This document shows positions 1-64,000 of a stretch of 64,000 bases of DNA, piece after piece (within the stretch, counting starts at the first letter, position 1; each line of letters opens with the position of its first letter). Where the stretch lies: assembly GCA_002504405.1 (NCBI GenBank), contig DARO01000006.1, positions 19,189 to 83,188 of the forward strand, in the 5' to 3' direction. The position numbers and the translations under genes are program-made. This DNA comes from Methanomassiliicoccaceae archaeon UBA71. Its GTDB lineage: Archaea; Thermoplasmatota; Thermoplasmata; Methanomassiliicoccales; Methanomethylophilaceae. The notes below the pieces were generated by a model, which was not told the origin of the DNA, searched no databases, and saw nothing but the letters and a program-made list of their open reading frames with translations.

Positions 1-262
1 CTTCGGACTGAGGACGGGGCCCCATTCGAATCTGGCCGGAGGAGGGCCTGCAGAGAACGCCGCGATCACGAGGAAGGTGCTGTCCGGGGAGAAGGGGACA
101 CGCAGGGATGCGGTGCTTCTGAACGCCGGCGCCGGGCTGTACACAGTAGGGAAGGCATCCAGCATCAGGGACGGAGTGGAGATGGCCGCCCAGGCCATCG
201 ACTCCGGGGACTCGATGAGGACGATGGAGTGCTACATCAAAGCCACGGGGGCGGTAGTTTGA
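1..262 (+). CDS. trpD: Anthranilate phosphoribosyltransferase, 3' part (gene starts before the window)
   Basis: Frame 2 is open from the window start and reads ...LAGGGPAENAAITRKVLSGEKGTRRDAVLLNAGAGLY..., a typical TrpD C-terminus. It overlaps the trpC start. Confidence 0.9.
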   Translation, partial: FGLRTGPHSNLAGGGPAENAAITRKVLSGEKGTRRDAVLLNAGAGLYTVGKASSIRDGVEMAAQAIDSGDSMRTMECYIKATGAVV

Positions 263-1059
263 CCGCGGATGCACTGCGGCCGAGCATACTGGACCGCATA
301 GTGGAGGACACGCGCAGCAGGGTTCTTTTCGAGAGGACCAGGCGTCAGCTGCCCGAGGTGATCGAGGGATGCAGGGTACGCCCGCGGCGCACAGGGTTCC
401 CGTTCGCCAGGGCCCTCGAGTCCGATGGCATATCGTTCATATGCGAGGTCAAGAGGGCATCCCCGTCCAAGGGCGTAATAGCGGAGGATTTCCCCTATCT
501 GGACATAGCCAGGGAATATGAAGCGATGGGGGCGTCGGCGATATCCGTCCTGACCGAACCGAAGCATTTCCTGGGAAGGGACTCCTATCTGGAGGAGATA
601 GCCGACGAGGTCACCGTGCCTGTTCTTAGGAAGGACTTCGTAATCGACGAATACCAGATCTACCAGGCAAGGGAGCTGGGAGCGTCGGCGATCCTCCTGA
701 TCGCGTCCATACTGGGCGACAGGGCCCTGAGGGATTACAGGGTCCTTGCGGAGTCGCTTGGGATGTCCGCCCTGGTTGAGGTCCATGACGAAGTCGAGGT
801 CCAGCGTGCTGTGTCGTCCGGTGCCGGGATCATCGGTGTGAACAACAGGGACCTGTCCACGTTCGAGGTCGACATTCGGAACAGCCTCAGGCTGATAGAC
901 CTCATCCCCGACGGAATCCTCTGCGTGTCCGAGAGCGGGATCTCCACGCCCGGGGACGTGAGGTCGCTGGAGGACGCGGGGTTCGATGCGGTTCTGATGG
1001 GGGAGGCGTTCATGCGCAGCCACGACAGAGGGATGCTCATGGAGTCGATGCGCCGATGA
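259..1059 (+). CDS. trpC: Indole-3-glycerol phosphate synthase
   Basis: ICEVKRASPSKG, SVLTEPKHFLG, PVLRKDF and GVNNRDL motifs. Probable TTG start at 259 overlapping the trpD stop. Confidence 0.95.
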   Translation: MTADALRPSILDRIVEDTRSRVLFERTRRQLPEVIEGCRVRPRRTGFPFARALESDGISFICEVKRASPSKGVIAEDFPYLDIAREYEAMGASAISVLTEPKHFLGRDSYLEEIADEVTVPVLRKDFVIDEYQIYQARELGASAILLIASILGDRALRDYRVLAESLGMSALVEVHDEVEVQRAVSSGAGIIGVNNRDLSTFEVDIRNSLRLIDLIPDGILCVSESGISTPGDVRSLEDAGFDAVLMGEAFMRSHDRGMLMESMRR

Positions 1060-1670
1060 CATCCGTGAAGATATGCGGACTGACGCGTCCCGACGATGTT
1101 CTGGCTGTCAACGCGCTGAGACCGGACATGGCGGGTTTCGTATTCCACAGACCCAGCCGCAGGTACGTGGGGGATTCGGTGCGCTCGCTCAGCGGAATGC
1201 TGGAGCCCGGCATCCTGCCGGTCGGCGTATTCGTGGACTCTCCTGTGGAAGAGATAGGAGCGCTCGTCGACTCGGGATCCGTAGGCGCGGTTCAGCTGCA
1301 CGGATCGGAGGACAGTGCTTTCATCCGCAGGCTCAGGATGAGGGTTGACGTCCCGGTGATACAGGCCTTCATCATAGGGCCAGGAACCGATCTGGAGCTG
1401 GTTCGCGCTTCCGAGGCGGACATGATCCTCCTTGACGCCGGGATGGGATCCGGGAACACCTTCGACTGGTCCCTGGTGTCCGACATCGGAAGGGACTTCA
1501 TCCTGTCCGGGGGACTCGACCCCGGTAACGTCGCCGAAGCCATGGAACGCGTACGCCCGTCTGGCGTGGATGTGAGCTCGGGCGTGGAAACGGATGGCCG
1601 CAAGGACCCGCGGAAGATGTCGTCGTTTATGGAACGCATCCGTCAGGCCGACCATTCGTTGAAAAGGTGA
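1056..1670 (+). CDS. trpF: Phosphoribosylanthranilate isomerase
   Basis: VKICGLT, VQLHGSE, ILSGGL and GVDVSSGVE motifs. ATGA overlap with trpC. Confidence 0.95.
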   Translation: MTSVKICGLTRPDDVLAVNALRPDMAGFVFHRPSRRYVGDSVRSLSGMLEPGILPVGVFVDSPVEEIGALVDSGSVGAVQLHGSEDSAFIRRLRMRVDVPVIQAFIIGPGTDLELVRASEADMILLDAGMGSGNTFDWSLVSDIGRDFILSGGLDPGNVAEAMERVRPSGVDVSSGVETDGRKDPRKMSSFMERIRQADHSLKR

Positions 1671-1680
1671 AGGGGTTTGC

Positions 1681-1700
1681 GGCATCCCGGAAGGGATGCC
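1681..1700. terminator. Hairpin between convergent trpF and BspA-like gene
   Basis: GGCATCCC-GGAA-GGGATGCC, a perfect 8-bp stem. Confidence 0.6.
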
Positions 1701-1707
1701 CGTGGAA

Positions 1708-2796
1708 TCAGTCCTGCTTTCCGAGGACGAATCCGACTGCGATTGCCGCTATGACTGCCGCCAGGACAGCGAGGGGGACTGCCGTGTCCATCCCATCGGC
1801 CTCGTCATCGGGGACGTCTTCGTTCTCGTCGTAATACACGACGAGGACGTTGTCGAAGGCGTGGTTGCATTCCGTGTTCATGGTCACGTACACGGTCTCC
1901 AGACCGGAGGACATGAAAGCGCTAATATCGATTTCGACGACGGTTGGCGGTATGAACACGGACTTCAGGGACGTGTCGTTCAGGAAGGCCATGGCGCCTA
2001 TGTACTCCACGGTGGAGGAGATGGTCACCGATGACAGGGATCCGCAGTTGCTGAAGGCCCCGTCGGGGATGGCCTTCAGGCCCTCGGGGAGCTTCACGGA
2101 TTCGAGCATTGTGCAGCCAGCGAAGGCGTACGTATCCATCGACGTCAGACCTTCCGAGAACTCGATGCTCTGGAGACAGAGGCATGTACCGAAGGAGTTG
2201 TATCCTATGTACTCCACGGAACTGGGCAGAGATATCGTGTCGAACATGCACCCCATGAACGCGTAGTCCCCGATGTAGGTGACCCCGTCCGGTATGGTGA
2301 ACGACCTCAGACCGCAGTCAACGAAAGTGGCCTCCTCTATCCTGACGATGGAGTCGGGAATCTCTATCGTTGAAAGGAAGAAGCAGTAGCCGAAGGCGCT
2401 CTTCCCTATGCTGTTCACGGTGTCCGGGATGACGACCTCCTCCACTTTGCAGGAATTGAAGGCGAATGCATCGATGGACGAGACCGTGTATTCCGTCCCC
2501 TTGTATGTAACTGTCTCCGGAATCTTCACATAACTCACATTCTTGTCCACTGCGGGATTGTCCTCCTCCCCGAACACAGAGACGCTGGATGGGCCCACGA
2601 TCCTGTACTTGATCTCAACGTCACCGCTCCGGGCGGTGAACGTCTCCGAACCATCCGATGCATCTCCGGCTCCATCCGAATCATCCCATGACGGGACGAT
2701 TGCAACGGAGACGAGGACCAACGCCATCAGCGCCGCAAGCACCAGCAGACGCTGGATGCGGCGAGATTTGATATCATGATTGACTGACTGGTCCAT
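1708..2796 (-). CDS. BspA-type leucine-rich-repeat surface protein
   Basis: N-terminal signal peptide, repeated IPxxVxxIGxxAFxxC units (LRR_5 type), acidic linker and C-terminal TM anchor. Confidence 0.9.
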   Translation of the reverse strand: MDQSVNHDIKSRRIQRLLVLAALMALVLVSVAIVPSWDDSDGAGDASDGSETFTARSGDVEIKYRIVGPSSVSVFGEEDNPAVDKNVSYVKIPETVTYKGTEYTVSSIDAFAFNSCKVEEVVIPDTVNSIGKSAFGYCFFLSTIEIPDSIVRIEEATFVDCGLRSFTIPDGVTYIGDYAFMGCMFDTISLPSSVEYIGYNSFGTCLCLQSIEFSEGLTSMDTYAFAGCTMLESVKLPEGLKAIPDGAFSNCGSLSSVTISSTVEYIGAMAFLNDTSLKSVFIPPTVVEIDISAFMSSGLETVYVTMNTECNHAFDNVLVVYYDENEDVPDDEADGMDTAVPLAVLAAVIAAIAVGFVLGKQD

Positions 2797-2824
2797 AAAT
2801 GGTAAAGGTATTGGAGATTTATAT

Positions 2825-3649
2825 CTACTTTGTCTGGTGAGAAAGACGATGGGGTGATGGACCGGCTCGGCTATCGAGCGCTGCCCTCATAGCCTTCACG
2901 TACTCGGACACCAGGGGTACGGATTCCCTCCCGTGCTCCCCTATGATGCGGACTATGGCGGATCCCACGATCGCCCCGTCGGCGAAATCGGTGATGTCCC
3001 TGGCCTGCTCCGGCGTGGAGATGCCGAACCCGACGGCGCATGGTATGTCCGTGTACTTCCTGACGGACGCCACCATCTCCTCCAGGTTGCCGCTGAACGA
3101 TGTCCTGACGCCCGTGACCCCCATGGAGGATACGACATAGAGGAATCCCTCCGCCTCCGAGGCTATCTTGGCGATCCTGTCCTCCGAGGTCGGGGCGATC
3201 ATGGATATCAGCTTGACGCCGTGGGCGGTGCAGTATGGCTGCAGGTCGCCCTTCTGCTCGAAGGGGGCATCAGGCACGATCAGAGCGCAGATGCCGGCCC
3301 TCCTGCAGCGCTCGAGGAACCTGTCCGGACCGTAGACGAACACCGGATTGATGTACGTCATGACCAGCATGGGTATGTCCAGGTCCTCCCTGATCCTTTC
3401 CGCCATGTCGAATATGTCGTCCGTCGTCACACCGCCGGAAAGCGCCCTGACGTCAGCCCCCTGGATGACAGGACCCTCCGCGATGGGGTCGGAGAACGGG
3501 ATCCCCAGCTCTATGAGGTCGGCGCCGGCCTCCGCCATCGCACGTATGAGGCTCTCCGTCGTACCGATGTCGGGGTCGCCGCATGTGACGAACGGTATGA
3601 ACGCCCTGCGCGAGAACACCTTCTCCAGATCGCGGGAGTGGTCAGTCAT
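2825..3649 (-). CDS. trpA: Tryptophan synthase alpha chain
   Basis: [36 protein letters not shown] and VGFGIS motifs. Start MTDHS at 3649 overlaps the trpB stop. Confidence 0.95.
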
Positions 3650-4829
3650 GGATATCCCTCCCTCTGTACCTGGCAATGGCTGCAACGTCCTTGTCCCCGC
3701 GTCCCGACAGGTTGACGACCATGATGTCGTCCTTGCTGAGGGTCGGCGCCAGCTCCCTGGCGTACGCGATGGCGTGGGCGCTCTCGATCGCCGGGATTAT
3801 CCCCTCCGTCCTGGAAAGGTACTCGAACGCGTCCACCGCCTGGTCGTCGGTGACCGCCACGTACTGCGCCCTGTCTATGGACCTGAGGAAGGCATGCTCG
3901 GGACCGATCCCGGGATAGTCCAGGCCTGCCGAGATGGAGTACACAGGGGCTATCTGCCCGTAGCCGTCCTGGCAGAAAAGCGACTTCATGCCATGGAATA
4001 TCCCGACGGACCCCCGGGTCATCGTGGCCGCATGACGATCGGTGTCCACCCCCTTGCCGGCCGCCTCGCATCCTATCATACGCACGCCGGGGTCGTCCAC
4101 GAACTCGTGGAAGAGCCCGATGGCGTTGCTCCCCCCTCCGACACATGCCAGGAGGTAGTCGGGCAGGCGCCCCTCGGCCTCCATGACCTGTTTCCTTACC
4201 TCCCTACCGATGACGCACTGGAACTCGCACACCATCTCCGGGAAGGGGGCAGGGCCCATCACCGTCCCGATGACGTAGTGCGTATCCGAGACGCGGTTGG
4301 TCCACTCCCTCAGGGTCTCGTTCACCGCATCCTTGAGGACGCCGGTGCCGGAAGAGACGGGATGGACCTTCGCCCCCAGGAGCTCCATCCTGTAGACGTT
4401 CAGGGCCTGCCTCTCAACGTCGTGCTCACCCATGAAGATCTCGCACTCCAGGCCGAGGTACGCAGCGAGAGTGGCTGTGGCGACGCCGTGCTGGCCCGCC
4501 CCGGTCTCCGCGATCACGCGGGTCTTCCCCATCCTCTTGGCGAGAAGGCACTGCCCGATCACGTTGTTGATCTTGTGGGCGCCGGTATGGTTGAGATCCT
4601 CCCTCTTGAGATAGATCTTGGCGCCGCCCAGGTCGCTCGTCATCCTGTCTGCGCGATATAGCATGGAGGGCCTGCCGGTGTACCTGTGGTTGAGATCGTC
4701 CAGCTCCGAGAGGAACTCCGGGTCCCTGATGTACCTCCTGTACGCATGGTCCAGCTCTATGACCGCGTTCATAAGCGTCTCCGGGACGTACTGTCCCCCG
4801 AACTCCCCGTAAAGGCCTTCCTCCGACAT
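3642..4829 (-). CDS. trpB: Tryptophan synthase beta chain
   Basis: [26 protein letters not shown] (PLP lysine), AETGAGQHG and [13 protein letters not shown] motifs. Confidence 0.97.
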
Positions 4830-4868
4830 GGATCTCAATCTGAGCTATTGCTTGGGTGTATATGAAAT

Positions 4869-4890
4869 TATTGTTCATTGATGAACAATA
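4869..4890. promoter_or_regulatory. Perfect palindrome upstream of trpB (possible operator or adh terminator)
   Basis: TATTGTTCAT-TG-ATGAACAATA, 10-bp arms, lying next to a TATA-like TTCATATA on the minus strand. Confidence 0.45.
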
Positions 4891-5937
4891 TTATTCATTA
4901 AAGCGTATCGCCACCTTCATCATACCATCAGAGTGGGATTCGAAGAGGCGGTAGGCGTCCTCGATCTCCGAGAACCTGAAGCGATGGGTTATCAGCGGCG
5001 TCGCATCGATGCGGCCGGTCGATATCAGATCCATGATCTCCCCGCAGCTGGACGCGTCAACCCCTCCGGTCTTGAACACTAGGTTCTTCCCGTACATATC
5101 GGAGAGAGGGAGCGTCTGCGGCCTGTCGTACATCGCCACAACAACCACCACAGCATTGGGGCGCGCGATCCTCCATGCCATCTGGAAGGTGTCGTCGCCC
5201 CCGGCCACCTCCATGACAGCGTCCGCACCGCGACCCTCCGTGAGGCCGCGTATCACCTCTGCCGGATCACACTCGGATGGATCGACCCATGCATCGCCGA
5301 TGCCGTGGCTCCTGGCGAACTCCAGGCGAGACGGGTCGTTGTCTATGATGACGATAGCGGCTGGGGACCTCAGGCGGCAGCAAATCGCGGTGCAGATGCC
5401 GGTGGGTCCCGCGCCTATCACCGCAACTACATCCCCCTCCGAGATATCGCCCAGACCGGCGGCCCAGTACCCTGTGGACAGGAGGTCCCCTGTCAGGAGG
5501 GCCTGTTCGTCGCTGATCCCGTCGGGTATGCGGGTGAGGGCGTTGTCGGCGAATGGCACTCTGACCATCTCGGCCTGCCCGCCGTCGATGCGGCATCCGA
5601 GCGCCCATCCTCCGTTCCTGTCGGTGCAGTTGTTGACCCATCCGCGGCGGCAGTAGAAGCAGTGGCCGCAGAACGTCTCGACGTTGACCGCCACCCTGTC
5701 TCCCGGTGAGAAGCGCTCCACGCCGCTCCCGACCTCGACGACGACGCCAACGAACTCGTGGCCAACCGTCACCCCCTTGACCGCCCTGGGTACGAAACCG
5801 TCCCTGATGTGCAGGTCGCTGGTGCATATCGATGCCGTGGTGACCCTGATGATCGCATCGGTCGGCTCCGACACTGACGGCTCGGGCTTGTCCCGGACCT
5901 CGAAAACCCCCTTGTCCACGTAAGTTACGGCCTTCAT
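4891..5937 (-). CDS. Zinc-dependent alcohol dehydrogenase (medium-chain dehydrogenase/reductase)
   Basis: ICTSDLH and GHEFVG motifs, structural Zn CGHCFYC...C, and GAGPTG Rossmann motif. Confidence 0.92.
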   Translation of the reverse strand: MKAVTYVDKGVFEVRDKPEPSVSEPTDAIIRVTTASICTSDLHIRDGFVPRAVKGVTVGHEFVGVVVEVGSGVERFSPGDRVAVNVETFCGHCFYCRRGWVNNCTDRNGGWALGCRIDGGQAEMVRVPFADNALTRIPDGISDEQALLTGDLLSTGYWAAGLGDISEGDVVAVIGAGPTGICTAICCRLRSPAAIVIIDNDPSRLEFARSHGIGDAWVDPSECDPAEVIRGLTEGRGADAVMEVAGGDDTFQMAWRIARPNAVVVVVAMYDRPQTLPLSDMYGKNLVFKTGGVDASSCGEIMDLISTGRIDATPLITHRFRFSEIEDAYRLFESHSDGMMKVAIRFNE

Positions 5938-6014
5938 GCACCCGCATGCTCATGCATGGATAAACGAAGCGCCCTTGGGAAAGCCGTATATCCATGAACT
6001 GTTGCTCCCATCTG

Positions 6015-7232
6015 ATGGGCTCGTATAGACAATGGCTGCCGCTTGCGGGGATCGTCCTCTCGGTCTTCATCTTCAACACGTCCGAGTTCATGCCCATCGC
6101 GCTCCTGACCGACATCGGAACGGACCTCGGGACGACCGAGGCGCAGACCGGCATCATAGTGTCCGCCTACGCGTGGGCGGTGGCGATCCTCTCGCTGCCC
6201 CTGATGCTCATTTTCAGCAGGTCGGAGTTCCGCCGGTTGCTACTGTGCACGGTGGCTGTCTTCATGGCGTTCCAGTTCGTGTCTGGTTTCGCCACCGACT
6301 TCTGGGTCCTGATGGCCGCGAGGATAGGCGTGGCTTGCTCGCATGCGGTTTTCTGGTCGATAGCCTCGCCCCTCGCGGTGCGCGTGGTCCCGAAGGAGTA
6401 CCGCCCGATGGCTCTGAGCGCAGTGGCCGCAGGCACATCGGTGGCGATGATCGCGGGGCTGCCCCTGGGCCGCGTGATAGGTCTCGCCCTCGGCTGGAGG
6501 ATGACGTTCATAGCCATCGGGCTCATGGGACTGGCTGCCATCCTGGTACTCGCATCCGTGTTCCCGAAGGTCCCCAACGAGGGGACGTTCACCCTCTCGA
6601 AGATGCCAGAGATCCTAGGGGACAGGGTACTGATGGGCATCTATGTGGCCATCATCCTCCTGGTGACCGGGTACTTCACCGGATACAGCTACATAGAGCC
6701 GTTCATGATGCAGGTGGCGGCCATGTCCGAGGGCCTGACGACAGCCGCCCTGACGGCTTTCGGCGCCGCAGGGATCGTTGGCAGCATTCTCTTCTCGAAG
6801 ATGTATGGGTCGAAACCGCGCATGTTCACGTCGATCTCCGTATGCCTTCTCACGGCATCCCTGCTCCTGCTGCCCCCATCCTCCGCTGGAGGATACGTGG
6901 CGGTCATGGCGGTGTGCGCACTCTGGGGCATCGCGGCCACCGGGTTCAACATCTCGCTTCAGTCGGAGCTGATAAAATCCTCCCCGAGGGACGGCACCGC
7001 CGTCGCGATGTCCCTGTACTCCGGCATATTCAACGCGGGGATAGCGTCAGGAACGCTTATCGGCGGATCCGTATGCACATATCTGGCGATAGACTACATC
7101 GGGCTGATTGGAGGCGTCATAGCCGGCGCGGGCGCCCTGTTCTGCATGGTGCCTCTGTTCAGATGGATGGACGCCCGCCGTGCGGAAACGGTGCCTGACG
7201 AGTGCCCTGGATCACCTTTAGATAGACATTAA
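6015..7232 (+). CDS. MFS transporter (SotB/NepI-like efflux)
   Basis: About 12 hydrophobic segments, FNTSEFMPIALL and ARIGVACSHAVFWSI. The start could be 5994 or 6015. Confidence 0.88.
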   Translation: MGSYRQWLPLAGIVLSVFIFNTSEFMPIALLTDIGTDLGTTEAQTGIIVSAYAWAVAILSLPLMLIFSRSEFRRLLLCTVAVFMAFQFVSGFATDFWVLMAARIGVACSHAVFWSIASPLAVRVVPKEYRPMALSAVAAGTSVAMIAGLPLGRVIGLALGWRMTFIAIGLMGLAAILVLASVFPKVPNEGTFTLSKMPEILGDRVLMGIYVAIILLVTGYFTGYSYIEPFMMQVAAMSEGLTTAALTAFGAAGIVGSILFSKMYGSKPRMFTSISVCLLTASLLLLPPSSAGGYVAVMAVCALWGIAATGFNISLQSELIKSSPRDGTAVAMSLYSGIFNAGIASGTLIGGSVCTYLAIDYIGLIGGVIAGAGALFCMVPLFRWMDARRAETVPDECPGSPLDRH

Positions 7233-7305
7233 ATAGTACCCGCCCTATCGGTACTACAGCACGGTCGAGGACGGTGCCTTTTTCCAATCACTGGGAGATT
7301 GACCA

Positions 7306-7941
7306 ATGACAGCCGAGGATTCTCTTAAAACGGGTACGACGACAATCGGGATCAAGCTGAAAGACGGAGTCATCCTGGCCTCCGATCAGAGGGCCACCAT
7401 GGGCAACCTCATCGCCCACAGCCACGTCCAGAAGGTCTACAAGCTGTCGGACAACATCGGCATGACCATCGCCGGCGTCGTCGGAGACGCCCAGCTCATG
7501 GTCAGGTACATGCAGAGCGAGATCTCCATCTACGCAATGAAGAAGGGCGCCCCCATGTCCGTCACCGCCGCCGCCACCCTCGTGGCAAGCGTCATCCGCC
7601 AGGGATTCTACCTCGGACTGATTGTCGGCGGATACGACAAGACCGGCGGCCACATATTCAGCATCGACGGCGCCGGCGGATACATCGAGGACAACTACTG
7701 CTCGGTCGGTTCCGGTTCCGTCTTCGCCCTCGGGGCCATGGAGGCGCTGTTCAAGCCCGAGATGACGAAGGATGAGGGCATCAACGCTGCAATCACCGCC
7801 CTCAACTCCGCAAGGAAGAGGGACAACTGCACCGGGGACGGAATGCTGGTGTCCTACATCGGTCCGGACGGCTACAAAGAGATCCCCGCCGACGAGATCA
7901 AGGAGCGCTGCAGCGCACTCGGATTCAACTTCCCCAACTGA
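7306..7941 (+). CDS. psmB: Proteasome subunit beta
   Basis: Propeptide followed by KTGTTTIGI (catalytic Thr), ASDQRATMG and SVGSGS motifs. Confidence 0.96.
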   Translation: MTAEDSLKTGTTTIGIKLKDGVILASDQRATMGNLIAHSHVQKVYKLSDNIGMTIAGVVGDAQLMVRYMQSEISIYAMKKGAPMSVTAAATLVASVIRQGFYLGLIVGGYDKTGGHIFSIDGAGGYIEDNYCSVGSGSVFALGAMEALFKPEMTKDEGINAAITALNSARKRDNCTGDGMLVSYIGPDGYKEIPADEIKERCSALGFNFPN

Positions 7942-8004
7942 TGGGGCCAAACAAACCCCTTCCCTTCTAACCCACTTCCATCCAACAATTAAGAGCCTGA
8001 TCCC

Positions 8005-9909
8005 ATGAATGTCGACAGACTGTTCGAGAACCTCACTGAAGAGGTCAAGAGGCACATGCCCCAGGACATCAAGATCAAAGAGATCACCTTCGAGGGGCCC
8101 CTGGTCGTCGTCTACACCGACGACTACGACAAGATCTCCGCCAACGACTCTGTAGCGAGGATGCTCGCCCAGAACATACACCGCAGGGTGGACATACGTC
8201 CCGACCCCTCCAAGCTGGAGGACCCCGCCGCGGTGGAGGAGAAGATCCGCTCCATGATTCCGGAGTCGGCCGACATCTTCGACATCAACTTCATCGAGGA
8301 GACCGGGGAGGCCCTCATCGAGGCCGTCAACCCCAACGAGGTCGTCGGGAAGGAGGGTCAGCTCCTGGCGGACCTCAGGAAGGAGTCTGGATGGAACGTC
8401 AAGGTCATACGCGCCCCTCCCATACCGTCGAAGACTGTCTCGGATGTCCGCGGCTACCTCAGGGCTAACCACGACGAGCGCCAGGAGATGCTCACGAAGG
8501 TCGCCAGGAGACTGGCGAGACCCAAGATCGAGGGGGAGCAGTGGGTGAGGGTCACCGCAATGGGCGGGTTCAGGCAGGTCGGAAGGTCGGCATCCCTCCT
8601 CACCACGAGGGAGAGCAAGATCCTCATCGACTGCGGCCTCGACCCCAGCTCCGACAACACGCCATACTTCGCCATCCCGGAGGTGCAGCCGCTGGAGGAC
8701 ATTGATGCAGTGGTCATAACCCACGCGCACCTGGACCACTGCGGCACGCTACCGGCGCTGTTCAAGTACGGGTACAGGGGGCCGGTGTACTGCACTCCCC
8801 CCACCAGGGACCTCATGGCCCTGCTGCAGCTCGACAACATCAAGCTGGGATTCGGGGAGAACAAGAAGACCCCGTACGAGGCCCAGCACGTGAGGCAGGA
8901 GATCCTGCACACGATCACCCTGAAGTACAACGAGACCACGGACATATCCCCCGACGTCAGGCTGACGTTCCACAACGCGGGACACATCCTGGGGTCCGCC
9001 ATCGCCCACTTCCACATAGGGGACGGCCTGCACAACGTTGCCTTCTCCGGGGACACGAAATACGAGAAGACCTGGCTGTTCAACCCGGCCACCAACAGGT
9101 TCCCCAGGCTTGAAACGCTTGTGATCGAGTCCACATACGGGGGCCACAACGATGTCCAGCCCTCCAGGGCGGACGCCTCCGAGCAGCTTGGACAGTACCT
9201 CCAGCAGGCATCAGAGCACGGCGGCAAGGTCCTCATCCCTGTGTTCGCTGTGGGAAGGTCTCAGGAGGTCATGCTGGTGATAGAGGAGCTCATGCGCAAC
9301 GGGTCGATCCCCAAGATGCCAGTATACCTCGATGGGATGATCTGGGAGGCTACCGCCATCCACACGGCGTATCCGGAGTACCTCAACAGCCAGCTCAGGA
9401 CGCAGATATTCCAGCAGAACGAGAACCCCTTCCTTTCGCCGATATTCAAGAGGGTCGAGACCTCCGACATGAGGGAGGAGATCTGCCATTCCCCCGACCC
9501 CTGCATCGTGCTCGCCACCAGCGGTATGATGTCCGGAGGCCCGGTTATGGAGTACTTCCGCGAGTGGGCCGACGACGAGAAGAACTGGCTCCTCTTCGTC
9601 GGATACCAGTCCGAGGGCAGCATCGGAAGGACGATACAGAGGGGCAGGAACGAGATCACCCTGAGCATGCGCGGCAAGCCGATAACCCTCAAGATCAAGA
9701 TGCAGAGGGAGACTGTGGACGGGTTCTCCGGTCATTCGGACCGGAAGCAGCTCATGAGGTACATCTCCTCCCTGGAGCCGAAGCCCGACAAGATCATCAT
9801 AGGCCACGGCGAGGACAGGAAGTGCACCGACCTGGCATCATCGATCTACAAGAAGTACGGCATCGAGACCAAGGCCCCCCTCAACCTGGAGACCATCAGG
9901 CTCAGATGA
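8005..9909 (+). CDS. Archaeal CPSF1 / FttA beta-CASP ribonuclease with KH domains
   Basis: N-terminal KH-like region, THAHLDHCG metallo-beta-lactamase motif, NAGHILGS and FSGHSD. Conserved linkage to psmB. Confidence 0.95.
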   Translation: MNVDRLFENLTEEVKRHMPQDIKIKEITFEGPLVVVYTDDYDKISANDSVARMLAQNIHRRVDIRPDPSKLEDPAAVEEKIRSMIPESADIFDINFIEETGEALIEAVNPNEVVGKEGQLLADLRKESGWNVKVIRAPPIPSKTVSDVRGYLRANHDERQEMLTKVARRLARPKIEGEQWVRVTAMGGFRQVGRSASLLTTRESKILIDCGLDPSSDNTPYFAIPEVQPLEDIDAVVITHAHLDHCGTLPALFKYGYRGPVYCTPPTRDLMALLQLDNIKLGFGENKKTPYEAQHVRQEILHTITLKYNETTDISPDVRLTFHNAGHILGSAIAHFHIGDGLHNVAFSGDTKYEKTWLFNPATNRFPRLETLVIESTYGGHNDVQPSRADASEQLGQYLQQASEHGGKVLIPVFAVGRSQEVMLVIEELMRNGSIPKMPVYLDGMIWEATAIHTAYPEYLNSQLRTQIFQQNENPFLSPIFKRVETSDMREEICHSPDPCIVLATSGMMSGGPVMEYFREWADDEKNWLLFVGYQSEGSIGRTIQRGRNEITLSMRGKPITLKIKMQRETVDGFSGHSDRKQLMRYISSLEPKPDKIIIGHGEDRKCTDLASSIYKKYGIETKAPLNLETIRLR

Positions 9910-9939
9910 GCCTGCCTCGGGCTGGGAACAGATTAATTT

Positions 9940-9955
9940 GGGGGGTAGACCCCCC
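9940..9955. terminator. Hairpin between convergent genes
   Basis: GGGGGG-TAGA-CCCCCC with flanking GATTAA/TTAATC. Confidence 0.5.
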
Positions 9956-9964
9956 TGGGTTTAA

Positions 9965-11752
9965 TCAGGCCTCTCCTGCGCCCTTCCTCTTCCTAAGGAG
10001 GACTGCGGCAGCGGCTATGACGACTATCGCTATCACGGCGATGGCGGCATAGATGACAATGCTGTCCAGAGGCTCTTCGAAACCGTCGACCTGTGTTCCT
10101 ATAGGCTCGGCATCGTTGGATCCGGTCACGTCGACGTAGTACTCCTTCACAGGATTGCCTTCCTCGTCGACGAATGACTTGATGGCGCGCTCAGCGACGA
10201 TGCTCGTTTCCCTCTTCCCGATGCTCTCATTGACCTCCAAGTCGGCATCCCGGAACTCCCAGTCCGCTTCCCCGATGTGATAGTCGATCTTGCCCCCTTC
10301 GATGGATACTGAGAGGGATGTGCTGTCTCCTTCTTCGTAGGTCTTCTCCAGAGATATGTCGGCGTTCTCCATATGGAACATCGTCATTCCATCCGTCTTC
10401 ATGTCCAGGTATCCAACCCTGCCGTCTACGGCGATTGTCCCGGAATAGAAGGCATACCCCATGTCTGGTACGACTGCCCCGTCCTCTGCAAGAACGACAC
10501 CGGTCTGGGAACCGGCCTTTAGGGTCATGTCCATGGTGAGGGTCAAGTTGATGTTCTTCAGCGTAGCCTCATTGCCCAGCATGTTGCCGTCGGAATCCGT
10601 GGTGCTCTCCAGGTAGTATCCGTTGCCCAGGGAGAGCTTGATGCTCGAGGACTGGTCAGAGAGGACTATGTCGGTAGCAGACATGCTGTAGGATACCTGC
10701 CCTTCGGCCTTGAGGTCGGAAACCACAAAGGCGTCCTCGCTTCCACTGCCCTGATACTGGCTCTTTCTGTTGTAATCGAAATCACCGACCACGGCATCGA
10801 ATGTTACCATCCCGGCATAGTCGACTCCGGCATTCGTGCCGTCGATGGATGAGACGACGCTGACATTCGCTGATACGCCACTGGCTGAGATGTCCGTTGA
10901 ACTGGAATACTGAAGATCGGGATCAGAGTAATCCTGCTTGTAGGAGAACGACCCCATCGAGGCTTTCATATCGAGGGCGTAGTCTGTCGCCCCCTTGTAG
11001 GAAACATCGATGGATGCGTTGATTTTGCCTATTTCGAGGGAATCCTGATGGCTGTCATCGTATGTGCTCTCTATCGAGACAGAACCCACGGAGAATTCTG
11101 CTGCGATCGTTCCCTGGAGAACGGGCGTCATCTGCGCATCCGACACATCTTCAATCACAGAAGGGGGAATAATGTCTGCTTTGGCCGAGAACGACACGTC
11201 CTTGGCAGTGAGCACGGATGTTTCGGATCTGAGCATGGCGCTCGGGATGTTGGCATTCATATCTATTTCGATCCCAGAGTCGGACGGAACCGCGTCCATG
11301 CTCAATGAATCGATGTCCAAGGACAGGGTCTCGGACTCCACCCCACCGACGATTCCGAACATCTTGACCTGGATGTCCCCGTCGATGCTCAGGTCTACGG
11401 TTATGTCCATCTTCTTGAGGTCTATGTCGGACTTCATAGACACGCTTCCGTCGACTATGACCTGCACCTTGTTCATGATGACTGCTGATGTGCCCATGAA
11501 CGCTACGGTGGATCCGGCCTCCAGGGTTATGGCGGTACCGTCGCCAGTGAGAACGAAGTTGCTTCCAACGGTCAGGGTTGATCCGGCGTCTATCAGATAT
11601 CCGCCCTCAGGTATTTCCACATCGCCCGTGAGCTCAAGGGAGTCGCCTGCGACATCGGCTGCATCCGAATCATCGGAGCATGACCCGAGCACAAAGGGCA
11701 CTGCGAGCATGACGGCGAAGACCAGGGCTGCCATCGCTAGTTTCTTTCTCAT
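9965..11752 (-). CDS. Secreted, membrane-anchored adhesin-like protein
   Basis: Signal peptide ending SDDSDA, S/D/I-rich beta-type body, and C-terminal TM plus RKRK tail. Confidence 0.75.
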   Translation of the reverse strand: MRKKLAMAALVFAVMLAVPFVLGSCSDDSDAADVAGDSLELTGDVEIPEGGYLIDAGSTLTVGSNFVLTGDGTAITLEAGSTVAFMGTSAVIMNKVQVIVDGSVSMKSDIDLKKMDITVDLSIDGDIQVKMFGIVGGVESETLSLDIDSLSMDAVPSDSGIEIDMNANIPSAMLRSETSVLTAKDVSFSAKADIIPPSVIEDVSDAQMTPVLQGTIAAEFSVGSVSIESTYDDSHQDSLEIGKINASIDVSYKGATDYALDMKASMGSFSYKQDYSDPDLQYSSSTDISASGVSANVSVVSSIDGTNAGVDYAGMVTFDAVVGDFDYNRKSQYQGSGSEDAFVVSDLKAEGQVSYSMSATDIVLSDQSSSIKLSLGNGYYLESTTDSDGNMLGNEATLKNINLTLTMDMTLKAGSQTGVVLAEDGAVVPDMGYAFYSGTIAVDGRVGYLDMKTDGMTMFHMENADISLEKTYEEGDSTSLSVSIEGGKIDYHIGEADWEFRDADLEVNESIGKRETSIVAERAIKSFVDEEGNPVKEYYVDVTGSNDAEPIGTQVDGFEEPLDSIVIYAAIAVIAIVVIAAAAVLLRKRKGAGEA

Positions 11753-11938
11753 TTCATCACCTACGGCAGAGCCGTTGTGATGATATCGTTTTAGATGTTA
11801 TAAACCAACAATCTGCCGGACGGGTCCCCTCTGTACCGCTCCGACCGGCTTTATGGAGAACAGGCCATCCTGCTGGGGATCGACCATTGTTTCATGCTTC
11901 GAACGAACCAGAACGCAATCGCTTTCGGCAAAATAGTT

Positions 11939-11962
11939 TGGCCTCCCCGCATGGGGAGGCCA
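11939..11962 (-). terminator. Hairpin after rubrerythrin
   Basis: TGGCCTCCCC-GCAT-GGGGAGGCCA, a 10-bp stem 9 nt after the stop. Confidence 0.65.
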
Positions 11963-11971
11963 GTAGTTGAA

Positions 11972-12511
11972 TCACCAGTTGGTGGCCCTGATCTCGAAGA
12001 ACGACTGGGCGTGCTTGCAGACCGGGCAGACCTGGGGGGCCTCCTCGCCGACATGGATGTATCCGCAGTTGCGGCATTTCCACATGACGACCTTGTCCTT
12101 CTTGAAGACGATGCCTCCCTCGATGTTCTTCAGGAGGTCGAGGTACCTCTGCTCGTGAGTCTTCTCGATGTTGCCTACGGCCTCGAAGAGGTCGGCGATC
12201 TCGGTGAAGCCCTCCTCCCTGGCCTCCTTGGCGAAGTCGGCGTACATGGTGGTGTACTCGTAGTTCTCACCGGCGGCGGCGTCCTTCAGGTTCTCGACGG
12301 TCTTGGGAACCTTTCCGTCATGGAGGGCCTTGAACCACAGCTTGGCGTGCTCCTTCTCGTTCTCAGCGGTCTCGAGGAAGATGTCCGCGATCTGCTCGTA
12401 GCCCTCCTTCTTGGCCTGGGAGGCATAGTAGGTGTATTTGTTCCTGGCCATGGACTCGCCGGCAAAGGCGGTCTGCAGGTTTGCTTCTGTTTTGGATCCT
12501 TTGAGTTCCAT
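11972..12511 (-). CDS. rbr: Rubrerythrin
   Basis: [19 protein letters not shown], ExxH diiron motifs and C-terminal CRNCG...CPVC rubredoxin domain. Confidence 0.95.
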
Positions 12512-12594
12512 GTTGAGTCCCTCTTGAACGGGTGAGTTATATACGACCCTAATAAACGTTTCAGGATAACGTCCGAAACTCCATGTCCGTTAAG

Positions 12595-13290
12595 TCAGCG
12601 CTTGAACTTGGAGAGCCCTTTCCTCTTGAGATTGCCGTCCTTGTCGAACTTCTCCCTCATGAGACGGGAGTAGTTCTTGTTGACAAGGGGATCGTCAGGC
12701 TTCATGCCGCGGAGGATCTCGAGTTCCTTCTTGGCACTGACATAGTCCTTGATGTCGTTCAGCAGGAGCACGGAGTAGTTGAGGTGGTAGTCGTAGCACT
12801 GCGGATCCAGCTCGATGGCCTTGAGGTAGTACTTCTGGGCACCCTTGAAGTCCGTGATCTGATGACGGAGGAACAGGGCGTAAGCGTTGCACAGCGGCGC
12901 GGATGGCTCCACCTCCAGCAGGTGCTCGTAGATCTCCTGCGTCCTCTTGTTGTTCTTCTTGTCCTCGGAGAGCACGGTCACCAAGGCCTTCATGGCCTCC
13001 GTGTTGTCCGGTTCGAGGTCCAGGACAATCTCGAGCTGCAAGATCCCGTACCTCTTGTCCTTTAGGTTGTGGACGCCAATGTCCGCGAGAAGGATCCTCG
13101 GCTTCGTGTTGTGGGGGTCCGTGGCGAGATACGCCTCGAGTGTGTCCACAGCACCGTCCGGATTGCCGCTGTCGGCCTGCCTCCTTGCCTTGCTCATTGC
13201 CTCGTACGCTGGATCGCTCATGGCAGGCCTAACGACTTCGTGTATTAAGCAGATGACGTCGGCATCTTCCATGAACAACCAAGAGTGCAT
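12595..13290 (-). CDS. Tetratricopeptide repeat protein
   Basis: TPR-like helices (AQKYYLKAIELDPQCYDYHLNYS). Start is uncertain (13290, 13272 or 13221). Confidence 0.75.
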   Translation of the reverse strand: MHSWLFMEDADVICLIHEVVRPAMSDPAYEAMSKARRQADSGNPDGAVDTLEAYLATDPHNTKPRILLADIGVHNLKDKRYGILQLEIVLDLEPDNTEAMKALVTVLSEDKKNNKRTQEIYEHLLEVEPSAPLCNAYALFLRHQITDFKGAQKYYLKAIELDPQCYDYHLNYSVLLLNDIKDYVSAKKELEILRGMKPDDPLVNKNYSRLMREKFDKDGNLKRKGLSKFKR

Positions 13291-13329
13291 CGAGGAACCT
13301 GTTTTGTAGGTGTACGCTATTTCATATGC

Positions 13330-13713
13330 ATGGAAGCCAAGACTGCGGCAATATCGTTCGTAGGCGGATTGGTGATGACCTTGGTTCTGGTCGTCCTGGT
13401 TCCCGTGTTCATCGACACATACGCCTCCAAATGGATATCTGACGTGGTCGGAGACAACCAGTTCCTGTTTCTATCCTCGGACATCATCATAACTCTGCTG
13501 GTTTGGCTGGTGATCATAGCGTTCATGGTGGTACTCGGCGCCGGAGGCATCCTGAAGAAGTTCGGGATTTTCGGGATCGTCGGACTGATCGTGGCCTACT
13601 GGCTGCTCGGCGACGTGACCGATGCGATCGTGCCTCTTGTGACCCTTGCGATAATCCTGGTGATTCTCAAGACCATCCAGATCAAGAAGTCCAAGAATAA
13701 TACGGAGAAATGA
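13330..13713 (+). CDS. Small membrane protein of unknown function
   Basis: About 4 hydrophobic helices, basic C-terminus and host-like codon usage. Confidence 0.7.
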   Translation: MEAKTAAISFVGGLVMTLVLVVLVPVFIDTYASKWISDVVGDNQFLFLSSDIIITLLVWLVIIAFMVVLGAGGILKKFGIFGIVGLIVAYWLLGDVTDAIVPLVTLAIILVILKTIQIKKSKNNTEK

Positions 13714-13806
13714 CGGAATCAAACCATCAGTTTTAAATATAATGAGTAAATCGGCATTTTAGGCAGGGTCTCGTTCAAGTCAGTTTTCCTCCTAAAAAAC
13801 CGGGAT

Positions 13807-14946
13807 TTACCTTCCCTGCCGCTTTTTCTTCTCGAACCTTTCGCAGATTGTCTGGACAGCGCCCTTCTCGAAGTTGTTCGCATATAGGATGCCGTACATT
13901 GCTGATGTCACCGCCAGCGGGATAAGGAAAGTCACATAGTTCCTGATGATGTCCCAAACACTGGTACCCAGATACACCGACAGGAGGAACATCATCATGA
14001 AGGCACCCATGGTCGCGAAAGTGGTGAACAGCCTCCTCTTCGCACCTGTCCACAGGTAGTAGTCCCTGGGAGCGTCGGAGGTCACCTTTGCACCTAGATG
14101 CCTGAAGATCTGCCAAGGCAGAATCAGTGCCGGAGTGAACATCGACAGCATCAGCATTATGGCTATCATGGTGTGCCAGTCCATCACTGCCCAGAAGTAC
14201 GGGTTGAGGAACAGGTACGAGGATATCATCAGCCCCAGGATGAAGAGGTAGAGCGAGACGCTGAGGCATCCGTAAAAATCGAACAGATGGCGGCTGTTCG
14301 GCGGCTCCAGGACCACCTCGTGAACATCTATTATGTCCGGGATCATGAAGAATTTCTCGGACTTCCCCCTCTTCCCCTCGTCTGCATGCCTCTGAAGATT
14401 GCTGAAGGTCGTCGGCATGTAGATGCGGAGGTAGGAGGACACAACGGTCAGAACCCCTATCGATGTGAAGTAAAGGATCGCCAGGGTCCCCAGGAACCCG
14501 ATGATGTCCTCCGAGATCCCCTCGACGGGTATGCCCACGAAGCCGATCATGTCGACGATCGCCTCGGCGAAATAGACATGGCCGGTGAAGAGCCCTGCGA
14601 ACCATAGGAGGATGCTGAGCACCACTGCCTCGGCGAAGACTGCCCAGTTGCTGAATATCCCCTTCTCCATGGTGATCATGCATGGGACACCAAGCAAGGC
14701 GAAGCATGAGACGAATACCAGACAGAGGACTTCCAGGATCTTTGAGATCGAGTAGTCCCCCAGGAAGACTATCCCCGCGATCCACACCAGAAGGCACATA
14801 GCCAGGAAGTACGGGAATGAACGGACGACCCTCTCATCCTTGTTGATGACCTTTATGGCGTCCCTCCTCGGACCCAGCCTCCCGACGAAAGAGTCTATGT
14901 TGTCATTGACAGACTCCAACAATCTGAAAGGCTTTTCCCAGACCAT
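13807..14946 (-). CDS. Polytopic membrane protein of unknown function
   Basis: About 8 hydrophobic segments in a long ORF. Probable start MVWEKPF. Confidence 0.7.
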   Translation of the reverse strand: MVWEKPFRLLESVNDNIDSFVGRLGPRRDAIKVINKDERVVRSFPYFLAMCLLVWIAGIVFLGDYSISKILEVLCLVFVSCFALLGVPCMITMEKGIFSNWAVFAEAVVLSILLWFAGLFTGHVYFAEAIVDMIGFVGIPVEGISEDIIGFLGTLAILYFTSIGVLTVVSSYLRIYMPTTFSNLQRHADEGKRGKSEKFFMIPDIIDVHEVVLEPPNSRHLFDFYGCLSVSLYLFILGLMISSYLFLNPYFWAVMDWHTMIAIMLMLSMFTPALILPWQIFRHLGAKVTSDAPRDYYLWTGAKRRLFTTFATMGAFMMMFLLSVYLGTSVWDIIRNYVTFLIPLAVTSAMYGILYANNFEKGAVQTICERFEKKKRQGR

Positions 14947-15026
14947 GAACCTCAAAAAGGTGCCAGGGTAATAAAACCTAGTGTCCCGGGTGCACAATTA
15001 TATGGATGCAACCCATGCCCGGAACC

Positions 15027-16181
15027 ATGGGCGAGCAGAAAGGGCTCAAGAACCGCGGCTACAGCGCCGCCGACATGGAGGAACGCCGCGCAGCGGCCGA
15101 GGAGTTCACAGGTGCCAGCCTGGACACCATAGCCAAATGCGGCCTGGATCCTGAGACGGCTTCCAAGAACATAGAGAACATGATAGGCACAGTTCAGATA
15201 CCTCTTGGATACGCGGGACCCGTAAGGATCTCCGGGGGAGAGGCGAACGGGGAGTTCCTTGTTCCGCTGGCGACCACCGAGGGAGCGCTCGTCGCATCGA
15301 TATCTCGGGGGATGTCGGTCATGAACGACGGAGGCGGGGTTAGGGCCAGGGTCCTGTCTGATGCTATGACTAGAGCACCCGTCCTCAGAGTCGATGGCAT
15401 CGACCATGCCTGCAGGGTGATGGAGTGGATCGACTCCAACATGGACGCCATCGAGGCCGCCGTGGCGGAGACCACCAGCCACGGCAAGCTGATAAGGATA
15501 GACAAGTACCCAGCAGGCAGGAGCCTCTACCTCAGGTGCGCTTACAGCACCGGCGACGCCATGGGGATGAATATGGCCACCATAGCCACGGAGGCCGTTT
15601 GCCGCCTGATTGAGAAGGAGACGGGGGCCGTCATGGTATCGGTATCCGGAAACATGTGCTCAGACAAGAAACCCGCCGCGATCAACATGATCAACGGTCG
15701 CGGGAAGACCGTGGTGGCTGAGGCCACTATCCCGAAGGAAGTCGTCGAGAAGAGACTCCATGCCACATCGGCCGCGATAGCGGAGACCAACTACAGGAAG
15801 AACCTCCTGGGCAGCAGCCTCGCCGGAACCCTGGGGGCGAACGCCCATGCTGCCAACATGGTCGCCGCGCTCTTCATAGCTACTGGGCAGGACCCTGCAC
15901 AGGTCGTCGGCGGAAGCATGGCCGTCACCACGTGCGAGGACGTCGACGGGGACCTCTACATATCCGTAAGGATGCCCACGGTCGAGGTGGGGACCGTCGG
16001 AGGAGGGACCAGGTTGCCCTGCCAGAGGGAGGCCCTCCAGATGATCGGTTGCCTCGGCGAGGGGAAGGCGAGGAAGCTGGCGGAGATCGTCGCCGCCACC
16101 GTCCTCGCGGGCGAATTGTCGACGCTCGCCGCCCAGGCGGCAGGCCAGCTCGGTGCCGCCCACGCCGCGCTCGGAAGATGA
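15027..16181 (+). CDS. hmgA: HMG-CoA reductase (NADPH, class I)
   Basis: ENMIG, PLATTEGALVAS, TGDAMGMNM and GTVGGGT motifs. Confidence 0.96.
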   Translation: MGEQKGLKNRGYSAADMEERRAAAEEFTGASLDTIAKCGLDPETASKNIENMIGTVQIPLGYAGPVRISGGEANGEFLVPLATTEGALVASISRGMSVMNDGGGVRARVLSDAMTRAPVLRVDGIDHACRVMEWIDSNMDAIEAAVAETTSHGKLIRIDKYPAGRSLYLRCAYSTGDAMGMNMATIATEAVCRLIEKETGAVMVSVSGNMCSDKKPAAINMINGRGKTVVAEATIPKEVVEKRLHATSAAIAETNYRKNLLGSSLAGTLGANAHAANMVAALFIATGQDPAQVVGGSMAVTTCEDVDGDLYISVRMPTVEVGTVGGGTRLPCQREALQMIGCLGEGKARKLAEIVAATVLAGELSTLAAQAAGQLGAAHAALGR

Positions 16182-16226
16182 TGCCATTGCCCCGGTCCCG
16201 CCTGTGTGGCGGTCCGGGGCGACACC

Positions 16227-16724
16227 TCATTCTGTGAAACGAAGTAGGCCCAGCAGCTCCCTAGCGGCTTCGACCGGGAAACCGTCCGGGGGATTGGCTA
16301 TGAGGGACTCCAGCAACCTCCTGACCTCTCCGCTCTGCGGGAGCATGTAGCCGGTCTCCCTTACCAGGTCCTCGCCCATGAGGCGGTTTGACCTGCGAAC
16401 CGCCTTCATCAGCAGAAACAGTGCGGGATCGTCGGATGTGGACATGGCATCCTCGGCTATCGCCTCCTGCAGAGCCTTGCTGTGGGATATCGCCCTTACG
16501 GCAGCCACACATTGGTCGTCCTTGGGCTGCTGGGGCGGGTAGGTGTACGGTATCAGCGAGATGGCCCCGTTGGGGCACGACCTGACGCAGTCCCCGCAAC
16601 CGATGCACTTGTCGAAATCTATCTGTCCCGTCTCGGTGTCCGTGGCACCGGTAGGGCACACGTAGAGGCACATGCAGTCCTTGGTGCAGTTCCTCAGGTT
16701 CCTGGAGGCGTACATCCTCACCAT
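16227..16724 (-). CDS. 4Fe-4S ferredoxin-domain protein
   Basis: CTKDCMCLYVCPTGA and CIGCGDCVRSCP motifs plus a helical C-terminus. It is the 3' part of track ORF 16227..17117, with an ATG overlapping the upstream stop. Confidence 0.8.
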   Translation of the reverse strand: MVRMYASRNLRNCTKDCMCLYVCPTGATDTETGQIDFDKCIGCGDCVRSCPNGAISLIPYTYPPQQPKDDQCVAAVRAISHSKALQEAIAEDAMSTSDDPALFLLMKAVRRSNRLMGEDLVRETGYMLPQSGEVRRLLESLIANPPDGFPVEAARELLGLLRFTE

Positions 16725-17371
16725 CAGGCGACACCCCCTGCTCTGAGTATCATGAATCCAGGAACCTTGCAGACGGGGCAAACCGCCGGCGGGTTGTCCC
16801 CTATGTATATGAACCCGCAGATGTCGCAGACGTACACGCTCGTGTGCTGGAGGAAGGACGGGTCGTCCCTGTAGCGGGTGAGGATGCTGTCCATGATCAT
16901 CGTGACCTTCTCGCTCCATGTCAATACCCTGAGGGATCCCCTGTCTCCGGCTGATGAGACGACATCCTTGGCCGCCGGATACGCCTCCAGATCCTTCCCA
17001 ATCAGTTCCAGGAGGGATGCGACCCCGTCGTGGTCTGGCACCACGCGGTTGGACCAGAAGTAGTCCGAGATCTGCTTGAATAGCTCGGATTCGCGGGATA
17101 GCTGCTGCTTCTCGCATCCGCGCGCGAGATTCGAGCAGAGGGCGCTGAGCTCCGCGGCGCTGAGCTCGCGGAGGTCCCCCTCCTCGACAGACGGTGCCTC
17201 CTGGACCTCGGGCGCCCTGACAGGGGCCGGCTCTTCATCCTCCATGGGCTCGAAGCCCTCCTTCCCCTCCCCGCACACGGGGCAGCGCCAGTCCTCTGGG
17301 AGGTCCTCGAACCTGACCCCCTCCTTATCCTCATCATAGATGTAGCCGCAGACACTGCATCTGTACTTCAT
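16724..17371 (-). CDS. Protein with N- and C-terminal rubredoxin-like domains
   Basis: [13 protein letters not shown]...WRCPVCG at the N-terminus and [11 protein letters not shown]...CPVC at the C-terminus. Confidence 0.85.
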
Positions 17372-17499
17372 GAAGCACCAACCGTCTCCTTGATTCATAT
17401 AGAGAACAGTTCCCGATTGCTTTGCTAAGCCCCGTTACATAACCGCTCCGACACAATGCACGCGCGCACGTTAAATATGGCATCCCCGATTGACGCCTC

Positions 17500-19158
17500 A
17501 TGCCTGTTATCAACTTCAAGTACAGCGACCTGTGCACCATGCTTGGGGAGGACGTCCCCCAGGAGACGCTGATCCAGAGGATACCCATGATCGGCGCCGA
17601 TATGCACGAGACGGAGGGGGACTGCGACGACATGTCGGTCGAGTTCTTCCCCGACCGCCCCGACCTCTACAGCGTGGAGGGGCTAGCCAGGGCGCTGCGC
17701 GCCTTCCTCGACATCGAGCCTGGGATGAGGCGCTACGACGTTGGTGACTCCGGCATAGAGGTGACCGTAGACCCCAGTGTCAAATCCGTGAGGCCCTACT
17801 TCCTCTGCGGAGTCGTCAGGGATGTCGAGATCTCCGACGAGTTCCTCAGATCCATCATGGAGATGCAGGAGAAGCTCCATATCACCATAGGCAGGAAGAG
17901 GAGCAAGCTGGCGATCGGGATTCACGACCTCAACAAGGTGGAGCCTCCGTTCATTTACAGGCTGGCGGAGCCCCACTCGGTTAGGTTCGTGCCCCTCGCG
18001 ATGGATCGCGAGATGGACCTTGCCGAGATCCTCAGGGAGAACGAGAAGGGCAGAGACTACGCCCACCTCCTCGACGGATTGGACGAGTACCCGGTGATCC
18101 TGGACAGGAATGGGGACGTTCTCTCGTTCCCCCCTATCATCAACGGGGTGCTGACGACGGTCACAACCGGCAGGCACGACCTTTTCATAGACGTCACGGG
18201 AAACGACAGGAAGGCGGTCAAGGGAGCGCTGGACATCGTCGCTACCGCGCTGGCGGAGCGTGGCGGGAGGATTGAGACCGTCATCATGCACGACGGCGAT
18301 GAGACCTTCCTCTCGCCCGACCTTACGCCCTCCCGCAGGACCATATCCGCGGAAGAGTGCGACAGGTTCCTCGGGATCCACCTGGGTCCTGAGGGGGTGT
18401 CCGAGTGCCTCCGCAGGATGGGCATGGACACCGAATGCGACGGGGATGCTGTCACCGCGATCATCCCTCCCGTGAGGCTGGACATCATGCATGACGTGGA
18501 CGTTTTCGAGGATGTGGCCACAGGGTACGGGTTCGACAGGTTCGGAGGCCCCTACACCCTCGAGCAGACTACCGGCGGCCTGTCGCCCCTCACTACGTTC
18601 TCCGAAGACATCAGGGACGTCATGGTCGGGCTCGGATTCACAGAGGTCACCACGCTGACCCTGAGCAACGAGAGGGAGGAGTTCGAGATCTCGGGCCTTC
18701 CCAGGCTGGATGTCGTGAAGGTCCTGAACCCCATCACCGAGGACCACACCTGCCTGAGGCCGTACCTTATGCCCAGCCTCGTCAGGATACTGAGGCACAA
18801 CAAGCACCGCGACCTCCCCCAGAGGATATTCGAGATCGGGTTCGTGGTAAGGGACGAGCTGACGAAGCCTCGTCTCTGCGCAATGTCCACCGCCTCGAAG
18901 ACTTCGTTCACGGAGATCAAATCCCTGACCGAGTCCGTACTGAGGGAGATGGGCATCGAGTACCAGCTGGAGCCATGCAACCTGCCCACTTTCGTCCCCG
19001 GCAGGGGCGCCACCGTCAAGTGGAACGGGAAGGACATCGGCATGTTCGGCGAGATGGCCCCGTCCGTGGTCGTAGGATACGAGATCACTCATCCGATCAT
19101 CTTCATGGAGATCGACCTGGAGCCCATCGTGGCAGAGAAGAGGGGGACCCTGTTCTGA
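17500..19158 (+). CDS. pheT: Phenylalanine-tRNA ligase beta subunit
   Basis: DRPDLYSVEGLAR, QEKLHITIGRKR, SFPPIING, RLDIMHDVDVFEDVA and NPITED motifs. Confidence 0.96.
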   Translation: MPVINFKYSDLCTMLGEDVPQETLIQRIPMIGADMHETEGDCDDMSVEFFPDRPDLYSVEGLARALRAFLDIEPGMRRYDVGDSGIEVTVDPSVKSVRPYFLCGVVRDVEISDEFLRSIMEMQEKLHITIGRKRSKLAIGIHDLNKVEPPFIYRLAEPHSVRFVPLAMDREMDLAEILRENEKGRDYAHLLDGLDEYPVILDRNGDVLSFPPIINGVLTTVTTGRHDLFIDVTGNDRKAVKGALDIVATALAERGGRIETVIMHDGDETFLSPDLTPSRRTISAEECDRFLGIHLGPEGVSECLRRMGMDTECDGDAVTAIIPPVRLDIMHDVDVFEDVATGYGFDRFGGPYTLEQTTGGLSPLTTFSEDIRDVMVGLGFTEVTTLTLSNEREEFEISGLPRLDVVKVLNPITEDHTCLRPYLMPSLVRILRHNKHRDLPQRIFEIGFVVRDELTKPRLCAMSTASKTSFTEIKSLTESVLREMGIEYQLEPCNLPTFVPGRGATVKWNGKDIGMFGEMAPSVVVGYEITHPIIFMEIDLEPIVAEKRGTLF

Positions 19159-19167
19159 GGTGATGTC

Positions 19168-19638
19168 ATGGAGATTGGCGACAGGTTCCCCGACTTCGTA
19201 CTAAAGGATGAGAACGGCGAGTCTTTCGACAGCAGGATGCTGGAGGGCATAAGGTACGTCATCTACTTCTACCCGAAGGACAACACCCCGGGATGCACTA
19301 AGGAGGCTGTGGAGTTCACGTCCCTCGTGCCTAAGCTGATGATGCGCAACATCCCCGTCATCGGGGTCAGCAAGGACTCGCCCGAATCCCACAGGAAGTT
19401 CATGGAGAAGCAGCAGCTCAAGGTCAAGCTACTCAGCGACCCCGACCATGAGCTCATGGAGAAGGTCGGAGCCTGGGGGACGAAGGTTTCCTACGGGAAG
19501 GAGACCGTCGGCACCATCAGATCCACCTTCATCGTCGGCAAAGACGGGAGGGTGGAGGCCGCCTGGCGCAACGTGAAGGTCGCAGGCCATGCGGAGAAGG
19601 TTGCTGACTGCGCCATCTCCTGCTCCACCAAGGTCTGA
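19168..19638 (+). CDS. bcp: Peroxiredoxin (BCP type)
   Basis: YFYPKDNTPGCTKEA motif. Confidence 0.93.
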   Translation: MEIGDRFPDFVLKDENGESFDSRMLEGIRYVIYFYPKDNTPGCTKEAVEFTSLVPKLMMRNIPVIGVSKDSPESHRKFMEKQQLKVKLLSDPDHELMEKVGAWGTKVSYGKETVGTIRSTFIVGKDGRVEAAWRNVKVAGHAEKVADCAISCSTKV

Positions 19639-19671
19639 GCCTACATCAGAAATATTCGGAACGCCGATTTC

Positions 19672-20736
19672 ATGATCGGCGATCCGATGACCGTTAGATA
19701 CGATTCGAAGGAGCGCTGTCTTGCCGTCTTCCGCGGCGAGATGCCCGACAGGGCACCCGTATGCGATTTCGGTAACAGCGCGATGCTGGGATACACCGGC
19801 CACACACTTGCAGAATGCAGGGATGACCTGGACCTTGTCCGGAGGATGATGCCGGAATGGGTCGAGGCTACCGGGGCGGACCTGTTCTTCGGTCCGATCG
19901 AGACCAAGGGCATCTTCATGGACCTGCCGGGTCTTCGCATTAAGCTGCCTGAGAACGACCAGGGCTCCCTCGCATCCCCGTACTACAGGACGGTGGACGA
20001 CGTTTCCGCCAAGCCCCTGTACGATCCGTTCGATGCCTCGGCATCCCCCAAGTTCCACAAGCATGTCGTCGAACCCCTGAAGGCGATCTCCGAAGCATGC
20101 CCGGATGTCATGACCCCGGCATGGTGCGAGGGGGTTCTGACCACCTCGGGATTCCTTTGCGGCGTGGAGGATCTGCTCATGATGATGCTCATGCAACCAG
20201 ATGATGCCAAGAGGGTCATTGCAGCAGGAGCGGACTTCTCCAGGGACATCGTCTCCGCAGAGCTGGAGGCGTTCGACGCGGACTACGTGGTCTACACCGA
20301 CCCCGTGTCCTCCGCCAGTATGATCGACGACGGCATGTTCAGGGAATTCAACCTCGATCTCCTGAGCCGGAACATCAACCACTGGAAGAAGGAGTATGGG
20401 ACACCGACTATGCTGCACATATGCGGGAACACGGAGCCCATGCTGGACGACTTCGTAAAGACCGGCGCTGCGGCGATGAGCCTCGACCACGCCGTGGACC
20501 TGGCACTGGCCAAGGAGAAGTTCAGCGGGAGGATGGCAGTCATGGGGAACATCGACCCCGTATCCGTCATCCGCAAGGGCAACGCCGATGATGTCAGAGA
20601 GCATGCTCAGAGGTGCTTCGACGCCGCCGGCGAGGGCGGAGGATTCATATTCGGGGCTGGATGCGCAGTTCCCAACGGCACCCCGATAGAGAACATCCGT
20701 GCTATGTCGGAGGTCTCGAAGGCCAACCCCTATTGA
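19672..20736 (+). CDS. Uroporphyrinogen decarboxylase family protein (MtaA/MtbA-like methylcobamide:CoM methyltransferase fold)
   Basis: Zn-ligand-type MLHICG motif, MGNIDPV, and FIFGAGCAVP. Confidence 0.8.
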   Translation: MIGDPMTVRYDSKERCLAVFRGEMPDRAPVCDFGNSAMLGYTGHTLAECRDDLDLVRRMMPEWVEATGADLFFGPIETKGIFMDLPGLRIKLPENDQGSLASPYYRTVDDVSAKPLYDPFDASASPKFHKHVVEPLKAISEACPDVMTPAWCEGVLTTSGFLCGVEDLLMMMLMQPDDAKRVIAAGADFSRDIVSAELEAFDADYVVYTDPVSSASMIDDGMFREFNLDLLSRNINHWKKEYGTPTMLHICGNTEPMLDDFVKTGAAAMSLDHAVDLALAKEKFSGRMAVMGNIDPVSVIRKGNADDVREHAQRCFDAAGEGGGFIFGAGCAVPNGTPIENIRAMSEVSKANPY

Positions 20737-20760
20737 CAAACAGGGCCTGATGGCCCTGCT

Positions 20761-21819
20761 TCATTCCCTGTCCATCGCCCTCAGGACGTCTCCCGCATCG
20801 GCTATGAAGCTCAGGTCCGCGAACGAGTGGATCGGTGCATCGGGGTCGTTGTTCACGGCTATGACCTTCCCCGAGCGTAGCATGCCCGCACGATGCTGCA
20901 CCGCACCGGATATCCCGAAGGCGAGGTAGATCTCGGGGGCGACCGTCCGACCGGACATCCCGACCTGGCGGCTCCTGGGCATCCACCCCTTCTCGACAAG
21001 TGCCCTGGAGCACGATACCTGGGCCCCTATCTTCCGGGCGACGGATTCGGCCACGTCTATGAGCGACCTGTCGCGGATCCCGTCCCCGAGAGATATCAGA
21101 ACCTTCGCGTCGCGGATGTCGGAGCCGTCCTCCTCCATCGGCTCATCGGAAATCACATCCTTGATGCATTCTGGGCAGAACTGCCAGTAAATCACAGTCC
21201 CCTGCCCCTCGGAATCCTCGGGTCTTGGGAAAGACCCGGGACGGACTGTCGCCATCTGGGGGTACTTGGTGCACTCTATATCTGCCATCAGATTCCCGCC
21301 GAAGGCTGGGCGCGTCATGATGAGCTTCCGGCCATCCGCCCTCAGCCCGGTGCAGTCCGCGGTCAGCCCCAGCCCCATCTTCGCCGCTATCCGAGGAGCC
21401 ACCTCCCTCCCGCGGGACGTGGCACCGATGAGGACCGCGGCCGGCACTATGCGGTCCATCAGGGACGCTATGCATTCGGCATAGGCCTCGGGGCTGTACC
21501 TCTCCAGGGATTTCTCCCTGACATGGTACAGCGTATCCACCCCGTAGCCGAATAGCCTTCCATAAAGGGACTTCAGCTCCGTTCCCCCGAATACGACTGC
21601 GAAAACACGCCCGTCGGTGAGATTCCTGGCAGCGCCGATTAGCTCCGCCCCGGAATCGTCGATGCGGGGGCCGTCAGGACCTTCCACTACCTCCGTCCAC
21701 ACCAGTATGCCGTCGGCGGTGGACTGGTTGAGATCGTACGCCTTCAGCATCCCAGGGGGGAGCCTGTTGGGGTCGTCCGTCCCGCAGGTGGAGCACGACC
21801 CTCCCTCGCATCCGCTCAT
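20761..21819 (-). CDS. etfA: Electron transfer flavoprotein alpha subunit
   Basis: GLTADCT, TRPAFGGNLMA, TVRPG, RQVGMSGRTVAPEIY and GISGAVQH motifs. N-terminal CxxxxCxxC extension. Confidence 0.93.
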   Translation of the reverse strand: MSGCEGGSCSTCGTDDPNRLPPGMLKAYDLNQSTADGILVWTEVVEGPDGPRIDDSGAELIGAARNLTDGRVFAVVFGGTELKSLYGRLFGYGVDTLYHVREKSLERYSPEAYAECIASLMDRIVPAAVLIGATSRGREVAPRIAAKMGLGLTADCTGLRADGRKLIMTRPAFGGNLMADIECTKYPQMATVRPGSFPRPEDSEGQGTVIYWQFCPECIKDVISDEPMEEDGSDIRDAKVLISLGDGIRDRSLIDVAESVARKIGAQVSCSRALVEKGWMPRSRQVGMSGRTVAPEIYLAFGISGAVQHRAGMLRSGKVIAVNNDPDAPIHSFADLSFIADAGDVLRAMDRE

Positions 21820-22592
21820 CTGGACCCCTCCAGCTCCGTCATGATGAAATCCGCGGCGGTCGCCGGATTGGATATCTCCACCCTGCGGTTCCTGCGGGTC
21901 GACATCACAGACTCGGTAGAGACGATCCTTGTCAGGGACCCTTTGAGGCCCACGGAGTACACCCCCAGCCCCAGCGCGACGCGGTCGACCTCCTTGATGG
22001 GCCTCCCCAGCGATTCAAGGTACCCCCTTATGCTCGGTAGCGGGCAGTTCGGGTCAACCGTGCCGAAGGAGACGACCGATCCCTTCGGGACCCTCGCCGT
22101 CCTCCTCACGTGCCCGTAGTCCTGGACTGCCAAGAACGAATCTCCATCCCTCTCGAGCGATTCCGTGTATGCGAACTGCTGAACGTCAAGGAGGGCGGCC
22201 ACCTCGTACGGCACCTGGCCGGTGTCCCCGTCTATGGCCTGCCTACCGAAGACGTACAGCGACGCATCGGGGATGTTGCCTGTTATGAAGGCTGCCAGAG
22301 CCCTGGCGGTGGCGTAGACGTCCGCACCGGCGAAGGCCCTGTCCGTTATCAGATATGCGGAGTCGGCACCCAGCTCCAGGCACCTCCTGAGGGCCTCCGC
22401 CGCCTGTGGGGGCCCCATGGTGAAAACGACGACCTCGTCGCCGCTCTCCCTGATGCGCAGGACTTCGGCGAGCGCCTGCTCGTCGTACGGATTCAGTATG
22501 GCCGGCACGCCCGTCCTGACGAGGGAGCCGTTCTCGTCCACGGACATCTCCATGGTGTCAGGCACCTGCTTGACAGCTACTGCGAACCTCAT
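21816..22592 (-). CDS. etfB: Electron transfer flavoprotein beta subunit
   Basis: VAVKQVPDT, NPYDEQAL, TMGPPQA, DRAFAGAD and QAIDGDTGQV motifs. Confidence 0.94.
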   Translation of the reverse strand: MRFAVAVKQVPDTMEMSVDENGSLVRTGVPAILNPYDEQALAEVLRIRESGDEVVVFTMGPPQAAEALRRCLELGADSAYLITDRAFAGADVYATARALAAFITGNIPDASLYVFGRQAIDGDTGQVPYEVAALLDVQQFAYTESLERDGDSFLAVQDYGHVRRTARVPKGSVVSFGTVDPNCPLPSIRGYLESLGRPIKEVDRVALGLGVYSVGLKGSLTRIVSTESVMSTRRNRRVEISNPATAADFIMTELEGSR

Positions 22593-24151
22593 TGGACCGC
22601 CCCCAGGATGTTGCCGCGGCAGAGGATGCCCTTGGGATCCAGGATGTCCTTGACCTTACGTATCTGCTCGACGCCCTCGCGTCCGTAGAGGAGCTCCATG
22701 TAGTCGATCTTGATCTTGCCTATGCCGTGCTCGGCGCTCGGAGACCCCCCTAGCTCCACTGCCTTCCTTGCGAAGCGCCCGTAGACCTCCTTCGCCTTCT
22801 CGAAGTCGTCCATGGACTTCAGTATGATCTCCACATGCGGATGGTTGTTCCCTATGTGCCCGAAGACAACGTACTCCAGACCGGCGGCGTCCAGCTGCTC
22901 GGAGTAGTACGCCATCATCTCATCGGCCGCGGAATCGGGGACGGACATGTCCGTCCCCATCTTGTGTATCCCGGGCATCCCCTGCTTAAGGGATGCGACA
23001 TACTCGAAGATGGACCTCGGGATGGAGTGCCTCATGTCCCTCATGCGGGCACGGTCACCTTCCGTGTGTCCGCACCACGAGTCCTCGAGAGAGCTCCCGT
23101 GCCTCTCGGCGATAGCGGCCACATGCGAATACCTGTCCACCATGTCGTCTGTCATCATCATGTCGAAGAACAGGGCGGCACCGGCTCTGTCGGGAATGCG
23201 GGGAACCCTCACCATGGCTGGGTCCGAGCCCATGACGCCCCTCAGCAGCTCCAGAGACCTCCCGTCCATGTACTCCAGGAACTCCGGGTCTATGGCCTCG
23301 TCGCTGCGGATCTCCTTGACCGCAGCAAGGGCATCCGAGTCCGACGGGAAGAACAGGATGTTCGACATCAGTGGATGCCATGGAGCCAGGTAGACGTCGG
23401 CCTCCGCTATGATCCCGAATATGCCCTCCGAGCCCACGAACATGTCTATGAGGTCCATATCCTCGTGGAACATCGGTCCTGCGGCGTTCTTGACGCTCGT
23501 GTTGAAGTCGTATGTGGGGATGTCGAACGAGTAGTAGGACCTTCCTGCCGGGAAGCTCATGCGCCTCCCTTCGGCCTTGAAATCCCCCCTCTTGAAGTCC
23601 ACGTATTGCCCCTCGGGCAGCACCACCATCAGTCTGCGGATCCAGTCGCGTGTCGGGCCGTAGCGGTAGGTGCGGGGGCCAGACGCGTTGCATGCTATGT
23701 TGCCTCCGATGGACCCGCCCATCTCCGTGGGGTCCACAGGGTAGAAGTATGGCACCGGCTCGCCCGCCAGCGACTCCCTCGCCCCCTCTGTCACATCGGC
23801 CAGCTTGGAGAAGTCCCTGCCCCTGAGGACGGTGTTGATCTCCTCTATTGTAGTGCATGGAAGAACCCTGGCGAAGTAGCCGCGCTCGTCCCTGCCGATC
23901 CCCAGCACGCCGGACATCCTCTCCAACGATATCACGTCCCCCTCCAGGGGTACGCATCCCCCGCACACCCCCGTCCGCATGGCGCTGACGGTGATCGGGT
24001 TGCCCTTGGAGTTGTTGATGCGGACGGCTTCCCTGAGCTCGCCCTCGTTCAGGGGGATGATGACGTGCTCCCCCTTGCCGGTCATCTTTGACTCGTCCGT
24101 GAGGTACTTCGAGTCGCTGCGTATCCTCTGCCTGTAGAACATTTCACTCAT
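22589..24151 (-). CDS. FAD-linked oxidoreductase (GlcD / D-lactate dehydrogenase family)
   Basis: YPVDPTEMGGSIGGNIACNASG, GSEGIFGII, FGHIGNNHPH and AEHGIGKIK motifs. Confidence 0.9.
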   Translation of the reverse strand: MSEMFYRQRIRSDSKYLTDESKMTGKGEHVIIPLNEGELREAVRINNSKGNPITVSAMRTGVCGGCVPLEGDVISLERMSGVLGIGRDERGYFARVLPCTTIEEINTVLRGRDFSKLADVTEGARESLAGEPVPYFYPVDPTEMGGSIGGNIACNASGPRTYRYGPTRDWIRRLMVVLPEGQYVDFKRGDFKAEGRRMSFPAGRSYYSFDIPTYDFNTSVKNAAGPMFHEDMDLIDMFVGSEGIFGIIAEADVYLAPWHPLMSNILFFPSDSDALAAVKEIRSDEAIDPEFLEYMDGRSLELLRGVMGSDPAMVRVPRIPDRAGAALFFDMMMTDDMVDRYSHVAAIAERHGSSLEDSWCGHTEGDRARMRDMRHSIPRSIFEYVASLKQGMPGIHKMGTDMSVPDSAADEMMAYYSEQLDAAGLEYVVFGHIGNNHPHVEIILKSMDDFEKAKEVYGRFARKAVELGGSPSAEHGIGKIKIDYMELLYGREGVEQIRKVKDILDPKGILCRGNILGAVQ

Positions 24152-25091
24152 CCCATATGCGCGGGATCATTGCGGCGGTCACCGATTGCTCCGTGAGGGC
24201 CTTGCGGTCAAGCAGCCCCTTGCTCAAAAGCCCGACCGCCCCCCTGCCCTTGCCGATGTCCTCGTCGCCGTAGACGCGGTGTACAGCCTCCCCTACTGAG
24301 AGGCCTCCGCGAACCAGGTCCGCGATCGCATCCGGATAGCGGAACCCCGAGCCCTGGCCGTACGTCTCCCTGCCGTCCCTGTCGACGACCGTGCAGTGCT
24401 GGATGTCGTACAGCCCGTCCAGCATCTCGAAGACCCCGGCCTCTATGCCGACGGCCAGATCGTGGTCGCCGAGAGCAGCCCTCGCCCTATTGACTGATCC
24501 CTGGTGCGTCTGCCCCTCGAATGGCTGCGGAGGGACCCCGCTGTCCGCGTCCACGGCCGTGATGCGCACGTCGCCGTAGATCCTCTCCATGACCGAGCGC
24601 ACGGCGGACACCTTCACCGGGTTCAGGGATCCGACGGCGATATCAATCACCCCTGGGTCCCCGGACCTGCCGTACTCCCCCCTCATGATGGCTGATGCAC
24701 TCAACTTGGACCCGTCCGCCGCCTGGACGAGAGGCACAACGGCCAGCTCCATGGGAGGCATCCCCCTCGACTTCCTGCGGTCGTTGAGAAGGCGACCGTT
24801 TCCCAGCGTCTCCTCGGATACGACCAGGACGTCGATGCCGTCCATCACGTCGTCCGGTCCGAAAATGTCGTCGATCTCGAAAACCTCGTACTGCCCGAGA
24901 GTGGACAGATACGCCTCGAGCTCGGCCCTGCGGATGCCAATGGGGTTGTGGACCGCCCTCCCCTCGGAGGCCATGCGATCCGAGGTGATTCCGACTAGGA
25001 CCGAGTCCCCGGACTGGAACGCCCTCTTAAGCAAAGCCCTGTGCCCGTCGTGGAGGACGTCGAACGTCCCCGCCACTGCAACCCTCGTCAT
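24144..25091 (-). CDS. coaD: Bifunctional archaeal phosphopantetheine adenylyltransferase / YjjX-type ITP/XTP phosphatase
   Basis: N-terminal AGTFDVLHDGH (HxGH) and KLSAS; C-terminal VGSLNPVK, NRA and GIEAG. Confidence 0.88.
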   Translation of the reverse strand: MTRVAVAGTFDVLHDGHRALLKRAFQSGDSVLVGITSDRMASEGRAVHNPIGIRRAELEAYLSTLGQYEVFEIDDIFGPDDVMDGIDVLVVSEETLGNGRLLNDRRKSRGMPPMELAVVPLVQAADGSKLSASAIMRGEYGRSGDPGVIDIAVGSLNPVKVSAVRSVMERIYGDVRITAVDADSGVPPQPFEGQTHQGSVNRARAALGDHDLAVGIEAGVFEMLDGLYDIQHCTVVDRDGRETYGQGSGFRYPDAIADLVRGGLSVGEAVHRVYGDEDIGKGRGAVGLLSKGLLDRKALTEQSVTAAMIPRIWDE

Positions 25092-25291
25092 CAGAGAGTG
25101 ATGATGACGAGCGCGACCGTGACGACCACTATGGCCACCCAGATCAGCCCGAGCTTCCTGAGCTTTCCCTTAACCTCGTCGCCGGCTGTCTCCTTGCAGG
25201 CGGTGCTGCAGAACCTCCCGTCGCCGACGAATGCCTTTCCGCAGTTGACGCAGTGGTGGTGCTGCGGGATCTTCTCCGTGTACTCTGCCAT
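25091..25291 (-). CDS. Zn-ribbon membrane protein (DUF2116-like)
   Basis: IPQHHHCVNCGK...FCSTAC followed by a C-terminal TM helix. Confidence 0.8.
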   Translation of the reverse strand: MAEYTEKIPQHHHCVNCGKAFVGDGRFCSTACKETAGDEVKGKLRKLGLIWVAIVVVTVALVIITL

Positions 25292-25299
25292 GTTACCCC

Positions 25300-25893
25300 T
25301 CATGCCGACCTGCGGTCGGCCTCGTTGTGGACTATGATCATGCAATGGTCCGCATGCAGGCTCAGCGGCCCTATGTTAATGCTGTCGGGGAGATAGGACA
25401 GCAGGAGCGCTTCCTCCTCCTCCGTCAGGTCCCTGTTGTCCCCCAGGACGAACACTGGGTTCTCCGGGAAGTCGTACTCCCTGCAGTCCATGCCGTCCTC
25501 TTTGAGGTACACCATCTTCCCCACCTTGGAGAACCTCTCCAGGACGTCGGCGAACGACATCCTTGTGACGTAAACTCCGGGGCTGGACTTCGCCTCCTCC
25601 CCGGGCTGTACCTTCTTCAGCAGCGCGTTGCGCATGAGGGCGGCTGTGCTCCTCTCGTCGGGATTCAGGTACCTGAGCTCATCACCCTTGAAGATTATCG
25701 TCTTGGGCGGGTCCTCGCCGCCCATGAGCACAAGGTACAGCTCGACATCCTTGCGGAGATCGTGGCTCAGGAAGAACGCCGAGTTGACGCATCTGGCCAT
25801 GATGTCCAGCCTGCCGGCCCCGCCAGCTATGTCATCGAGCTTGAAGTCCCCTGTGGAGACCGCCTTGTGTCCGGTTATGACGAAGTACCTCAT
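25300..25893 (-). CDS. trmY: tRNA (pseudouridine54-N1)-methyltransferase, SPOUT family
   Basis: GRLDIMARC, LRYLNPDERS, FVLGDNRDL and LSLHADHC motifs. Confidence 0.9.
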   Translation of the reverse strand: MRYFVITGHKAVSTGDFKLDDIAGGAGRLDIMARCVNSAFFLSHDLRKDVELYLVLMGGEDPPKTIIFKGDELRYLNPDERSTAALMRNALLKKVQPGEEAKSSPGVYVTRMSFADVLERFSKVGKMVYLKEDGMDCREYDFPENPVFVLGDNRDLTEEEEALLLSYLPDSINIGPLSLHADHCMIIVHNEADRRSA

Positions 25894-27251
25894 CCGGATC
25901 CCTGCAGGTCCTTGAGGCTGTCCAGGTCGACGCCCGCCATCTGCTTCATCATCTGCTTGCGCATCTTGCGGTCCTTGCCGAAGGAGGTCATCGTCTTCTT
26001 TGTGGTGTTGTACTGCTTGAGGAGCTCGCGCACATCATGCGGTGTGACCCCGGCGCCGGCGGCGATCCTCTCGATCCTCTTTGCCTTGATTATCGAGGGG
26101 TCCTCCTTCTCCTGGGCGGTCATGGAATCCATTATCGTGCGGAAGACCTGCATCTTCCTCTGGGACGCCTCGTAGTCTATCTTGTCCTCCATGCCGCTCA
26201 TCCCAGGCAGCATGCCCATGAGCTTCTGGAGGGTCCCCATCTTCCCGACGGCTGCCATCTGGTAGTACATGTCGTTGAGGTTGAACTTGCCCGTCATGAT
26301 GGCGCGGCTGACGGCCTCCATCGCCTCCTGGTCGTCGATCTCCTCGGAAGCTATCTCCACAAGGCTGGACAGGTCTCCCATCCCCAGCAGCCTTGATATA
26401 AACTTCTTGGCGTCGAAGGCCTCGAGGTCGCGTATGTGCTCCCCGGTTCCGAGGAACACGATCCTCGCATTGGTCTTCGATATCGCGGATATGGCTCCGC
26501 CTCCCTTGGCGGTACCGTCCATCTTCGTGAGTATGACCCCGGTGACCCCGACCGCCTTGTGGAACGCCTCTGCCTGCGGCCCTGCCTGCTGACCTACCTG
26601 GGAGTCCAGGACCAGCAGCCTCTCGTCCGGTTTGGCGACCTCCGCGATCCTCTTGATCTCGTCGATGAGGTCGTCCTCGAGCGCATGCCTTCCGGACGTA
26701 TCGATGATCACGATCTTCTTGTCCTTGAAATGGGCGAGACCGTCCTTGACTATCTTGGCTGCATCGGTCTGCCCGGGCTCGCCGTAGACCTCCACCCCGA
26801 CCTTCTCGCCCAACTGCTTCAGCTGGTCGAGAGCGGCGGGACGGTAGACGTCGGCCCCGATTAGCCCGACCGAGAGCCCCTTCTTCGAGAAGTAGAGTGC
26901 GAGCTTGCCCGTTGTGGTGGTCTTACCCTGACCGTATAGACCGACCATCATGATGGTCTGCGGCTTCAGGGCTATGCCCTCCCCGTTGTTGACCAGGGCG
27001 ACGAGCTCCTCATAGATTATCCTGGTGACATGGTCCTTCATACCGCGGCCAGCCGCCGGAGGCTCGTTGAGGGCGCGGTCCTTCACTTTGTTGGTTACAT
27101 CCAGGACCAGCCTTACGTTGACATCGGCCTCCAGCAGAGCACGCTGCAGGTCCTTGCAGATGTCCTTGATGAGCTCGTCGTCCACCGACGAGGCGCTGCC
27201 GATGCGCCCCAGGACGTTCCTGAGCGACTTTCCCAATCCTTCAAGGGCCAT
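25890..27251 (-). CDS. srp54: Signal recognition particle protein SRP54
   Basis: ALLEADVN, GLYGQGKTTT, DVYRPAA, DTSGRH and TKMDGTAKGGGA motifs plus a Met-rich M domain. Start MALEGLG at 27251. Confidence 0.97.
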   Translation of the reverse strand: MALEGLGKSLRNVLGRIGSASSVDDELIKDICKDLQRALLEADVNVRLVLDVTNKVKDRALNEPPAAGRGMKDHVTRIIYEELVALVNNGEGIALKPQTIMMVGLYGQGKTTTTGKLALYFSKKGLSVGLIGADVYRPAALDQLKQLGEKVGVEVYGEPGQTDAAKIVKDGLAHFKDKKIVIIDTSGRHALEDDLIDEIKRIAEVAKPDERLLVLDSQVGQQAGPQAEAFHKAVGVTGVILTKMDGTAKGGGAISAISKTNARIVFLGTGEHIRDLEAFDAKKFISRLLGMGDLSSLVEIASEEIDDQEAMEAVSRAIMTGKFNLNDMYYQMAAVGKMGTLQKLMGMLPGMSGMEDKIDYEASQRKMQVFRTIMDSMTAQEKEDPSIIKAKRIERIAAGAGVTPHDVRELLKQYNTTKKTMTSFGKDRKMRKQMMKQMAGVDLDSLKDLQGSG

Positions 27252-27375
27252 GTTGATCGGTGGCTGGTAAAACGCGCGTTTATTATATACTTGTGGCAGG
27301 GCGCTCCGCTGAACTGGAAATCCCCGGAGACGAAAGAGGACGCGATGACCTTGAAAGAATAACAGTGGAAGTGTG

Positions 27376-27431
27376 GGGATAGGCCGAAGTATAAGAAGGG
27401 ATGGGATGCACTCTACAGTCCGGCCTAACCC
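27376..27431 (-). ncRNA. Candidate small structured RNA upstream of srp54
   Basis: 13-bp stem with one mismatch (GGGTTAGGCCGGA / TTCGGCCTATCCC) beginning about 26 nt downstream of an AAAAAG-TATTTATAA BRE/TATA-like promoter. No family recognised. Confidence 0.3.
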
Positions 27432-27525
27432 AGCAATCACATAGAATTAGTAACATTATAAATACTTTTTTGAAAAAGTACAAGCAAAACGGTAACAGCC
27501 AGATCGGCCAGATGAAAAGAGTTGT

Positions 27526-27545
27526 GGGGGCGGATGACCGCCCCC
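27526..27545 (-). terminator. Hairpin after coiled-coil gene
   Basis: GGGGGCGG-ATGA-CCGCCCCC. Confidence 0.6.
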
Positions 27546-27554
27546 TGGATAGTT

Positions 27555-28547
27555 TCAGAGGTACCCGGACTTCTGGAGGGCCATGAGGTCCTCGGTGGAG
27601 AGCTTGTCTCCGGCCTTGAAACGCTCGAAGATCTCCTTGGCCTCCTTCTTGCCCTCGGAATCGGACTTCTTCTTCTTGACCGAGTTCTTCTTGTTGCGGA
27701 TGTTGGAGGCATCCCTGTCCATCTCGTGGACGGACTTGATCTGCTCGATGTGCTTCTTGTGCTCCTCATCGGCGGCCTGCTTGCACTCGACGAACTTCGC
27801 CTGGGCTGCGTCGGCCTCCTTTCTGAGCCTGTCGGCCTGCTCGTAGAAGCCGATCATCCTGTCGTGGGCGGCCTGGGCCTTCTCGGCGTACTCGGCCACC
27901 TGGTGGTGGTAGACCTCTGCCTCGGCCTTGGCGTCCCTGAGCTGCTGGACGAGCTCTTTTACCTCGTCGTTCTGCTCGTAGACCTTCTCCCTCTCCTCGA
28001 TCTGCTTGGCCAGGATGGAGATCTGCTTGATGATCTCGTTCTCCTTGTCCTTGCCGAGAGGCTTGGTCATCTGGGTGTACTCAAGATCCTGGAGCTGTTT
28101 CTTCAGCTGCTTGACGGGAACCTCGTTCTTCTCGTCGGATTTCTCATTCCTGAAGGGAGCAAGCTGCTCCTTGAGGGCGGTGACCTTCTGGTTCCACTCG
28201 TCCCTGAGCTCCTTCGTCTCCCTGACCTTCTGGTTGAGCGAGTCGCGCTCCTCCCTGCACTTTCCGGCCTCGTCGACGAGCTCCCTGACCTGCGAGTTGA
28301 GGGCGTCTCTCTTTGCCTTCCACTCCTTGGTCTGGTTGTTCAGCTCGTCCCTGAGCTTCCTGTGCTTCTCGGCATCCTCATTGATGACGTCGCGCTTCTC
28401 CTCAATAGCCTCCAGGCTTTCTTCGGATCCGACGTCTGCAGTCTCCTCAACGCAGGGGACGGCTTCCATCGTTTCCTCTGTAACCTGCACCGGCTGCTGC
28501 TCTTCCTGAGAATCCTGCTGCTGAATTTCCTCCACAAAATCTTCCAT
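27555..28547 (-). CDS. Archaeal coiled-coil protein (COG1340-like)
   Basis: E/K/Q-rich heptads and C-terminal KLSTEDLMALQ. Start MEDFVEE at 28547, within track ORF 27555..29663. Confidence 0.8.
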   Translation of the reverse strand: MEDFVEEIQQQDSQEEQQPVQVTEETMEAVPCVEETADVGSEESLEAIEEKRDVINEDAEKHRKLRDELNNQTKEWKAKRDALNSQVRELVDEAGKCREERDSLNQKVRETKELRDEWNQKVTALKEQLAPFRNEKSDEKNEVPVKQLKKQLQDLEYTQMTKPLGKDKENEIIKQISILAKQIEEREKVYEQNDEVKELVQQLRDAKAEAEVYHHQVAEYAEKAQAAHDRMIGFYEQADRLRKEADAAQAKFVECKQAADEEHKKHIEQIKSVHEMDRDASNIRNKKNSVKKKKSDSEGKKEAKEIFERFKAGDKLSTEDLMALQKSGYL

Positions 28548-28724
28548 AAATCCACACCAACATTCGACGCGGTCATGATTTAAGCATGACCCACTTGTAA
28601 AGACGGCTATATGCCTATTATTTATAAGGATTTCTCTGCCTCGCCCGCGTCTACGGGAAGAGCCTGCCACGTCATGCCTCTGATAGATTAAAATATGCTC
28701 ACTCGATAATGCGCCCCGATTGAC

Positions 28725-30092
28725 ATGAGCAACGTCTGTCCCCTTGACTATCGTTACGGCCGCGAAGAGATGAAGGCAGTCTTCAGCGAGGAGAGCCGTA
28801 TCCAGAAGCAGATGCTTGTGGAGGCCGCGCTTGCCCGCGCACACGCCTCCCTCGGAACCATACCCCAGGAAGCCGCCGACGAGATCGGAAGGGTTGCCAG
28901 CCTGGATGTGGTCAGCATCGACAGGATCAAGGAGATCGAGAAGGACACCAGGCACGACCTCATGGCCATGGTCAAGGCGATGACCGAGCAGTGCACTGGA
29001 GATGCCGGCAAGTACGTCCACCTCGGGGCTACCAGCAACGACATAGTGGACACGGCAACCGCCCTGCAGATCAAGGATGCCATGGAGATAGTTCTGGAAG
29101 ACGTAGACAACATCATAATGACCTTCGCAAAGATCGCCAAGAGGGAGAGGGACACCCTCGAGATCGGAAGGACCCATGCTCAGTTCGCGATACCCATCAC
29201 ATTCGGGTTCAAGATCGCCGGATACATCGCCGAGATGCTCAGGCACAGGGAAAGGATAATCGAGGCCATGCCCAGGGTGTGCGCGGGAAAAATGGCAGGG
29301 GCCGTCGGAACCGGCGCGGCGCTGGGCAAGAACTTCTTCGAGGTCCAGAAGAGGGTCATGAAGGACCTCGGCCTGACCTACGAGCCGGCCGCCACACAGG
29401 TCGTCGGCAGGGACAGGTACACGGAGGCGGTCTGCATCATCGCCAACATCGCCACCTCCCTGGAGAGGTACGGAACCGAGGTCAGGAACCTCCAGAGGTC
29501 CGAGATCGGCGAGGCGTCCGAGTACTTCGACGTCGCCAAGCAGGTCGGCAGCTCCACCATGGCGCAGAAGAGGAACCCCATGAACTCCGAGAACGTCTGC
29601 GGCCTGGCCCGCGTCATCCGCGGATTCGTCACTCCCACGTTCGAGAGCCAGGTCCTCTGGCACGAGAGGGACCTGTCCAACTCGTCAACCGAGAGGTTCA
29701 CCCTGCCGCACGTGTTCATACTCATCGACGAGATCCTGAAGAAGATGAACTGGGTCTTTGAGGGCCTGGAAGTCCACAGGGACAGGATGCTCGAGGTCAT
29801 CGAGTCCTCCCGCGGCCTCGTGATGGCCGAGCCTCTGATGATGAAGCTCACGGAGAAAGGCATCGGAAGACAGGACGCCCATGAGATCATCCGCAGCTCC
29901 GCCATGATAGCCGAGGACCAGAAGAGGCACCTCAGGGACGTCCTGCTGGAGAGGGAGGATCTCAAAGGGGTCCTCACAGAGGAGGAGATCATCACCACGA
30001 TGGACGCCGCCAACTACGTCGGGGGCGCCAGGGAGATCGTTGACAAGATGGTCGCCGCCGCAGAGGACACCGTCGGCCGGAGCGTGGAGTGA
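28725..30092 (+). CDS. purB: Adenylosuccinate lyase
   Basis: TRHDLMA, VHLGATSNDI, GRTHAQFA and the GSSTMAQKRNP signature. Confidence 0.96.
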   Translation: MSNVCPLDYRYGREEMKAVFSEESRIQKQMLVEAALARAHASLGTIPQEAADEIGRVASLDVVSIDRIKEIEKDTRHDLMAMVKAMTEQCTGDAGKYVHLGATSNDIVDTATALQIKDAMEIVLEDVDNIIMTFAKIAKRERDTLEIGRTHAQFAIPITFGFKIAGYIAEMLRHRERIIEAMPRVCAGKMAGAVGTGAALGKNFFEVQKRVMKDLGLTYEPAATQVVGRDRYTEAVCIIANIATSLERYGTEVRNLQRSEIGEASEYFDVAKQVGSSTMAQKRNPMNSENVCGLARVIRGFVTPTFESQVLWHERDLSNSSTERFTLPHVFILIDEILKKMNWVFEGLEVHRDRMLEVIESSRGLVMAEPLMMKLTEKGIGRQDAHEIIRSSAMIAEDQKRHLRDVLLEREDLKGVLTEEEIITTMDAANYVGGAREIVDKMVAAAEDTVGRSVE

Positions 30093-30259
30093 TGGACCTA
30101 AGGGCCAAGCAGGGGCTGATCCTCGGTGCCATAGCAGGTGCTGCCCTGGGCGTTTTCCTATTCGCCGAGACGGGCAACCCGTGGGTCTTCCTGCTGATAC
30201 CCGTGGCAGCGGTGATGGGCATGGCCCCTCAGTTTCTCAGGCCTCCGGAAGAGGAGTGA
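30092..30259 (+). CDS. 55-aa two-TM membrane protein (absent from ORF track)
   Basis: Manual translation gives MDLRAKQGLILGAIAGAALGVFLFAETGNPWVFLLIPVAAVMGMAPQFLRPPEEE. TGATG overlap with purB. Confidence 0.7.
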   Translation: MDLRAKQGLILGAIAGAALGVFLFAETGNPWVFLLIPVAAVMGMAPQFLRPPEEE

Positions 30260-30276
30260 CCGTCGGGGAAATGGCC

Positions 30277-30294
30277 GGAGGGGCTAGCCCCTCC
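30277..30294. terminator. Hairpin between convergent genes
   Basis: GGAGGGG-CTAG-CCCCTCC. Confidence 0.6.
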
Positions 30295-30307
30295 TTAGTT
30301 TTCAGAA

Positions 30308-30709
30308 TCAGATCTTGTCGCCGGCGTGAGGCCCGGGGGTCACATAGTAGACCTCCTCGACCTTCATCTTCACCAGGTTCTTGGCAGGAAGTGTCTCCTT
30401 CTTGGCGTGGGCGAAGGCGACAGCCTTCTCATAGTCCTCCCCGGAGTTCTCGATGGTGAGGGTACCCTTGACCTGCCAGGACTCGGGGCTCTCGGGGGTC
30501 CATACATAGAACGACGCCTTGGGGTTCTCCTTCATGTTCGCGAGGGTCTTCTTGAAGAAGTTGTCCACGATCCAGATGTTCCCGTCCTCGGCGAGGAACA
30601 GCATTCCTACGGGCACCACATTGGGGATCCCGTCCTTGGAGGCCGTAGCCAGGGAGAAGATCTTCTGGTTCTTCATCTGCTCAGCAATCTCAGGGGTTAT
30701 CTGTGCCAT
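30308..30709 (-). CDS. Pyridoxamine 5'-phosphate oxidase-like FMN-binding protein
   Basis: LATASKDGIPNVVP and KTLANMKENPKAS motifs. Confidence 0.85.
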   Translation of the reverse strand: MAQITPEIAEQMKNQKIFSLATASKDGIPNVVPVGMLFLAEDGNIWIVDNFFKKTLANMKENPKASFYVWTPESPESWQVKGTLTIENSGEDYEKAVAFAHAKKETLPAKNLVKMKVEEVYYVTPGPHAGDKI

Positions 30710-30841
30710 GGTGTGAGGAATCCACTCCGTTCTATTAATACAGGTGGCTGAGGATGGCCATTCTTCCACCATACTATCGTTATCCTAATTGTACTGAAAT
30801 CCCTATTACCTAATATATAGAGGAAGGGGAATACACGGGCC

Positions 30842-32032
30842 ATGGCAGGGCACAGGCTGTTCACGAGCACATTTCTCCTCGACACAGCCATATCGTTCTG
30901 CTGCTGCCTCAACTACTTCACGCTCCTGATCAATATCACCGGTTTCTCGGTCGCGGAATTCGGGGCGTCGTCGGCGGAGGGCGGCCTCGCTGCAGGCATC
31001 TACGTCATAGGCGGCCTCCTTTCGAGGCTGCTCCTCGGAAAGTACATCGAGCTCGTCGGGAGGAAGAAGATGCTCTGCATAGGGCTTTGTCTGGCATTGG
31101 TCATGTCCTGCACTTACTTCTTCGTCTCTTCGATGGTGATGCTGTACTTCATAAGATTCGCCCACGGCATCAGCTACGGGCTGAGCAGCTCGTGCACCAA
31201 CGACATCGTCGCGAAGATCGTGCCTCCGGAGAGGAGGGGCGAGGGCATGGGCTACTTCCTGCTCAGCATAACGGTGGCGACCGCGATAGGTCCGTTCATC
31301 GGGATGGAGTTCGGCCACGGCGGGAACTACGATGCCGTGTTCAGCGTCGGCCTGGTGATGTACTCTGCCGCGCTTGCCCTCGCTCTGATCATGAAGGTGC
31401 CGGAGGAGACACTCACGGAGCAGCAGGTGGAGGAGGCCAAGAGCTTCAACCCCAGAAACCTGATCCAGTTCTCCGCGGTGCCCCTGGCCGCCACGTGCAT
31501 GGTGTTCTACTTCGGATACTCGGGAGTGCTGTCGTTCATCTCGTCCTACTCATTGGAGATAGGCCTGGAGGAGGCCGCCACCTACTACTACCTGGCAGTG
31601 TCCCTCGGAACGCTGGTGTCCAGGCTGACCACGGGGAAGCTCTACGACACCCGCGGACCGAACATCGTCATGATACCGGGCTATATCGCGTTCATAATTG
31701 GGATGCTGATATTCTCCAGGACATCGGATGCCGCCCTGTTCCTGTCCGCGGGCTTCGTCATGGGATACGGCGTGTCCATCATCTACACGATCTGCCAGGC
31801 GATCGTCATCACCAAGAGCACGGCCCACAGGTACGGTGTCACCACATCGACCTTCGCAGCGGTGGTGGACCTCGGGAGCGGACTCGGGCCGTCGATCCTC
31901 GGTCTGCTGATATCCTCCATCGGATACCGCGACATGTACCTGAGCTGCTGCCTGATAGCGGTGGTCAGTCTGGTCATGTACTGGACCATCCATGGGAGGA
32001 GGGTCACTAAGCGCGCCCTCAGCAAGGCATGA
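30842..32032 (+). CDS. MFS transporter
   Basis: 12 TM segments, ELVGRKKM loop motif and PPERRGEGMGY. Confidence 0.88.
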   Translation: MAGHRLFTSTFLLDTAISFCCCLNYFTLLINITGFSVAEFGASSAEGGLAAGIYVIGGLLSRLLLGKYIELVGRKKMLCIGLCLALVMSCTYFFVSSMVMLYFIRFAHGISYGLSSSCTNDIVAKIVPPERRGEGMGYFLLSITVATAIGPFIGMEFGHGGNYDAVFSVGLVMYSAALALALIMKVPEETLTEQQVEEAKSFNPRNLIQFSAVPLAATCMVFYFGYSGVLSFISSYSLEIGLEEAATYYYLAVSLGTLVSRLTTGKLYDTRGPNIVMIPGYIAFIIGMLIFSRTSDAALFLSAGFVMGYGVSIIYTICQAIVITKSTAHRYGVTTSTFAAVVDLGSGLGPSILGLLISSIGYRDMYLSCCLIAVVSLVMYWTIHGRRVTKRALSKA

Positions 32033-32105
32033 CCTCGCATGATGTCCCGTATAATCCGAGGCATCCTTCGAAATCAATATAGCATCCGTCCCCATAGCTC
32101 GGCCC

Positions 32106-33053
32106 ATGTTCGAGAACGCCGAGCAGGACTACTCGCTCACGAGGAAGATCAACCTCGTGTTCAGGTTCAGCTACACCATCCCGTTCGTGCTGGCCTCGCT
32201 CTGCGGTACCGTGCTTGCCGTCGGGTACGGGGGGCCGCTCTACATCTACGCCGCCATACCGTGCGCCGTGCTGCTGCTCGGGATCTTCGTGAACTTCTCA
32301 AACGACTACTTCGACCACGAATCCGGGGTGGACGCGGTGAGGTTCAGAAAGGCCATGGAGGTGAACAAGGACTCGGACATAATCAGGAAGCTCTACTGGG
32401 ACGGTAACCAGTTCGACAACGGGAACATCTCGGAAAGGGAGGGAAGGATCCTCATGGCCGTCATAATGATCGCGGCCGTGCTCGTTGCCATCCCCATCGT
32501 CATCTACAACCCGCTTTGGGCGCTCATATTCGGAGCGGCGGGGCTCTTCCTGGCGTACTTCTACACAGCCCCTCCTGTGAACCTGGGGGGCCGCGGGCTG
32601 GGGGAAGCGGCGGTCGCGGTGTCCTTCTTCATGATGTCGTTCTGCCCGTACTTCCTGATCACGGGGACGGTCTCCATCGAGTCCGTGTCGATGTCGGTCG
32701 TCGTGGCACTGCTCGTCGCCCATATGAGGACGGTTGACTCGGCGACGGGTCAGGAGACCCATCTGGAGATAGGCGACAGGTCGATCTCCACGATGTTCGG
32801 CATGGATGCCGTGGCATGGCTGTCCAAGGCGGTGATTGTGACTGCCTACGCCCTGGTGGCGCTTATGGCTGCACTGCTCGATCCGCTCTACCTTTTGGCC
32901 TTCATCACCCTGCCATTCAGCATCAAGGCATGGTCCGTCGTGTCCAGCAAGGGACCAGGCTGGGAGTTCAGGACCGCCCCTCTGTTCTTCGGCATCGCAG
33001 TCGTTACCGAGGTGGCGTTCATCGCTATTGTAGCCCTTCAGACGGTCCTCTGA
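32106..33053 (+). CDS. UbiA-family prenyltransferase (MenA-like)
   Basis: NFSNDYFDHESGVD aspartate-rich motif, YTAPP(V)NLGGRGLGE and multiple TM helices. Confidence 0.8.
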   Translation: MFENAEQDYSLTRKINLVFRFSYTIPFVLASLCGTVLAVGYGGPLYIYAAIPCAVLLLGIFVNFSNDYFDHESGVDAVRFRKAMEVNKDSDIIRKLYWDGNQFDNGNISEREGRILMAVIMIAAVLVAIPIVIYNPLWALIFGAAGLFLAYFYTAPPVNLGGRGLGEAAVAVSFFMMSFCPYFLITGTVSIESVSMSVVVALLVAHMRTVDSATGQETHLEIGDRSISTMFGMDAVAWLSKAVIVTAYALVALMAALLDPLYLLAFITLPFSIKAWSVVSSKGPGWEFRTAPLFFGIAVVTEVAFIAIVALQTVL

Positions 33054-33991
33054 CCTCGCTTCTTACCGCTAAGGGCGAAAGTGGGGGCCAGCTCAAGGAT
33101 GGTCCTCGGATCCCCCCTCTTGACCAGCCTGTATTCACGGGCAGCGGCGAACCCGCAGTGCCTGCAGGATTCCGGATTGGAGCGCATGGGACAGCCCTTG
33201 GCATGGCTTCCATCTGGCAGCGTGAAAACGGTTAGATCGATCGGACAGCTGTCCGTCCAGTCCTCCACCAGGAGGTCCCTGAGACCCTTCCTTGAGTTCA
33301 GAATCGGGAACCCCTCGTCCTTCAGAGCAGATATCTCCTCCACTGCTCTGCGCCTCTCATCTGGGGAAAGGGCCTGGTCCGCTGGCGGGGGAGTGATGAA
33401 ATTGAACACTATACCGTCCATGCGGGGATTCTGGCGGACGATCTCCGCCGTCTCCCTAATGTGATCGATGTTGGTCTTCTGGACAACCATGTTGGCGAAC
33501 ACGGATCCATCGAACTCCAGAGAGGCCAGATTGTTCATCAGCGTATCGAAAACGCCCTCCTGACGGATCGCATCATGGACATCCCTCGGCCCGTCCAGGC
33601 TCACCGAGATGGTATCGGATGCCGTGCATATCCTCCCTGTGCCGTTGGTCGTGTATCCGGTGTTGAGGTATCCGAGGGACTTGGCGAAAGTTATGAGATC
33701 CTCGAGGCGGCGTTCGCCGTCGCTCCACATCGTCGGCTCCCCTCCCTCGAAGTATGCGATTCTGGCACCCTGCTTGTACCTCGTCCTCAGGTCCTCGCAG
33801 ATCTCATCGTAGGTGAGGGAGTTCTTAGGCGGGAGCGTGCCCGCATCGAGCTGCCTGGCTATATCGCAGTGCCTGCAGCGGAGGTTGCAATTGAGATGGA
33901 TCATCATTGTGGTGACGAGAGGACGGTCCCTGTCGATTTTGGAGCCGAGCCACCATCCCGCATAGCCAGAGAACTCCTTCAGATTGCCCAT
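33038..33991 (-). CDS. Radical SAM protein
   Basis: CNLRCRHC, FEGGEPT and TTNG motifs with a Cys-rich C-terminal extension. Confidence 0.9.
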   Translation of the reverse strand: MGNLKEFSGYAGWWLGSKIDRDRPLVTTMMIHLNCNLRCRHCDIARQLDAGTLPPKNSLTYDEICEDLRTRYKQGARIAYFEGGEPTMWSDGERRLEDLITFAKSLGYLNTGYTTNGTGRICTASDTISVSLDGPRDVHDAIRQEGVFDTLMNNLASLEFDGSVFANMVVQKTNIDHIRETAEIVRQNPRMDGIVFNFITPPPADQALSPDERRRAVEEISALKDEGFPILNSRKGLRDLLVEDWTDSCPIDLTVFTLPDGSHAKGCPMRSNPESCRHCGFAAAREYRLVKRGDPRTILELAPTFALSGKKRGQRTV

Positions 33992-34144
33992 GCGTGACTG
34001 ATGCCGCACATCCTATAATGGGGTTGCGGAGATCAGCAGCGCATTCCCCGCAGACCTTCCCCGATCAGACCCCGGAGGATCTCCAACGATTCCGAAGGAT
34101 TGCTTGGAATGTTCGGGTTCCATATGGATCGGAGAACCGCCCTG

Positions 34145-34780
34145 TCAGCTGATCGGCCTGCGCCCGGTGACTATGTAGTACTCGTCGTCATCCACCTCCA
34201 GCTCTGTCTCCAGGCCGTTCATCGACATCATGCGGGCCATCAACCCGGCATCCGGAAGGTAATCCGCACATATCGCCTCGCCGCCCTCGCGGTGTATGGT
34301 GTTTATATGCTCCCTCGAGGAGGAGTGGGCTATGCAGAGCCTGCCCCCCGGGACCAACGACCAGGACAGTATCCTGATGGCGGAAACCGGATCTGGGAAA
34401 TGAGGGAAGCAGGAATAGCAGACGACCAAGTCGTAGGCCCCGGAGTCCCTGATGTCGTACAGGTCCTGGACCCTGAAACTTAGTCTTTCCGATTCTGGGA
34501 ACTTGCTCCTGGCGACCTCGATCATGCGCTCGGAGTAGTCCAGTGCGGTTATATGGCCGCCTTCCATCCCCTCCATGTAGTATGGTATCATTACGCCCGT
34601 CCCCGTACCGACATCCAGTATGCGCATACCGTCGCGGATTCCCAGCAGGGAGACGATGTGTCTGACCTTCTCGGGATCGTGGGACGATGTGGAGTCCCAT
34701 TGATCCGCCCTGCTGTTGAAGAACTCCATCTGCTTCGGGTTCCTCCTCCTTCTTGACAAGAATTCATCTAGCTCATCCAT
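34145..34780 (-). CDS. Class I SAM-dependent methyltransferase
   Basis: ILDVGTGTG, LDYSERMI and YDLVVC motifs. Confidence 0.9.
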   Translation of the reverse strand: MDELDEFLSRRRRNPKQMEFFNSRADQWDSTSSHDPEKVRHIVSLLGIRDGMRILDVGTGTGVMIPYYMEGMEGGHITALDYSERMIEVARSKFPESERLSFRVQDLYDIRDSGAYDLVVCYSCFPHFPDPVSAIRILSWSLVPGGRLCIAHSSSREHINTIHREGGEAICADYLPDAGLMARMMSMNGLETELEVDDDEYYIVTGRRPIS

Positions 34781-34784
34781 GAAA

Positions 34785-35540
34785 TCACATCCTGGGGACG
34801 ATGACTGGCACCCCTTCCACCTCCCCCATGCTCACATCTATTCCGTAAACGTCCCTGATCGCCTCGGGGGTGACGACCTCCCTCCCGCCGGCGGCGTAGA
34901 CCGATCCTCCGCGCATGAGGACGAACCTGTCGCTGTATCTGAGTGCCAGATTGATGTCGTGGTTGGTCATCACCGCAACCATCCCGTTCACCTTGGCGAT
35001 ACCGGATATCGTGCTCATCACGAGATGCTGATTGGAAAGGTCCAGATTGCTTGTCGGCTCGTCCAGGAGGATCACCCGGGGATGCTGGACGACCGCCCTC
35101 GCTATCTGCACCAGCTGGTATTCCCCTCCGCTTATCTCGTTGACCCTGCGATCGGATATGCCCGAGAGGCCCATCAGATCGACCACCCTCCCGGTCAGAC
35201 GGATGTCCGACTCGGACACGTCCATGCCCATGTGCGGCCTCCTGCCGATCAGAACGGATTCGAACACCGTGCTCCCGGAGACGTGCGCCCTCTGGGGGAC
35301 GTAACCGATCACCCGCGCGACATCCCTCGGCCTCATGGACATGACATCGTCCCCGTCCACCTCCACAACCCCCTCGGAAGGATCGTGTATGCGATTGATG
35401 CACTTGAGCAGGGTAGTCTTGCCTGTGCCGTTGGGGCCGAGAATCGATACGAGCTCCCCCGGGAGGGCAGAGAAGCTCATCCCGGAGATCGTCTCCTCGG
35501 AGGAGTATGAGAACCTTATCCCGGCGACATCCAGCATCAT
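34785..35540 (-). CDS. ABC transporter ATP-binding protein (iron/cobalamin type)
   Basis: GPNGTGKT, ISGGEYQ and LLDEPTSNLD motifs. Confidence 0.93.
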   Translation of the reverse strand: MMLDVAGIRFSYSSEETISGMSFSALPGELVSILGPNGTGKTTLLKCINRIHDPSEGVVEVDGDDVMSMRPRDVARVIGYVPQRAHVSGSTVFESVLIGRRPHMGMDVSESDIRLTGRVVDLMGLSGISDRRVNEISGGEYQLVQIARAVVQHPRVILLDEPTSNLDLSNQHLVMSTISGIAKVNGMVAVMTNHDINLALRYSDRFVLMRGGSVYAAGGREVVTPEAIRDVYGIDVSMGEVEGVPVIVPRM

Positions 35541-36622
35541 CTGCGATACCTCCTTACAAGCAGGTATATGAAGGCGGGGCCTCCGAGCAGAGAGGTCAGC
35601 AGCCCCACGGGCAGGACCATAGGGAGGACCACGTTCGCCGCAACGGTCTGGGCAGCGAGCATCAGGCATGCCCCCATCGTCACGGACAGAGGGAGCAGGT
35701 ACCTGTGATCGTCACCGACCAGCATACGAGCCATGTGCGGGCCAAGAAGCCCCACGAAGGCGATGACGCCGAATCTGCAGACCATCACCGCCGACAGAAG
35801 GGCGGACAGTACCAGGCCGATCATGAGGAAGGACCCGACGTTGACCCCCAGCCCCTGAGCGACCTCGTCTCCGGCATTCATGGCGTTCATATCCCACCGC
35901 CTCATGTAGAAATATGCGAAGGAAGCGACCAGAACGATGATGATCGCAGCATCCCATCCAATGGTGGCATACGAGACGCTACCGAACGTCCAGGAAACGA
36001 TCGTGCTTAGCTGCACCGGATCCGCCAGGTACTGCATGAGGGTCAGTCCCGCGGAAAAGATCGCACTTACGGCTATCCCCGCCAACACCATGGTCTCGGA
36101 GGACACGCGCGTGACACGTGTCAGAAGGATGATGATTCCCGTGGCCACCATCGAGAATGCGAAGGCCGACATGGGGACGGCCACATCCGATAGGACTCCG
36201 GAGAGCACGGCTCCGCTCTGAAGGAATATCACGGAGAAGGCGGCACCGAAGGCGGCCGCATTCGAGAGTCCCAGGGTGTATGGTGACGCCAGCGGGTTCT
36301 TCAGAATGCACTGCATGACCGCACCGGCCAGGGACAGCCCTGCCCCCACCGCGACGGCCGCCAGTAGCACTGGGACGTCCAGATTCCAGACATACCTGCC
36401 GGGCAAGGATGACGTGTCGTGCGTCAGGAGGGATGCGAGGACGTCCCAGGCGGGGTACCCGCTATTGTTCACCAGTATCGCGGACAGGAACAGGGCAACT
36501 AGGGCGGTGAGGGATGCCAACAGTATGCGGGACCTCCCCCTGGAGGATTCCGAATACACCGACTCTGAATCGGGGACGGCTACTGCATCCTCGTAGACCC
36601 GGTAGTCTCTAGACCTGTCCAT
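35537..36622 (-). CDS. FecCD-family ABC permease
   Basis: KNPLASPYTLGLSNAAAFG, AQGLGVN and GVIAFVGLLGPHMAR motifs. Confidence 0.92.
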   Translation of the reverse strand: MDRSRDYRVYEDAVAVPDSESVYSESSRGRSRILLASLTALVALFLSAILVNNSGYPAWDVLASLLTHDTSSLPGRYVWNLDVPVLLAAVAVGAGLSLAGAVMQCILKNPLASPYTLGLSNAAAFGAAFSVIFLQSGAVLSGVLSDVAVPMSAFAFSMVATGIIILLTRVTRVSSETMVLAGIAVSAIFSAGLTLMQYLADPVQLSTIVSWTFGSVSYATIGWDAAIIIVLVASFAYFYMRRWDMNAMNAGDEVAQGLGVNVGSFLMIGLVLSALLSAVMVCRFGVIAFVGLLGPHMARMLVGDDHRYLLPLSVTMGACLMLAAQTVAANVVLPMVLPVGLLTSLLGGPAFIYLLVRRYRR

Positions 36623-36629
36623 GAATCGT

Positions 36630-37721
36630 TCACCAGTCGAGGCTCGAATATCCGGTCTGGAATCCGCATAGGGTGTCGTAGTCCACATCTGAATCCGGGT
36701 AGAACAGGTCCAGGATCATGTTCGCCTTCTCCGCCACATCATAGTCGAAGACGGGGGGATCGATCACGCTTCCTATGAAGTAGGCGTTCATGAGCTCTGC
36801 CTCCCAGTTGGTGCCGTAGTACTTGTACACCAGGGTGGAGTAGAGCAGTCCGTCGGAAACAGCCGGAAGGGCAGATAGGACGTTCCTGTTCTGCTCGAAG
36901 GTAGCCTTGCTTCCTGACAGGGTCATGGAGTCCACGAACATCAGCTCCGCACCGCTGGAGGCGATCTCCTTTATGCTGGTCAGGTACGGGTTGCCGGAAT
37001 TGGCATCGGGCATGGAGTTGCCCGCGCCCACATAGTCGAAGGGCGCATAGTTGCCTGTTGTCATGTCGAGGCCGCCCTTCATCATGTAGAACATGCCGCC
37101 GATGTAGCACTTCGGCTCGACAACGGACGAGCTTCTGTATGACGAAAGCTCGGAGAGAATGGCGTCCTTCCCCTTGATTAGCTCCTCTGCCCTGCTCTCC
37201 AGCCCCAGGGCCTTGCCGAGTATCCTGAGGTTGCTGTCGAACCCTTCATCGTCCACATCGATATTGCCTGCTGCGGTGACCGCGATGACCGGGATGCCTG
37301 TGTTGAGCTGAAGGGTGTCCACCTGGGTTTTGTCGGTCAATGACGTGACTATGAGGTTGGCTCCCGTGGAGATTATCCCCCTGAAGTTCTCTTCGCTTCC
37401 GACGTTGGTAATCCTGCTGAAGTCGTATGCCACCCGGTAGGTGGCCATATGGTAGTTGGCCGGAGAGCCTATGGCCCCAGAATCCTGATCGTCGACGCCG
37501 ACAATGCGGTCGTATGCTCCGAGATAGCAAACCAGTCTGGATGATCCTGCGGAGAGGCATACGACCTTGTCCGCATTCTCCGGAACTGAGACCGTCCTCC
37601 CGAGCGCGTCGGTGACAGTCTCATCCCCCCCACGATCATCGCCTCCGGACATGTACCAAACCCCGATGCCCGCAGCGAGTACGATGGCGATAACAGCCAC
37701 AGCCAGAACCTTACTGTCCAT
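36630..37721 (-). CDS. ABC substrate-binding protein (FepB/BtuF class III)
   Basis: N-terminal anchor, VTDALGRTVSVP and KVVCL motifs, in an operon with the permease and ATPase. Confidence 0.88.
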   Translation of the reverse strand: MDSKVLAVAVIAIVLAAGIGVWYMSGGDDRGGDETVTDALGRTVSVPENADKVVCLSAGSSRLVCYLGAYDRIVGVDDQDSGAIGSPANYHMATYRVAYDFSRITNVGSEENFRGIISTGANLIVTSLTDKTQVDTLQLNTGIPVIAVTAAGNIDVDDEGFDSNLRILGKALGLESRAEELIKGKDAILSELSSYRSSSVVEPKCYIGGMFYMMKGGLDMTTGNYAPFDYVGAGNSMPDANSGNPYLTSIKEIASSGAELMFVDSMTLSGSKATFEQNRNVLSALPAVSDGLLYSTLVYKYYGTNWEAELMNAYFIGSVIDPPVFDYDVAEKANMILDLFYPDSDVDYDTLCGFQTGYSSLDW

Positions 37722-37731
37722 TGAATCACCT

Positions 37732-37792
37732 TAGTAATATTAATTTTGATTTCGTAATACTGAATATTATCAATTCGTATTTAATATTACTA
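37732..37792. promoter_or_regulatory. AT-rich operator-like inverted repeat upstream of the ABC operon
   Basis: TAGTAATATTAA-N37-TTAATATTACTA perfect 12-bp inverted repeat, with internal GTAATAC and ATATTAT half-sites. Confidence 0.5.
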
Positions 37793-37859
37793 CGGGACCA
37801 TGAGGAAAAGATTCGGAAGTCGGACCCGATGATTGCGGCCATGCCGCTTGAATGTAAAG

Positions 37860-37888
37860 TAAAAAAAAGATCGGGCATACGCCCGATT
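37860..37888 (-). terminator. Intrinsic-type terminator of sstT
   Basis: ATCGGGC-GTAT-GCCCGAT followed by a T-run on the minus strand. Confidence 0.7.
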
Positions 37889-37894
37889 GTGGTT

Positions 37895-39133
37895 TCAGAA
37901 CCTGAACTCTCTCGCCTCGCCAGTCTTCCTGCACTCGGAGACTTCGGAAACGGCGGTGTAGAAGACGTCCGCCGAGGAGTTCAGCATCGTCTCCACGGAA
38001 TCCTGTATGACTCCGATGACGAATCCGACGGCGACCATAAGCATCGCGGTGTCCTCGGGGATGCCCAGGAACGAGCATGCCATGGGGATGAGGAGCAGTG
38101 AGCCCCCGCTCACGCCTGACGCTCCGCATGCGGCTATAGTGGCCAGTATGCATAACGGCAAAGCGGTGAGCATGGGCACGTCCATACCCAGCGTGAATGC
38201 TGTGCACAGGGTCATGATCGTTATCGTGACGGCGGCGCCGTTCATGTTGATGGTGGCACCGAGGGGGATGGAGACGGAGTAGAAATCGCGGTCCAAACCC
38301 ATCTTCTCGCAGAGCGCCATGTTCACGGGAATGTTGGCCGCCGAGCTCCTGGTGAAGAACGCTGTTATACCGCTCTCGCGCAGGCATCTGAGGAGCAGCG
38401 GATAGGGGTTCCTCCGCATGATCGTTCCGTCGATGATCGGATTGGTAATCAGCATCACGATGAGCATGCATGCCACCAGGATGAGGATGAGCGACCCGTA
38501 GTCGACGAAGATCCCCATCCCATTGTCTGAGACTATGCCGTAGACGATACCCAGAACTCCGATGGGCGCGAACTCGATGATTATGCGGACGACCTTCGTT
38601 ATGATGTCGGCCACATCCCCGGAAAGGTCCTTGACCTTCTGCGAGCCTGTCGACCTCAGGACCAGTCCTATCAGGATGGACCAGAACAGGATCCCCAGGT
38701 AGTTCCCGTTCATCAGGGACGTCAGGGGATTCGCGACCATGTTGACGAGAAGGTTGGAGATGAAGGTCGAGATGTTTTCCGGCGGGTTGAGCTCGTCCGT
38801 CTGGTCAGGGAAGGTAACGGTGACCGGGAACGAATAGAACATGATGGTCGAAACGATTGCCGCCACGACCGTGCTCCCTATGTACAGTATAATGACTGTT
38901 CTGAAACGCGGACCGAGACCGACTCCTGAGCCTGCTATCGATCCGATAATCAGGAAGAACACCAGGAACGGTGCGATCGCCTTCAATGCGCCGACGAACA
39001 TATCCCCCGGGAGCGACAGCAGGGCGATGCCCGGAACCAGGAGGGCAAGGGCAACCCCGATCGCCAGTCCAGCGACTATACGGAGGATGAGGCTGATGGA
39101 CGTCCAACGCTCATAGGCCTCTCTGAGCTTCAT
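37895..39133 (-). CDS. sstT: Serine/threonine:Na+ symporter (DAACS family)
   Basis: FVGALKAIAP, AFFTRSSAANIPVNM, PLGATINMNGAA and ACGASGVSGGSLLLIP motifs. Start MKLREAYE at 39133. Confidence 0.9.
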   Translation of the reverse strand: MKLREAYERWTSISLILRIVAGLAIGVALALLVPGIALLSLPGDMFVGALKAIAPFLVFFLIIGSIAGSGVGLGPRFRTVIILYIGSTVVAAIVSTIMFYSFPVTVTFPDQTDELNPPENISTFISNLLVNMVANPLTSLMNGNYLGILFWSILIGLVLRSTGSQKVKDLSGDVADIITKVVRIIIEFAPIGVLGIVYGIVSDNGMGIFVDYGSLILILVACMLIVMLITNPIIDGTIMRRNPYPLLLRCLRESGITAFFTRSSAANIPVNMALCEKMGLDRDFYSVSIPLGATINMNGAAVTITIMTLCTAFTLGMDVPMLTALPLCILATIAACGASGVSGGSLLLIPMACSFLGIPEDTAMLMVAVGFVIGVIQDSVETMLNSSADVFYTAVSEVSECRKTGEAREFRF

Positions 39134-39208
39134 GCGCGGATTATTCCGGTCCAACATTAGAAACCTTCGTACCATCGAAACCAAGGAAACCATGCGGAGA
39201 AGCCCTCG

Positions 39209-39292
39209 ACCATCCGGTTCGAGCGGGGATTCCCGGATGGTTAGGAAAGGGTTTATCCCGCACCACTGCCGGGATCCGGACGGGTGCGGGAT
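39209..39292. terminator. Two tandem hairpins after the ankyrin gene and upstream of sstT
   Basis: ACCATCCGG/CCGGATGGT (39209-39241) and ATCCCGCACC/GGTGCGGGAT (39255-39292). Confidence 0.45.
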
Positions 39293-39300
39293 GAGGAACC

Positions 39301-40287
39301 TCAGCCCTTGGCACCCGCGATCAGGAGCTGCTCCACTATCTCCGTGAAGCCCGCCTCGGACGCGTAGTGCATCGCTGTGTAACCGTCGTTGTCCGCCGCA
39401 TCGGGATCCGCCCCGTTCTGGAGCAGCATCTCGGTGAAGTCGTTCCTGCCGTTCCTGGCCGCTATTATCAGCGGGGTGAATCCATCTCCGTTCTTGGAGT
39501 TGATGTCCGCACCAGCGGAAATGAGAGCCTTGCCTATGTAGTGGCTGCCATCCGCTGCCGACACATGGAGTGGCCTGTCCCCGGAGTTCAGGCTGAGGTC
39601 GCTGTTGGCGCCGGCCGCCAGGAGCATCTCCACCACGTTCAGCATGCCGCGGTGCACCGCCAGGAACAGGGCGGTCTCCCCGTCGTCGTTGAGGGCGTCG
39701 ACATCGCATCCCTCCTTGTCCAGGAGAACGCGGACGACCTCGCTCTGACCGCTCCAGCAGGCCTGGTGGAGGGGCGTGTTGCCTGAGGAGTCCGTTGTCC
39801 CGACGGGACAGTTCTCCGACAGTGCGGACACCAGGGACTTGAGGCCCTTCGAGGTGGCGTAGTCCAGTGTGTTGTGACCGTCGTTGTCCTTCGTGGAGGG
39901 GTCCGCTCCGAGTGACAGCAGATGCATCGCGGCCTCGGTCTTTCCCTCGATAGCCATGAGGATCAGGGGGCTGCGGCCGTTCTTGTCCGTGGCGTTGACA
40001 TCCGCACCGGCGTCAACGAGCATGCTGATGATCTCCTTGTTGCCGTTCTTAGAGACGAGATGGAGGGGCGTGGTGCTGTCGTTGGATGCGGAGCATACAT
40101 CGGCGCCGTTGTCCAAGAGGAGCTTCACGATGTCCCTCGCGCCCCTCTGGCATGCGAAATGTAGGGGCGTCAGCCCTGCGGGGTCCCTCTTGTTGACGTT
40201 GACCTCCCCCCTGGCGATGAGGGTCTGGGCCACGCCCTTCTGTCCGTTCTTGCAAGCATTCAGAAACATGTTGTCCATCTGAGACAT
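39301..40287 (-). CDS. Ankyrin repeat protein
   Basis: About 9 repeats of GxTPLHxA...LLxxGAD. Confidence 0.93.
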   Translation of the reverse strand: MSQMDNMFLNACKNGQKGVAQTLIARGEVNVNKRDPAGLTPLHFACQRGARDIVKLLLDNGADVCSASNDSTTPLHLVSKNGNKEIISMLVDAGADVNATDKNGRSPLILMAIEGKTEAAMHLLSLGADPSTKDNDGHNTLDYATSKGLKSLVSALSENCPVGTTDSSGNTPLHQACWSGQSEVVRVLLDKEGCDVDALNDDGETALFLAVHRGMLNVVEMLLAAGANSDLSLNSGDRPLHVSAADGSHYIGKALISAGADINSKNGDGFTPLIIAARNGRNDFTEMLLQNGADPDAADNDGYTAMHYASEAGFTEIVEQLLIAGAKG

Positions 40288-40758
40288 TCACTCATCTCCG
40301 TTCCAAACAGGTTTGATGGAGTACCTCTCCAGCGGGGAGGATACGGATGCGGCCTCCTCCTTGTAGCCGGCGGCGAGAAGGCAGACGGCGAGGAGCCAGC
40401 GTGCCTGCACGCCGGCGTAGGTCGGATTGCATGACGGGAGGGATGCAGGCATCGGCCTCGGCGGGCCGTCCCTGCCTGATGCCTTCACCAGCACGTCGCC
40501 CGTAGGGTCGAACGGCTTCTGAGGGACCCCTTCCGTAAGCGACCTGAACACGCTCCTGGACATCTGCAGGGACTCCTCGTACCTGCCTGCCGCCAGAAGG
40601 CACAGCGCCTTGTTGTACCTGCACGGGGCAGGGTCCGATTCGCCGACATTCTGCAGCAGGAACCAGGCCCCCGCCACATCCCCCGAGGCCAGAGCCGCGT
40701 AGGCGGAATAGCCGTCCACGACGGCCGGCCTGCTATGATCGTTTCCTATGAATCCCAT
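40288..40758 (-). CDS. TPR-like helical protein
   Basis: RYNKALCLLAAGRYEES motif, co-transcribed between two ankyrin genes. Confidence 0.65.
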   Translation of the reverse strand: MGFIGNDHSRPAVVDGYSAYAALASGDVAGAWFLLQNVGESDPAPCRYNKALCLLAAGRYEESLQMSRSVFRSLTEGVPQKPFDPTGDVLVKASGRDGPPRPMPASLPSCNPTYAGVQARWLLAVCLLAAGYKEEAASVSSPLERYSIKPVWNGDE

Positions 40759-40767
40759 GATACGACC

Positions 40768-41425
40768 TCAGATCATCAGTTCAAGGACGGACTCCATCCC
40801 TGCCGCGGCTGCCATCTCAGCGGCCGTCTTCCCGGAATCGTCGGGAATGTCCGAGCGTGCCCCCTTCTTCAGTAGATAGCGGGAGGCCTTCTCGTTCCTC
40901 CAGGATACCGCCATGTGGAGTGCTGTGCTGCCCTGCGGGCCCTTGCGGTCCATCTCCGCTCCGGCCGACACGAGTGATTTTACCGCCTCGTAGTGGCCGT
41001 TGGAGCATGCGGACATCAGCGGGGTCATCCCCTTGTTGTCCGCATTGTTCGGATCCGCGCCTTTGGCCAGGAGCGCCGCCGAGAACCCGAAGTCGTCGTA
41101 CCTGTAGTCGCCCACGGCCTTCATCAGCGGAGTGCGCCCGCCCTCGTCCGGAACATCCGGGTCCGAGAGGCCTGCCATGATCTCGACCTTGCGCTTGTTG
41201 ACGGCGTCCTTTCCCGGTATGCTGTCGTACTCGCGGCAGTAGTGGGTGGTGGGCCCCATGACTGCATAGTGCATGCAGTTCCTCCCGTGGTTGTCCCTCC
41301 TCGCGGGATCCGCGCCTTTGCTTATGAGCGCGGTCGCTCCCTCCGCGTATCCTATCAGGCACGCCAGATGCAGGGGCGTCGTGCCGTCGAAATCTATCAC
41401 ATGGCGTCAGCACGACCCTCCATGG
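40768..41425 (-). pseudogene. Ankyrin repeat gene, 5'-truncated and frameshifted
   Basis: The ORF starts mid-repeat (VIDFDGTTPLHLAC). The adjacent frame supplies the missing ...EGRADA just upstream, implying a 1-nt loss; no further ankyrin sequence beyond ~41425. It could still be expressed from the GTG at 41400. Confidence 0.6.
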
Positions 41426-41603
41426 GTTCGAATCCTGGAAGGTCTTCCAATTTCCTGTCGGTTATGATATAGCACATGATATCATGAAAATAAGGGAGAT
41501 ATTGCTTCCCTGGTTTCACATTAGATTGCTGGTTGAACAGACGTCTTGTCCCATCTGTCGTATTGCCGGTACAGTCCTCTGCTTTTTGCCTTCATCCGGC
41601 TGT

Positions 41604-42503
41604 TCAATTGTCGATCATCAGGGCCAGGCATATCTGGTCGTAGCCCATGTCCACATCCCCTATGCCGTTGTAGCAAAGGGCATCCTGGGTCGTGTTGCAG
41701 CAGATCCTGTAGAGGCGGACCGGCCTGTCAGCGTATCTGCTCCCGTCGACAACCATCGGGATCGTCGTGAATCCACCTGACGTCCTTTCAGCACACAGCT
41801 CCGCTGACACCATCGCCTCAAGCGTTTTGGGGAATCCGGACCTCCATTTGTAGGACGCGTTGTCTTCATCCGGAGGGACGGATGCGGATGCATCCATGCA
41901 TCTTCTGTAGTCGTGCACGGTGATCATGGTCGGGAAGTTCCCTGCAGACCTGACAAGGTCCCCCACCGTCGTTCCCTCCTCCGGGATGTATCCGATGCAC
42001 GGATACTCGTTGATCCTCCTGTCACTGCCGATCCTGTCCAGGAGTCCGGTGTCGTGTAGAATATCGCGTGTGCCGGAATCCACGAAGTGGTACAGGGTGT
42101 CCCCGTTGAACCTGTTGTATGTGTGCATGGGGGTCATCCCAGGGTCTTTGAAGGACACATCTATGGTGGATACCATGGTCTCCGGATCTAGGGACTCCAT
42201 CAGTTCCTGATTGTATAGCACCATGTGCATCCCATGGCCGAGGATTCTGTAGATCAGGAGGAACAGTACACAGTACTTATCATCCAGAGTGGATACGGTT
42301 TCGTAACCGAACCAGTCTATATCGGTTCTCAGAAGGCAGTTGATCCTTTCCGATTGATACGATCTCCTCTTCTCATCGCGGGGACACCTGCGGAGTATCG
42401 CAAGATCCCCATGGAACAGGGCATCTCCCAGCTCCGGTCTGTCCTTCATCCAAGTCCTGGTCTCCAGGAATTCTTCCATGGGAAAGCTCGAGTAAAGCAT
42501 CAT
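41604..42503 (-). CDS. Hypothetical protein (paralogue of 42912..43757)
   Basis: 299-aa ORF sharing motif blocks with the neighbouring ORF. Confidence 0.65.
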   Translation of the reverse strand: MMLYSSFPMEEFLETRTWMKDRPELGDALFHGDLAILRRCPRDEKRRSYQSERINCLLRTDIDWFGYETVSTLDDKYCVLFLLIYRILGHGMHMVLYNQELMESLDPETMVSTIDVSFKDPGMTPMHTYNRFNGDTLYHFVDSGTRDILHDTGLLDRIGSDRRINEYPCIGYIPEEGTTVGDLVRSAGNFPTMITVHDYRRCMDASASVPPDEDNASYKWRSGFPKTLEAMVSAELCAERTSGGFTTIPMVVDGSRYADRPVRLYRICCNTTQDALCYNGIGDVDMGYDQICLALMIDN

Positions 42504-42911
42504 CGAATCACGATTTCATGGGTGCTCCATAGAACGCATGTGCGGGGTATTTTCCTTTATCGTCGTTCAACGGATGATGGTGGTGATTCATACCTATTTC
42601 CAGTTCGTTCCCTGGTCTATCGTGTTTGATAGGTTCACCATTTGATGCGCTTGAAACCATGTTTTTTTGCAACCAGATCTCTAGGAGTATGTACGCCGAG
42701 CCCCTTTCCCCGATCCCCAAGTTTATTCTCATCCGGTATGTTCATAATCGCCATTGCATATTGAATCTCAATCAAGTAATTCGAAACATACACCATATGC
42801 GTTTCTACGTCGACATACGCCATATAGAACAGACTGCTTGACTTATTTGATCATATTCACTGTCGCCAATATCTGAGGGAGGTCGGGCTTGCGCCCTGTT
42901 TCAGGAGGAAC

Positions 42912-43757
42912 TCATTCCGTATCCTCGACTATGGCTATCAGCACTATCAGGTCCCATTTGTAGTCCTCACAGCCCCGGGTCCTGATCTCCTTCAGTTCGG
43001 TGATGTCCTTCGACACGAATCCGGTCCATCCCCTGCGGCGGATGCCGAACCGAGGCACGATCCCGTAGCTGTGCACGATTGCATCCGGAAAGAGCGGTGG
43101 GCTGCCGGCCGATTGCACGTCGATGGGGTCGATACCATTTGTCCATATCGGGCGGTCGGACTCCATCGCCTCCTCTATGAATGGCTGGACGTCCCCGTGC
43201 CTGTACGTAAGCACGACGTTGACGAGATTTCCGACTCTTCTGACTAGTTCCGATAGCGTCATCCCCTCCTCCGATTTGTAAGGGGACCATGGGACCTCCC
43301 CTCTGAACTCGTACGGCTCCCCCATCAGGGAGAGGGCGTCGGAGTCACGCTGCTCCGCCACACCACCGGAGTCCGTGAACACGTAGATGATGTCCCTGCG
43401 GATCCTGCAGGCTGGCATCACCCCGCGGTCGAGCGGCCGCTTGGATATGTCCACCCTGGCTACCGGGTACGAGTCGAAGAAGCGTCTCACCTGCGACCTG
43501 TCCGCGAAGGCCATCGCCTTCCCGTATCTCAGGTACTTGATGGCTAGCGCCAGCTGGGGGACGATCCCGTACTCCAGGGTGTAGTACGCGAACATCAGCC
43601 CGTGTCCGAAGATGTCCTCCAGGAGGCCGATGTCCTCATCGGAAAGGTCAATGCGTTCGATGTCAAACGGCCCGCACACCATCCGTTCCTGATGCCAGGG
43701 GTTGCGTCCGATGAACTCCAGGCCCTCCAATTCTCTGTCAGTCAATATGATCGTCAT
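42912..43757 (-). CDS. Hypothetical protein (paralogue of 41604..42503)
   Basis: 281-aa ORF sharing motif blocks with the neighbouring ORF. Confidence 0.65.
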   Translation of the reverse strand: MTIILTDRELEGLEFIGRNPWHQERMVCGPFDIERIDLSDEDIGLLEDIFGHGLMFAYYTLEYGIVPQLALAIKYLRYGKAMAFADRSQVRRFFDSYPVARVDISKRPLDRGVMPACRIRRDIIYVFTDSGGVAEQRDSDALSLMGEPYEFRGEVPWSPYKSEEGMTLSELVRRVGNLVNVVLTYRHGDVQPFIEEAMESDRPIWTNGIDPIDVQSAGSPPLFPDAIVHSYGIVPRFGIRRRGWTGFVSKDITELKEIRTRGCEDYKWDLIVLIAIVEDTE

Positions 43758-43954
43758 CAGCTAGGCGTCCCAGAGAATGAATGGACTTTATAACCGCTAT
43801 CCTTGTTTAAAGCATGATAGTGGTTTATGAACATCTTTGTATGACTCTCGACATTGTCAGGTTTGTCGGTCGGCATCATGCTGGCTACTGTTCCGAATGT
43901 GCCTTTCGCATTCTCTTCGTAATATGTGTATATTCCTATCTCAGAACAATCCAT
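43757..43954 (-). CDS. Small hypothetical protein or gene fragment
   Basis: 65-aa ORF with a TGATG overlap to the next gene, in a low-GC, fragmented region. Confidence 0.3.
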   Translation of the reverse strand: MDCSEIGIYTYYEENAKGTFGTVASMMPTDKPDNVESHTKMFINHYHALNKDSGYKVHSFSGTPS

Positions 43955-44529
43955 ACACTTTAAAATCGCAGAAGCCGGGGTGTCAGGGATCTTATCCTTG
44001 GAGATGTGGATTTTCCGTCTTCTCCGTCTGCTAGATCGATAAAAGCCAAGCTGTACTGGGGATTGTTCATATCATTCTCCTTCATGTCAAGAAGGTCCTC
44101 GGCAACCCGAGGACCCCCGGGGAGAACCGCGAAGCGGTCATATCGTATGTGCTCAACCATCCGGAGAAGTTCACGCCTCTCGAGGAGAACACAGACGACC
44201 CGATCCGGAACGAGTGGGCGTCCAAGATGAACGGACCAGCAGATTTCGGCTTCATGAGAGCTTTCAGGGGGAGATACCTGTAACCGAACCGGGCCGTCAG
44301 GCCCATCTTATTCATGTCATATCCATCTTCTTCATCTTCTACATTTCTTCTACGTGCTAATGTAGAAGATGTGTAGAAGATACATGGATGATGTTCGGAA
44401 CATCTTTCCATTATGTTGTTGTCGTTTTCTGGAGAAGTTCGACAGTCCTCCTATTGTCTCAATGTAACCTCTTTCAGCAATCATAATGAACAATCCAGTC
44501 CTTACACCCAGGTCGTTGCAGGTGATTCC

Positions 44530-45894
44530 TTGGAAAGGCAGAATGTTGAGTGGAAGAGGCAATGGGACGACAAATTCCTGAGGCAGATATGCGGTTTCGC
44601 CAACAGCGAAGGTGGTGTCATGAAGGTCGGTGTCGAGGATGACGGCACCGTGGTTGGTGTCAAGGACCCCAAGTCCGACATGAAATCCATTACTGACACC
44701 ATCGCCAACAAGCTCTCCATCTATCCGACCGTGGATGTCGATGAGAATACCAACGTCATCACCATAACCGTCCAGAGATCCCCCGTCCCTGTCGACCTCG
44801 ACGGAAAGTTCTACATCCGCACAGGCAACACCACACATGCCGCCGCGGGCAGGGAGTACGACATGCTGGTCTCCAGGAGGCTCAACATCTCCTGGTCCGA
44901 GATGCCGATCGACGGCCTGGACATCTCCTGTCTCGATGCTAACGCCATCGACTTCTTCCGCAAGAAGGCTAGGGCCAAAGGGACGATCAGTTACGAGAGC
45001 CTCGATGTGTCGGACAGGGATCTTCTGATGAAACTGAAGCTCATGACCAGGGATGGTGTCCTCACCCGTGCGGCGATACTCCTGTTCCACCCCAATCCCG
45101 AAGATGTTATCCTCGGCTCTGCAGTGAAAGTCGGGATGTTCGAGGGTACCGACAGTCCCGAGATCCTATACCAGGATTACGTCAGCGGCCCTCTGATATC
45201 GATGCCGGACCGTCTATGCGATCTCATCAACATAAAGTACTCCAAGAAGAGGATCTCGTACAAGGGCCTGAATATGGTGGAGACACCGCCATTCCCGGAG
45301 AAGAGCCTGAGGGAGGCGATACTGAACGCAGTGATGCACAATGACTACGGCTCCGGGATTCCCATCCAGATCCGCATATGGGAGGACAGGATGAGGATCG
45401 CAGACAACGGCGGCATCCCGTACAATTGGACCGAGAAGGACCTGATGGAGGACCACGAGTCCGTGCCTGTAAATCCGAGCCTGGCCAACGTATTCTTCCT
45501 GGCGGGTTTCGTGGAGGGCTGGGGGAGGGGGATCCAGCGCATCATGGATGGATACAGGGATCATCCTGACAAGCCTCCGACGTTCAAGGTCAGCCACCAG
45601 TCGTTCACCGTCATCCTCAGGAATGTCAATTACAGACTTGGGGACGATATTCCCGAAGATGTGCCCGTTGCGGAAACCGGTACCGTACCCCTGCTGAGAT
45701 TCCTGGACCATCCGGAAGGCAGGTCATCCCGTGAGATAGCCGAGTTCCTGGGTGTTGCTTCCACGAACGTTGCCACCAGGAAGATCACCCCTCTTATCGA
45801 TCGCGGTCTCGTCGAACGTACTGTCCCGGATGCCATCCGCAGCAAGAATCAGAGGTATCGCATCACGTGCCTTGGGGGGAGAAAGATACAATAA
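44530..45894 (+). CDS. Schlafen/AlbA_2 domain + HATPase_c_4-like domain + C-terminal winged HTH protein
   Basis: ERQNVEWK...ICGFANSEGG...GVEDDG (AlbA_2), LREAILNAVMHNDY...NPSLANVF...GRGI, and RSKNQRY. GGTGAT ribosome-binding site before TTG at 44530. Confidence 0.88.
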   Translation: MERQNVEWKRQWDDKFLRQICGFANSEGGVMKVGVEDDGTVVGVKDPKSDMKSITDTIANKLSIYPTVDVDENTNVITITVQRSPVPVDLDGKFYIRTGNTTHAAAGREYDMLVSRRLNISWSEMPIDGLDISCLDANAIDFFRKKARAKGTISYESLDVSDRDLLMKLKLMTRDGVLTRAAILLFHPNPEDVILGSAVKVGMFEGTDSPEILYQDYVSGPLISMPDRLCDLINIKYSKKRISYKGLNMVETPPFPEKSLREAILNAVMHNDYGSGIPIQIRIWEDRMRIADNGGIPYNWTEKDLMEDHESVPVNPSLANVFFLAGFVEGWGRGIQRIMDGYRDHPDKPPTFKVSHQSFTVILRNVNYRLGDDIPEDVPVAETGTVPLLRFLDHPEGRSSREIAEFLGVASTNVATRKITPLIDRGLVERTVPDAIRSKNQRYRITCLGGRKIQ

Positions 45895-46326
45895 CATCAC
45901 TAGACAATTCCTGCAACCCGTCTATTCTCCAATAAGAGCAAGAACAACAAGCCTGAATATGAATGTCAGGAAATTTATAAATTTATTAAAAAAAATTACG
46001 AACAGGTCTGAGGCCAGGCCCGAAAAGTCATTCTGCGGATGGAGCCGCCTCAAGAAAATTGGGTTTTCCGGATGTGCGGCAGCTCCGGCTGCGGGGGTTT
46101 GGCAGCGTAAGCTATAAAGAATCACACGAAAATCAACAATTCAGCGCTCGTTTTCGTAAAGGAAAGAGAAGGCGCCGACGGGCCGATATGCGCGCGGAGC
46201 GTACCCCGTAAGAGCACGTGAACAGGAGGGGTCTGTTCTCCTCATCTTTCGGTGTCGTCATCCTTGGTTCAGAATCCGCAAATCTGTAGAATCGACCGTA
46301 TGCGGGTCTGGAATGTCAAGTGGTTT

Positions 46327-46346
46327 GACGGGGGAGATCCCCCGTC
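46327..46346 (-). terminator. Hairpin after the large adhesin
   Basis: GACGGGGG-AGAT-CCCCCGTC. Confidence 0.6.
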
Positions 46347-46356
46347 GTCTGAGGTT

Positions 46357-49300
46357 TCAGTGCTTCCTGTGCAGGACCACCACGGCTACGGCCACGATCG
46401 CCACGGCCATGACGGCCGCTATGCCGGCGTAGAGCAGGGTATCGTCTCCGCTCTCGGACGCGGGGAGGTCGTCAACCACGAACAGCGAGAAGTGGTCGGT
46501 CTGGAAGACGAACGACCTCAGGGCCCGGTCGTACACGGAATCCATGAACGTGCGGACCCCGTCCCCGTCGATGTAGAACACGCCGAGGGAGGAGGGGTCG
46601 GACCCCATGATGTCGGCATAGGGTATGGTGACGGTCACGGTGCCTCCCAGAAGGTGGACGATGTCGGTCCCGACGGTCGCCGTGAGCGTCACGCCGAACC
46701 TGTCGCCCTTGGCGGACAGCTGCGCCTCGGTGAGTTCCGAGTCGTCGGACTCAGCCATCCTCACGGTGACGTCCTCCCCGGGCTCGGTCAGTGTTCCGAC
46801 GACGTCCCGGTCCAGCTGCATGGACCCGGTCTCGCTGATGACCCTGAACTCCGCCCCGGTGCCGGCTATCGCCGACATGGACTCGGGGCTGAGGGTTACG
46901 TCGGTGCCGGAGCCGGTCCCGATCTGGATGACCCTGTCGGGTGACTCGGCGGATACCTTCTCAGATACGGCGTCGGACTGGGCGACCGCCTGCTGTATGA
47001 GGGCGTCGTCTATCCTCCCGGAAGAGGATACGGAGACGGTGGTGCTCACAGTGGTGCTTCCCGATTCCGTCGTGGCTTCGGTCCTCACGTCCCCGTCGTC
47101 GGACTCTGCCCTGACGGACTCGGTGGACGAGGTCACGTTGCCGTCGGCGTCCTTGACCTCCGTGGTCTCGGACGTCACGGTCCCGCCATCGATCCTGGTC
47201 GTCTCCGTGACCTTCTCAGTGGAGGACGTGACGTTGTCGTCTGCGTCCATGACCTCCTCCTTCTCCACGACCGTCGTCGTCGAGTCGGTCACGGTGGTGG
47301 TCGTTGATGCGGAGGTGGACCCCGTCTTGTTGCCGTCGGCGTCGCTGGTGGTGACGGTGGTGGACGTGACGGTCTCCCTGACGCCGTCCTCCTCCTTCTC
47401 GGATGTCGTCGTCTCGGTCACGGTGGATCCGGTGACGTTGCCCTCGGGGTCCTTCTCCGTGACGGTGGTGGTCTCGGTCTTCGACCCGTCGGGGTTGGTG
47501 GTCGTCTCAGTGGTCGTCTCAGTGGTCGACCCGTCCGGGTGCTCCTCCACATCGGTCCCGGGCTCGTCGGGGGTCACCGGGGGAGTGACCGTCCCTCCGC
47601 CTCCGGACGATGTCCTGGCGAGGCTGTACGTGGTCACACCGTCGACAGTGGAGCTCACGACATGGTAGTAGGACACGCTGTCGGTGACACTCGTGACGGT
47701 CGGGCCCCCCACGACCAGCTTGGCGCTGGTGGACGAGAGGACAACAGACGACACGGTTCCCGTCCCTGTCAGTGTCAACGATCCCCCTACAGTAACGATT
47801 CCGGTTATGCTATGGCTGTTCAGATCCATCTCTACAGTTTCGGAAATCACGTTCACGGGATCCGATAGATCCGTTTCGATAACAACCGCGGAGCCGTCAG
47901 CAGCCTCCATCGCTTCCTGTATGGATGAATAGTTGGTATCACCGACAGTGGCTACAAGCCTGTTGACCGTCCAGACGGTATCGTCACCGTCCATTGTCGG
48001 GGACGAGTAGTATCCATCTGACAGGAATGAATCCGCAGGATTCTCTGTCTCGGAGTGGCCCGGGTCGAAGTTGACGAACGTCCCTCCGCTAACTGCGAAT
48101 GTAGTGTCACTGTTGTCAATCTTGTTGAGAATCCAGTATTTTCCGTTCCAATCAGCGTAGGCAGAGAAGTGCCCTCCATGTATCTCAGCGGAAGATTCGT
48201 CTGCCAATTGAATACATGTGAGACCACAGTTAAACGTACCGTTTTCTATCAATATCTTTGCTTGATCGTACAGTCTGAACGTGTATCCCAAGGAATTGGT
48301 AATCATATATCCGTCGTCAATCGTAAATGTTCCATCCCCGACTATCGTCAGAGATGTTGTGCCAGCAAAGTCAATCACAGCGTTCTCTATTCCGTATCCG
48401 AATGTAACTGTGTGGCCCATCATGTCAAGCGTCAAATCCTTCTCTCCCTGGATACGCAGGCCGGTCCTGTCAGTTATATCGTTTAGTAGAATGATTGTCG
48501 ATCCCGTCGGAGCATTTTGTAATGCGTTGTCCAGAATGACGTACTTGTCTTCACCCACTTGGAATAATGGTTCTCCCACGACATAGTAGTCAGACACACT
48601 TTCAACTTCTACATTTCCGGATACATAGTCGGAGGGATTAGCATCGAAAGCGCCTCCGCGAATCTCGAGGGTCGCAGGAGACGTTATCTGGAATGCTCCG
48701 TAGAACATTCCACCGTTAATCACCACCCCACCTTCGTATTCAGGGTAGGTACCAGTGTCAATTTCCGCACAAATCGATCCGATGTTTCCATAGTAATATC
48801 CGTCTTCTACAGTGATGTATCCACCAGAGGAGAAGACATAGATTGCATGGCCGGCGCTTTCATAGGATCCTCCGTACACTGTAAGGTAACTTCCACCTGA
48901 AACGGAGATTGCAGAACTGCACCAATCGTTGTACCCTGTCTGAATGATGGTACAGTTTATCAATTCGGCCTTTCCCTTCTTTGATTGTTCACCGAGGTCA
49001 GCTTCTGTGACCTCGATTCCTCCTCCGTATGAAGAAATGATTATCACATCGGTCAGGTAGGCTTCGCCTCCACAGACCTTCACATTCATTCCCCAGGGGC
49101 GGCTGTTCTGAAGAGCAATTCCGGTCAGTTTGATTATGCCATTGGATTCGACACGGAATGTTCCGAATGCACCTTCTCCTTCCGAGGTGGTTGTCCCACT
49201 GCCTGTGGCGATAATCTTTCCGGTTTTTTCTGCACTACTGTCTATGACATTAAGGATGCCTGATTCGATTTTGAATGCACGGTTGTTGACATTCTTGCCC

Positions 49301-50706
49301 TCCTCTACACTCAATGTCTTCCCGTTAAGATCGAGCGTGATTGAACAGTCCGGTTTGTCAAACAGGATTCCATCTTCCTGATCGATGTTATCCTGTAGCT
49401 TGATTGTGTCTCCGTTCTGTGCGTATTCTAACGCATCGTTCAACGATCCATAGTATCTGTCTCCTACTGATGCCACACCATATGTCCTCAACGAGACGGT
49501 ATAGATCCCTTCGTTTTCAGTCTGTATGGCATAACCAGCAACATATGCCTCAACATTACTGGAAAAGGTGCCTCCTGTTATGCAGGCTCCTCCGATAGCG
49601 TAATTCTGATTATTCACTGAAACAGAGGTCTTGCCAGCATCTCCGCCAATGAATGTTCCGCCATAGATCATGACGGTCGATGATTCTCCAGCACCACTGT
49701 CAGGTGGCGGGTTTCCATTACCCACCAGGATTGCGGTTTTCGAAAATGACTCGAATGTTCCGCCATAGATGCTAGTACTGGTAGTATAAGATTCTCCTGT
49801 GAAATAACCTGCATAGAATGATGAAGTGCCGTTTGTATGGACATTACATGCTTCGGTACTATATTGACCGTTGTAAATATCCGATGTTCCTCCTATAACA
49901 GCGAGTCCTCCTTGGACACCGGTGACTTTCACGCTGTCATCCGATTCTCCCTTGATTTGGAGATATGCTGATTCGGAGTTTTCGCCGCTACGTATCGTAT
50001 AACCCCATTTACCATCGCATGACGAGCATGAGGTGTTGATGAACTCACCCGCGGTGATGTACATGTCACCGCGGTTCTCAACCGAAGGATACGTTTCGTT
50101 TTCATAGTATCCACCATTGATGTGTGTGGTTGTATTGATCTCAGATGCGATGCATCCTCCGCCACCATGAATTGTAACGTTGTTGAAAATGGCTAATCCA
50201 CCATCCCTGTTATAGAAATTGAATGCATCGGAATCTTTGAGATTGGTGTATGTTCCTCCGTTAACAATCAGTGTGCCGAAATTATTGACGGTTCCATATG
50301 CATTATTATTGCCAGCTACTACAGAACCTTCTACTCCGTTTATAGTAAGGGTGCCATAATTTCCGAATACTCTTCCGCCAGACGTCGGATTGAATGTTAT
50401 TGTCTTTTTATTCAGATTGATGACGACATTCTTTCCAGATTCTATGTTGAATTGAACTTTTGATTCGATATTATTTGTAAGCGTTATTTCCACATTCGTG
50501 TAGTTTTCAATAGCGGAAACCAATTCATCGAAATTTGTTACATCCACTTCTGTATAAGTGACTAGTACGGAATCTTGGATATCCTGTGTGTTGTCTGCAT
50601 TCACTGCAGGCATACATGCTAGTGCTATGCATGCTATTGCAATCACAACTAGCATCTTACTGAAACCCATAACCCCCGCATTTTTCCATTCGGTGATTAT
50701 TTTCAT
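46357..50706 (-). CDS. Large adhesin-like surface protein (1449 aa)
   Basis: Signal peptide, beta-helix-type G/N/T-rich modules, T/E/D-rich stalk, FQTDHFSLFVV domain and C-terminal TM. Confidence 0.88.
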   Translation of the reverse strand: MKIITEWKNAGVMGFSKMLVVIAIACIALACMPAVNADNTQDIQDSVLVTYTEVDVTNFDELVSAIENYTNVEITLTNNIESKVQFNIESGKNVVINLNKKTITFNPTSGGRVFGNYGTLTINGVEGSVVAGNNNAYGTVNNFGTLIVNGGTYTNLKDSDAFNFYNRDGGLAIFNNVTIHGGGGCIASEINTTTHINGGYYENETYPSVENRGDMYITAGEFINTSCSSCDGKWGYTIRSGENSESAYLQIKGESDDSVKVTGVQGGLAVIGGTSDIYNGQYSTEACNVHTNGTSSFYAGYFTGESYTTSTSIYGGTFESFSKTAILVGNGNPPPDSGAGESSTVMIYGGTFIGGDAGKTSVSVNNQNYAIGGACITGGTFSSNVEAYVAGYAIQTENEGIYTVSLRTYGVASVGDRYYGSLNDALEYAQNGDTIKLQDNIDQEDGILFDKPDCSITLDLNGKTLSVEEGKNVNNRAFKIESGILNVIDSSAEKTGKIIATGSGTTTSEGEGAFGTFRVESNGIIKLTGIALQNSRPWGMNVKVCGGEAYLTDVIIISSYGGGIEVTEADLGEQSKKGKAELINCTIIQTGYNDWCSSAISVSGGSYLTVYGGSYESAGHAIYVFSSGGYITVEDGYYYGNIGSICAEIDTGTYPEYEGGVVINGGMFYGAFQITSPATLEIRGGAFDANPSDYVSGNVEVESVSDYYVVGEPLFQVGEDKYVILDNALQNAPTGSTIILLNDITDRTGLRIQGEKDLTLDMMGHTVTFGYGIENAVIDFAGTTSLTIVGDGTFTIDDGYMITNSLGYTFRLYDQAKILIENGTFNCGLTCIQLADESSAEIHGGHFSAYADWNGKYWILNKIDNSDTTFAVSGGTFVNFDPGHSETENPADSFLSDGYYSSPTMDGDDTVWTVNRLVATVGDTNYSSIQEAMEAADGSAVVIETDLSDPVNVISETVEMDLNSHSITGIVTVGGSLTLTGTGTVSSVVLSSTSAKLVVGGPTVTSVTDSVSYYHVVSSTVDGVTTYSLARTSSGGGGTVTPPVTPDEPGTDVEEHPDGSTTETTTETTTNPDGSKTETTTVTEKDPEGNVTGSTVTETTTSEKEEDGVRETVTSTTVTTSDADGNKTGSTSASTTTTVTDSTTTVVEKEEVMDADDNVTSSTEKVTETTRIDGGTVTSETTEVKDADGNVTSSTESVRAESDDGDVRTEATTESGSTTVSTTVSVSSSGRIDDALIQQAVAQSDAVSEKVSAESPDRVIQIGTGSGTDVTLSPESMSAIAGTGAEFRVISETGSMQLDRDVVGTLTEPGEDVTVRMAESDDSELTEAQLSAKGDRFGVTLTATVGTDIVHLLGGTVTVTIPYADIMGSDPSSLGVFYIDGDGVRTFMDSVYDRALRSFVFQTDHFSLFVVDDLPASESGDDTLLYAGIAAVMAVAIVAVAVVVLHRKH

Positions 50707-50753
50707 ATTATCTCCACACAGGAGGCGGGGGAAGAATCCAAAAGATGGTCGAA

Positions 50754-50764
50754 CCCCCCCCCCC
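50754..50764. repeat. C11 homopolymer (G11 on the coding strand) 48 nt upstream of the adhesin start
   Basis: Eleven consecutive C at 50754-50764, seen directly. Confidence 0.9.
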
Positions 50765-51146
50765 GCTATAGTCCTTTTTGACTATGGGTTTGTATCCAAT
50801 TTTTTTATTTTTAATGTTTCTAGTTCTTAGAGTGTCATAAGGTGCAATTCAAGCACTGTTTCCTTTTCCAATTCCATAACTCAAAGCGAAAATCAAGCGA
50901 TCTGGTCCATCAACGTCTGTTGTTGAAAATAATTCAGAAGTCCTTCCCCGACCTCTTGTTTCTATACTACTTCGAAAACAGTATCTTCGTCACAGACCTG
51001 TCGCACTCAATAATGATATGGAACCCCTGTCACCGATACTGTAAAGTCTGAACAGACTGTCTATAGATTCTCATTTTCTCGGTTTCTGTGACGTCATCAT
51101 TCATACTCCAACTGTTATAATGAACATCTTCCCGTTCCCATGATAA

Positions 51147-51404
51147 TCTTTCGAGGCACCCCTGACAATTAGTAGGATTACGTATTATTTCGTCAAGAAG
51201 GATCTAGGCTTCAAGTTCGACCTCCGCCAGTGTCGCAGGACGTTCGGCCAGAGGTATCTGGACAAAGACCTCGACATCGAGTCCACGAGCGTTCTGATGG
51301 GGCACGCATCGACGAAGACCACGGAGGGATTCTACAGCAGGAAGAGGCTCGACATGGCCATCGAGAACGCCATCGGTACATGGGACGACAATGGTGGACA
51401 GTGA
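51147..51404 (+). pseudogene. Tyrosine recombinase/integrase C-terminal remnant
   Basis: Manual translation gives VKKDLGFKFDLRQCRRTFGQRYLDKDLDIESTSVLMGHASTKTTEGFYSRKRLD, i.e. box II (xxxR, LMGH, catalytic Y). No start codon; in-frame stop at 51144. Confidence 0.85.
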
Positions 51405-51445
51405 AAATCGGGGGTCTCCGAGAACGTCTGGGTAGGGTAAAAGAA

Positions 51446-51472
51446 GTGGACAAGGCGAGAGTCACAATCGCC
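51446..51472 (-). other. tRNA-3'-end-like sequence, candidate att-site relic
   Basis: Minus strand reads G-GCGAT-TGTGACT-CTCGC-CTTGTCC-A-C, matching T-stem / 7-nt loop / T-stem / 7-nt acceptor / discriminator spacing, 42 nt after the integrase remnant. Confidence 0.35.
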
Positions 51473-51671
51473 CTAGCCAGCACATTCTATAACCACCCGA
51501 ATTTCACCGATTTGCCACAATTCGAACAGTAACTCTGTCCACTCTCCTACCTGCAATTTCTTGGTTGAACTCTAAAGGTCTAGCTAACGCCATCACTAGA
51601 TTTCTGGTTGTCAAAACGCTTTGCAAACCCCTTCCCAAACCCCTTAGAACACCTCGATAGGAGGAACAGAA

Positions 51672-52067
51672 ATGGCAGCAGAGAAAGCAGCTAACGGAGC
51701 GCAGAGCGCAGGAATGCAGAACGAGATCAGGACCGCCTTCGGGCAGGTCAACGTCGACCAGGACACCGCGACGCAGAAGACCCCCATCATGAGCTTCAGC
51801 AACGGCAACGTCTACATCGGCCTGAAACTGGTCTCCACCTTCGACCAGAAGACCAACACCCGCAGGGACCCCGTCCCGAGGATCACCGCGTCCTTCAACG
51901 GCAAGTTCGTCGAAGTGCCCCTCAACGGCAAGTGGTGGAGGTCCTTCGCCGACTTCGTGGAGAAGATGGCCGTGGCGATGGAGGGAGTCGATCTCCAGAA
52001 CTCCACCATCAACGATGACGTGGACTACGCCAAGGACATGATGGCCAAGTTCAGGACGAAGGAATGA
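51672..52067 (+). CDS. Hypothetical protein (first gene of the element)
   Basis: 131 aa with a GGAGG ribosome-binding site; beta-rich core then an amphipathic helix. Confidence 0.8.
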   Translation: MAAEKAANGAQSAGMQNEIRTAFGQVNVDQDTATQKTPIMSFSNGNVYIGLKLVSTFDQKTNTRRDPVPRITASFNGKFVEVPLNGKWWRSFADFVEKMAVAMEGVDLQNSTINDDVDYAKDMMAKFRTKE

Positions 52068-52267
52068 GCGGATACCGCGTGGACCACTGGTTCCTCTGGT
52101 CCAACGGGGAGGTCCGGTCGAAGACGTACCGGTACCCCACGTACGAGGAGGCCCTCGACAGGTTCGACAGATGCTCGGCCGTGGAAGGGTCCACCAGGGT
52201 CTCGCTCCGCAGGGTCGGCCCGAAGAGGTCGTCCTCCGCACTGAAGGTGTGGGAGGCGCCACTCTGA
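52064..52267 (+). CDS. Small hypothetical protein
   Basis: 67 aa with an ATGA overlap, followed by a hairpin. Confidence 0.65.
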   Translation: MSGYRVDHWFLWSNGEVRSKTYRYPTYEEALDRFDRCSAVEGSTRVSLRRVGPKRSSSALKVWEAPL

Positions 52268-52273
52268 CGGCCG

Positions 52274-52300
52274 GGGGACGGGACGGACCTTCCCGTCCCC
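52274..52300 (+). terminator. Hairpin after the first two element genes
   Basis: GGGGACGGGA-N7-TCCCGTCCCC. Confidence 0.6.
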
Positions 52301-52364
52301 TGAGAACATCCTTACCCGGTAGGACACCAACCGGGAACATGTGTGAAACAAACAGGTGATCAGA

Positions 52365-53270
52365 ATGGCGCAGCCCAGGAAGCTCTCGCCCTCCGAGCTC
52401 TCGCAGATGATGTCTTCGATGAGCCCCCAGAGGGCGACCCGCTTCTACAACAGGTGCATGACCAACCCCGACACCCCTCAGGAGAACATCATGCTCCTGA
52501 GGCAGTTCAGGGACCAGAACCCCGACAGGTTCCTGTCGGACGAGCAGATGAAAGGGAACAGGGGATTCAAGGGATCCTGGACCTTCGGGAAGGGATTCTC
52601 CGGAGGGTACCGTGAGAAGTCCTTCGGCAGGGTCTACGACTCCGACGGGTTCTCCTACGACCGGTACGGCAACAGATACGACGACCGCGGCAACTACGCC
52701 GACGGCTACCAGGACGGAGGCTCCGAGAGGTTCCAGGGCAACTGGAGCCCCAACGGCTTCTCCGAATACTATGGGGCCCACAATCAGAAGCCCAGGTTCA
52801 GGAGGAGGAAGCCGATCGGAGATCCCAGGAGCTACGACGAGCTCGGGCAGACCCTCATGTCCTTCGACAGCGACGTCGCCAGGACCCGCTACTTCATGAA
52901 GGTCGTGAACAACCCCGAGACCAACCCCGACACCCTGAACAACCTCGTGAGGTTCAGGAACAACAACCCCCAGATCTTCGCGTCGGACGACGAGGCGAGG
53001 GCCCACGGCCCCACGATGAAGCCCAGGCAGGGGTTCTGGTCATCGTTCTGGAAGTCCGACGACGAGTTCTCCTCCATGTCCCCGAAGAAGCAGAAGTTCT
53101 TCGTCAGAGCGTTCAGGGGCAGGAACCGCGCCCGCAACACGGCGTACGGACTCCGCGTCATGACAAACCCGCAGACCTCGATTGAGGACAAGCAGGCCAT
53201 GGCCGAGGTCGTGAACGAGAACCCCGGGCTCTTCTTCAAGAGCGCCGGCGGAGGCCAGAGGCAGGGCTGA
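52365..53270 (+). CDS. Cytoplasmic protein with three ~40-aa repeats and G/R/Y/F-rich linkers
   Basis: AGGTGAT ribosome-binding site; repeated NP[DEQ]T...NPxxFxS units. Confidence 0.8.
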   Translation: MAQPRKLSPSELSQMMSSMSPQRATRFYNRCMTNPDTPQENIMLLRQFRDQNPDRFLSDEQMKGNRGFKGSWTFGKGFSGGYREKSFGRVYDSDGFSYDRYGNRYDDRGNYADGYQDGGSERFQGNWSPNGFSEYYGAHNQKPRFRRRKPIGDPRSYDELGQTLMSFDSDVARTRYFMKVVNNPETNPDTLNNLVRFRNNNPQIFASDDEARAHGPTMKPRQGFWSSFWKSDDEFSSMSPKKQKFFVRAFRGRNRARNTAYGLRVMTNPQTSIEDKQAMAEVVNENPGLFFKSAGGGQRQG

Positions 53271-53278
53271 GTGGTCGC

Positions 53279-55558
53279 ATGGGCATCGGATCCGTCATCA
53301 AGGCAGCGGCGGCGCTGGCCGTCCTCATGGCAATCGTCGTGGTCCCGATGTCCTCCGACGAGTCGGATGCCTACGAGGCCGAGTTCACCGCGGAGATAAC
53401 CCTGGACCTGGGAGAGTACGTGAGCATCGACGTCCAGGACCACATCGGCGACTACAGCTTCAAATACTGCATGAACACGAAGTACTCCAGCGACGACCGC
53501 CTGCCCACCGGGCTCACCAGGGACGGGAGCATCGTCTCCGGGACCCCGACGAAGATAGGCGAGTACGTCACGCAGTACGAGTTCACCGATTCCTCGGTGT
53601 CCCTGTGGCGCGACGTGAAGCTCGTCGTCTACTGGACGGTCGAGGACCTGCCCGAGGAGTACACCGTCACCTACGACGCGGGCATCGGCAGGGTCAACGG
53701 CTCCGGCACGTGGAGCGAGACCATAACCGAGGGCACCTACGCGTCCCTGCCGAATGCGGTCCACTCGTCCGGCGCGTACACGTTCAAAGGCTGGTCCCTC
53801 TCCGAGACCTCAGCCTCCACCATCGGATCGCTCGGGGTGACGTCCGACGTGACCCTGTACGCCGTGTGGGAGAGGAACACCGTGTCCGTCGGATCCGTGA
53901 CAGCCACCATATCCCACGACCAGTCCTCGTCGGTCCCGGTGGTCACGGACCCCGAAGACGCCAGGATATCCGTGTCGGATTACGGCGGGCTGTCGCAGGG
54001 CAACGTGAGGGTGTCCAACCGCACCCTGATACTGGACATGACCGGCGTGGAGCCCGGCACGTACTACGTGACGATATCGGCCAGCAGCACCGGCTACTAC
54101 ACCGGCACCGCCACCGTCACCGTCAGGGTGCCGATAACCATCGTCAAGCCCATAGAGTACACCCTGTCGCAGGGCGACCTCTTCTCGTACACGCCGGTGA
54201 CCAACCCTTCGAACGCGTCCGTCGGCCTCCTGTCCGTGATGATCGACGGCGTCCCCGCGGACACGGACCTCCGCGTCTCCGGAAGGACCATCACCGGCAT
54301 CCTGGAGGACCCGGGGACGTACGAGATCTCCTACCGCGCGTACCTGGACGGGTACGTGGAGGTGGTGAACTCCGTCATCGTCTACGTCTCCGACAGGTCC
54401 GACGTCCCCGGCACGGGCTCCCCGTCCGTCGCATCGGTCACCGCATCCGCCAGGGCTTCCGAGCCCAGGGTGTTCGACTTCGTGGCCATCGGCGGAACGA
54501 ACGTGTCGAACTACGTCTGGTCGGTGGACGGGAAGACGTTCGCCTCGTCGTCGGAGACCGCCCTGTACGAGTTCCCCGCATCGGGGATCTACACGGTGGC
54601 CTGCACCGCCAGGGGATTCGACGGGTCCGAGGTCACACTGGAGATCACGGTGGTCTGCAGGGACAACTACCACAGGGAGGCCGCATGGTCCGGAGTCGGG
54701 TACGCGTACATCGTCGAAGGCGATGCGGGCGTCGAGGTGCCGGACCAATGCCCGTTGAAGGGGACGGTCGAGACCATCGACGGCATGGTGTTCACGGTCC
54801 TCTCCGGGACCCCCTCCGAGGAGGACGTCGGCAGCTCCTTCGACGTTAGTGTCGGAGGAGAGTCTTGGATGGTCACCGTCTACGGGGCGGAGGTCTCCGC
54901 GCCCACGGCATCGTTCTCGGTGACCGTGGACGGCTACACCGCCAAGGCCGTGTTCACGGGCCTCCGCGCGTCGTTCCACATGTTCGACTTCGACGGGGAC
55001 GGCACGTTCGAGGACGGTTCGGAATTCCGGTACGACCGCCCCGGAAGGTACACCGTCGTGTGCAAGGCCGTGAACAACGTCTCCGAGGTCACGTCCACGG
55101 CGTACGTCGAGGTGGACATCGTCCCGCAGGAGGACACCACCCTGGACGGCCTCACCGACTTCCACATCGGCGTCGGGGAGAGGATGCACATCTCAGTCTC
55201 GATCGGGGACGGCGACGTGCTGTCCGTATCCGGTTCGGCGGCGTCCTTCGTCACCGTCGAGGGGTCCACCCTCGTGGTCGCCCCCGTGGAGTCCGGCGTG
55301 TTCGACCTCACCGTCACGGTCACCCATCCGGACGGGACCTCCGAGTCCAGGACCGTCGAGGTCACCGTGAAGCACGAGGGGCCCGACCCGGTCCCGGACT
55401 CCGGAGGGGACCTCACCGCGGTCATGGTGCTGATCTCGCTGGCGTCCGTGGGTTCGATAGCGGGGTTCCTCGTCTACGACACCCGCGCAGGGAAGGCGTC
55501 CGGCGGGCGCCGCTCACCCCGGACCAGGTTAGGGAGCGGATGGGGGCGCAGGAGATGA
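53279..55558 (+). CDS. Membrane-anchored surface protein with Ig-like, InlB B-repeat (Flg_new) and PKD-like domains
   Basis: Signal peptide SDESDA; YTVTYDAG...FKGWS...TLYAVWE; PKD-like DFDGDG...PGRYTV; C-terminal TM. Confidence 0.85.
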   Translation: MGIGSVIKAAAALAVLMAIVVVPMSSDESDAYEAEFTAEITLDLGEYVSIDVQDHIGDYSFKYCMNTKYSSDDRLPTGLTRDGSIVSGTPTKIGEYVTQYEFTDSSVSLWRDVKLVVYWTVEDLPEEYTVTYDAGIGRVNGSGTWSETITEGTYASLPNAVHSSGAYTFKGWSLSETSASTIGSLGVTSDVTLYAVWERNTVSVGSVTATISHDQSSSVPVVTDPEDARISVSDYGGLSQGNVRVSNRTLILDMTGVEPGTYYVTISASSTGYYTGTATVTVRVPITIVKPIEYTLSQGDLFSYTPVTNPSNASVGLLSVMIDGVPADTDLRVSGRTITGILEDPGTYEISYRAYLDGYVEVVNSVIVYVSDRSDVPGTGSPSVASVTASARASEPRVFDFVAIGGTNVSNYVWSVDGKTFASSSETALYEFPASGIYTVACTARGFDGSEVTLEITVVCRDNYHREAAWSGVGYAYIVEGDAGVEVPDQCPLKGTVETIDGMVFTVLSGTPSEEDVGSSFDVSVGGESWMVTVYGAEVSAPTASFSVTVDGYTAKAVFTGLRASFHMFDFDGDGTFEDGSEFRYDRPGRYTVVCKAVNNVSEVTSTAYVEVDIVPQEDTTLDGLTDFHIGVGERMHISVSIGDGDVLSVSGSAASFVTVEGSTLVVAPVESGVFDLTVTVTHPDGTSESRTVEVTVKHEGPDPVPDSGGDLTAVMVLISLASVGSIAGFLVYDTRAGKASGGRRSPRTRLGSGWGRRR

Positions 55559-55719
55559 CCGACGTCCAGATCCCGATAACCACGGTGTGGGACGTGATCG
55601 CCGACGCCCTGGACGACCCCTGGTTCTGGATGGTCTCTCTGGGCGCGACCCTGTGCCTCGCCCTGGCCTTCAGGTACCTCCACGACAGGGGGTGCCGCCG
55701 ATGCCGATCCCCGCGATAG
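55555..55719 (+). CDS. 54-aa single-TM protein
   Basis: MTDVQIPITTVWDVIADALDDPWFWMVSLGATLCLALAFRYLHDRGCRRCRSPR. GGAG ribosome-binding site and ATGA overlap. Confidence 0.65.
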   Translation: MTDVQIPITTVWDVIADALDDPWFWMVSLGATLCLALAFRYLHDRGCRRCRSPR

Positions 55720-57419
55720 TGGGCACCATCGTGTCCGTCCTCGGATGGATAGGCATCGACCTGGGCATCTCCTGGCTGACCAAGGGTGACCTCCAGGTCG
55801 AGTACGTCCGCGGTCTGGACTTCCCCTCCTTCATAGAGCTCTACTGGCTGTCGCTGCTCCTCTACGGGGCGGCGATGCTGGCGGTGCTCAGGATCGCACT
55901 GCCCGGGAACGCATGCGGGCGCGGCCCCCGCCATCGAGGCCGCGACAAACAGCTTGATACAATGAGCGAAACGAGTTACATCACGGCCCTCGTCGCCGCC
56001 CTCGCGAGCATCATCGCCGCCGTGTCCCTCATACCCGTGAGCGACGCGGTCGGGGAGGACCTCTCCGGGACATACGGCGAGGCGACCGTGATCGAGATAG
56101 CACCCGGGTTCGAGTGGCGCTACACGCCCTCCTTCCCGGACGACCTGACAGAATACGTGACGGTGTCCCTGAAGGTCAACGACTCGGGGATAGGGTACGT
56201 CGACGGGAGGATGGTCGTGGTGACCATACCCGGGGACGCGCTCCCGGGCACGACATACAACGTCGTCATCGAGGCGTCCATGACCGAGCCGGTCGAGCAG
56301 ACCGCGTACCAGTACGTGAGGTTCGTCGTGGTCGACGGACTGAGCGTCAGCGGGACCATCAACGACATCATCTCCGGGACGAGGATCGACTTCTCCCCCA
56401 TCGGCCAGTCCGACATGGGGGACATAACCTGGACCGTCAAGGCGGGGACCGAGCTCCCCGAGGGCCTCGAACTTGCCGACGGCAAGGTGTCCGGAACACC
56501 CACCGGAATCGGACCGCAGACCGTGTCCCTGACCGCCAGCTGCATGGGCGAGACCGCCGACCTCGTGGTGACGTTCACCGTCTACTCCGAGATCGTCGGC
56601 GACTCCGAGGAGACCATCGCCTCCTACGGGACCCCCGTCTCTTCTAGAGCGATAACCAACGCCGAGGACATCGGCGTCATCTGGACAGTCTCCGGGGGGA
56701 CCCTTCCCGCGGGATTCTCCCTCGACTCTGCGACCGGTGTGGTCAGCGGGTCCTCCGCCGAGGTGAAGGAGACCGTCGTCACCATAACCGGGACCAGCAC
56801 CCACGGCCCCGAGCAGACCGTGACCAAGCAGATCGCCATCCGCTCCGAGCCCGACCTCGTCCTCTCCTCGGAGGACGGCATCCTCACCTACCTGGACAAC
56901 GCCGATGCCGTGACGGCCACCGTCGCCGCCACCCAGACCTCCCGGATCTCCTGGCAGGTCTCCGGATACGACGGGGCCACGGTCTCCGACGGGGTCGTCT
57001 CCGTCGTCAGCCCCGCGACCGCCGGTATGGGACAGGAACTGACGGTCACCGCCACCACCGCATACGGGCAGACCGAGACCGTCCGTGTCGACCTGGACGT
57101 CGAGGACACCCTGACCATCTCAGGCGACGACCTCGTCAGCGCCATCGTCGGAACCCCGAAGCTCACATCGGCATTCGCTATCGGAGGGGGCTCCTCCAAC
57201 ATCCTTGCCGCATCCACCGGGACCGTCGGTCTTGCAGCCACAATCCAGGACGGATGCCTGAGCGTTCAGAGCGCCTCCCCGATGCAGGACGCCGAAGTCA
57301 CCGTCACAGTCACGTCCGCTGCGGGACAGTCCGCTTCCGCGACTGTCACCGTGGACGTGTACAACGTCCTGGTTTTCAACTCCCAGCCCGCCGGCGGTGC
57401 CGTGATCTACCCGATGTGA
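55701..57419 (+). CDS. Secreted Ig-repeat protein, with an N-terminal 87-aa membrane segment fused in frame
   Basis: LPxGL/LSGTP-type putative Ig repeats. Second signal peptide at the ATG at 55962. Ends LVFNSQPAGGAVIYPM with no TM. Confidence 0.8.
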   Translation: MPIPAIVGTIVSVLGWIGIDLGISWLTKGDLQVEYVRGLDFPSFIELYWLSLLLYGAAMLAVLRIALPGNACGRGPRHRGRDKQLDTMSETSYITALVAALASIIAAVSLIPVSDAVGEDLSGTYGEATVIEIAPGFEWRYTPSFPDDLTEYVTVSLKVNDSGIGYVDGRMVVVTIPGDALPGTTYNVVIEASMTEPVEQTAYQYVRFVVVDGLSVSGTINDIISGTRIDFSPIGQSDMGDITWTVKAGTELPEGLELADGKVSGTPTGIGPQTVSLTASCMGETADLVVTFTVYSEIVGDSEETIASYGTPVSSRAITNAEDIGVIWTVSGGTLPAGFSLDSATGVVSGSSAEVKETVVTITGTSTHGPEQTVTKQIAIRSEPDLVLSSEDGILTYLDNADAVTATVAATQTSRISWQVSGYDGATVSDGVVSVVSPATAGMGQELTVTATTAYGQTETVRVDLDVEDTLTISGDDLVSAIVGTPKLTSAFAIGGGSSNILAASTGTVGLAATIQDGCLSVQSASPMQDAEVTVTVTSAAGQSASATVTVDVYNVLVFNSQPAGGAVIYPM

Positions 57420-58993
57420 TGGCCATGAATGAGAACAGGAGGCTGATGTCGGCGCTCGCCCTATTCGCCGTGACGGCGATGGTGCTGTTGTCCTGCGTGT
57501 CGCTTGCATCCGAGGAGTCGGACGCCGTCGCGGGCACCTTCACCGGCGGGACCAACGTCAGCTCCCCGACGAACCCCTACACGGAGATCAACTGCGACAT
57601 CTCCGACCTCGAGGTCAGCTTCGCCTTCGACACATGGGAGGTGTACTACGTCGAGCTCGGCTCGTACCTGAAGGTCACCGGATTCGGCCCGGACTACGGT
57701 CGCGACTACGACACAGGCCATCTGGTCCTGACCATGGTCGACGGCATCTGGACCGGCGACGAGATCCGCGCGTACTTCTACGACACGGGAAGGGCCACGC
57801 TCCAGACCGCCGAGGACTACTTCGTGATCTTCGAGGTGGTCTGCACCAACGACACCAAGGTACAGTCCATCACGGTCACCGGGGCGTCCTCCGGGACGTA
57901 CACCACCGGGTACCGCCCCGACGGCCCCAACTACGAGAAGGACCTGATGATCTACACCACCCCCAGGTACAGCGCGGACCCCGCCCCGACCACTTCGGTG
58001 AGGATCACGCAGACCTCCGGGTTCGACGTGGCGGACCTCAGGCACGGGATCTCGGCCTCCGGGCTGGTCCCCTACCTGCACTTCACCCCCATAGGCATCG
58101 GGACGGCGACGTTCCTGATCGAGGCCACCGACGGCGGTGGGGCGTCCACGACGCTCACCGTGGTCGTCAACGAGTACGTGACCGGGACCCTGACGTTCAA
58201 CGCCAACGGGGGCTCGGGGGCGCCTGCGGACATGGAGGACGAGTCCTACACGGGCAAGTTCTACTACGAGATCCCCCAGCAGGAGCCCGTCCGTTCCGGA
58301 TACGGGTTCCTGGGATGGGCGGAGAGCAGGTACGCGACGGAGCCGGAGTACTTCTACGACGGCCAGAACGACCTGGGATGGAGGTACTCCACGTCCTCCG
58401 CTGCGTCCACCCTGTACGCGGTGTGGGAGCAGACGGTTCAGACGTACACCGCATCCCTGGTGTACGACGCGAACGGAGGGTCCGGGGCCCCCGCGAGCCA
58501 GACCTCCTCCATTACGGGGACGTCCCCGTCGGGGTCCAAGTCGTTCATCGTGACGGACGACGTCCTCGTGCGCGACGGATGCGTCTGTGTCGGATGGGCG
58601 CTGTCCTCCGGTGCGGCGACCGCCCAGTACCACGCCGGCGATTCGGTGTCGGTGTCCTACGGGTCCTCCCTCACACTCTACGCGGTGTGGGAGCAGGCCT
58701 CGATCACCATGACCGGCTCCCCCAACGGGTTCGGGGTCGTGGGGACCTCCTGGAGCTACGCCCCGACCCTGAGCGTCGACGGGTGCACGCTCAGCGTGAG
58801 CGGCGCATCCTGGATGGTGGTCTCCGGAGACACCGTCGTGGGCACGCCCACATCCGCAGGGACCTTCGAGATAACCGTGACGGCGCAGAAGGCGGGATAC
58901 CAGTCCGCGACCCAGACGTTCACCGTCAAGGTCCTCTCCAACCTGTCCTTCCGGTCCTCTCCCGAGGGAGGTGCGATAATCTATGCAGTCTAA
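57419..58993 (+). CDS. Secreted protein with two InlB B-repeats and Ig-like domains
   Basis: Signal peptide SEESDA; two xANGGSGAP...GW...TLYAVWE units. Ends LSFRSSPEGGAIIYAV with no TM. Confidence 0.85.
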   Translation: MAMNENRRLMSALALFAVTAMVLLSCVSLASEESDAVAGTFTGGTNVSSPTNPYTEINCDISDLEVSFAFDTWEVYYVELGSYLKVTGFGPDYGRDYDTGHLVLTMVDGIWTGDEIRAYFYDTGRATLQTAEDYFVIFEVVCTNDTKVQSITVTGASSGTYTTGYRPDGPNYEKDLMIYTTPRYSADPAPTTSVRITQTSGFDVADLRHGISASGLVPYLHFTPIGIGTATFLIEATDGGGASTTLTVVVNEYVTGTLTFNANGGSGAPADMEDESYTGKFYYEIPQQEPVRSGYGFLGWAESRYATEPEYFYDGQNDLGWRYSTSSAASTLYAVWEQTVQTYTASLVYDANGGSGAPASQTSSITGTSPSGSKSFIVTDDVLVRDGCVCVGWALSSGAATAQYHAGDSVSVSYGSSLTLYAVWEQASITMTGSPNGFGVVGTSWSYAPTLSVDGCTLSVSGASWMVVSGDTVVGTPTSAGTFEITVTAQKAGYQSATQTFTVKVLSNLSFRSSPEGGAIIYAV

Positions 58994-59936
58994 GAATATC
59001 ATCATGGCAGCGACGGCCCTGGCCGTCATCTCCCTCGTCCTGTCGGCGATCCCGCTCGACCCCGCTTCGGCGGAGGATCAGGACTACGACGTGGACTACG
59101 GGAGCTTCTACAGCTACACGCTGCAGTTCGTGTTCGACGGGAGCAACGCCGAGACCATCGAGTGGGACTTCGGCGACGGCTCCCCGGTGTCGACGGAGTG
59201 GAACCCCTCCCACACCTATTCCGAGGAGGGTGTCTACTACGTGACGCAGACAACAACCAACTCCTACAACGGGGGCTCCACCACGGTGGAAGTCTACAGG
59301 GCGGCGGTGATGGGATTCCCCGTCATCACCTTCGACTCCATGGGCGGGCCCCAGGTCCAGGAGATACGGCAGAGTGCCTACGGCGTCCCCGCAACCAAGC
59401 CGGCGGACCCCGTCAGGTCCGGGTACGGGTTCGGGGGATGGTTCACGTCCTCGGAGCTCACGGATGAGTACGACTGGTCCTCCGATGTGAAGAGGTCGTT
59501 CACCCTGTACGCGAAGTGGATCCCCACGGGCCCCGTGGTCCCGGGGACTTTCGAGATCGCCTTCGACGTCAACGGCGGCTCCGTGGACGTCCCGACCGTT
59601 TCCGCGGATTCGGGATCGTCCATTGTCCTGCCGTCCTACGGCGGCACGAAGGACGGGTACGGGTTCGCCGGATGGCTAATCGGGGATATGATCCTCCAGC
59701 CCGGGGACTCCGTCACCGTCACCGGTGATATGAAGGTCACCGCGGTATGGGAGGAGTCCCCCGGAGGCGATGATGGACCCGACGGGCCGGAGGGTCCCGG
59801 GGACGGCGCCGACGACGCGCCCGCAGACGGATCGGACGGGATCCTCGAGGCGCTGATCCTACTCGGGATCGTCATCGTGGCGATCGTCCTGGCCGCGTAC
59901 GCGTACCACGTCCGCGACGGCGGAGAGAGGCGCTGA
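58983..59936 (+). CDS. Membrane-anchored PKD + two InlB B-repeat protein
   Basis: WDFGDG...PSHTYSEEGVYYV (PKD); two GYxFxGW B-repeats; C-terminal TM. Confidence 0.88.
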   Translation: MQSKNIIMAATALAVISLVLSAIPLDPASAEDQDYDVDYGSFYSYTLQFVFDGSNAETIEWDFGDGSPVSTEWNPSHTYSEEGVYYVTQTTTNSYNGGSTTVEVYRAAVMGFPVITFDSMGGPQVQEIRQSAYGVPATKPADPVRSGYGFGGWFTSSELTDEYDWSSDVKRSFTLYAKWIPTGPVVPGTFEIAFDVNGGSVDVPTVSADSGSSIVLPSYGGTKDGYGFAGWLIGDMILQPGDSVTVTGDMKVTAVWEESPGGDDGPDGPEGPGDGADDAPADGSDGILEALILLGIVIVAIVLAAYAYHVRDGGERR

Positions 59937-59937
59937 G

Positions 59938-60405
59938 ATGTCCGCCTGGAGCAGCATCGCGAAGGCCCTCTCCAAGCTCGTCAGGGGAGGCGGGGGCAAG
60001 GTCGCGGCATCCGGGGCGGCCGAGGCGGCCCAGGCGGGAACCAAGGTGATCCTGACCTGGGGCAACGCCTTCAAGGTCGCCGTGGTCGGGTGCTTCTCCT
60101 ACCTCTTCCTCACCGGGGGGCTGTCCAACGTGGTGTCCACCACGCTGGGCATCCCCGAGGAGGTGGCCCAGGTGATCGTCATCGTGGTGTTCGTGTTCCT
60201 GCTGGCACTGGCCGTCCGCTACCTCGTGAACTACGCCCGCGACAGGATGGACCTGAAGCAGGAGTACCTGGACACTCCTATCCTCACGAGGCGCTCCGGG
60301 CAGGACTACGGAAACCAGAGGTCCGGTCAGCAGTACTTCGGGCCCAGACAGGGATGCTACGACCGCAGATACTACGACGGCTCCGACTGGAGGAGATACA
60401 GATGA
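59938..60405 (+). CDS. Two-TM protein with an R/Y/G-rich C-terminal tail (candidate virion matrix/coat protein)
   Basis: Amphipathic N-terminus, two hydrophobic helices and a basic aromatic tail. Confidence 0.75.
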   Translation: MSAWSSIAKALSKLVRGGGGKVAASGAAEAAQAGTKVILTWGNAFKVAVVGCFSYLFLTGGLSNVVSTTLGIPEEVAQVIVIVVFVFLLALAVRYLVNYARDRMDLKQEYLDTPILTRRSGQDYGNQRSGQQYFGPRQGCYDRRYYDGSDWRRYR

Positions 60406-60677
60406 TGTGGATACCTCTGATGTCGGGGATCATCAACGCGGTGTTCATCCTGGATCTCATCGTGACGCTCTCCACGGGCGACGACCTGGCCCACCTCCTG
60501 CTGGACGCATCGGGGAACACGGTGGCCTCCGCGATAACGGAGAACATCCCCACCGACCCGGCGGTGTTCTGGCTGCTGTCCGGGTTCATCCTGGTGTTCG
60601 TGTGCGCCATCGAGTGCCTGCTGATCTACATCGCGTTCTACTCGGACATCTCCAAGTGCAGGGGGGCGATGGGATGA
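60402..60677 (+). CDS. 91-aa two-TM membrane protein
   Basis: MMWIPLMSGIINAVFILDLIV...FWLLSGFILVFVCAIECLLIYIAFY. ATGA overlap. Confidence 0.7.
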   Translation: MMWIPLMSGIINAVFILDLIVTLSTGDDLAHLLLDASGNTVASAITENIPTDPAVFWLLSGFILVFVCAIECLLIYIAFYSDISKCRGAMG

Positions 60678-60859
60678 ACGTCCCCAGGATAACCGTCGGG
60701 CTGCTGCTCTTCGTGGGCTCCGCGTGGCTGGTGCCCCTCATATCCGGGATGCTGGACATGGACGAGGCCCTGGTGTTCTCCACCGTAGGCAGCGTCATGG
60801 CGTTCGCCGGAGGAATGATCCTCTACTCGGGGGTGAGGAAATGTCCGCGCTGGTACTGA
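60674..60859 (+). CDS. 61-aa two-TM membrane protein
   Basis: MNVPRITVGLLLFVGSAWLVPLI...VMAFAGGMILY. ATGA overlap. Confidence 0.7.
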   Translation: MNVPRITVGLLLFVGSAWLVPLISGMLDMDEALVFSTVGSVMAFAGGMILYSGVRKCPRWY

Positions 60860-60951
60860 TCCTCTGCCTGATAGGGGCCTTCATCGGGTTCAGATGGAGC
60901 TTCTCCAGGTGCCTCCTGAAGGCGCAGACGCAGGTGAGCGATGTACTCTGA
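60841..60951 (+). CDS. 36-aa single-TM peptide
   Basis: MSALVLILCLIGAFIGFRWSFSRCLLKAQTQVSDVL. GGTGAGG ribosome-binding site; overlaps both neighbours. Confidence 0.5.
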   Translation: MSALVLILCLIGAFIGFRWSFSRCLLKAQTQVSDVL

Positions 60952-61762
60952 CACCGACCAGCCGAAGGGGTTCGACCCGACGGCGGACACCGTGCAGGAG
61001 CCCCGGCGGGACGCCGTCCCCGAGCAGGCCTACGCCGACATGCCGGGGGAGTCCCCGTGGAGGAAGGTGGCTGCTATTGCGGCGACCGCATCAGCCGGGT
61101 TCTTCGGAGTGTACGTGGCATGGAGGATCCTCGGAACCGACGCCATCGTCCAGGCCCTGCAGGAGTACTGGCCGGTCCTCCTGTCGCCGATAGCGGGCGC
61201 CCTGCTGGCCAGGTCCGTGGTCAGGTCCCTGTACCACCCCTCCGGCAGGGTTCTCATCCATCTGGATGTGGAGAACCATCTCCTGAGGGCGGTGTTCGTC
61301 CCCGACGACATGTTCCGCTACATCCAGCAGACGGGGAACAACGTGGTGTACCACACCGTGTCCGGCATCCCCGTCTACCTCGTGGAGGGGATGGACCTCG
61401 AACGCGGCATGGTGGACTACGGCTGGGTCCACACGGAGAACGCCCTCGTGGTGATGACCCGTGAGGACGCCTACCGCAAGTGGTACTCCACGCTCAACCT
61501 GGTGATGGAGGAGAACCTCGAACTGATGGTGCACCCGAAGGTAATCGGCCTGGGTTATGCCAGGTCCTCCCTTAGGAAGCACCTCGACAGGATCTCCTCC
61601 GCCCTCGGGCTGATCGAGGCCGACTACGAACCACACGACTCCGACGAGTCGGTCCCGGAGGACTACCTGGACCTCACCGTGAGCCCGAGGGATCCCGACG
61701 GCGGCCGTCCCCGCAAGGGCATGAGCCGGCGTCATGGAGGTGATTCGGATGGGCGCCAGTAA
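60941..61762 (+). CDS. Membrane protein preceding the ATPase
   Basis: Two N-terminal TM helices and a soluble C-terminal domain. GGTGA ribosome-binding site. Confidence 0.78.
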   Translation: MYSDTDQPKGFDPTADTVQEPRRDAVPEQAYADMPGESPWRKVAAIAATASAGFFGVYVAWRILGTDAIVQALQEYWPVLLSPIAGALLARSVVRSLYHPSGRVLIHLDVENHLLRAVFVPDDMFRYIQQTGNNVVYHTVSGIPVYLVEGMDLERGMVDYGWVHTENALVVMTREDAYRKWYSTLNLVMEENLELMVHPKVIGLGYARSSLRKHLDRISSALGLIEADYEPHDSDESVPEDYLDLTVSPRDPDGGRPRKGMSRRHGGDSDGRQ

Positions 61763-62369
61763 GGCCGTCGACTACATCTCGGGGATGGAGCACGGTGTCA
61801 TCATCGCCGTGGGCAGCGGGAAGCAGGGCAAGTCCTGCTCCCTCCACTCCCTGATAGACCTGTGCTGGCACACCCGTCCGGTGTACCTGCTTGATCCGAT
61901 GGAGTACGACGTATCCATGTTCCCCGGGTACCGCAGGGTCTCCGACCCCAACGACATCCCCGTGGGATCCGTGGCCGTCATAGAGGACGTGAACAGGGTG
62001 TTCCACTCCCGCGGATCGGGGAAGGATGCGACGCTCCAGCGCTGGCTGGGGATCATCTCCCACAAGTCCACCGTGGTGTGCATCACGACCCAATCGATGG
62101 CGGGAACAGACATTGAGTTCGTGAGGTCCCAGGACGCGGTGGTCATGTGCAAGAGGATGCACGACGAGGACCTGGCGTTCGAGAGGCCGGAGTTCAGGAC
62201 CAACCAGGTCCTGGCCAACATCTGGATCGGGGAGTCGATAAGGCGGCATCCGGAACTCGAGCCGAGGAGCTGGTGCTTCTTCCCCCGTTTCAACGAATCC
62301 GTCGCGATACCGAAGGTCTGGTGGTGGTCCTACAGGAACAGCCACATGCTCAGGGACGTGAGACTGTGA
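61749..62369 (+). CDS. Small FtsK/HerA-superfamily P-loop ATPase (A32/Zot-like packaging or extrusion ATPase)
   Basis: Walker A GSGKQGKS, Walker B AVIEDVN, and ISHKSTVVCITTQ...DIEFVR matching the xRH-hhh-TQ...D..hR pattern. Confidence 0.8.
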   Translation: MGASKAVDYISGMEHGVIIAVGSGKQGKSCSLHSLIDLCWHTRPVYLLDPMEYDVSMFPGYRRVSDPNDIPVGSVAVIEDVNRVFHSRGSGKDATLQRWLGIISHKSTVVCITTQSMAGTDIEFVRSQDAVVMCKRMHDEDLAFERPEFRTNQVLANIWIGESIRRHPELEPRSWCFFPRFNESVAIPKVWWWSYRNSHMLRDVRL

Positions 62370-62698
62370 GCTTCAACGTCACCACCGATCCAGAGACCGA
62401 CAGGATGCTCTCTTTGAGAGCCTCATCGAAAGTCCCCCTCCCAAGGGAGATCGCCCTCTGCGACCCCAGGGACGCGAGGGAGTACTTCTCCTGGATGGCC
62501 GTGTACGAGGCCTTCGGCCTTTCCGAACACCCGCTAGTGCAGCTCCTCGGCAAGAGGAGGCTCGACGCCGCGATGGCATCCGCCGTCAGCCGCGCGGAGC
62601 ATCTCGACCGCGTCGCCCACTACGGCGCGTGGCTGGGCAACGAGGGAGTGCGGATCGTCGACCTGGTCACCCCGACCCGGGACGACCCGAAGGGATGA
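62366..62698 (+). CDS. Hypothetical protein (110 aa)
   Basis: GTG start overlapping the ATPase stop; host-like codon usage. Confidence 0.6.
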   Translation: MSFNVTTDPETDRMLSLRASSKVPLPREIALCDPRDAREYFSWMAVYEAFGLSEHPLVQLLGKRRLDAAMASAVSRAEHLDRVAHYGAWLGNEGVRIVDLVTPTRDDPKG

Positions 62699-62884
62699 CG
62701 GTGCCGTCCCGGGCATCCCCCGCGCCGTCCCCGGCGCACCCTCCCGTCGACCCGCACCCCCATCCCACCGCCCCTGTCCCTCGCGACGCCTAGGACGCGT
62801 AGCGTCCGACGGCGGAGCCCAAACAGGCCGAGCGGGCGCGCCCGGCGCATGCCCAGCGCCCGCCGGCCGCCTTCCCGGGGCGGC
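62697..62884. other. Very GC-rich multi-hairpin non-coding region, candidate replication origin
   Basis: Stems at 62697-62708, 62722-62737, 62793-62807, 62832-62863 and 62866-62884, directly upstream of Rep. Confidence 0.5.
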
Positions 62885-62910
62885 ACCGCCGCCCCATCAT
62901 CGGAGATAAC

Positions 62911-64000
62911 ATGCAGATCGAAGACTACGACATCAGACTCGAGGAGATTCGCCTCCGCTCCCTCCAGAGGGAACTGGAGATGCAGGAGCGCCAGGGCCTC
63001 GCCGTCCAGGCGGCCCTAGCGGAGCATTCCGTCACATCCTACGTGAGGAACCTGCCGGTGGAGGACGCATCGTATCCTGCCATAGAGTACCTTAGATTTC
63101 ATCCGCAGGATGACGTCGGGGACGAGGTTCAAGAGGGAGTTCAGGAAAGGCTCCCCGAGACCATCGGGCAGGAAGGTCCCGGGCCCTACCGCCAGTACAT
63201 CGCATGGTGCATGCCCGCCCACGACCTCACCCGTCCCGACAGGAAGGGATGCGGCTTCATCCGCTCCCCCATGGGAGGCATCGTCTACTCCGCATGCCCC
63301 GACGATCCCGAGCATCACTGCAAGGGCAAGTGCAGGCACTGCTGGTCCCTCAGATGTCCGAAGTGCATGAACGACACAGCCCTCAAACGCGGGGTCCAGA
63401 TCGAGAGGCAGCTCCTTTCCTACAAGGTGCTCAGCGAGAAGAAGGGCATCTCTGTAGGAGACATCGGCCACTGGGTCGTCTCCCCACCCCAGGACCTCGT
63501 CAAGGGGCTCTGTCAGACCAAGCCGGAGTTCGACGACCTCTGCAGGCATGTCGACGACTCCATGGCAGCCTACGGCGCATCTGCAGGCGTCACCATCTTC
63601 CATCCCTGGCGCCAGAAGGAGGACTCGTGGGAGTTCTCACCGCACTTCCATATCCTGTGCTACGGACGCATAGACACCACGGCGTTCAGGAAGGCCAACC
63701 CCGGATGGCTCATCAAGAAGGTCCACGCCCGCGAGAGGATCAGGAGCATCAGGCACACCGCAGCGTATCTGACAACGCACATGGGCCTCGGGATGGCCGA
63801 GAGGGATCCAGACGACATCGACTGGGACCTGAAGGTCCTGGACATGCTGGTCCCCGGACTGCTCTCTCCGGGTGCATCCTACACCGAGAGGGACTACAAC
63901 GAGATGGGCGAGGGGAAGGGCAGGATGCTCGGAGACCTCTCGGGAGTCGACTGGGAGCAGTGGACCATGAAGTCGCTTTCCGTCGAGTTCAAGATCAGGT
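62911..64000 (+). CDS. HUH-superfamily rolling-circle replication initiator (3' end beyond the window; absent from ORF track)
   Basis: Manual translation is open from ATG 62911 to the window end. It has a Cys cluster CRHCWSLRCPKC, motif I HWVVSPP, HPWR, motif II PHFHIL and motif III AAYLTTH. Confidence 0.88.
   Translation, partial: MQIEDYDIRLEEIRLRSLQRELEMQERQGLAVQAALAEHSVTSYVRNLPVEDASYPAIEYLRFHPQDDVGDEVQEGVQERLPETIGQEGPGPYRQYIAWCMPAHDLTRPDRKGCGFIRSPMGGIVYSACPDDPEHHCKGKCRHCWSLRCPKCMNDTALKRGVQIERQLLSYKVLSEKKGISVGDIGHWVVSPPQDLVKGLCQTKPEFDDLCRHVDDSMAAYGASAGVTIFHPWRQKEDSWEFSPHFHILCYGRIDTTAFRKANPGWLIKKVHARERIRSIRHTAAYLTTHMGLGMAERDPDDIDWDLKVLDMLVPGLLSPGASYTERDYNEMGEGKGRMLGDLSGVDWEQWTMKSLSVEFKIR

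What the first reader, a model, noticed from the sequence alone, without database searches (positions are those of the whole stretch)
57350..58993. Two unanchored surface proteins end in the same C-terminal peptide: a possible assembly or sorting strand
Seen: 55701..57419 ends VDVYNVLVFNSQPAGGAVIYPM and 57419..58993 ends VKVLSNLSFRSSPEGGAIIYAV, consensus LxFxSxPxGGA[VI]IYx-COOH. Their other domains differ and neither has a TM anchor. The flanking proteins (53279, 58983) have TM anchors and lack the motif. Established: terminal beta-strands drive polymerisation by strand complementation in bacterial chaperone-usher and type V pili. Inference: the motif docks these secreted subunits onto an anchored partner or particle, building a modular fibre or spike.
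Basis: partly seen in the sequence, partly recalled or inferred. Interest (0 to 1): 0.72.

Follow-up and report, generated by a model that had tools for sequence, protein, structure and literature searches.

The report
C-terminal docking tag on provirus adhesins
Two secreted, anchor-less surface proteins of an integrated virus-like element in a gut methanogen end in the same 17-residue tail; about 108 protein clusters worldwide carry it, always at the very C-terminus, and it most likely clips exchangeable adhesin rods onto membrane-anchored partners.

Summary
A (55962..57419) and B (57419..58993) end in VLVFNSQPAGGAVIYPM and NLSFRSSPEGGAIIYAV. The tail occurs nowhere else in the window.

A tail profile found about 108 clusters among 1.84 billion representative proteins. 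Every match lies within 11 residues of the C-terminus. No Pfam or NCBIfam model covers it.

AlphaFold2 folds both proteins as confident rods of Ig/cadherin-like domains. In both, the tail is an unstructured extension (pLDDT 41-67) after the last strand, so it is not the last strand of its own Ig domain.

The genes belong to a conserved mobile module of Methanomassiliicoccales with weak pleolipovirus affinities. In it, tail-bearing secreted proteins alternate with membrane-anchored PKD/Flg_new proteins.

Tails of different proteins in one element share an element-specific variant (permutation 0/20000), usually with different codons. Two elements in one genome keep different variants. B's Gly-Gly codons form the ribosome-binding site, and its Tyr-Ala codons the start codon, of the anchored gene D. 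One natural B-D fusion exists.

Best reading: an intermolecular docking tag. The partner and strand insertion remain untested, because no multimer prediction was possible.

The parts
55962..57419 (+). Gene A: secreted protein of 485 aa. Signal peptide, then five Ig/cadherin-like (He_PIG) domains, then the C-terminal tail. No TM anchor from this start.
   Evidence: AF2 model: mean pLDDT 89.6, beads-on-a-string Ig rod. 118/120 homologues end in the tail.
57366..57416 (+). Tail of A: VLVFNSQPAGGAVIYPM (17 aa), beyond the last Ig strand (residues 457-467).
   Evidence: DSSP coil; pLDDT 67 falling to 45.
57419..58993 (+). Gene B: secreted protein of 524 aa. Signal peptide, N-terminal beta-rich head, two Flg_new repeats, a He_PIG domain, then the C-terminal tail.
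   Evidence: AF2 model: mean pLDDT 87.5. Cadherin/SraP-like rod.
58940..58990 (+). Tail of B: NLSFRSSPEGGAIIYAV (17 aa). The He_PIG profile ends at ...TFTVKVL.
   Evidence: DSSP coil; pLDDT 45/41 after last strand 497-506.
58967..58985 (+). Dual-use stretch inside B's tail codons. GGAGGT (the Gly-Gly codons) is a Shine-Dalgarno-like site; 10 nt later the ATG of gene D lies inside TAT GCA (Tyr-Ala).
   Evidence: The same arrangement is conserved in all six type-1 loci. D homologues start MQ....
58983..59936 (+). Gene D: signal peptide, N-terminal PKD domain, two Flg_new repeats, acidic linker, C-terminal TM helix and basic tail. It is the best candidate for the anchored acceptor.
   Evidence: 111/120 homologues have a C-terminal TM helix, and the mature N-terminus is conserved as YD.DYG.FYSYTLQFVFDG.
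53279..55558 (+). Gene C: 759-aa type-I membrane protein (signal peptide, Flg_new, Ig/PKD-like domains, C-terminal TM). It is the second anchored candidate partner.
   Evidence: Conserved in type-1 elements and related to the anchored protein that follows B in L020/L021.
55555..55719 (+). Small 54-aa TM protein between C and A.
   Evidence: Homologues of 48-58 aa in L001, L002 and L033.
55701..55961 (+). Small two-TM protein. It is a separate gene of about 80 aa in L002 and L033, but here it is in frame with A with no stop codon between them.
59938..62369 (+). Downstream conserved module: a 155-aa TM protein (59938-60405), a 91-aa two-TM protein (60402-60677), a 61-aa two-TM protein (60674-60859), a 273-aa one-TM protein weakly like HRPV-1 ORF7 (60941-61762), and a Walker-A NTPase with GSGKQGKS (61749-62369).
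   Evidence: hhalign against HRPV-1 ORF7: probability 53%, E 1.4e-4.
51672..53270 (+). Upstream conserved genes of the element (131 aa, about 67 aa, 304 aa). The G+C content rises from 0.47 to 0.63-0.66 here.
   Evidence: Same gene order in L001 and L002.

Best explanation
The shared ending is a true, strictly C-terminal assembly tag of 17-20 residues. Its consensus is [LM]-x-[FY]-x-[ST]-x-P-x(2-3)-G-h-h-h-[YFW]-x-h-COOH, where h is hydrophobic.

It is carried by the secreted, anchor-less, rod-shaped multi-Ig adhesin-like proteins of a group of mobile elements, probably pleolipovirus-like proviruses, of gut Methanomassiliicoccales.

The tag is not part of the preceding Ig domain and is flexible on its own. 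Most likely it folds on binding, as one or two added beta-strands, to a partner encoded by the same element. That would tether exchangeable adhesin or receptor-binding rods (A, B and their many domain-shuffled relatives) to a membrane-anchored stalk. The best candidate stalk is the PKD-Flg_new-TM protein D, made by translational coupling with B.

Shown here: the tag exists, is restricted to the C-terminus, is conserved, lies outside the fold, co-varies within elements, and sits next to anchored partners with coupling and one fusion.

Inferred: that it binds anything, which protein it binds, and that binding is by strand addition.
For: (1) Strict C-terminal position in about 108 clusters among 1.84 billion representatives, and in all 45 hits of the local six-frame search; never internal.

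(2) AF2 models of A and B are confident throughout (mean pLDDT 89.6 and 87.5). The tail follows the last strand as coil with pLDDT 41-67. Pfam He_PIG ends before the tail.

(3) The tail is as conserved as the folded body in family A (entropy 1.18 vs 1.28 bits) and more conserved in family B (1.20 vs 1.71). B-type proteins with very different domain sets and lengths (332-958 aa) carry the same tail.

(4) Tails of paralogues in one element share an element-specific variant. Identity is 0.67 within elements and 0.38 between; 0 of 20000 permutations reach the observed value. Identical residues often use different codons, for example 18 identical residues but only 4 identical codons in L002. This points to selection on the protein rather than recent gene conversion, except in L026.

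(5) Two elements in the same genome keep different tail variants: L021/L023 in Methanoprimaticola sp. MG2 and L020/L022 in one MAG. This fits an element-encoded partner better than a host factor.

(6) In every element type examined, tail proteins are followed by TM-anchored proteins. The window, L001 and L002 have A, B then D. L005-L007 have A then D', and B then a large anchored protein. L029 and L031 show the same alternation. Families A and D are of similar size (161 vs 169 hits).

(7) B's tail codons carry the Shine-Dalgarno-like site and the start codon of D in all six type-1 loci.

(8) P0017 (locus L033) is a natural fusion of the B head to D's stalk and anchor. It lacks both B's tail and D's signal peptide and PKD domain.
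Against: No direct test of binding was possible.

Concatenating the tail to mature D did not extend the PKD profile match.

In L033, D's PKD domain is lost yet A keeps its tail. Either PKD is not the only acceptor or that single-contig variant is defective.

Tight gene spacing and coupling are common in compact mobile elements and are not specific to interacting proteins.

In family A the tail is only about as conserved as the rest of the protein (rank 206 of 434 windows).

Part of the type-1 B tail is also constrained at the nucleotide level by D's ribosome-binding site and start codon.

Particle production by these elements is not shown here. Read depth in the source run is uniform, consistent with a silent single-copy integrated element.
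Confidence: 0.45

Rival explanations
1. Oligomerisation tag. The tails of A, B and further tail proteins zip together, like the C-terminal foldon hairpin of T4 fibritin, giving homo- or hetero-oligomeric fibres. Anchoring, if any, would be by other contacts.
For: It sits at the C-terminal end, is short and rich in beta-forming residues (G-A-I-I-Y-A-V), and is disordered in monomer models. Tails of different proteins in one element are kept alike, as expected if they pair with each other. The number of tail proteins per element varies from 2 to 4.
Against: It does not explain how anchor-less proteins stay on a membrane. It does not explain the regular alternation with anchored proteins, the B-to-D coupling or the B-D fusion. 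The rods look like monomeric Ig strings rather than coiled or trimeric fibre folds.
Confidence: 0.2
2. Enzyme-recognised sorting signal. A host or element transpeptidase or protease recognises the tail and attaches the protein covalently to a lipid or protein. This would resemble sortase or archaeosortase systems but without a TM segment.
For: An invariant Pro and a near-invariant Gly lie in a short terminal motif. Faint transglutaminase-core and peptidase-like hits lie near the cluster in two loci, L006 and L007.
Against: No TM helix or basic cluster follows the motif, and no NCBIfam CTERM model matches. No candidate enzyme is conserved across the element types. Two tail variants coexist in one host genome, and tails co-vary within elements, which argues against one host enzyme.
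Confidence: 0.12
3. Direct ligand peptide. The hydrophobic tail binds the membrane or a host-cell receptor itself.
For: The last 6-7 residues are hydrophobic and aromatic, and the host group lacks an S-layer or cell wall (PMC10673518).
Against: Six hydrophobic residues cannot span or firmly hold a bilayer. Many variants end in charged residues (..AFAE..AYVK..FYLED). The tail is the constant part, while the N-terminal heads are the variable, receptor-like part.
Confidence: 0.08
4. No separate function. The tail is conserved only as a by-product of overlapping signals for the next gene (ribosome-binding site and start codon), or is a vestige of a lost Ig domain.
For: In type-1 elements the codons of B's tail are the Shine-Dalgarno-like site and the start codon of D. 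The tail resembles the first two strands (LSS / ILTY) of internal Ig domain 4 of A.
Against: A's tail and all type-2 tails keep the motif without such an overlap, with stop codons followed by 2-15 nt spacers. Conservation holds at the amino-acid level across different codons. The motif persists in about 108 clusters at 50% identity with different downstream genes.
Confidence: 0.05

Closest known systems
Dockerin-cohesin assembly of cellulosomes
   Same: Many secreted proteins with unrelated cargo domains share one conserved, usually C-terminal, docking module. That module binds non-covalently to an anchored partner encoded nearby. Specificity 'dialects' co-evolve and stay orthogonal between systems. 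This is the closest functional analogy.
   Different: A dockerin is a folded calcium-binding domain of about 60-70 residues. Here the module is a 17-20-residue peptide that is unstructured alone. There is no sequence relation, and no cohesin-like domain was identified.
Type V pili of Bacteroidia (FimA/Mfa1): C-terminal strand donation
   Same: As proposed here, C-terminal strand(s) of one subunit would fill a groove in the Ig-like domain of the next subunit. (How type V pili work is from my own knowledge.)
   Different: Type V pilins are lipoproteins matured by an arginine protease and they homopolymerise. No conserved lipobox, no such protease and no repeating pilin were found here. Strand insertion was not tested.
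Chaperone-usher pili; archaeal threads, cannulae and bundling pili (donor-strand complementation)
   Same: A terminal beta-strand completes a neighbour's incomplete fold. Archaeal precedents exist (PMC9715654; 10.1101/2024.12.30.630787; PMC12337348).
   Different: To my knowledge the donor in those systems is an N-terminal strand of a single repeating subunit. Here the tag is C-terminal, sits on several different multi-domain proteins, and there is no chaperone or usher.
C-terminal sorting signals (PGF-CTERM/archaeosortase, LPXTG/sortase, GlyGly-CTERM/rhombosortase)
   Same: A short conserved motif at the extreme C-terminus of secreted surface proteins.
   Different: All of those have a TM helix and a basic cluster after the motif. 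Here the protein ends 1-3 residues after the aromatic residue, or up to about 10 mostly acidic residues in some variants. No NCBIfam model matches.
Pleolipovirus morphogenetic module (VP4 spike, ORF6/7, VP8 NTPase)
   Same: The gene order and sizes are similar: spike-like type-I membrane proteins, then small TM proteins, a one-TM protein of about 270 aa and a small NTPase. The 273-aa family shows weak similarity to HRPV-1 ORF7. VP4-like proviruses are reported in Methanomassiliicoccales (PMC10919331), and Flg_new proteins in their viruses (PMC10673518).
   Different: No VP4-like fold or sequence was shown here. A is an Ig rod, not V-shaped. The NTPase shows no detectable similarity to VP8. To my knowledge, known pleolipovirus spikes are single anchored proteins without separate soluble subunits.
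T4 fibritin foldon and phage receptor-binding-protein anchor domains
   Same: A small terminal element is responsible for assembly, while the rest of the fibre varies.
   Different: The foldon is a trimerising hairpin on a coiled-coil fibre, and phage anchor domains are usually N-terminal folded domains. No similarity was detected.

Membership tests
PGF-CTERM / archaeosortase-type sorting signal | The motif is followed by a hydrophobic TM helix and a basic cluster at the C-terminus. | tested here: not met
   The proteins end 1-3 residues after the aromatic residue, or with short acidic extensions. No TM segment follows. No NCBIfam CTERM model hit at E<=0.1.
LPXTG / sortase signal | An LPXTG-like pentapeptide followed by a TM helix and basic residues. 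| tested here: not met
   No LPXTG and no TM helix after the motif. No NCBIfam CTERM or sorting-signal model matched.
Chaperone-usher donor-strand exchange | An N-terminal donor extension on a pilin whose Ig fold lacks strand G, with a dedicated chaperone and usher. | tested here: not met
   The tag is C-terminal. The Ig domains of A and B are complete in AF2 models. No chaperone or usher families were found in the element.
Type V pilus (FimA/Mfa) strand exchange | A lipoprotein precursor with a lipobox, and proteolytic removal of an N-terminal strand. | tested here: not met
   The signal peptides end in ...SDA-type sites, and no cysteine is conserved across homologues.
Type V pilus (FimA/Mfa) strand exchange | C-terminal strand(s) inserted into the groove of the neighbouring subunit. 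| not testable with these tools
   A multimer prediction is needed.
Self-contained Ig domain (the tail is its last strand) | The tail is packed as a strand of the preceding domain, and the same sequence recurs at internal domain ends. | tested here: not met
   The tail is coil with pLDDT 41-67 after the last strand in both models. He_PIG ends before it. No internal HMM hits.
Split PKD domain (tail supplies the missing first strand of D's PKD) | Joining the tail to mature D restores a full-length PKD profile match. | tested here: not met
   The PKD_4 and PKD matches still begin at profile positions 13-17, with unchanged scores (39.7 vs 39.5/40.3 bits). Simple concatenation is a crude test.
Pleolipovirus-like provirus (context) | A VP4-like fusogen. 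| not tested
   No sequence hit of C or A to solved structures.
Pleolipovirus-like provirus (context) | A conserved ORF7-like protein and an NTPase downstream of the spike genes. | tested here: inconclusive
   The 273-aa family against HRPV-1 ORF7 gives hhalign probability 53%, E 1.4e-4, at equivalent positions, plus a phrog_5952 hit at 5.6e-5. The NTPase against VP8 shows no similarity. No hit in INPHARED or IMG/VR.

The most novel reading that the evidence does not exclude
The tail is a plug-and-play adaptor peptide. By beta-strand addition it mounts interchangeable soluble adhesin or receptor-binding rods onto membrane-anchored stalk proteins of enveloped archaeal viruses. Element-specific 'dialects' keep co-resident viruses from cross-assembling. 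To my knowledge this would be the first multi-subunit, non-covalently assembled spike described for pleomorphic archaeal viruses, and a new class of C-terminal assembly signal in archaea.
Probability: 0.35. Interest if true: 0.78.

Novelty: new variant of a known kind. Interest (0 to 1): 0.62.

Why it matters
Gut Methanomassiliicoccales remove trimethylamine and make methane. Their viruses are almost unknown: this module gave no hit in IMG/VR or INPHARED.

A short, strictly C-terminal tag shared by about 108 clusters of otherwise shuffled adhesin-like proteins would be useful in three ways:
- It gives a simple marker for finding these elements.
- It offers a testable answer to how anchor-less Flg_new/Ig adhesins are displayed on an envelope or on a wall-less cell.
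- If the docking model holds, it is a compact peptide-acceptor pair with natural orthogonal variants, of interest for display engineering.

It also turns the question 'what do virus-encoded adhesins of gut archaea attach to' into a small set of defined binding experiments.

Tried and rejected
(1) AF2 of a pseudo-complex (D ectodomain, GS linker, last Ig domain plus tail of A), with 16 naturally paired chimeras and 50 D homologues. A first alignment was misaligned by MAFFT. No multimer test was therefore possible.

(2) Pfam scan of tail plus mature D chimeras. The PKD match was not extended.

(3) NCBIfam, Pfam and PHROGs models for the tail: none.

(4) Sequence searches of C, A and the A profile against PDB chains. 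Only SraP-like cadherin modules were found, and no VP4.

(5) Fold searches of A and B against the PDB, and of A against the viral library. Only generic Ig/cadherin strings were found.

(6) IMG/VR scan with the A profile, and INPHARED tblastn with the NTPase and the 273-aa protein: nothing.

(7) hhalign of the NTPase against HRPV-1 VP8: nothing.

(8) Medvedeva et al. 2023, the likely source describing these proviruses, is not held in the library.

(9) Read evidence for excision or replication. Only the source run holds the sequence, as contigs, with uniform depth.

(10) Rejected: 'gene conversion alone explains shared tails'. Codons differ at half or more of the identical residues in most elements.

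(11) Rejected: a 'tRNA-adjacent att site in the window'. No tRNA gene was found.
Full report
**1. The observation**

ORF listing and six-frame motif scans confirm both endings. A stops at 57417-57419 after ...VDVYNVLVFNSQPAGGAVIYPM. B stops at 58991-58993 after ...VKVLSNLSFRSSPEGGAIIYAV. The motif occurs nowhere else in the 64 kb window.

The flanking genes C (53279..55558) and D (58983..59936) each have an N-terminal signal sequence and a C-terminal TM helix plus basic tail. Neither has the motif.

One correction is needed. This is a separate gene of about 80 aa in L002 and L033, and gene-sized conserved ORFs upstream of A in L012, L013 and L016 agree. In this window and in L001 it is only in frame with A. 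A most probably starts at ATG 55962 (MSETSY..., signal peptide).

**2. More than chance**

Of the 120 best database homologues of B, 108 end in the same kind of peptide. Of the 120 best homologues of A, 118 do, and the other two are fragments.

A 24-residue HMM of the tail was run against all 8205 six-frame segments of the window and 28 related loci. It gave 45 hits, every one 0-6 residues from a stop codon or, for one, at the end of the contig (L018), and none internal.

A 32-column profile was scored against every one of 1.84 billion representative proteins. It gave 119 hits at E<=0.001. 108 cover the tail, and all of these end within 11 residues of the C-terminus. The other 11 are giant repeat proteins that match only the preceding Ig strand.

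Variants include LSFESSPTGGAIIYAV, LGFNSVPGANGMFAFAE, LGFESEPGADGIIAYVK, MGFTSEPGFDGIYAYVE, LGFSSVPSSGIIAYEG and LAFANTPAIGVIGA. Pro is invariant, and Leu and Phe are at least 90% conserved. No Pfam, NCBIfam or PHROG model covers the tail.

**3. What the proteins are**

Pfam finds He_PIG in A; Flg_new in B; PKD plus two Flg_new repeats in D; and Flg_new in C plus sub-threshold PKD-like matches.

AlphaFold2 with 96 homologues folds A with mean pLDDT 89.6 into five Ig/cadherin-like domains. The last strand is residues 457-467. The tail (468-485) is coil, with pLDDT falling from 67 to 45. With 61 homologues, B folds with mean pLDDT 87.5. Its last strand is 497-506, and the tail (507-524) is coil at pLDDT 45/41. 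The He_PIG profile ends at ...TFTVKVL, before the tail.

Fold searches give only strings of Ig or cadherin domains: titin, contactins, cadherins, SraP and phage Ig proteins. The tail is therefore not the last strand of a self-contained domain, and it is not reused internally.

One lead remains. The junction before Ig domain 4 of A (EPDLV-LSS-EDG-ILTY) looks like the tail, and in the model it forms the first two short strands of that domain. The tail may therefore be an 'orphan' pair of opening strands. However, the tail HMM does not detect that junction, so the resemblance is weak.

**4. Context: a conserved mobile module**

The same gene order recurs in Methanomassiliicoccales genomes and in gut metagenomes. 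The carriers include Methanomethylophilaceae MAGs, Methanoprimaticola sp. MG2, ISO4-G1 and LGM-DZ1. It also occurs on 12-19 kb contigs that were binned into bacterial MAGs.

- Type 1 (window, L001, L002, L009, L012, L013, L016): three small genes, C (anchored), two small TM proteins, A (tail), B (tail), D (anchored), three small TM proteins, a one-TM protein of about 270 aa, and a Walker-A NTPase.
- Type 2 (L005-L007, L020-L027): A (tail), D' (PKD-Flg_new with two TM helices), B (tail), sometimes further tail proteins, a large anchored Flg_new protein, then a protein of about 640 aa with a signal peptide and two TM helices.
- Distant elements L029 (17.8 kb, with integrase and a rolling-circle Rep) and L031 show the same alternation of tail protein and anchored protein.

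The window's G+C content jumps from 0.47 to 0.63-0.66 at about 52 kb.

The 273-aa protein family aligns weakly with ORF7 of the pleolipovirus HRPV-1 (hhalign probability 53%, E 1.4e-4) and hits phrog_5952. The NTPase shows no detectable similarity to VP8. Published work reports VP4-like pleolipovirus-type proviruses, and virus-encoded Flg_new proteins, in this order (PMC10919331; PMC10673518). I could not read the primary description.

The module has no match in IMG/VR or INPHARED. In the source run the element has the same depth as its flanks, about 130 against 135-146. It is therefore integrated and single-copy there.

**5. Evidence about function**

(a) Tails of different proteins in one element share an element-specific variant. 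Examples are PSSG..AYEG twice in L017, NTPAIGVIG twice in L031, and MGFTSEPGFDGIYAYV twice in L006. The mean A-versus-B tail identity is 0.67 within elements and 0.38 between. None of 20000 permutations reaches the observed value. A and B are different families that separated before the elements diversified. Independent drift would not produce this pattern.

(b) The likeness is held at the protein level. In L002, 18 identical residues use only 4 identical codons. Only L026 shows near-identical DNA, indicating recent conversion or duplication.

(c) Two elements in one genome keep different variants (L021 and L023 in Methanoprimaticola sp. MG2; L020 and L022 in one MAG). This favours an element-encoded partner over a host enzyme.

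(d) D-type proteins are as numerous as A-type proteins (169 vs 161 hits). 111 of 120 are TM-anchored. All carry the PKD domain directly behind the signal peptide, with a conserved mature N-terminus YD.DYG.FYSYTLQFVFDG.

(e) In all six type-1 loci the Gly-Gly codons of B's tail form GGAGG(T/A). Ten bases later the ATG of D lies inside B's Tyr-Ala codons. B and D are thus translationally coupled, and D proteins begin MQ....

(f) P0017 in L033 is a natural fusion made by a crossover between the Flg_new repeats of B and D. B residues 1 to about 297 are joined to D residues 142-317. B's tail and D's signal peptide plus PKD domain are lost together, and B's head sits directly on D's stalk and anchor.

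(g) Type-2 elements also encode hybrids that combine a D-type N-terminal PKD with a tail variant (..PSAEGIEAVVKG). Such proteins could both accept and donate a tail.

**6. Counter-evidence and limits**

I could not run any complex prediction.

Adding the tail to mature D does not extend the PKD profile match.

In L033, A keeps its tail although D's PKD domain is gone. Either another acceptor exists (C, or D's Flg_new stalk), or this single contig is a defective variant.

In family A the tail is only about as conserved as the folded body. In family B it lies in the top quarter of windows.

Tight gene spacing is normal for compact elements. No experiment shows that these elements make particles.

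**7. Conclusion**

This is a previously unmodelled, strictly C-terminal 17-20-residue tag on the secreted Ig-rod adhesins of Methanomassiliicoccales mobile elements.

The best-supported reading is an intermolecular docking tag that ties exchangeable soluble rods to element-encoded membrane-anchored partners. D is the first candidate, and I give this reading confidence of about 0.45. It works like a miniature dockerin. It may bind by strand addition, as in type V pili or archaeal donor-strand filaments.

The rivals are a tail-tail oligomerisation tag (0.2), an enzyme-recognised sorting signal (0.12), a direct ligand peptide (0.08), and a by-product of overlapping gene signals (0.05).

The tag is not a member of the PGF-CTERM, LPXTG, chaperone-usher or type V pilus families. 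For each, a defining feature was tested and not met.

Noticed in passing
window 55701-55961 and 55962: The small two-TM protein, a separate gene of about 80 aa in L002 and L033, has no stop codon before A in this window or in L001. The longest ORF therefore fuses it to A. It is unclear whether a fused, N-terminally anchored A is ever made.
   Followed up: partly
window 58967-58985; L001, L002, L012, L013, L016 (B 3' ends): B's tail codons double as the Shine-Dalgarno-like site GGAGG(T/A) and as the ATG of D, which lies inside TAT GCA. This is conserved in all six type-1 loci. It places a nucleotide-level constraint on part of the tail and indicates B-to-D translational coupling.
   Followed up: yes
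L033 6268-7662 (protein P0017): A natural B-D fusion made by a crossover inside homologous Flg_new repeats. B's tail and D's signal peptide and PKD domain are deleted together. It is seen on a single 10.4 kb contig.
   Followed up: yes
L020 / L022 (one MAG); L021 / L023 (Methanoprimaticola sp. MG2): Two different elements of this kind lie in the same genome. Each has its own internally consistent tail variant.
   Followed up: partly
L005 11687-12871; L007 12324-13502; L027 10078-11265: Hybrid proteins with a D-type N-terminal PKD and Flg_new, but with a tail variant (..PSAEGIEAVVKG) in place of a TM anchor. They could act as adaptors that both accept and donate a tail.
   Followed up: no
L007 20759-21325: A 188-aa ORF outside the adhesin cluster, with no Pfam hit, also ends in a tail-like peptide (PLKFVSTPRYGGVFAWVV). 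This is a further family that may carry the tag.
   Followed up: no
window 57390-57409 and 60542-60553 (run X1): A low-depth contig (16.8 against about 130) joins 57409, inside A's tail codons, to 60542, skipping B, D and the next gene. Loose contig ends lie at 57390 and 60553. This may be a minor deletion variant or an assembly artefact, since only 20 bases lie on the shorter side of the joint.
   Followed up: partly
window 46357-50706 (- strand) and 48000-52000: A 1449-aa adhesin-like protein with a C-terminal TM anchor lies just upstream of the element. Its N-terminal half, together with the intergenic stretch to about 51.6 kb, forms a low-G+C island (0.47 against about 0.60).
   Followed up: no
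window 53279, 55962, 57419, 58983 (N-termini); related loci: Most secreted proteins of these elements have signal peptides ending in an acidic ...(S/D)(E/D)SDA or ...DADA-type site just before the mature N-terminus (D itself ends ...PASA). This may be a signal-peptidase signature of the lineage.
   Followed up: no
L001 17019-17676; L007 5252-6426: HepT/MNT-type (nucleotidyltransferase) toxin-antitoxin genes lie next to the elements in L001 and L007. DUF3800 genes also lie next to or inside the elements in several loci (L002-L004, L007, L008).
   Followed up: no

What the first reader, a model, noticed from the sequence alone, without database searches (positions are those of the whole stretch)
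62911..64000. Hidden HUH Rep with a Zn-finger-like Cys cluster and atypical motif III
Seen: an uninterrupted frame from 62911 to the window end, missed by the ORF track because it has no stop, carrying CPDDPEHHCKGKCRHCWSLRCPKC, HWVVSPP, PHFHIL and YLTTH in place of the usual YxxK. Established: HUH endonucleases initiate rolling-circle replication, and some archaeal Reps and IS91-type transposases carry an N-terminal Zn-binding domain. Inference: this is the element's replication initiator, implying ssDNA intermediates.
Basis: partly seen in the sequence, partly recalled or inferred. Interest (0 to 1): 0.62.

Follow-up and report, generated by a model that had tools for sequence, protein, structure and literature searches.

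The report
Unclassified HUH-like replication protein, archaeal provirus
The open frame is a real, conserved 500-residue gene of an integrated virus-like element in a gut methanogen, and it most likely encodes the enzyme that nicks the element's DNA to start rolling-circle copying; it belongs to a large archaeal protein family that no curated library we searched holds.

Summary
The frame from 62911 is a real gene. It runs 414 nt past the window end and encodes 500 aa.

Pfam, PHROGs and PDB sequence searches find nothing. A confident AlphaFold model (pLDDT 89.5) shows a Cys-cluster module followed by a beta-alpha-beta-beta-alpha-beta core. H245-F-H247 lies on a strand and Y286-x3-H290 on a helix. 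Foldseek matches predicted viral replication initiators (Microviridae VP4, ORF2/G2P, CRESS Rep) at E of about 3e-4. It matches no solved HUH structure, and profile comparison with VP4 aligns only the HUH motif.

The gene is a syntenic core gene of pleolipovirus-like proviruses of Methanomassiliicoccales, always directly after a membrane-protein/ATPase pair. It is under purifying selection (dN/dS about 0.12). Its shorter relatives occur in integrated elements across archaeal phyla.

A two-hairpin DNA element, unique in the genome, lies directly upstream of the start codon. It covaries and accompanies full-length homologues in other genomes, so it is a candidate origin.

Best reading: a new family of HUH-type rolling-circle initiators. 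It is not an IS91 or IS200 transposase and not Rep-Arvir. Catalysis is untested.

The parts
62911..64000 (+). Rep-like ORF, aa 1-363 of 500. It continues to window-equivalent 64413 (C14:82099-83601).
   Evidence: ORF. (113 homologues). (model pLDDT 89.5, pTM 0.85). (dN/dS about 0.12).
63250..63366 (+). Cys/His cluster, C114 to C152, a probable Zn-binding module. C149-x2-C152 lies at the N-terminus of helix 153-177.
   Evidence: Invariant C114, C129, C144, C149 and C152 in close and distant relatives. Sub-threshold Zn_Tnp_IS91 and zf-HC3 hits in 10 and 7 of 56 relatives. Secondary structure.
63469..63489 (+). Motif I-like strand HWVVSPP (H187 invariant)
   Evidence: Strand 185-191 in the model. 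The pattern H-x-[VI]-x-SPPQ is kept in nearly all distant relatives.
63598..63615 (+). FHPWRQ (H231, R234) on the strand that forms a hairpin with the HUH strand. H231 is a candidate third metal ligand.
   Evidence: H231 is at least 90% conserved and R234 is invariant in the close family. The equivalent His is invariant in distant relatives. Strands 223-235 and 240-252. The ligand role is inferred.
63640..63657 (+). HUH motif, PHFHIL (H245, H247)
   Evidence: Invariant in all alignments. It lies on strand 240-252. It is the only segment hhalign pairs with the VP4 HUH motif RPHWH.
63763..63780 (+). Motif III, A-Y286-L-T-T-H290: presumed catalytic Tyr with an invariant His one helical turn later
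   Evidence: Y and H are invariant in all alignments. They lie on or just after helix 280-288. The family consensus is YLL[ST]H.
62821..62895 (+). Conserved cis element and candidate origin: AAACAGGCCG, hairpin 1 (62826-62868), unpaired GCCTTCCC (62869-62876), hairpin 2 (62877-62895). It ends 15 nt before the ATG.
   Evidence: Unique in the 1.6-Mb genome. The covariance model gives 23 hits in 16 of 61 genomes of the genus, and at least 18 lie directly upstream of a full-length homologue on the same strand. 95.8% of cells are paired, 13 of 18 pairs carry compensatory changes, and 0 of 500 shuffles reach that. The ssDNA fold has z = -3.1. No Rfam family matches.
60941..62698 (+). Syntenic partners directly upstream: a 273-aa membrane protein (60941-61762), a 211-aa Walker-A ATPase (61734-62369) and a 97-aa ORF (62405-62698)
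   Evidence: The order p273, ATPase, small ORF, Rep is kept in L007, L010, L059, L061, L081, L085, L086 and L087, with Rep down to 28% identity.

Best explanation
The ORF encodes the replication initiator of a roughly 14-kb integrated, pleolipovirus-like element (about window 51.2 kb to window-equivalent 65.5 kb) in a Methanomethylophilaceae-type genome.

The protein has five parts:
- an N-terminal coiled coil;
- a Cys-cluster module that probably binds Zn and DNA;
- an HUH-type nuclease core;
- a helical linker;
- a C-terminal beta-rich CxxC domain with a helical tail.

It has no helicase domain.

Inferred mechanism: after excision, or on the circular form, the protein recognises the two-hairpin element just upstream of its own gene. 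A metal ion held by H245/H247 and a third ligand (H231, H290 or H187) polarises the scissile phosphate. Y286 then cleaves one strand, most plausibly in or next to the invariant unpaired GCCGCCTTCC. Y286 becomes linked to the 5' phosphate and leaves a 3'-OH for a host polymerase and helicase.

Only one Tyr is conserved. The invariant H290 sits one helical turn after it, where Y2 enzymes carry a second Tyr and IS608 TnpA carries a metal-binding Gln. Termination is therefore probably by strand transfer from a second subunit, or by His-assisted hydrolysis.

Shown here: the gene, its conservation, the predicted fold class, the synteny and the linked covarying DNA element. Inferred: catalysis, the nick site, the metal ligands and ssDNA intermediates.
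For: - Motifs: H245-F-H247 and Y286-x3-H290 are invariant in 101 close and 56 distant relatives.
- No acidic residue is invariant across the distant relatives, which argues against primase-type or PD-(D/E)xK chemistry.
- Fold: the AF2 model has pLDDT 89.5 and pTM 0.85. Its order is b185-191, a204-220, b223-235, b240-252 (HUH), a256-262, b267-270, a280-288 (Tyr), b293-297. The core-only model has pLDDT 92.
- Foldseek against viral predicted structures gives 9 hits at E <= 1e-3 with probability up to 1.0. All 8 named hits in the top 50 are replication initiators: Microvirus Rep, ORF2/G2P, VP4, Circoviridae and CRESS Rep.
- VP4 shares the same linear layout: Cys cluster, long helix, motif I, HUH, Tyr motif.
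- Context: conserved synteny with a pleolipovirus-like membrane/ATPase module, with Rep down to 28% identity.
- Distribution is patchy (41 of 201 genomes of the order), and copies within a genome are divergent and often decayed.
- Integrases lie next to the short relatives in Methanoperedens and Bathyarchaeota.
- dN/dS is 0.07-0.14.
- Cis element: unique in the genome, linked to the gene across genomes, and covarying.
Against: - No Pfam, PHROGs, or PDB-sequence hit, including all HUH Rep and transposase models.
- Foldseek against the PDB returns only generic ferredoxin-like folds (CutA1, ribosomal proteins) at E >= 0.005. The only HUH enzyme seen is the RepB origin-binding domain at E 0.15, in the full-length search.
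- hhalign against VP4 aligns only 16-17 columns around HUH, at probability below 2%.
- Motif-based HUH calls have been wrong before for archaeal Reps: pRT1 and pAMT11 (PMC13107129).
- I could not inspect model coordinates, so active-site geometry is unverified.
- The provirus here lacks an intact integrase and may be defective.
- The upstream element could instead be a promoter, operator or 5' leader structure.
Confidence: 0.62

Rival explanations
1. The protein is an HUH-type ssDNA transposase or integrase, working like IS91/ISCR or like Rep-mediated site-specific integration. It would move or integrate the element rather than replicate it, possibly standing in for the missing tyrosine integrase.
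For: - Sub-threshold Zn_Tnp_IS91 hits in 10 of 56 distant relatives.
- Up to 8 copies or fragments per genome.
- Solitary copies with no virus module, still under purifying selection: C5 here and L009.
- This provirus keeps only an integrase tail.
- Conserved non-coding pieces lie on both sides of rep.
Against: - No hit to Y2_Tnp or Y1_Tnp even at E <= 1.
- Only one conserved Tyr, so it is not a Y2 enzyme.
- Copies within a genome are divergent, not near-identical.
- The gene sits at a fixed position inside a 14-kb multigene module.
- The upstream element is absent from the solitary copies.
- Tyrosine integrases accompany relatives in other phyla.
Confidence: 0.12
2. The protein is not a nuclease. 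It would be a Zn-dependent DNA-binding or regulatory protein, or a virion-associated protein, with a generic RRM/ferredoxin-like domain, and the HxH and Tyr are structural or metal-binding residues.
For: - PDB fold matches are only generic ferredoxin-like proteins.
- There is no sequence-profile link to any HUH family.
- pRT1 and pAMT11 are precedents for mis-assigned archaeal 'HUH' Reps.
Against: - A His-x-His on a central strand, a Tyr on the following helix and two or three further His are invariant from Thermoplasmatota to Nitrosopumilales and Asgard loci, at identities as low as 22% (tblastn). That pattern is typical of catalytic residues.
- The named viral-library fold hits are all replication initiators.
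- No other candidate replication gene was recognised in the module.
Confidence: 0.13
3. The protein is an HUH nickase used for something other than vegetative replication: nicking to start ssDNA packaging into pleomorphic virions, or relaxase-like transfer.
For: - The gene lies directly after the morphogenesis ATPase module.
- Pleolipoviruses include ssDNA-packaging members (established knowledge; PMC3384331 is listed).
- The protein has no helicase domain.
Against: In known rolling-circle ssDNA viruses the same Rep serves both replication and the production of packaged strands, so this is more a refinement than a rival. No conjugation genes are present.
Confidence: 0.08

Closest known systems
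Microviridae (Gokushovirinae) VP4 / phiX174 gpA-type replication initiators (Pfam PF23343 REP_ORF2-G2P)
   Same: These are the best fold matches, at Foldseek E 2.5e-4 to 7e-3 and probability up to 1.0. The linear layout is the same: Cys cluster, long helix, motif I strand, HUH (RPHWH against SPHFH), then the Tyr motif on a helix. Neither has a helicase domain.
   Different: There is no Pfam hit and hhalign probability is below 2%. VP4 and gpA have two Tyr (Y-x3-Y: YVARY), whereas this family has Y-x3-H. Motif I is FLTLTY there and HWVVSPP here. This protein adds an N-terminal coiled coil and about 200 C-terminal residues. The hosts are archaeal and the replicon is much larger (about 14 kb of dsDNA provirus).
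IS91/ISCR Y2 transposases (Pfam Zn_Tnp_IS91 PF14319 + Y2_Tnp PF04986)
   Same: The architecture is an N-terminal Zn-binding module followed by an HUH domain. There is weak, recurrent similarity of the Cys module to PF14319 (10 of 56 relatives, best E 0.0015, below threshold). The motif III context YL..H resembles the YLxRY I recall from IS91; that is from memory and was not tested.
   Different: No member hits PF04986. There is a single Tyr. The gene is embedded in a multigene virus-like module and does not stand alone. Copies are divergent.
Alphapleolipovirus Rep (HRPV-1/HHPV1 ORF1, PF07232) and the pGT5/pTP1-like Rep of Geoglobus pleomorphic viruses
   Same: These are HUH-type rolling-circle initiators encoded by pleomorphic archaeal viruses whose core module matches the one here (PMC10919331; PMC13107129).
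   Different: No sequence hit to PF07232 or any other Rep Pfam family. The motif III is different and there is an added Zn module.
Rep-Arvir (DUF7845, PF25227; SNJ2 RepSNJ2, NAR 2026)
   Same: It is a recently recognised archaeal virus and plasmid replication initiator that was long 'hypothetical'. It has a catalytic Tyr and a conserved hairpin origin next to rep, in a pleolipovirus whose replication operon depends on circularisation.
   Different: Rep-Arvir has a TBP-like fold related to Rep_trans and uses acidic metal ligands. The protein here has an RRM/ferredoxin-like core with HxH, and it does not hit PF25227.
IS200/IS605 TnpA (Y1 HUH transposase, PF01797)
   Same: It has a single catalytic Tyr with a functional residue four positions later on the same helix. 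In IS608 TnpA this is Y127 and Q131, a metal ligand; that is established knowledge, cited from memory.
   Different: TnpA is about 150 aa with no Zn module. There is no Pfam hit, and the genomic setting is different.

Membership tests
HUH endonuclease superfamily | His-hydrophobic-His motif on a central beta strand | tested here: met
   H245-F-H247 is invariant and lies on predicted strand 240-252.
HUH endonuclease superfamily | Catalytic Tyr on an alpha helix facing the HUH strand (C-terminal to HUH in Rep-type enzymes) | tested here: inconclusive
   Y286 is invariant and lies on helix 280-288, after HUH.
HUH endonuclease superfamily | RRM/ferredoxin-like b-a-b-b-a-b core, structurally similar to known HUH domains | tested here: inconclusive
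   The order of secondary-structure elements fits. The viral library gives Rep hits at E about 3e-4. The PDB gives only generic ferredoxin-like folds, plus RepB at E 0.15 in the full-length search and no HUH in the top 50 for the core alone.
HUH endonuclease superfamily | Metal-dependent ssDNA cleavage with a 5'-phosphotyrosine intermediate | not testable with these tools
   This needs biochemistry.
Microviridae VP4 / REP_ORF2-G2P (PF23343) | Match to the family profile | tested here: not met
   No Pfam hit at E <= 10. hhalign probability below 2%.
Microviridae VP4 / REP_ORF2-G2P (PF23343) | Two catalytic Tyr, Y-x3-Y | tested here: not met
   Y286-x3-H290. The His is invariant. VP4 has YVARY.
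IS91/ISCR Y2 transposases | Y2_Tnp (PF04986) catalytic domain with two Tyr | tested here: not met
   None of 57 proteins hits PF04986 at E <= 1. Only one Tyr is conserved.
IS91/ISCR Y2 transposases | N-terminal Zn_Tnp_IS91 (PF14319) domain | tested here: inconclusive
   10 of 56 relatives hit it, best E 0.0015, all below the gathering score. The window protein itself does not hit it.
IS91/ISCR Y2 transposases | Stand-alone gene between its own ends, in multiple near-identical copies | tested here: not met
   Fixed place in a multigene module. Copies are divergent or decayed.
IS200/IS605 Y1 transposases | Y1_Tnp (PF01797) domain of about 130-150 aa | tested here: not met
   No Pfam hit. The protein has 500 aa.
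Rep-Arvir (DUF7845, PF25227) | DUF7845 domain with a TBP-like fold, followed by a wHTH | tested here: not met
   No Pfam hit. The model core is b-a-b-b-a-b with HxH, not TBP-like. The family definition is from PMC13107129.
Archaeo-eukaryotic primase / PrimPol | Invariant acidic catalytic residues (DxD/E plus D/E) | tested here: not met
   No Asp or Glu is invariant across the distant relatives. The invariant set is Cys, His, Pro and Tyr only.

The most novel reading that the evidence does not exclude
This gene represents a previously unrecognised, pan-archaeal family of HUH-type initiators. Its marks are a Zn treble-clef-like module, a His-rich active site and Y-x3-H in place of Y-x3-Y or YxxK. 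It has at least 1,070 cluster representatives. It would be the missing replication protein of the pleomorphic viruses of gut Methanomassiliicoccales and of small integrative elements in Nitrosopumilales, Bathyarchaeia, Methanoperedens and Asgard archaea. Its origin would be a covarying double hairpin beside the gene, and the single Tyr and His pair would imply a termination chemistry different from the two-Tyr flip-flop of phiX174 gpA.
Probability: 0.4. Interest if true: 0.68.

Novelty: new variant of a known kind. Interest (0 to 1): 0.55.

Why it matters
Many archaeal viruses and plasmids have no recognisable replication gene. The 2026 Rep-Arvir study shows that filling such a gap explains the switch between lysogeny and replication and yields shuttle vectors.

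If this family is a rolling-circle initiator, three things follow:
- It assigns a replication mechanism to a whole group of proviruses in gut methanogens, organisms relevant to host methane and TMA metabolism.
- It gives a defined rep-plus-origin cassette of about 1.7 kb that could seed genetic tools for Methanomassiliicoccales, for which I know of no genetic tools (this is my own knowledge and was not checked).
- It adds a distinct active-site variant (Y-x3-H with several extra invariant His) to the HUH superfamily, which is of interest for HUH-tag and ssDNA bioconjugation work.

It would also allow annotation of more than 1,000 'hypothetical' protein clusters.

Tried and rejected
- Pfam, PHROGs and PDB-sequence searches of the window fragment, the full protein, 10 and then 56 distant relatives, and the family profile gave nothing above threshold.
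- tblastn against deposited phages and plasmids found no match. IMG/VR viral contigs gave no relative.
- Rep-Arvir/DUF7845 was considered because it is the newly described Rep of pleolipoviruses. It was rejected: no PF25227 hit and a different fold class.
- The core-only model (aa 150-320) was searched against the PDB in the hope of clean HUH hits. Only generic ferredoxin-like folds came back.
- hhalign of the family against a gokushovirus VP4 alignment aligned only the HUH motif, not significantly.
- The 221-bp direct repeat (window 44084-44304 and window-equivalent 65340-65560) was tested as att sites. It is the 3' end of the element gene p122, and the left copy is a remnant. It is not a clean att pair.
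- The split-integrase idea was tested: an integrase C-terminal tail at the left end with its N-terminal part at the right end. The right-end ORFs end in stop codons and show no integrase similarity.
- CACAG 'iterons' downstream of rep are enriched here (5 against 0.2 expected) but the enrichment is not replicated in relatives.
- The Medvedeva et al. 2023 paper, which first listed Methanomassiliicoccales proviruses encoding VP4-like fusogens, is not held. I could not check whether it already annotates this gene.
- The first GTDB scan with the broad alignment failed because it was too divergent. It was repeated with a tighter subset.
Full report
**1. The observation**

The + frame starting at ATG 62911 is open to the end of the window. 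The window is C14:19189-83188 of a 1.62-Mb, 14-contig genome that is 99% complete. In the full contig the frame continues 414 nt further and ends at C14:83601, giving 500 aa.

GC3 is 0.84, against 0.42 at second codon positions.

The large protein collection returned 113 homologues. All are unnamed or 'hypothetical', none has a Pfam domain, and the named ones come from Methanomethylophilaceae or Thermoplasmata.

In an alignment of 101 of them, the invariant residues are C114, C129, H135, H143, C144, C149, C152, D155, H187, S191, P192, Q194, R234, H245, H247, Y286, H290, C387 and C390. dN/dS against close relatives is 0.07-0.14. The gene is real and constrained.

**2. What the protein looks like**

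Sequence searches found nothing. This covers Pfam and PHROGs on the fragment and the full protein, and phmmer against PDB sequences.

An AlphaFold2 model built on the 101-sequence alignment is confident: pLDDT 89.5, pTM 0.85. Its parts are:
- a long N-terminal helix (aa 3-35) and a disordered linker (aa 57-88);
- a small beta module carrying the Cys cluster (aa 96-152), with C149-x2-C152 at the start of a long helix (aa 153-177);
- a core with the order beta 185-191, alpha 204-220, beta 223-235, beta 240-252, alpha 256-262, beta 267-270, alpha 280-288, beta 293-297;
- a helical segment;
- a beta-rich CxxC domain (aa 357-419) and a helical tail.

H245/H247 lie on the third core strand. Y286 lies on the helix that follows. 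H187 is on the first strand. H231 is on the strand that forms a hairpin with the HUH strand. This is the element order of Rep-type HUH domains (established knowledge of the superfamily). There is no P-loop, so no helicase domain.

**3. Fold comparisons**

Against predicted viral structures, the full model gives 9 hits at E <= 1e-3, with probability up to 1.0. Every named hit in the top 50 is a replication initiator: Microvirus 'replication initiator protein', an ORF2/G2P-domain protein, 'replication protein VP4', a Circoviridae Rep and uncultured-virus Reps.

Against the PDB nothing passes E 0.04. The only HUH entry is the RepB pMV158 origin-binding domain, at E 0.15.

I re-modelled the core alone (aa 150-320, pLDDT 92) and searched the PDB again. 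The hits are generic ferredoxin-like proteins (CutA1, ribosomal proteins) at E >= 0.005, with no HUH enzyme in the top 50.

So the fold class (RRM/ferredoxin-like) fits HUH and excludes the TBP-like fold of Rep_trans and Rep-Arvir. Specific similarity is shown only to predicted viral Reps.

**4. A direct sequence-profile test**

I built a gokushovirus VP4 alignment, seeded from phiMH2K. All members carry PF23343.

VP4 has the same linear layout as the protein here: PCRKCLPCR, a long helix, FLTLTY, RPHWH, then YVARYAAKK. hhalign pairs only the HUH segments (SPHFHILCYG with RPHWHAILFNY), at probability below 2%.

Membership in PF23343 is therefore not supported. The resemblance is at the level of fold and motifs.

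**5. The wider family**

An exhaustive profile search of 1.84 billion cluster representatives finds 1,070 proteins at E <= 1e-3 and 464 at E <= 1e-10. Many are 290-500 aa long and match only profile positions ~95-305, which is the Cys module plus the core.

In 56 of these, at 21-35% identity to each other, the invariant residues are four Cys, the motif-I His, the FHPxR His, HxH, Y-x3-H and the C-terminal CxxC. No acidic residue is invariant. The signature is H-x-[VI]-x-SPPQ, then W-x-x-[SG]-PHFH-x-x-G-x-G, then Y-L-L-[ST]-H-x-G.

Scanning all 56 against Pfam gives only sub-threshold hits to the IS91 transposase Zn-binding domain (10 of 56, best E 0.0015) and to zf-HC3 (7 of 56). None hits Y2_Tnp, Y1_Tnp or any Rep family. 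PHROGs and a PDB profile search give nothing.

A scan of GTDB species genomes finds relatives in Methanoperedens, Methanolliviera, Methanoregula, Nitrosopumilales, Bathyarchaeia, Promethearchaeota and many Thermoplasmatota. Three 'bacterial' bins also appear. Two of them (L081, L086) carry the same archaeal gene module and are probably mis-binned.

**6. Genomic context**

The GC-rich stretch (0.62-0.69) from about window 51.2 kb to window-equivalent 65.5 kb encodes, all on the + strand:
- p131, p67 and p304;
- four large secreted adhesin-like proteins (Flg_new, PKD);
- small membrane proteins;
- a 273-aa membrane protein;
- a 211-aa Walker-A ATPase;
- a 97-aa ORF;
- the Rep-like gene;
- p168 and p122.

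I confirmed the synteny myself. The order p273, ATPase, small ORF, Rep is kept in eight independent loci, with Rep identity from 51% down to 28%. In L010 the gene is also followed by a p122 homologue.

In a closed genome of the same genus (G096), the homologous element is collinear with window 51625-64382. It is bracketed by 74-80% identical direct repeats, and the right one starts just after the rep stop codon.

In the order, 41 of 201 genomes carry the gene, mostly in the same genus. Each has 1-8 divergent and often fragmentary copies. That is the pattern of accumulating and decaying integrated elements, not of an IS.

Solitary copies exist:
- The paralogue on C5 is 88% identical at the nucleotide level from codon ~43 on. 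It has a different N-terminus and host-like flanks.
- L009 carries a Rep preceded only by a p131 homologue.

Since p131 is the first gene at the left end here and rep is near the right end, that pairing fits a circular form in which the two are neighbours.

In other phyla the short relatives lie near:
- tyrosine integrases (Methanoperedens, Bathyarchaeota);
- a methylase and a Cas4-like nuclease (Nitrosopumilus);
- a HerA/FtsK ATPase and a methylase (Asgard).

**7. A linked cis element**

The 90 nt before the start codon are conserved even between loci whose Reps are 42-60% identical. The element reads AAACAGGCCG, hairpin 1, CGCCGGCCGCCTTCC, hairpin 2.

The words GCCGGCCGCCTTCC and ACAGGCCGNGCGG each occur once in the 1.6-Mb genome, both here.

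A covariance model finds 23 copies in 16 of 61 genomes of the genus. Comparison with the Rep coordinates shows at least 18 lying directly upstream of a full-length homologue on the same strand. The N-terminally divergent solitary copies lack the element.

On the 26-sequence alignment, 95.8% of cells are paired, 13 of 18 pairs show compensatory changes, 0 of 500 shuffles reach the observed values, and the slid controls collapse. One caveat applies: that alignment was fitted to the model.

As ssDNA the element folds into hairpin 1 (62826-62868), an unpaired GCCTTCCC (62869-62876) and hairpin 2 (62877-62895), with z = -3.1. No Rfam family matches.

This is what a double-strand origin beside its rep gene would look like. 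A promoter, operator or leader structure is not excluded.

Downstream of rep, a ~70-nt piece with a small hairpin (CACAGGCC-TGAAAGCAC-GGCCT) is shared with the C5 copy, with both G096 repeats and, loosely, with a locus at 55% Rep identity. It may be a second origin-type or att-type element.

**8. Interpretation**

The most economical reading is a new family of HUH-type rolling-circle initiators with an N-terminal Zn module.

The single invariant Tyr, with an invariant His one helical turn later, sets it apart in three ways (the properties of the other families are established knowledge):
- from two-Tyr enzymes (gpA, VP4, IS91, Helitron), which have Y-x3-Y;
- from YxxK Reps;
- it recalls IS608 TnpA, where the Y+4 residue is a metal ligand.

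The additional invariant His residues (H187, H231) suggest a RepB- or relaxase-like three-His metal site. That is inference.

I rank three alternatives lower, for the reasons given in the rival explanations: a transposase or integrase role, a non-catalytic role, and a packaging nickase.

The caution from the Rep-Arvir paper, that motif-based HUH calls for pRT1 and pAMT11 were wrong, limits my confidence to about 0.6.

**9. Novelty**

None of the curated libraries we searched (Pfam, PHROGs), the PDB, or the held literature describes this family. The nearest recent work, Rep-Arvir, concerns a different fold.

I could not read Medvedeva et al. 2023, which may already annotate the gene. I therefore class it as a new variant of a known kind (the HUH superfamily), of moderate interest.

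Noticed in passing
window 44084-44304 and L004:6340-6560 (C14:84528-84748): A 221-bp direct repeat at 88.7% identity. It is the 3' end of the element gene p122 plus a GC hairpin. The right copy belongs to a complete 122-aa ORF. The left copy is a fragment preceded by a stop, so it is probably a remnant of an older, related element rather than an att pair.
   Followed up: partly
window ~51190-51400 (+): Only the C-terminal ~70-85 codons of a tyrosine recombinase remain (...LMGHASTKTTEGFYSRK...*). They start where AT-rich DNA (GC 0.39) gives way to the GC-rich element. The provirus therefore lacks an intact integrase and may be unable to excise.
   Followed up: partly
L004:5500-5530 (C14:83688-83718, window-equivalent ~64500-64530), minus strand: A tRNA 3'-end-like fragment (TTCAAATCCGGGATTCCGA: T-loop, T-stem, acceptor strand) about 90 nt after the rep stop. 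ARAGORN finds no intact tRNA in the window or in the 17 kb beyond it. It looks like an att-site scar.
   Followed up: partly
G000:C5:54174-55565 (-), L005: A solitary paralogue of the Rep gene (492 aa, 88% nucleotide identity from codon ~43, different N-terminus). It sits among host-like genes without the virus module or the upstream hairpin element, yet dN/dS is 0.14. It could be a domesticated copy or a minimal integrated replicon.
   Followed up: partly
L021 (G141:C12) codon 270; L022 (G061:C1) codon 115: Two otherwise full-length Rep homologues (504 and 487 aa) each carry one in-frame TAG, at different, non-conserved positions. Since Methanomassiliicoccales encode pyrrolysine, this could be read-through or Pyl insertion rather than pseudogenisation.
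   Followed up: partly
L004:5414-5671 (C14:83602-83859): The spacer after rep holds CACAG five times (0.2 expected; 0 of 5000 shuffles reach that). It also has a 13-nt direct repeat (ACCTCCGACACAG, twice) and a perfect 10-bp inverted repeat (GACCTCCGAC...GTCGGAGGTC). The enrichment is not seen in divergent relatives.
   Followed up: yes
L004:6619-10273 (C14:84807-88461): Directly right of the element there is a lower-GC island with a DNA methyltransferase-like ORF (315 aa) and a 914-aa ORF. The pair looks like a restriction-modification system, judged from the sequences only. It was not searched.
   Followed up: no
window 44413-45894 (+): A 493-aa protein with Schlafen AlbA_2, HATPase_c_4 and wHTH domains (phrog_12156 'DNA helicase', E 1.6e-63). 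It lies between the p122 remnant and a 1449-aa adhesin gene and may be cargo or a defence gene of an older element.
   Followed up: no
L081 and L086 (GTDB records labelled Lachnospiraceae bacterium and Dialister hominis): These contigs carry the same archaeal small-membrane-protein (p150), ATPase, Rep module, plus p273 in L081 (Rep 28-29%, ATPase 46-47% identity). They are probably archaeal virus contigs mis-binned into bacterial MAGs.
   Followed up: partly
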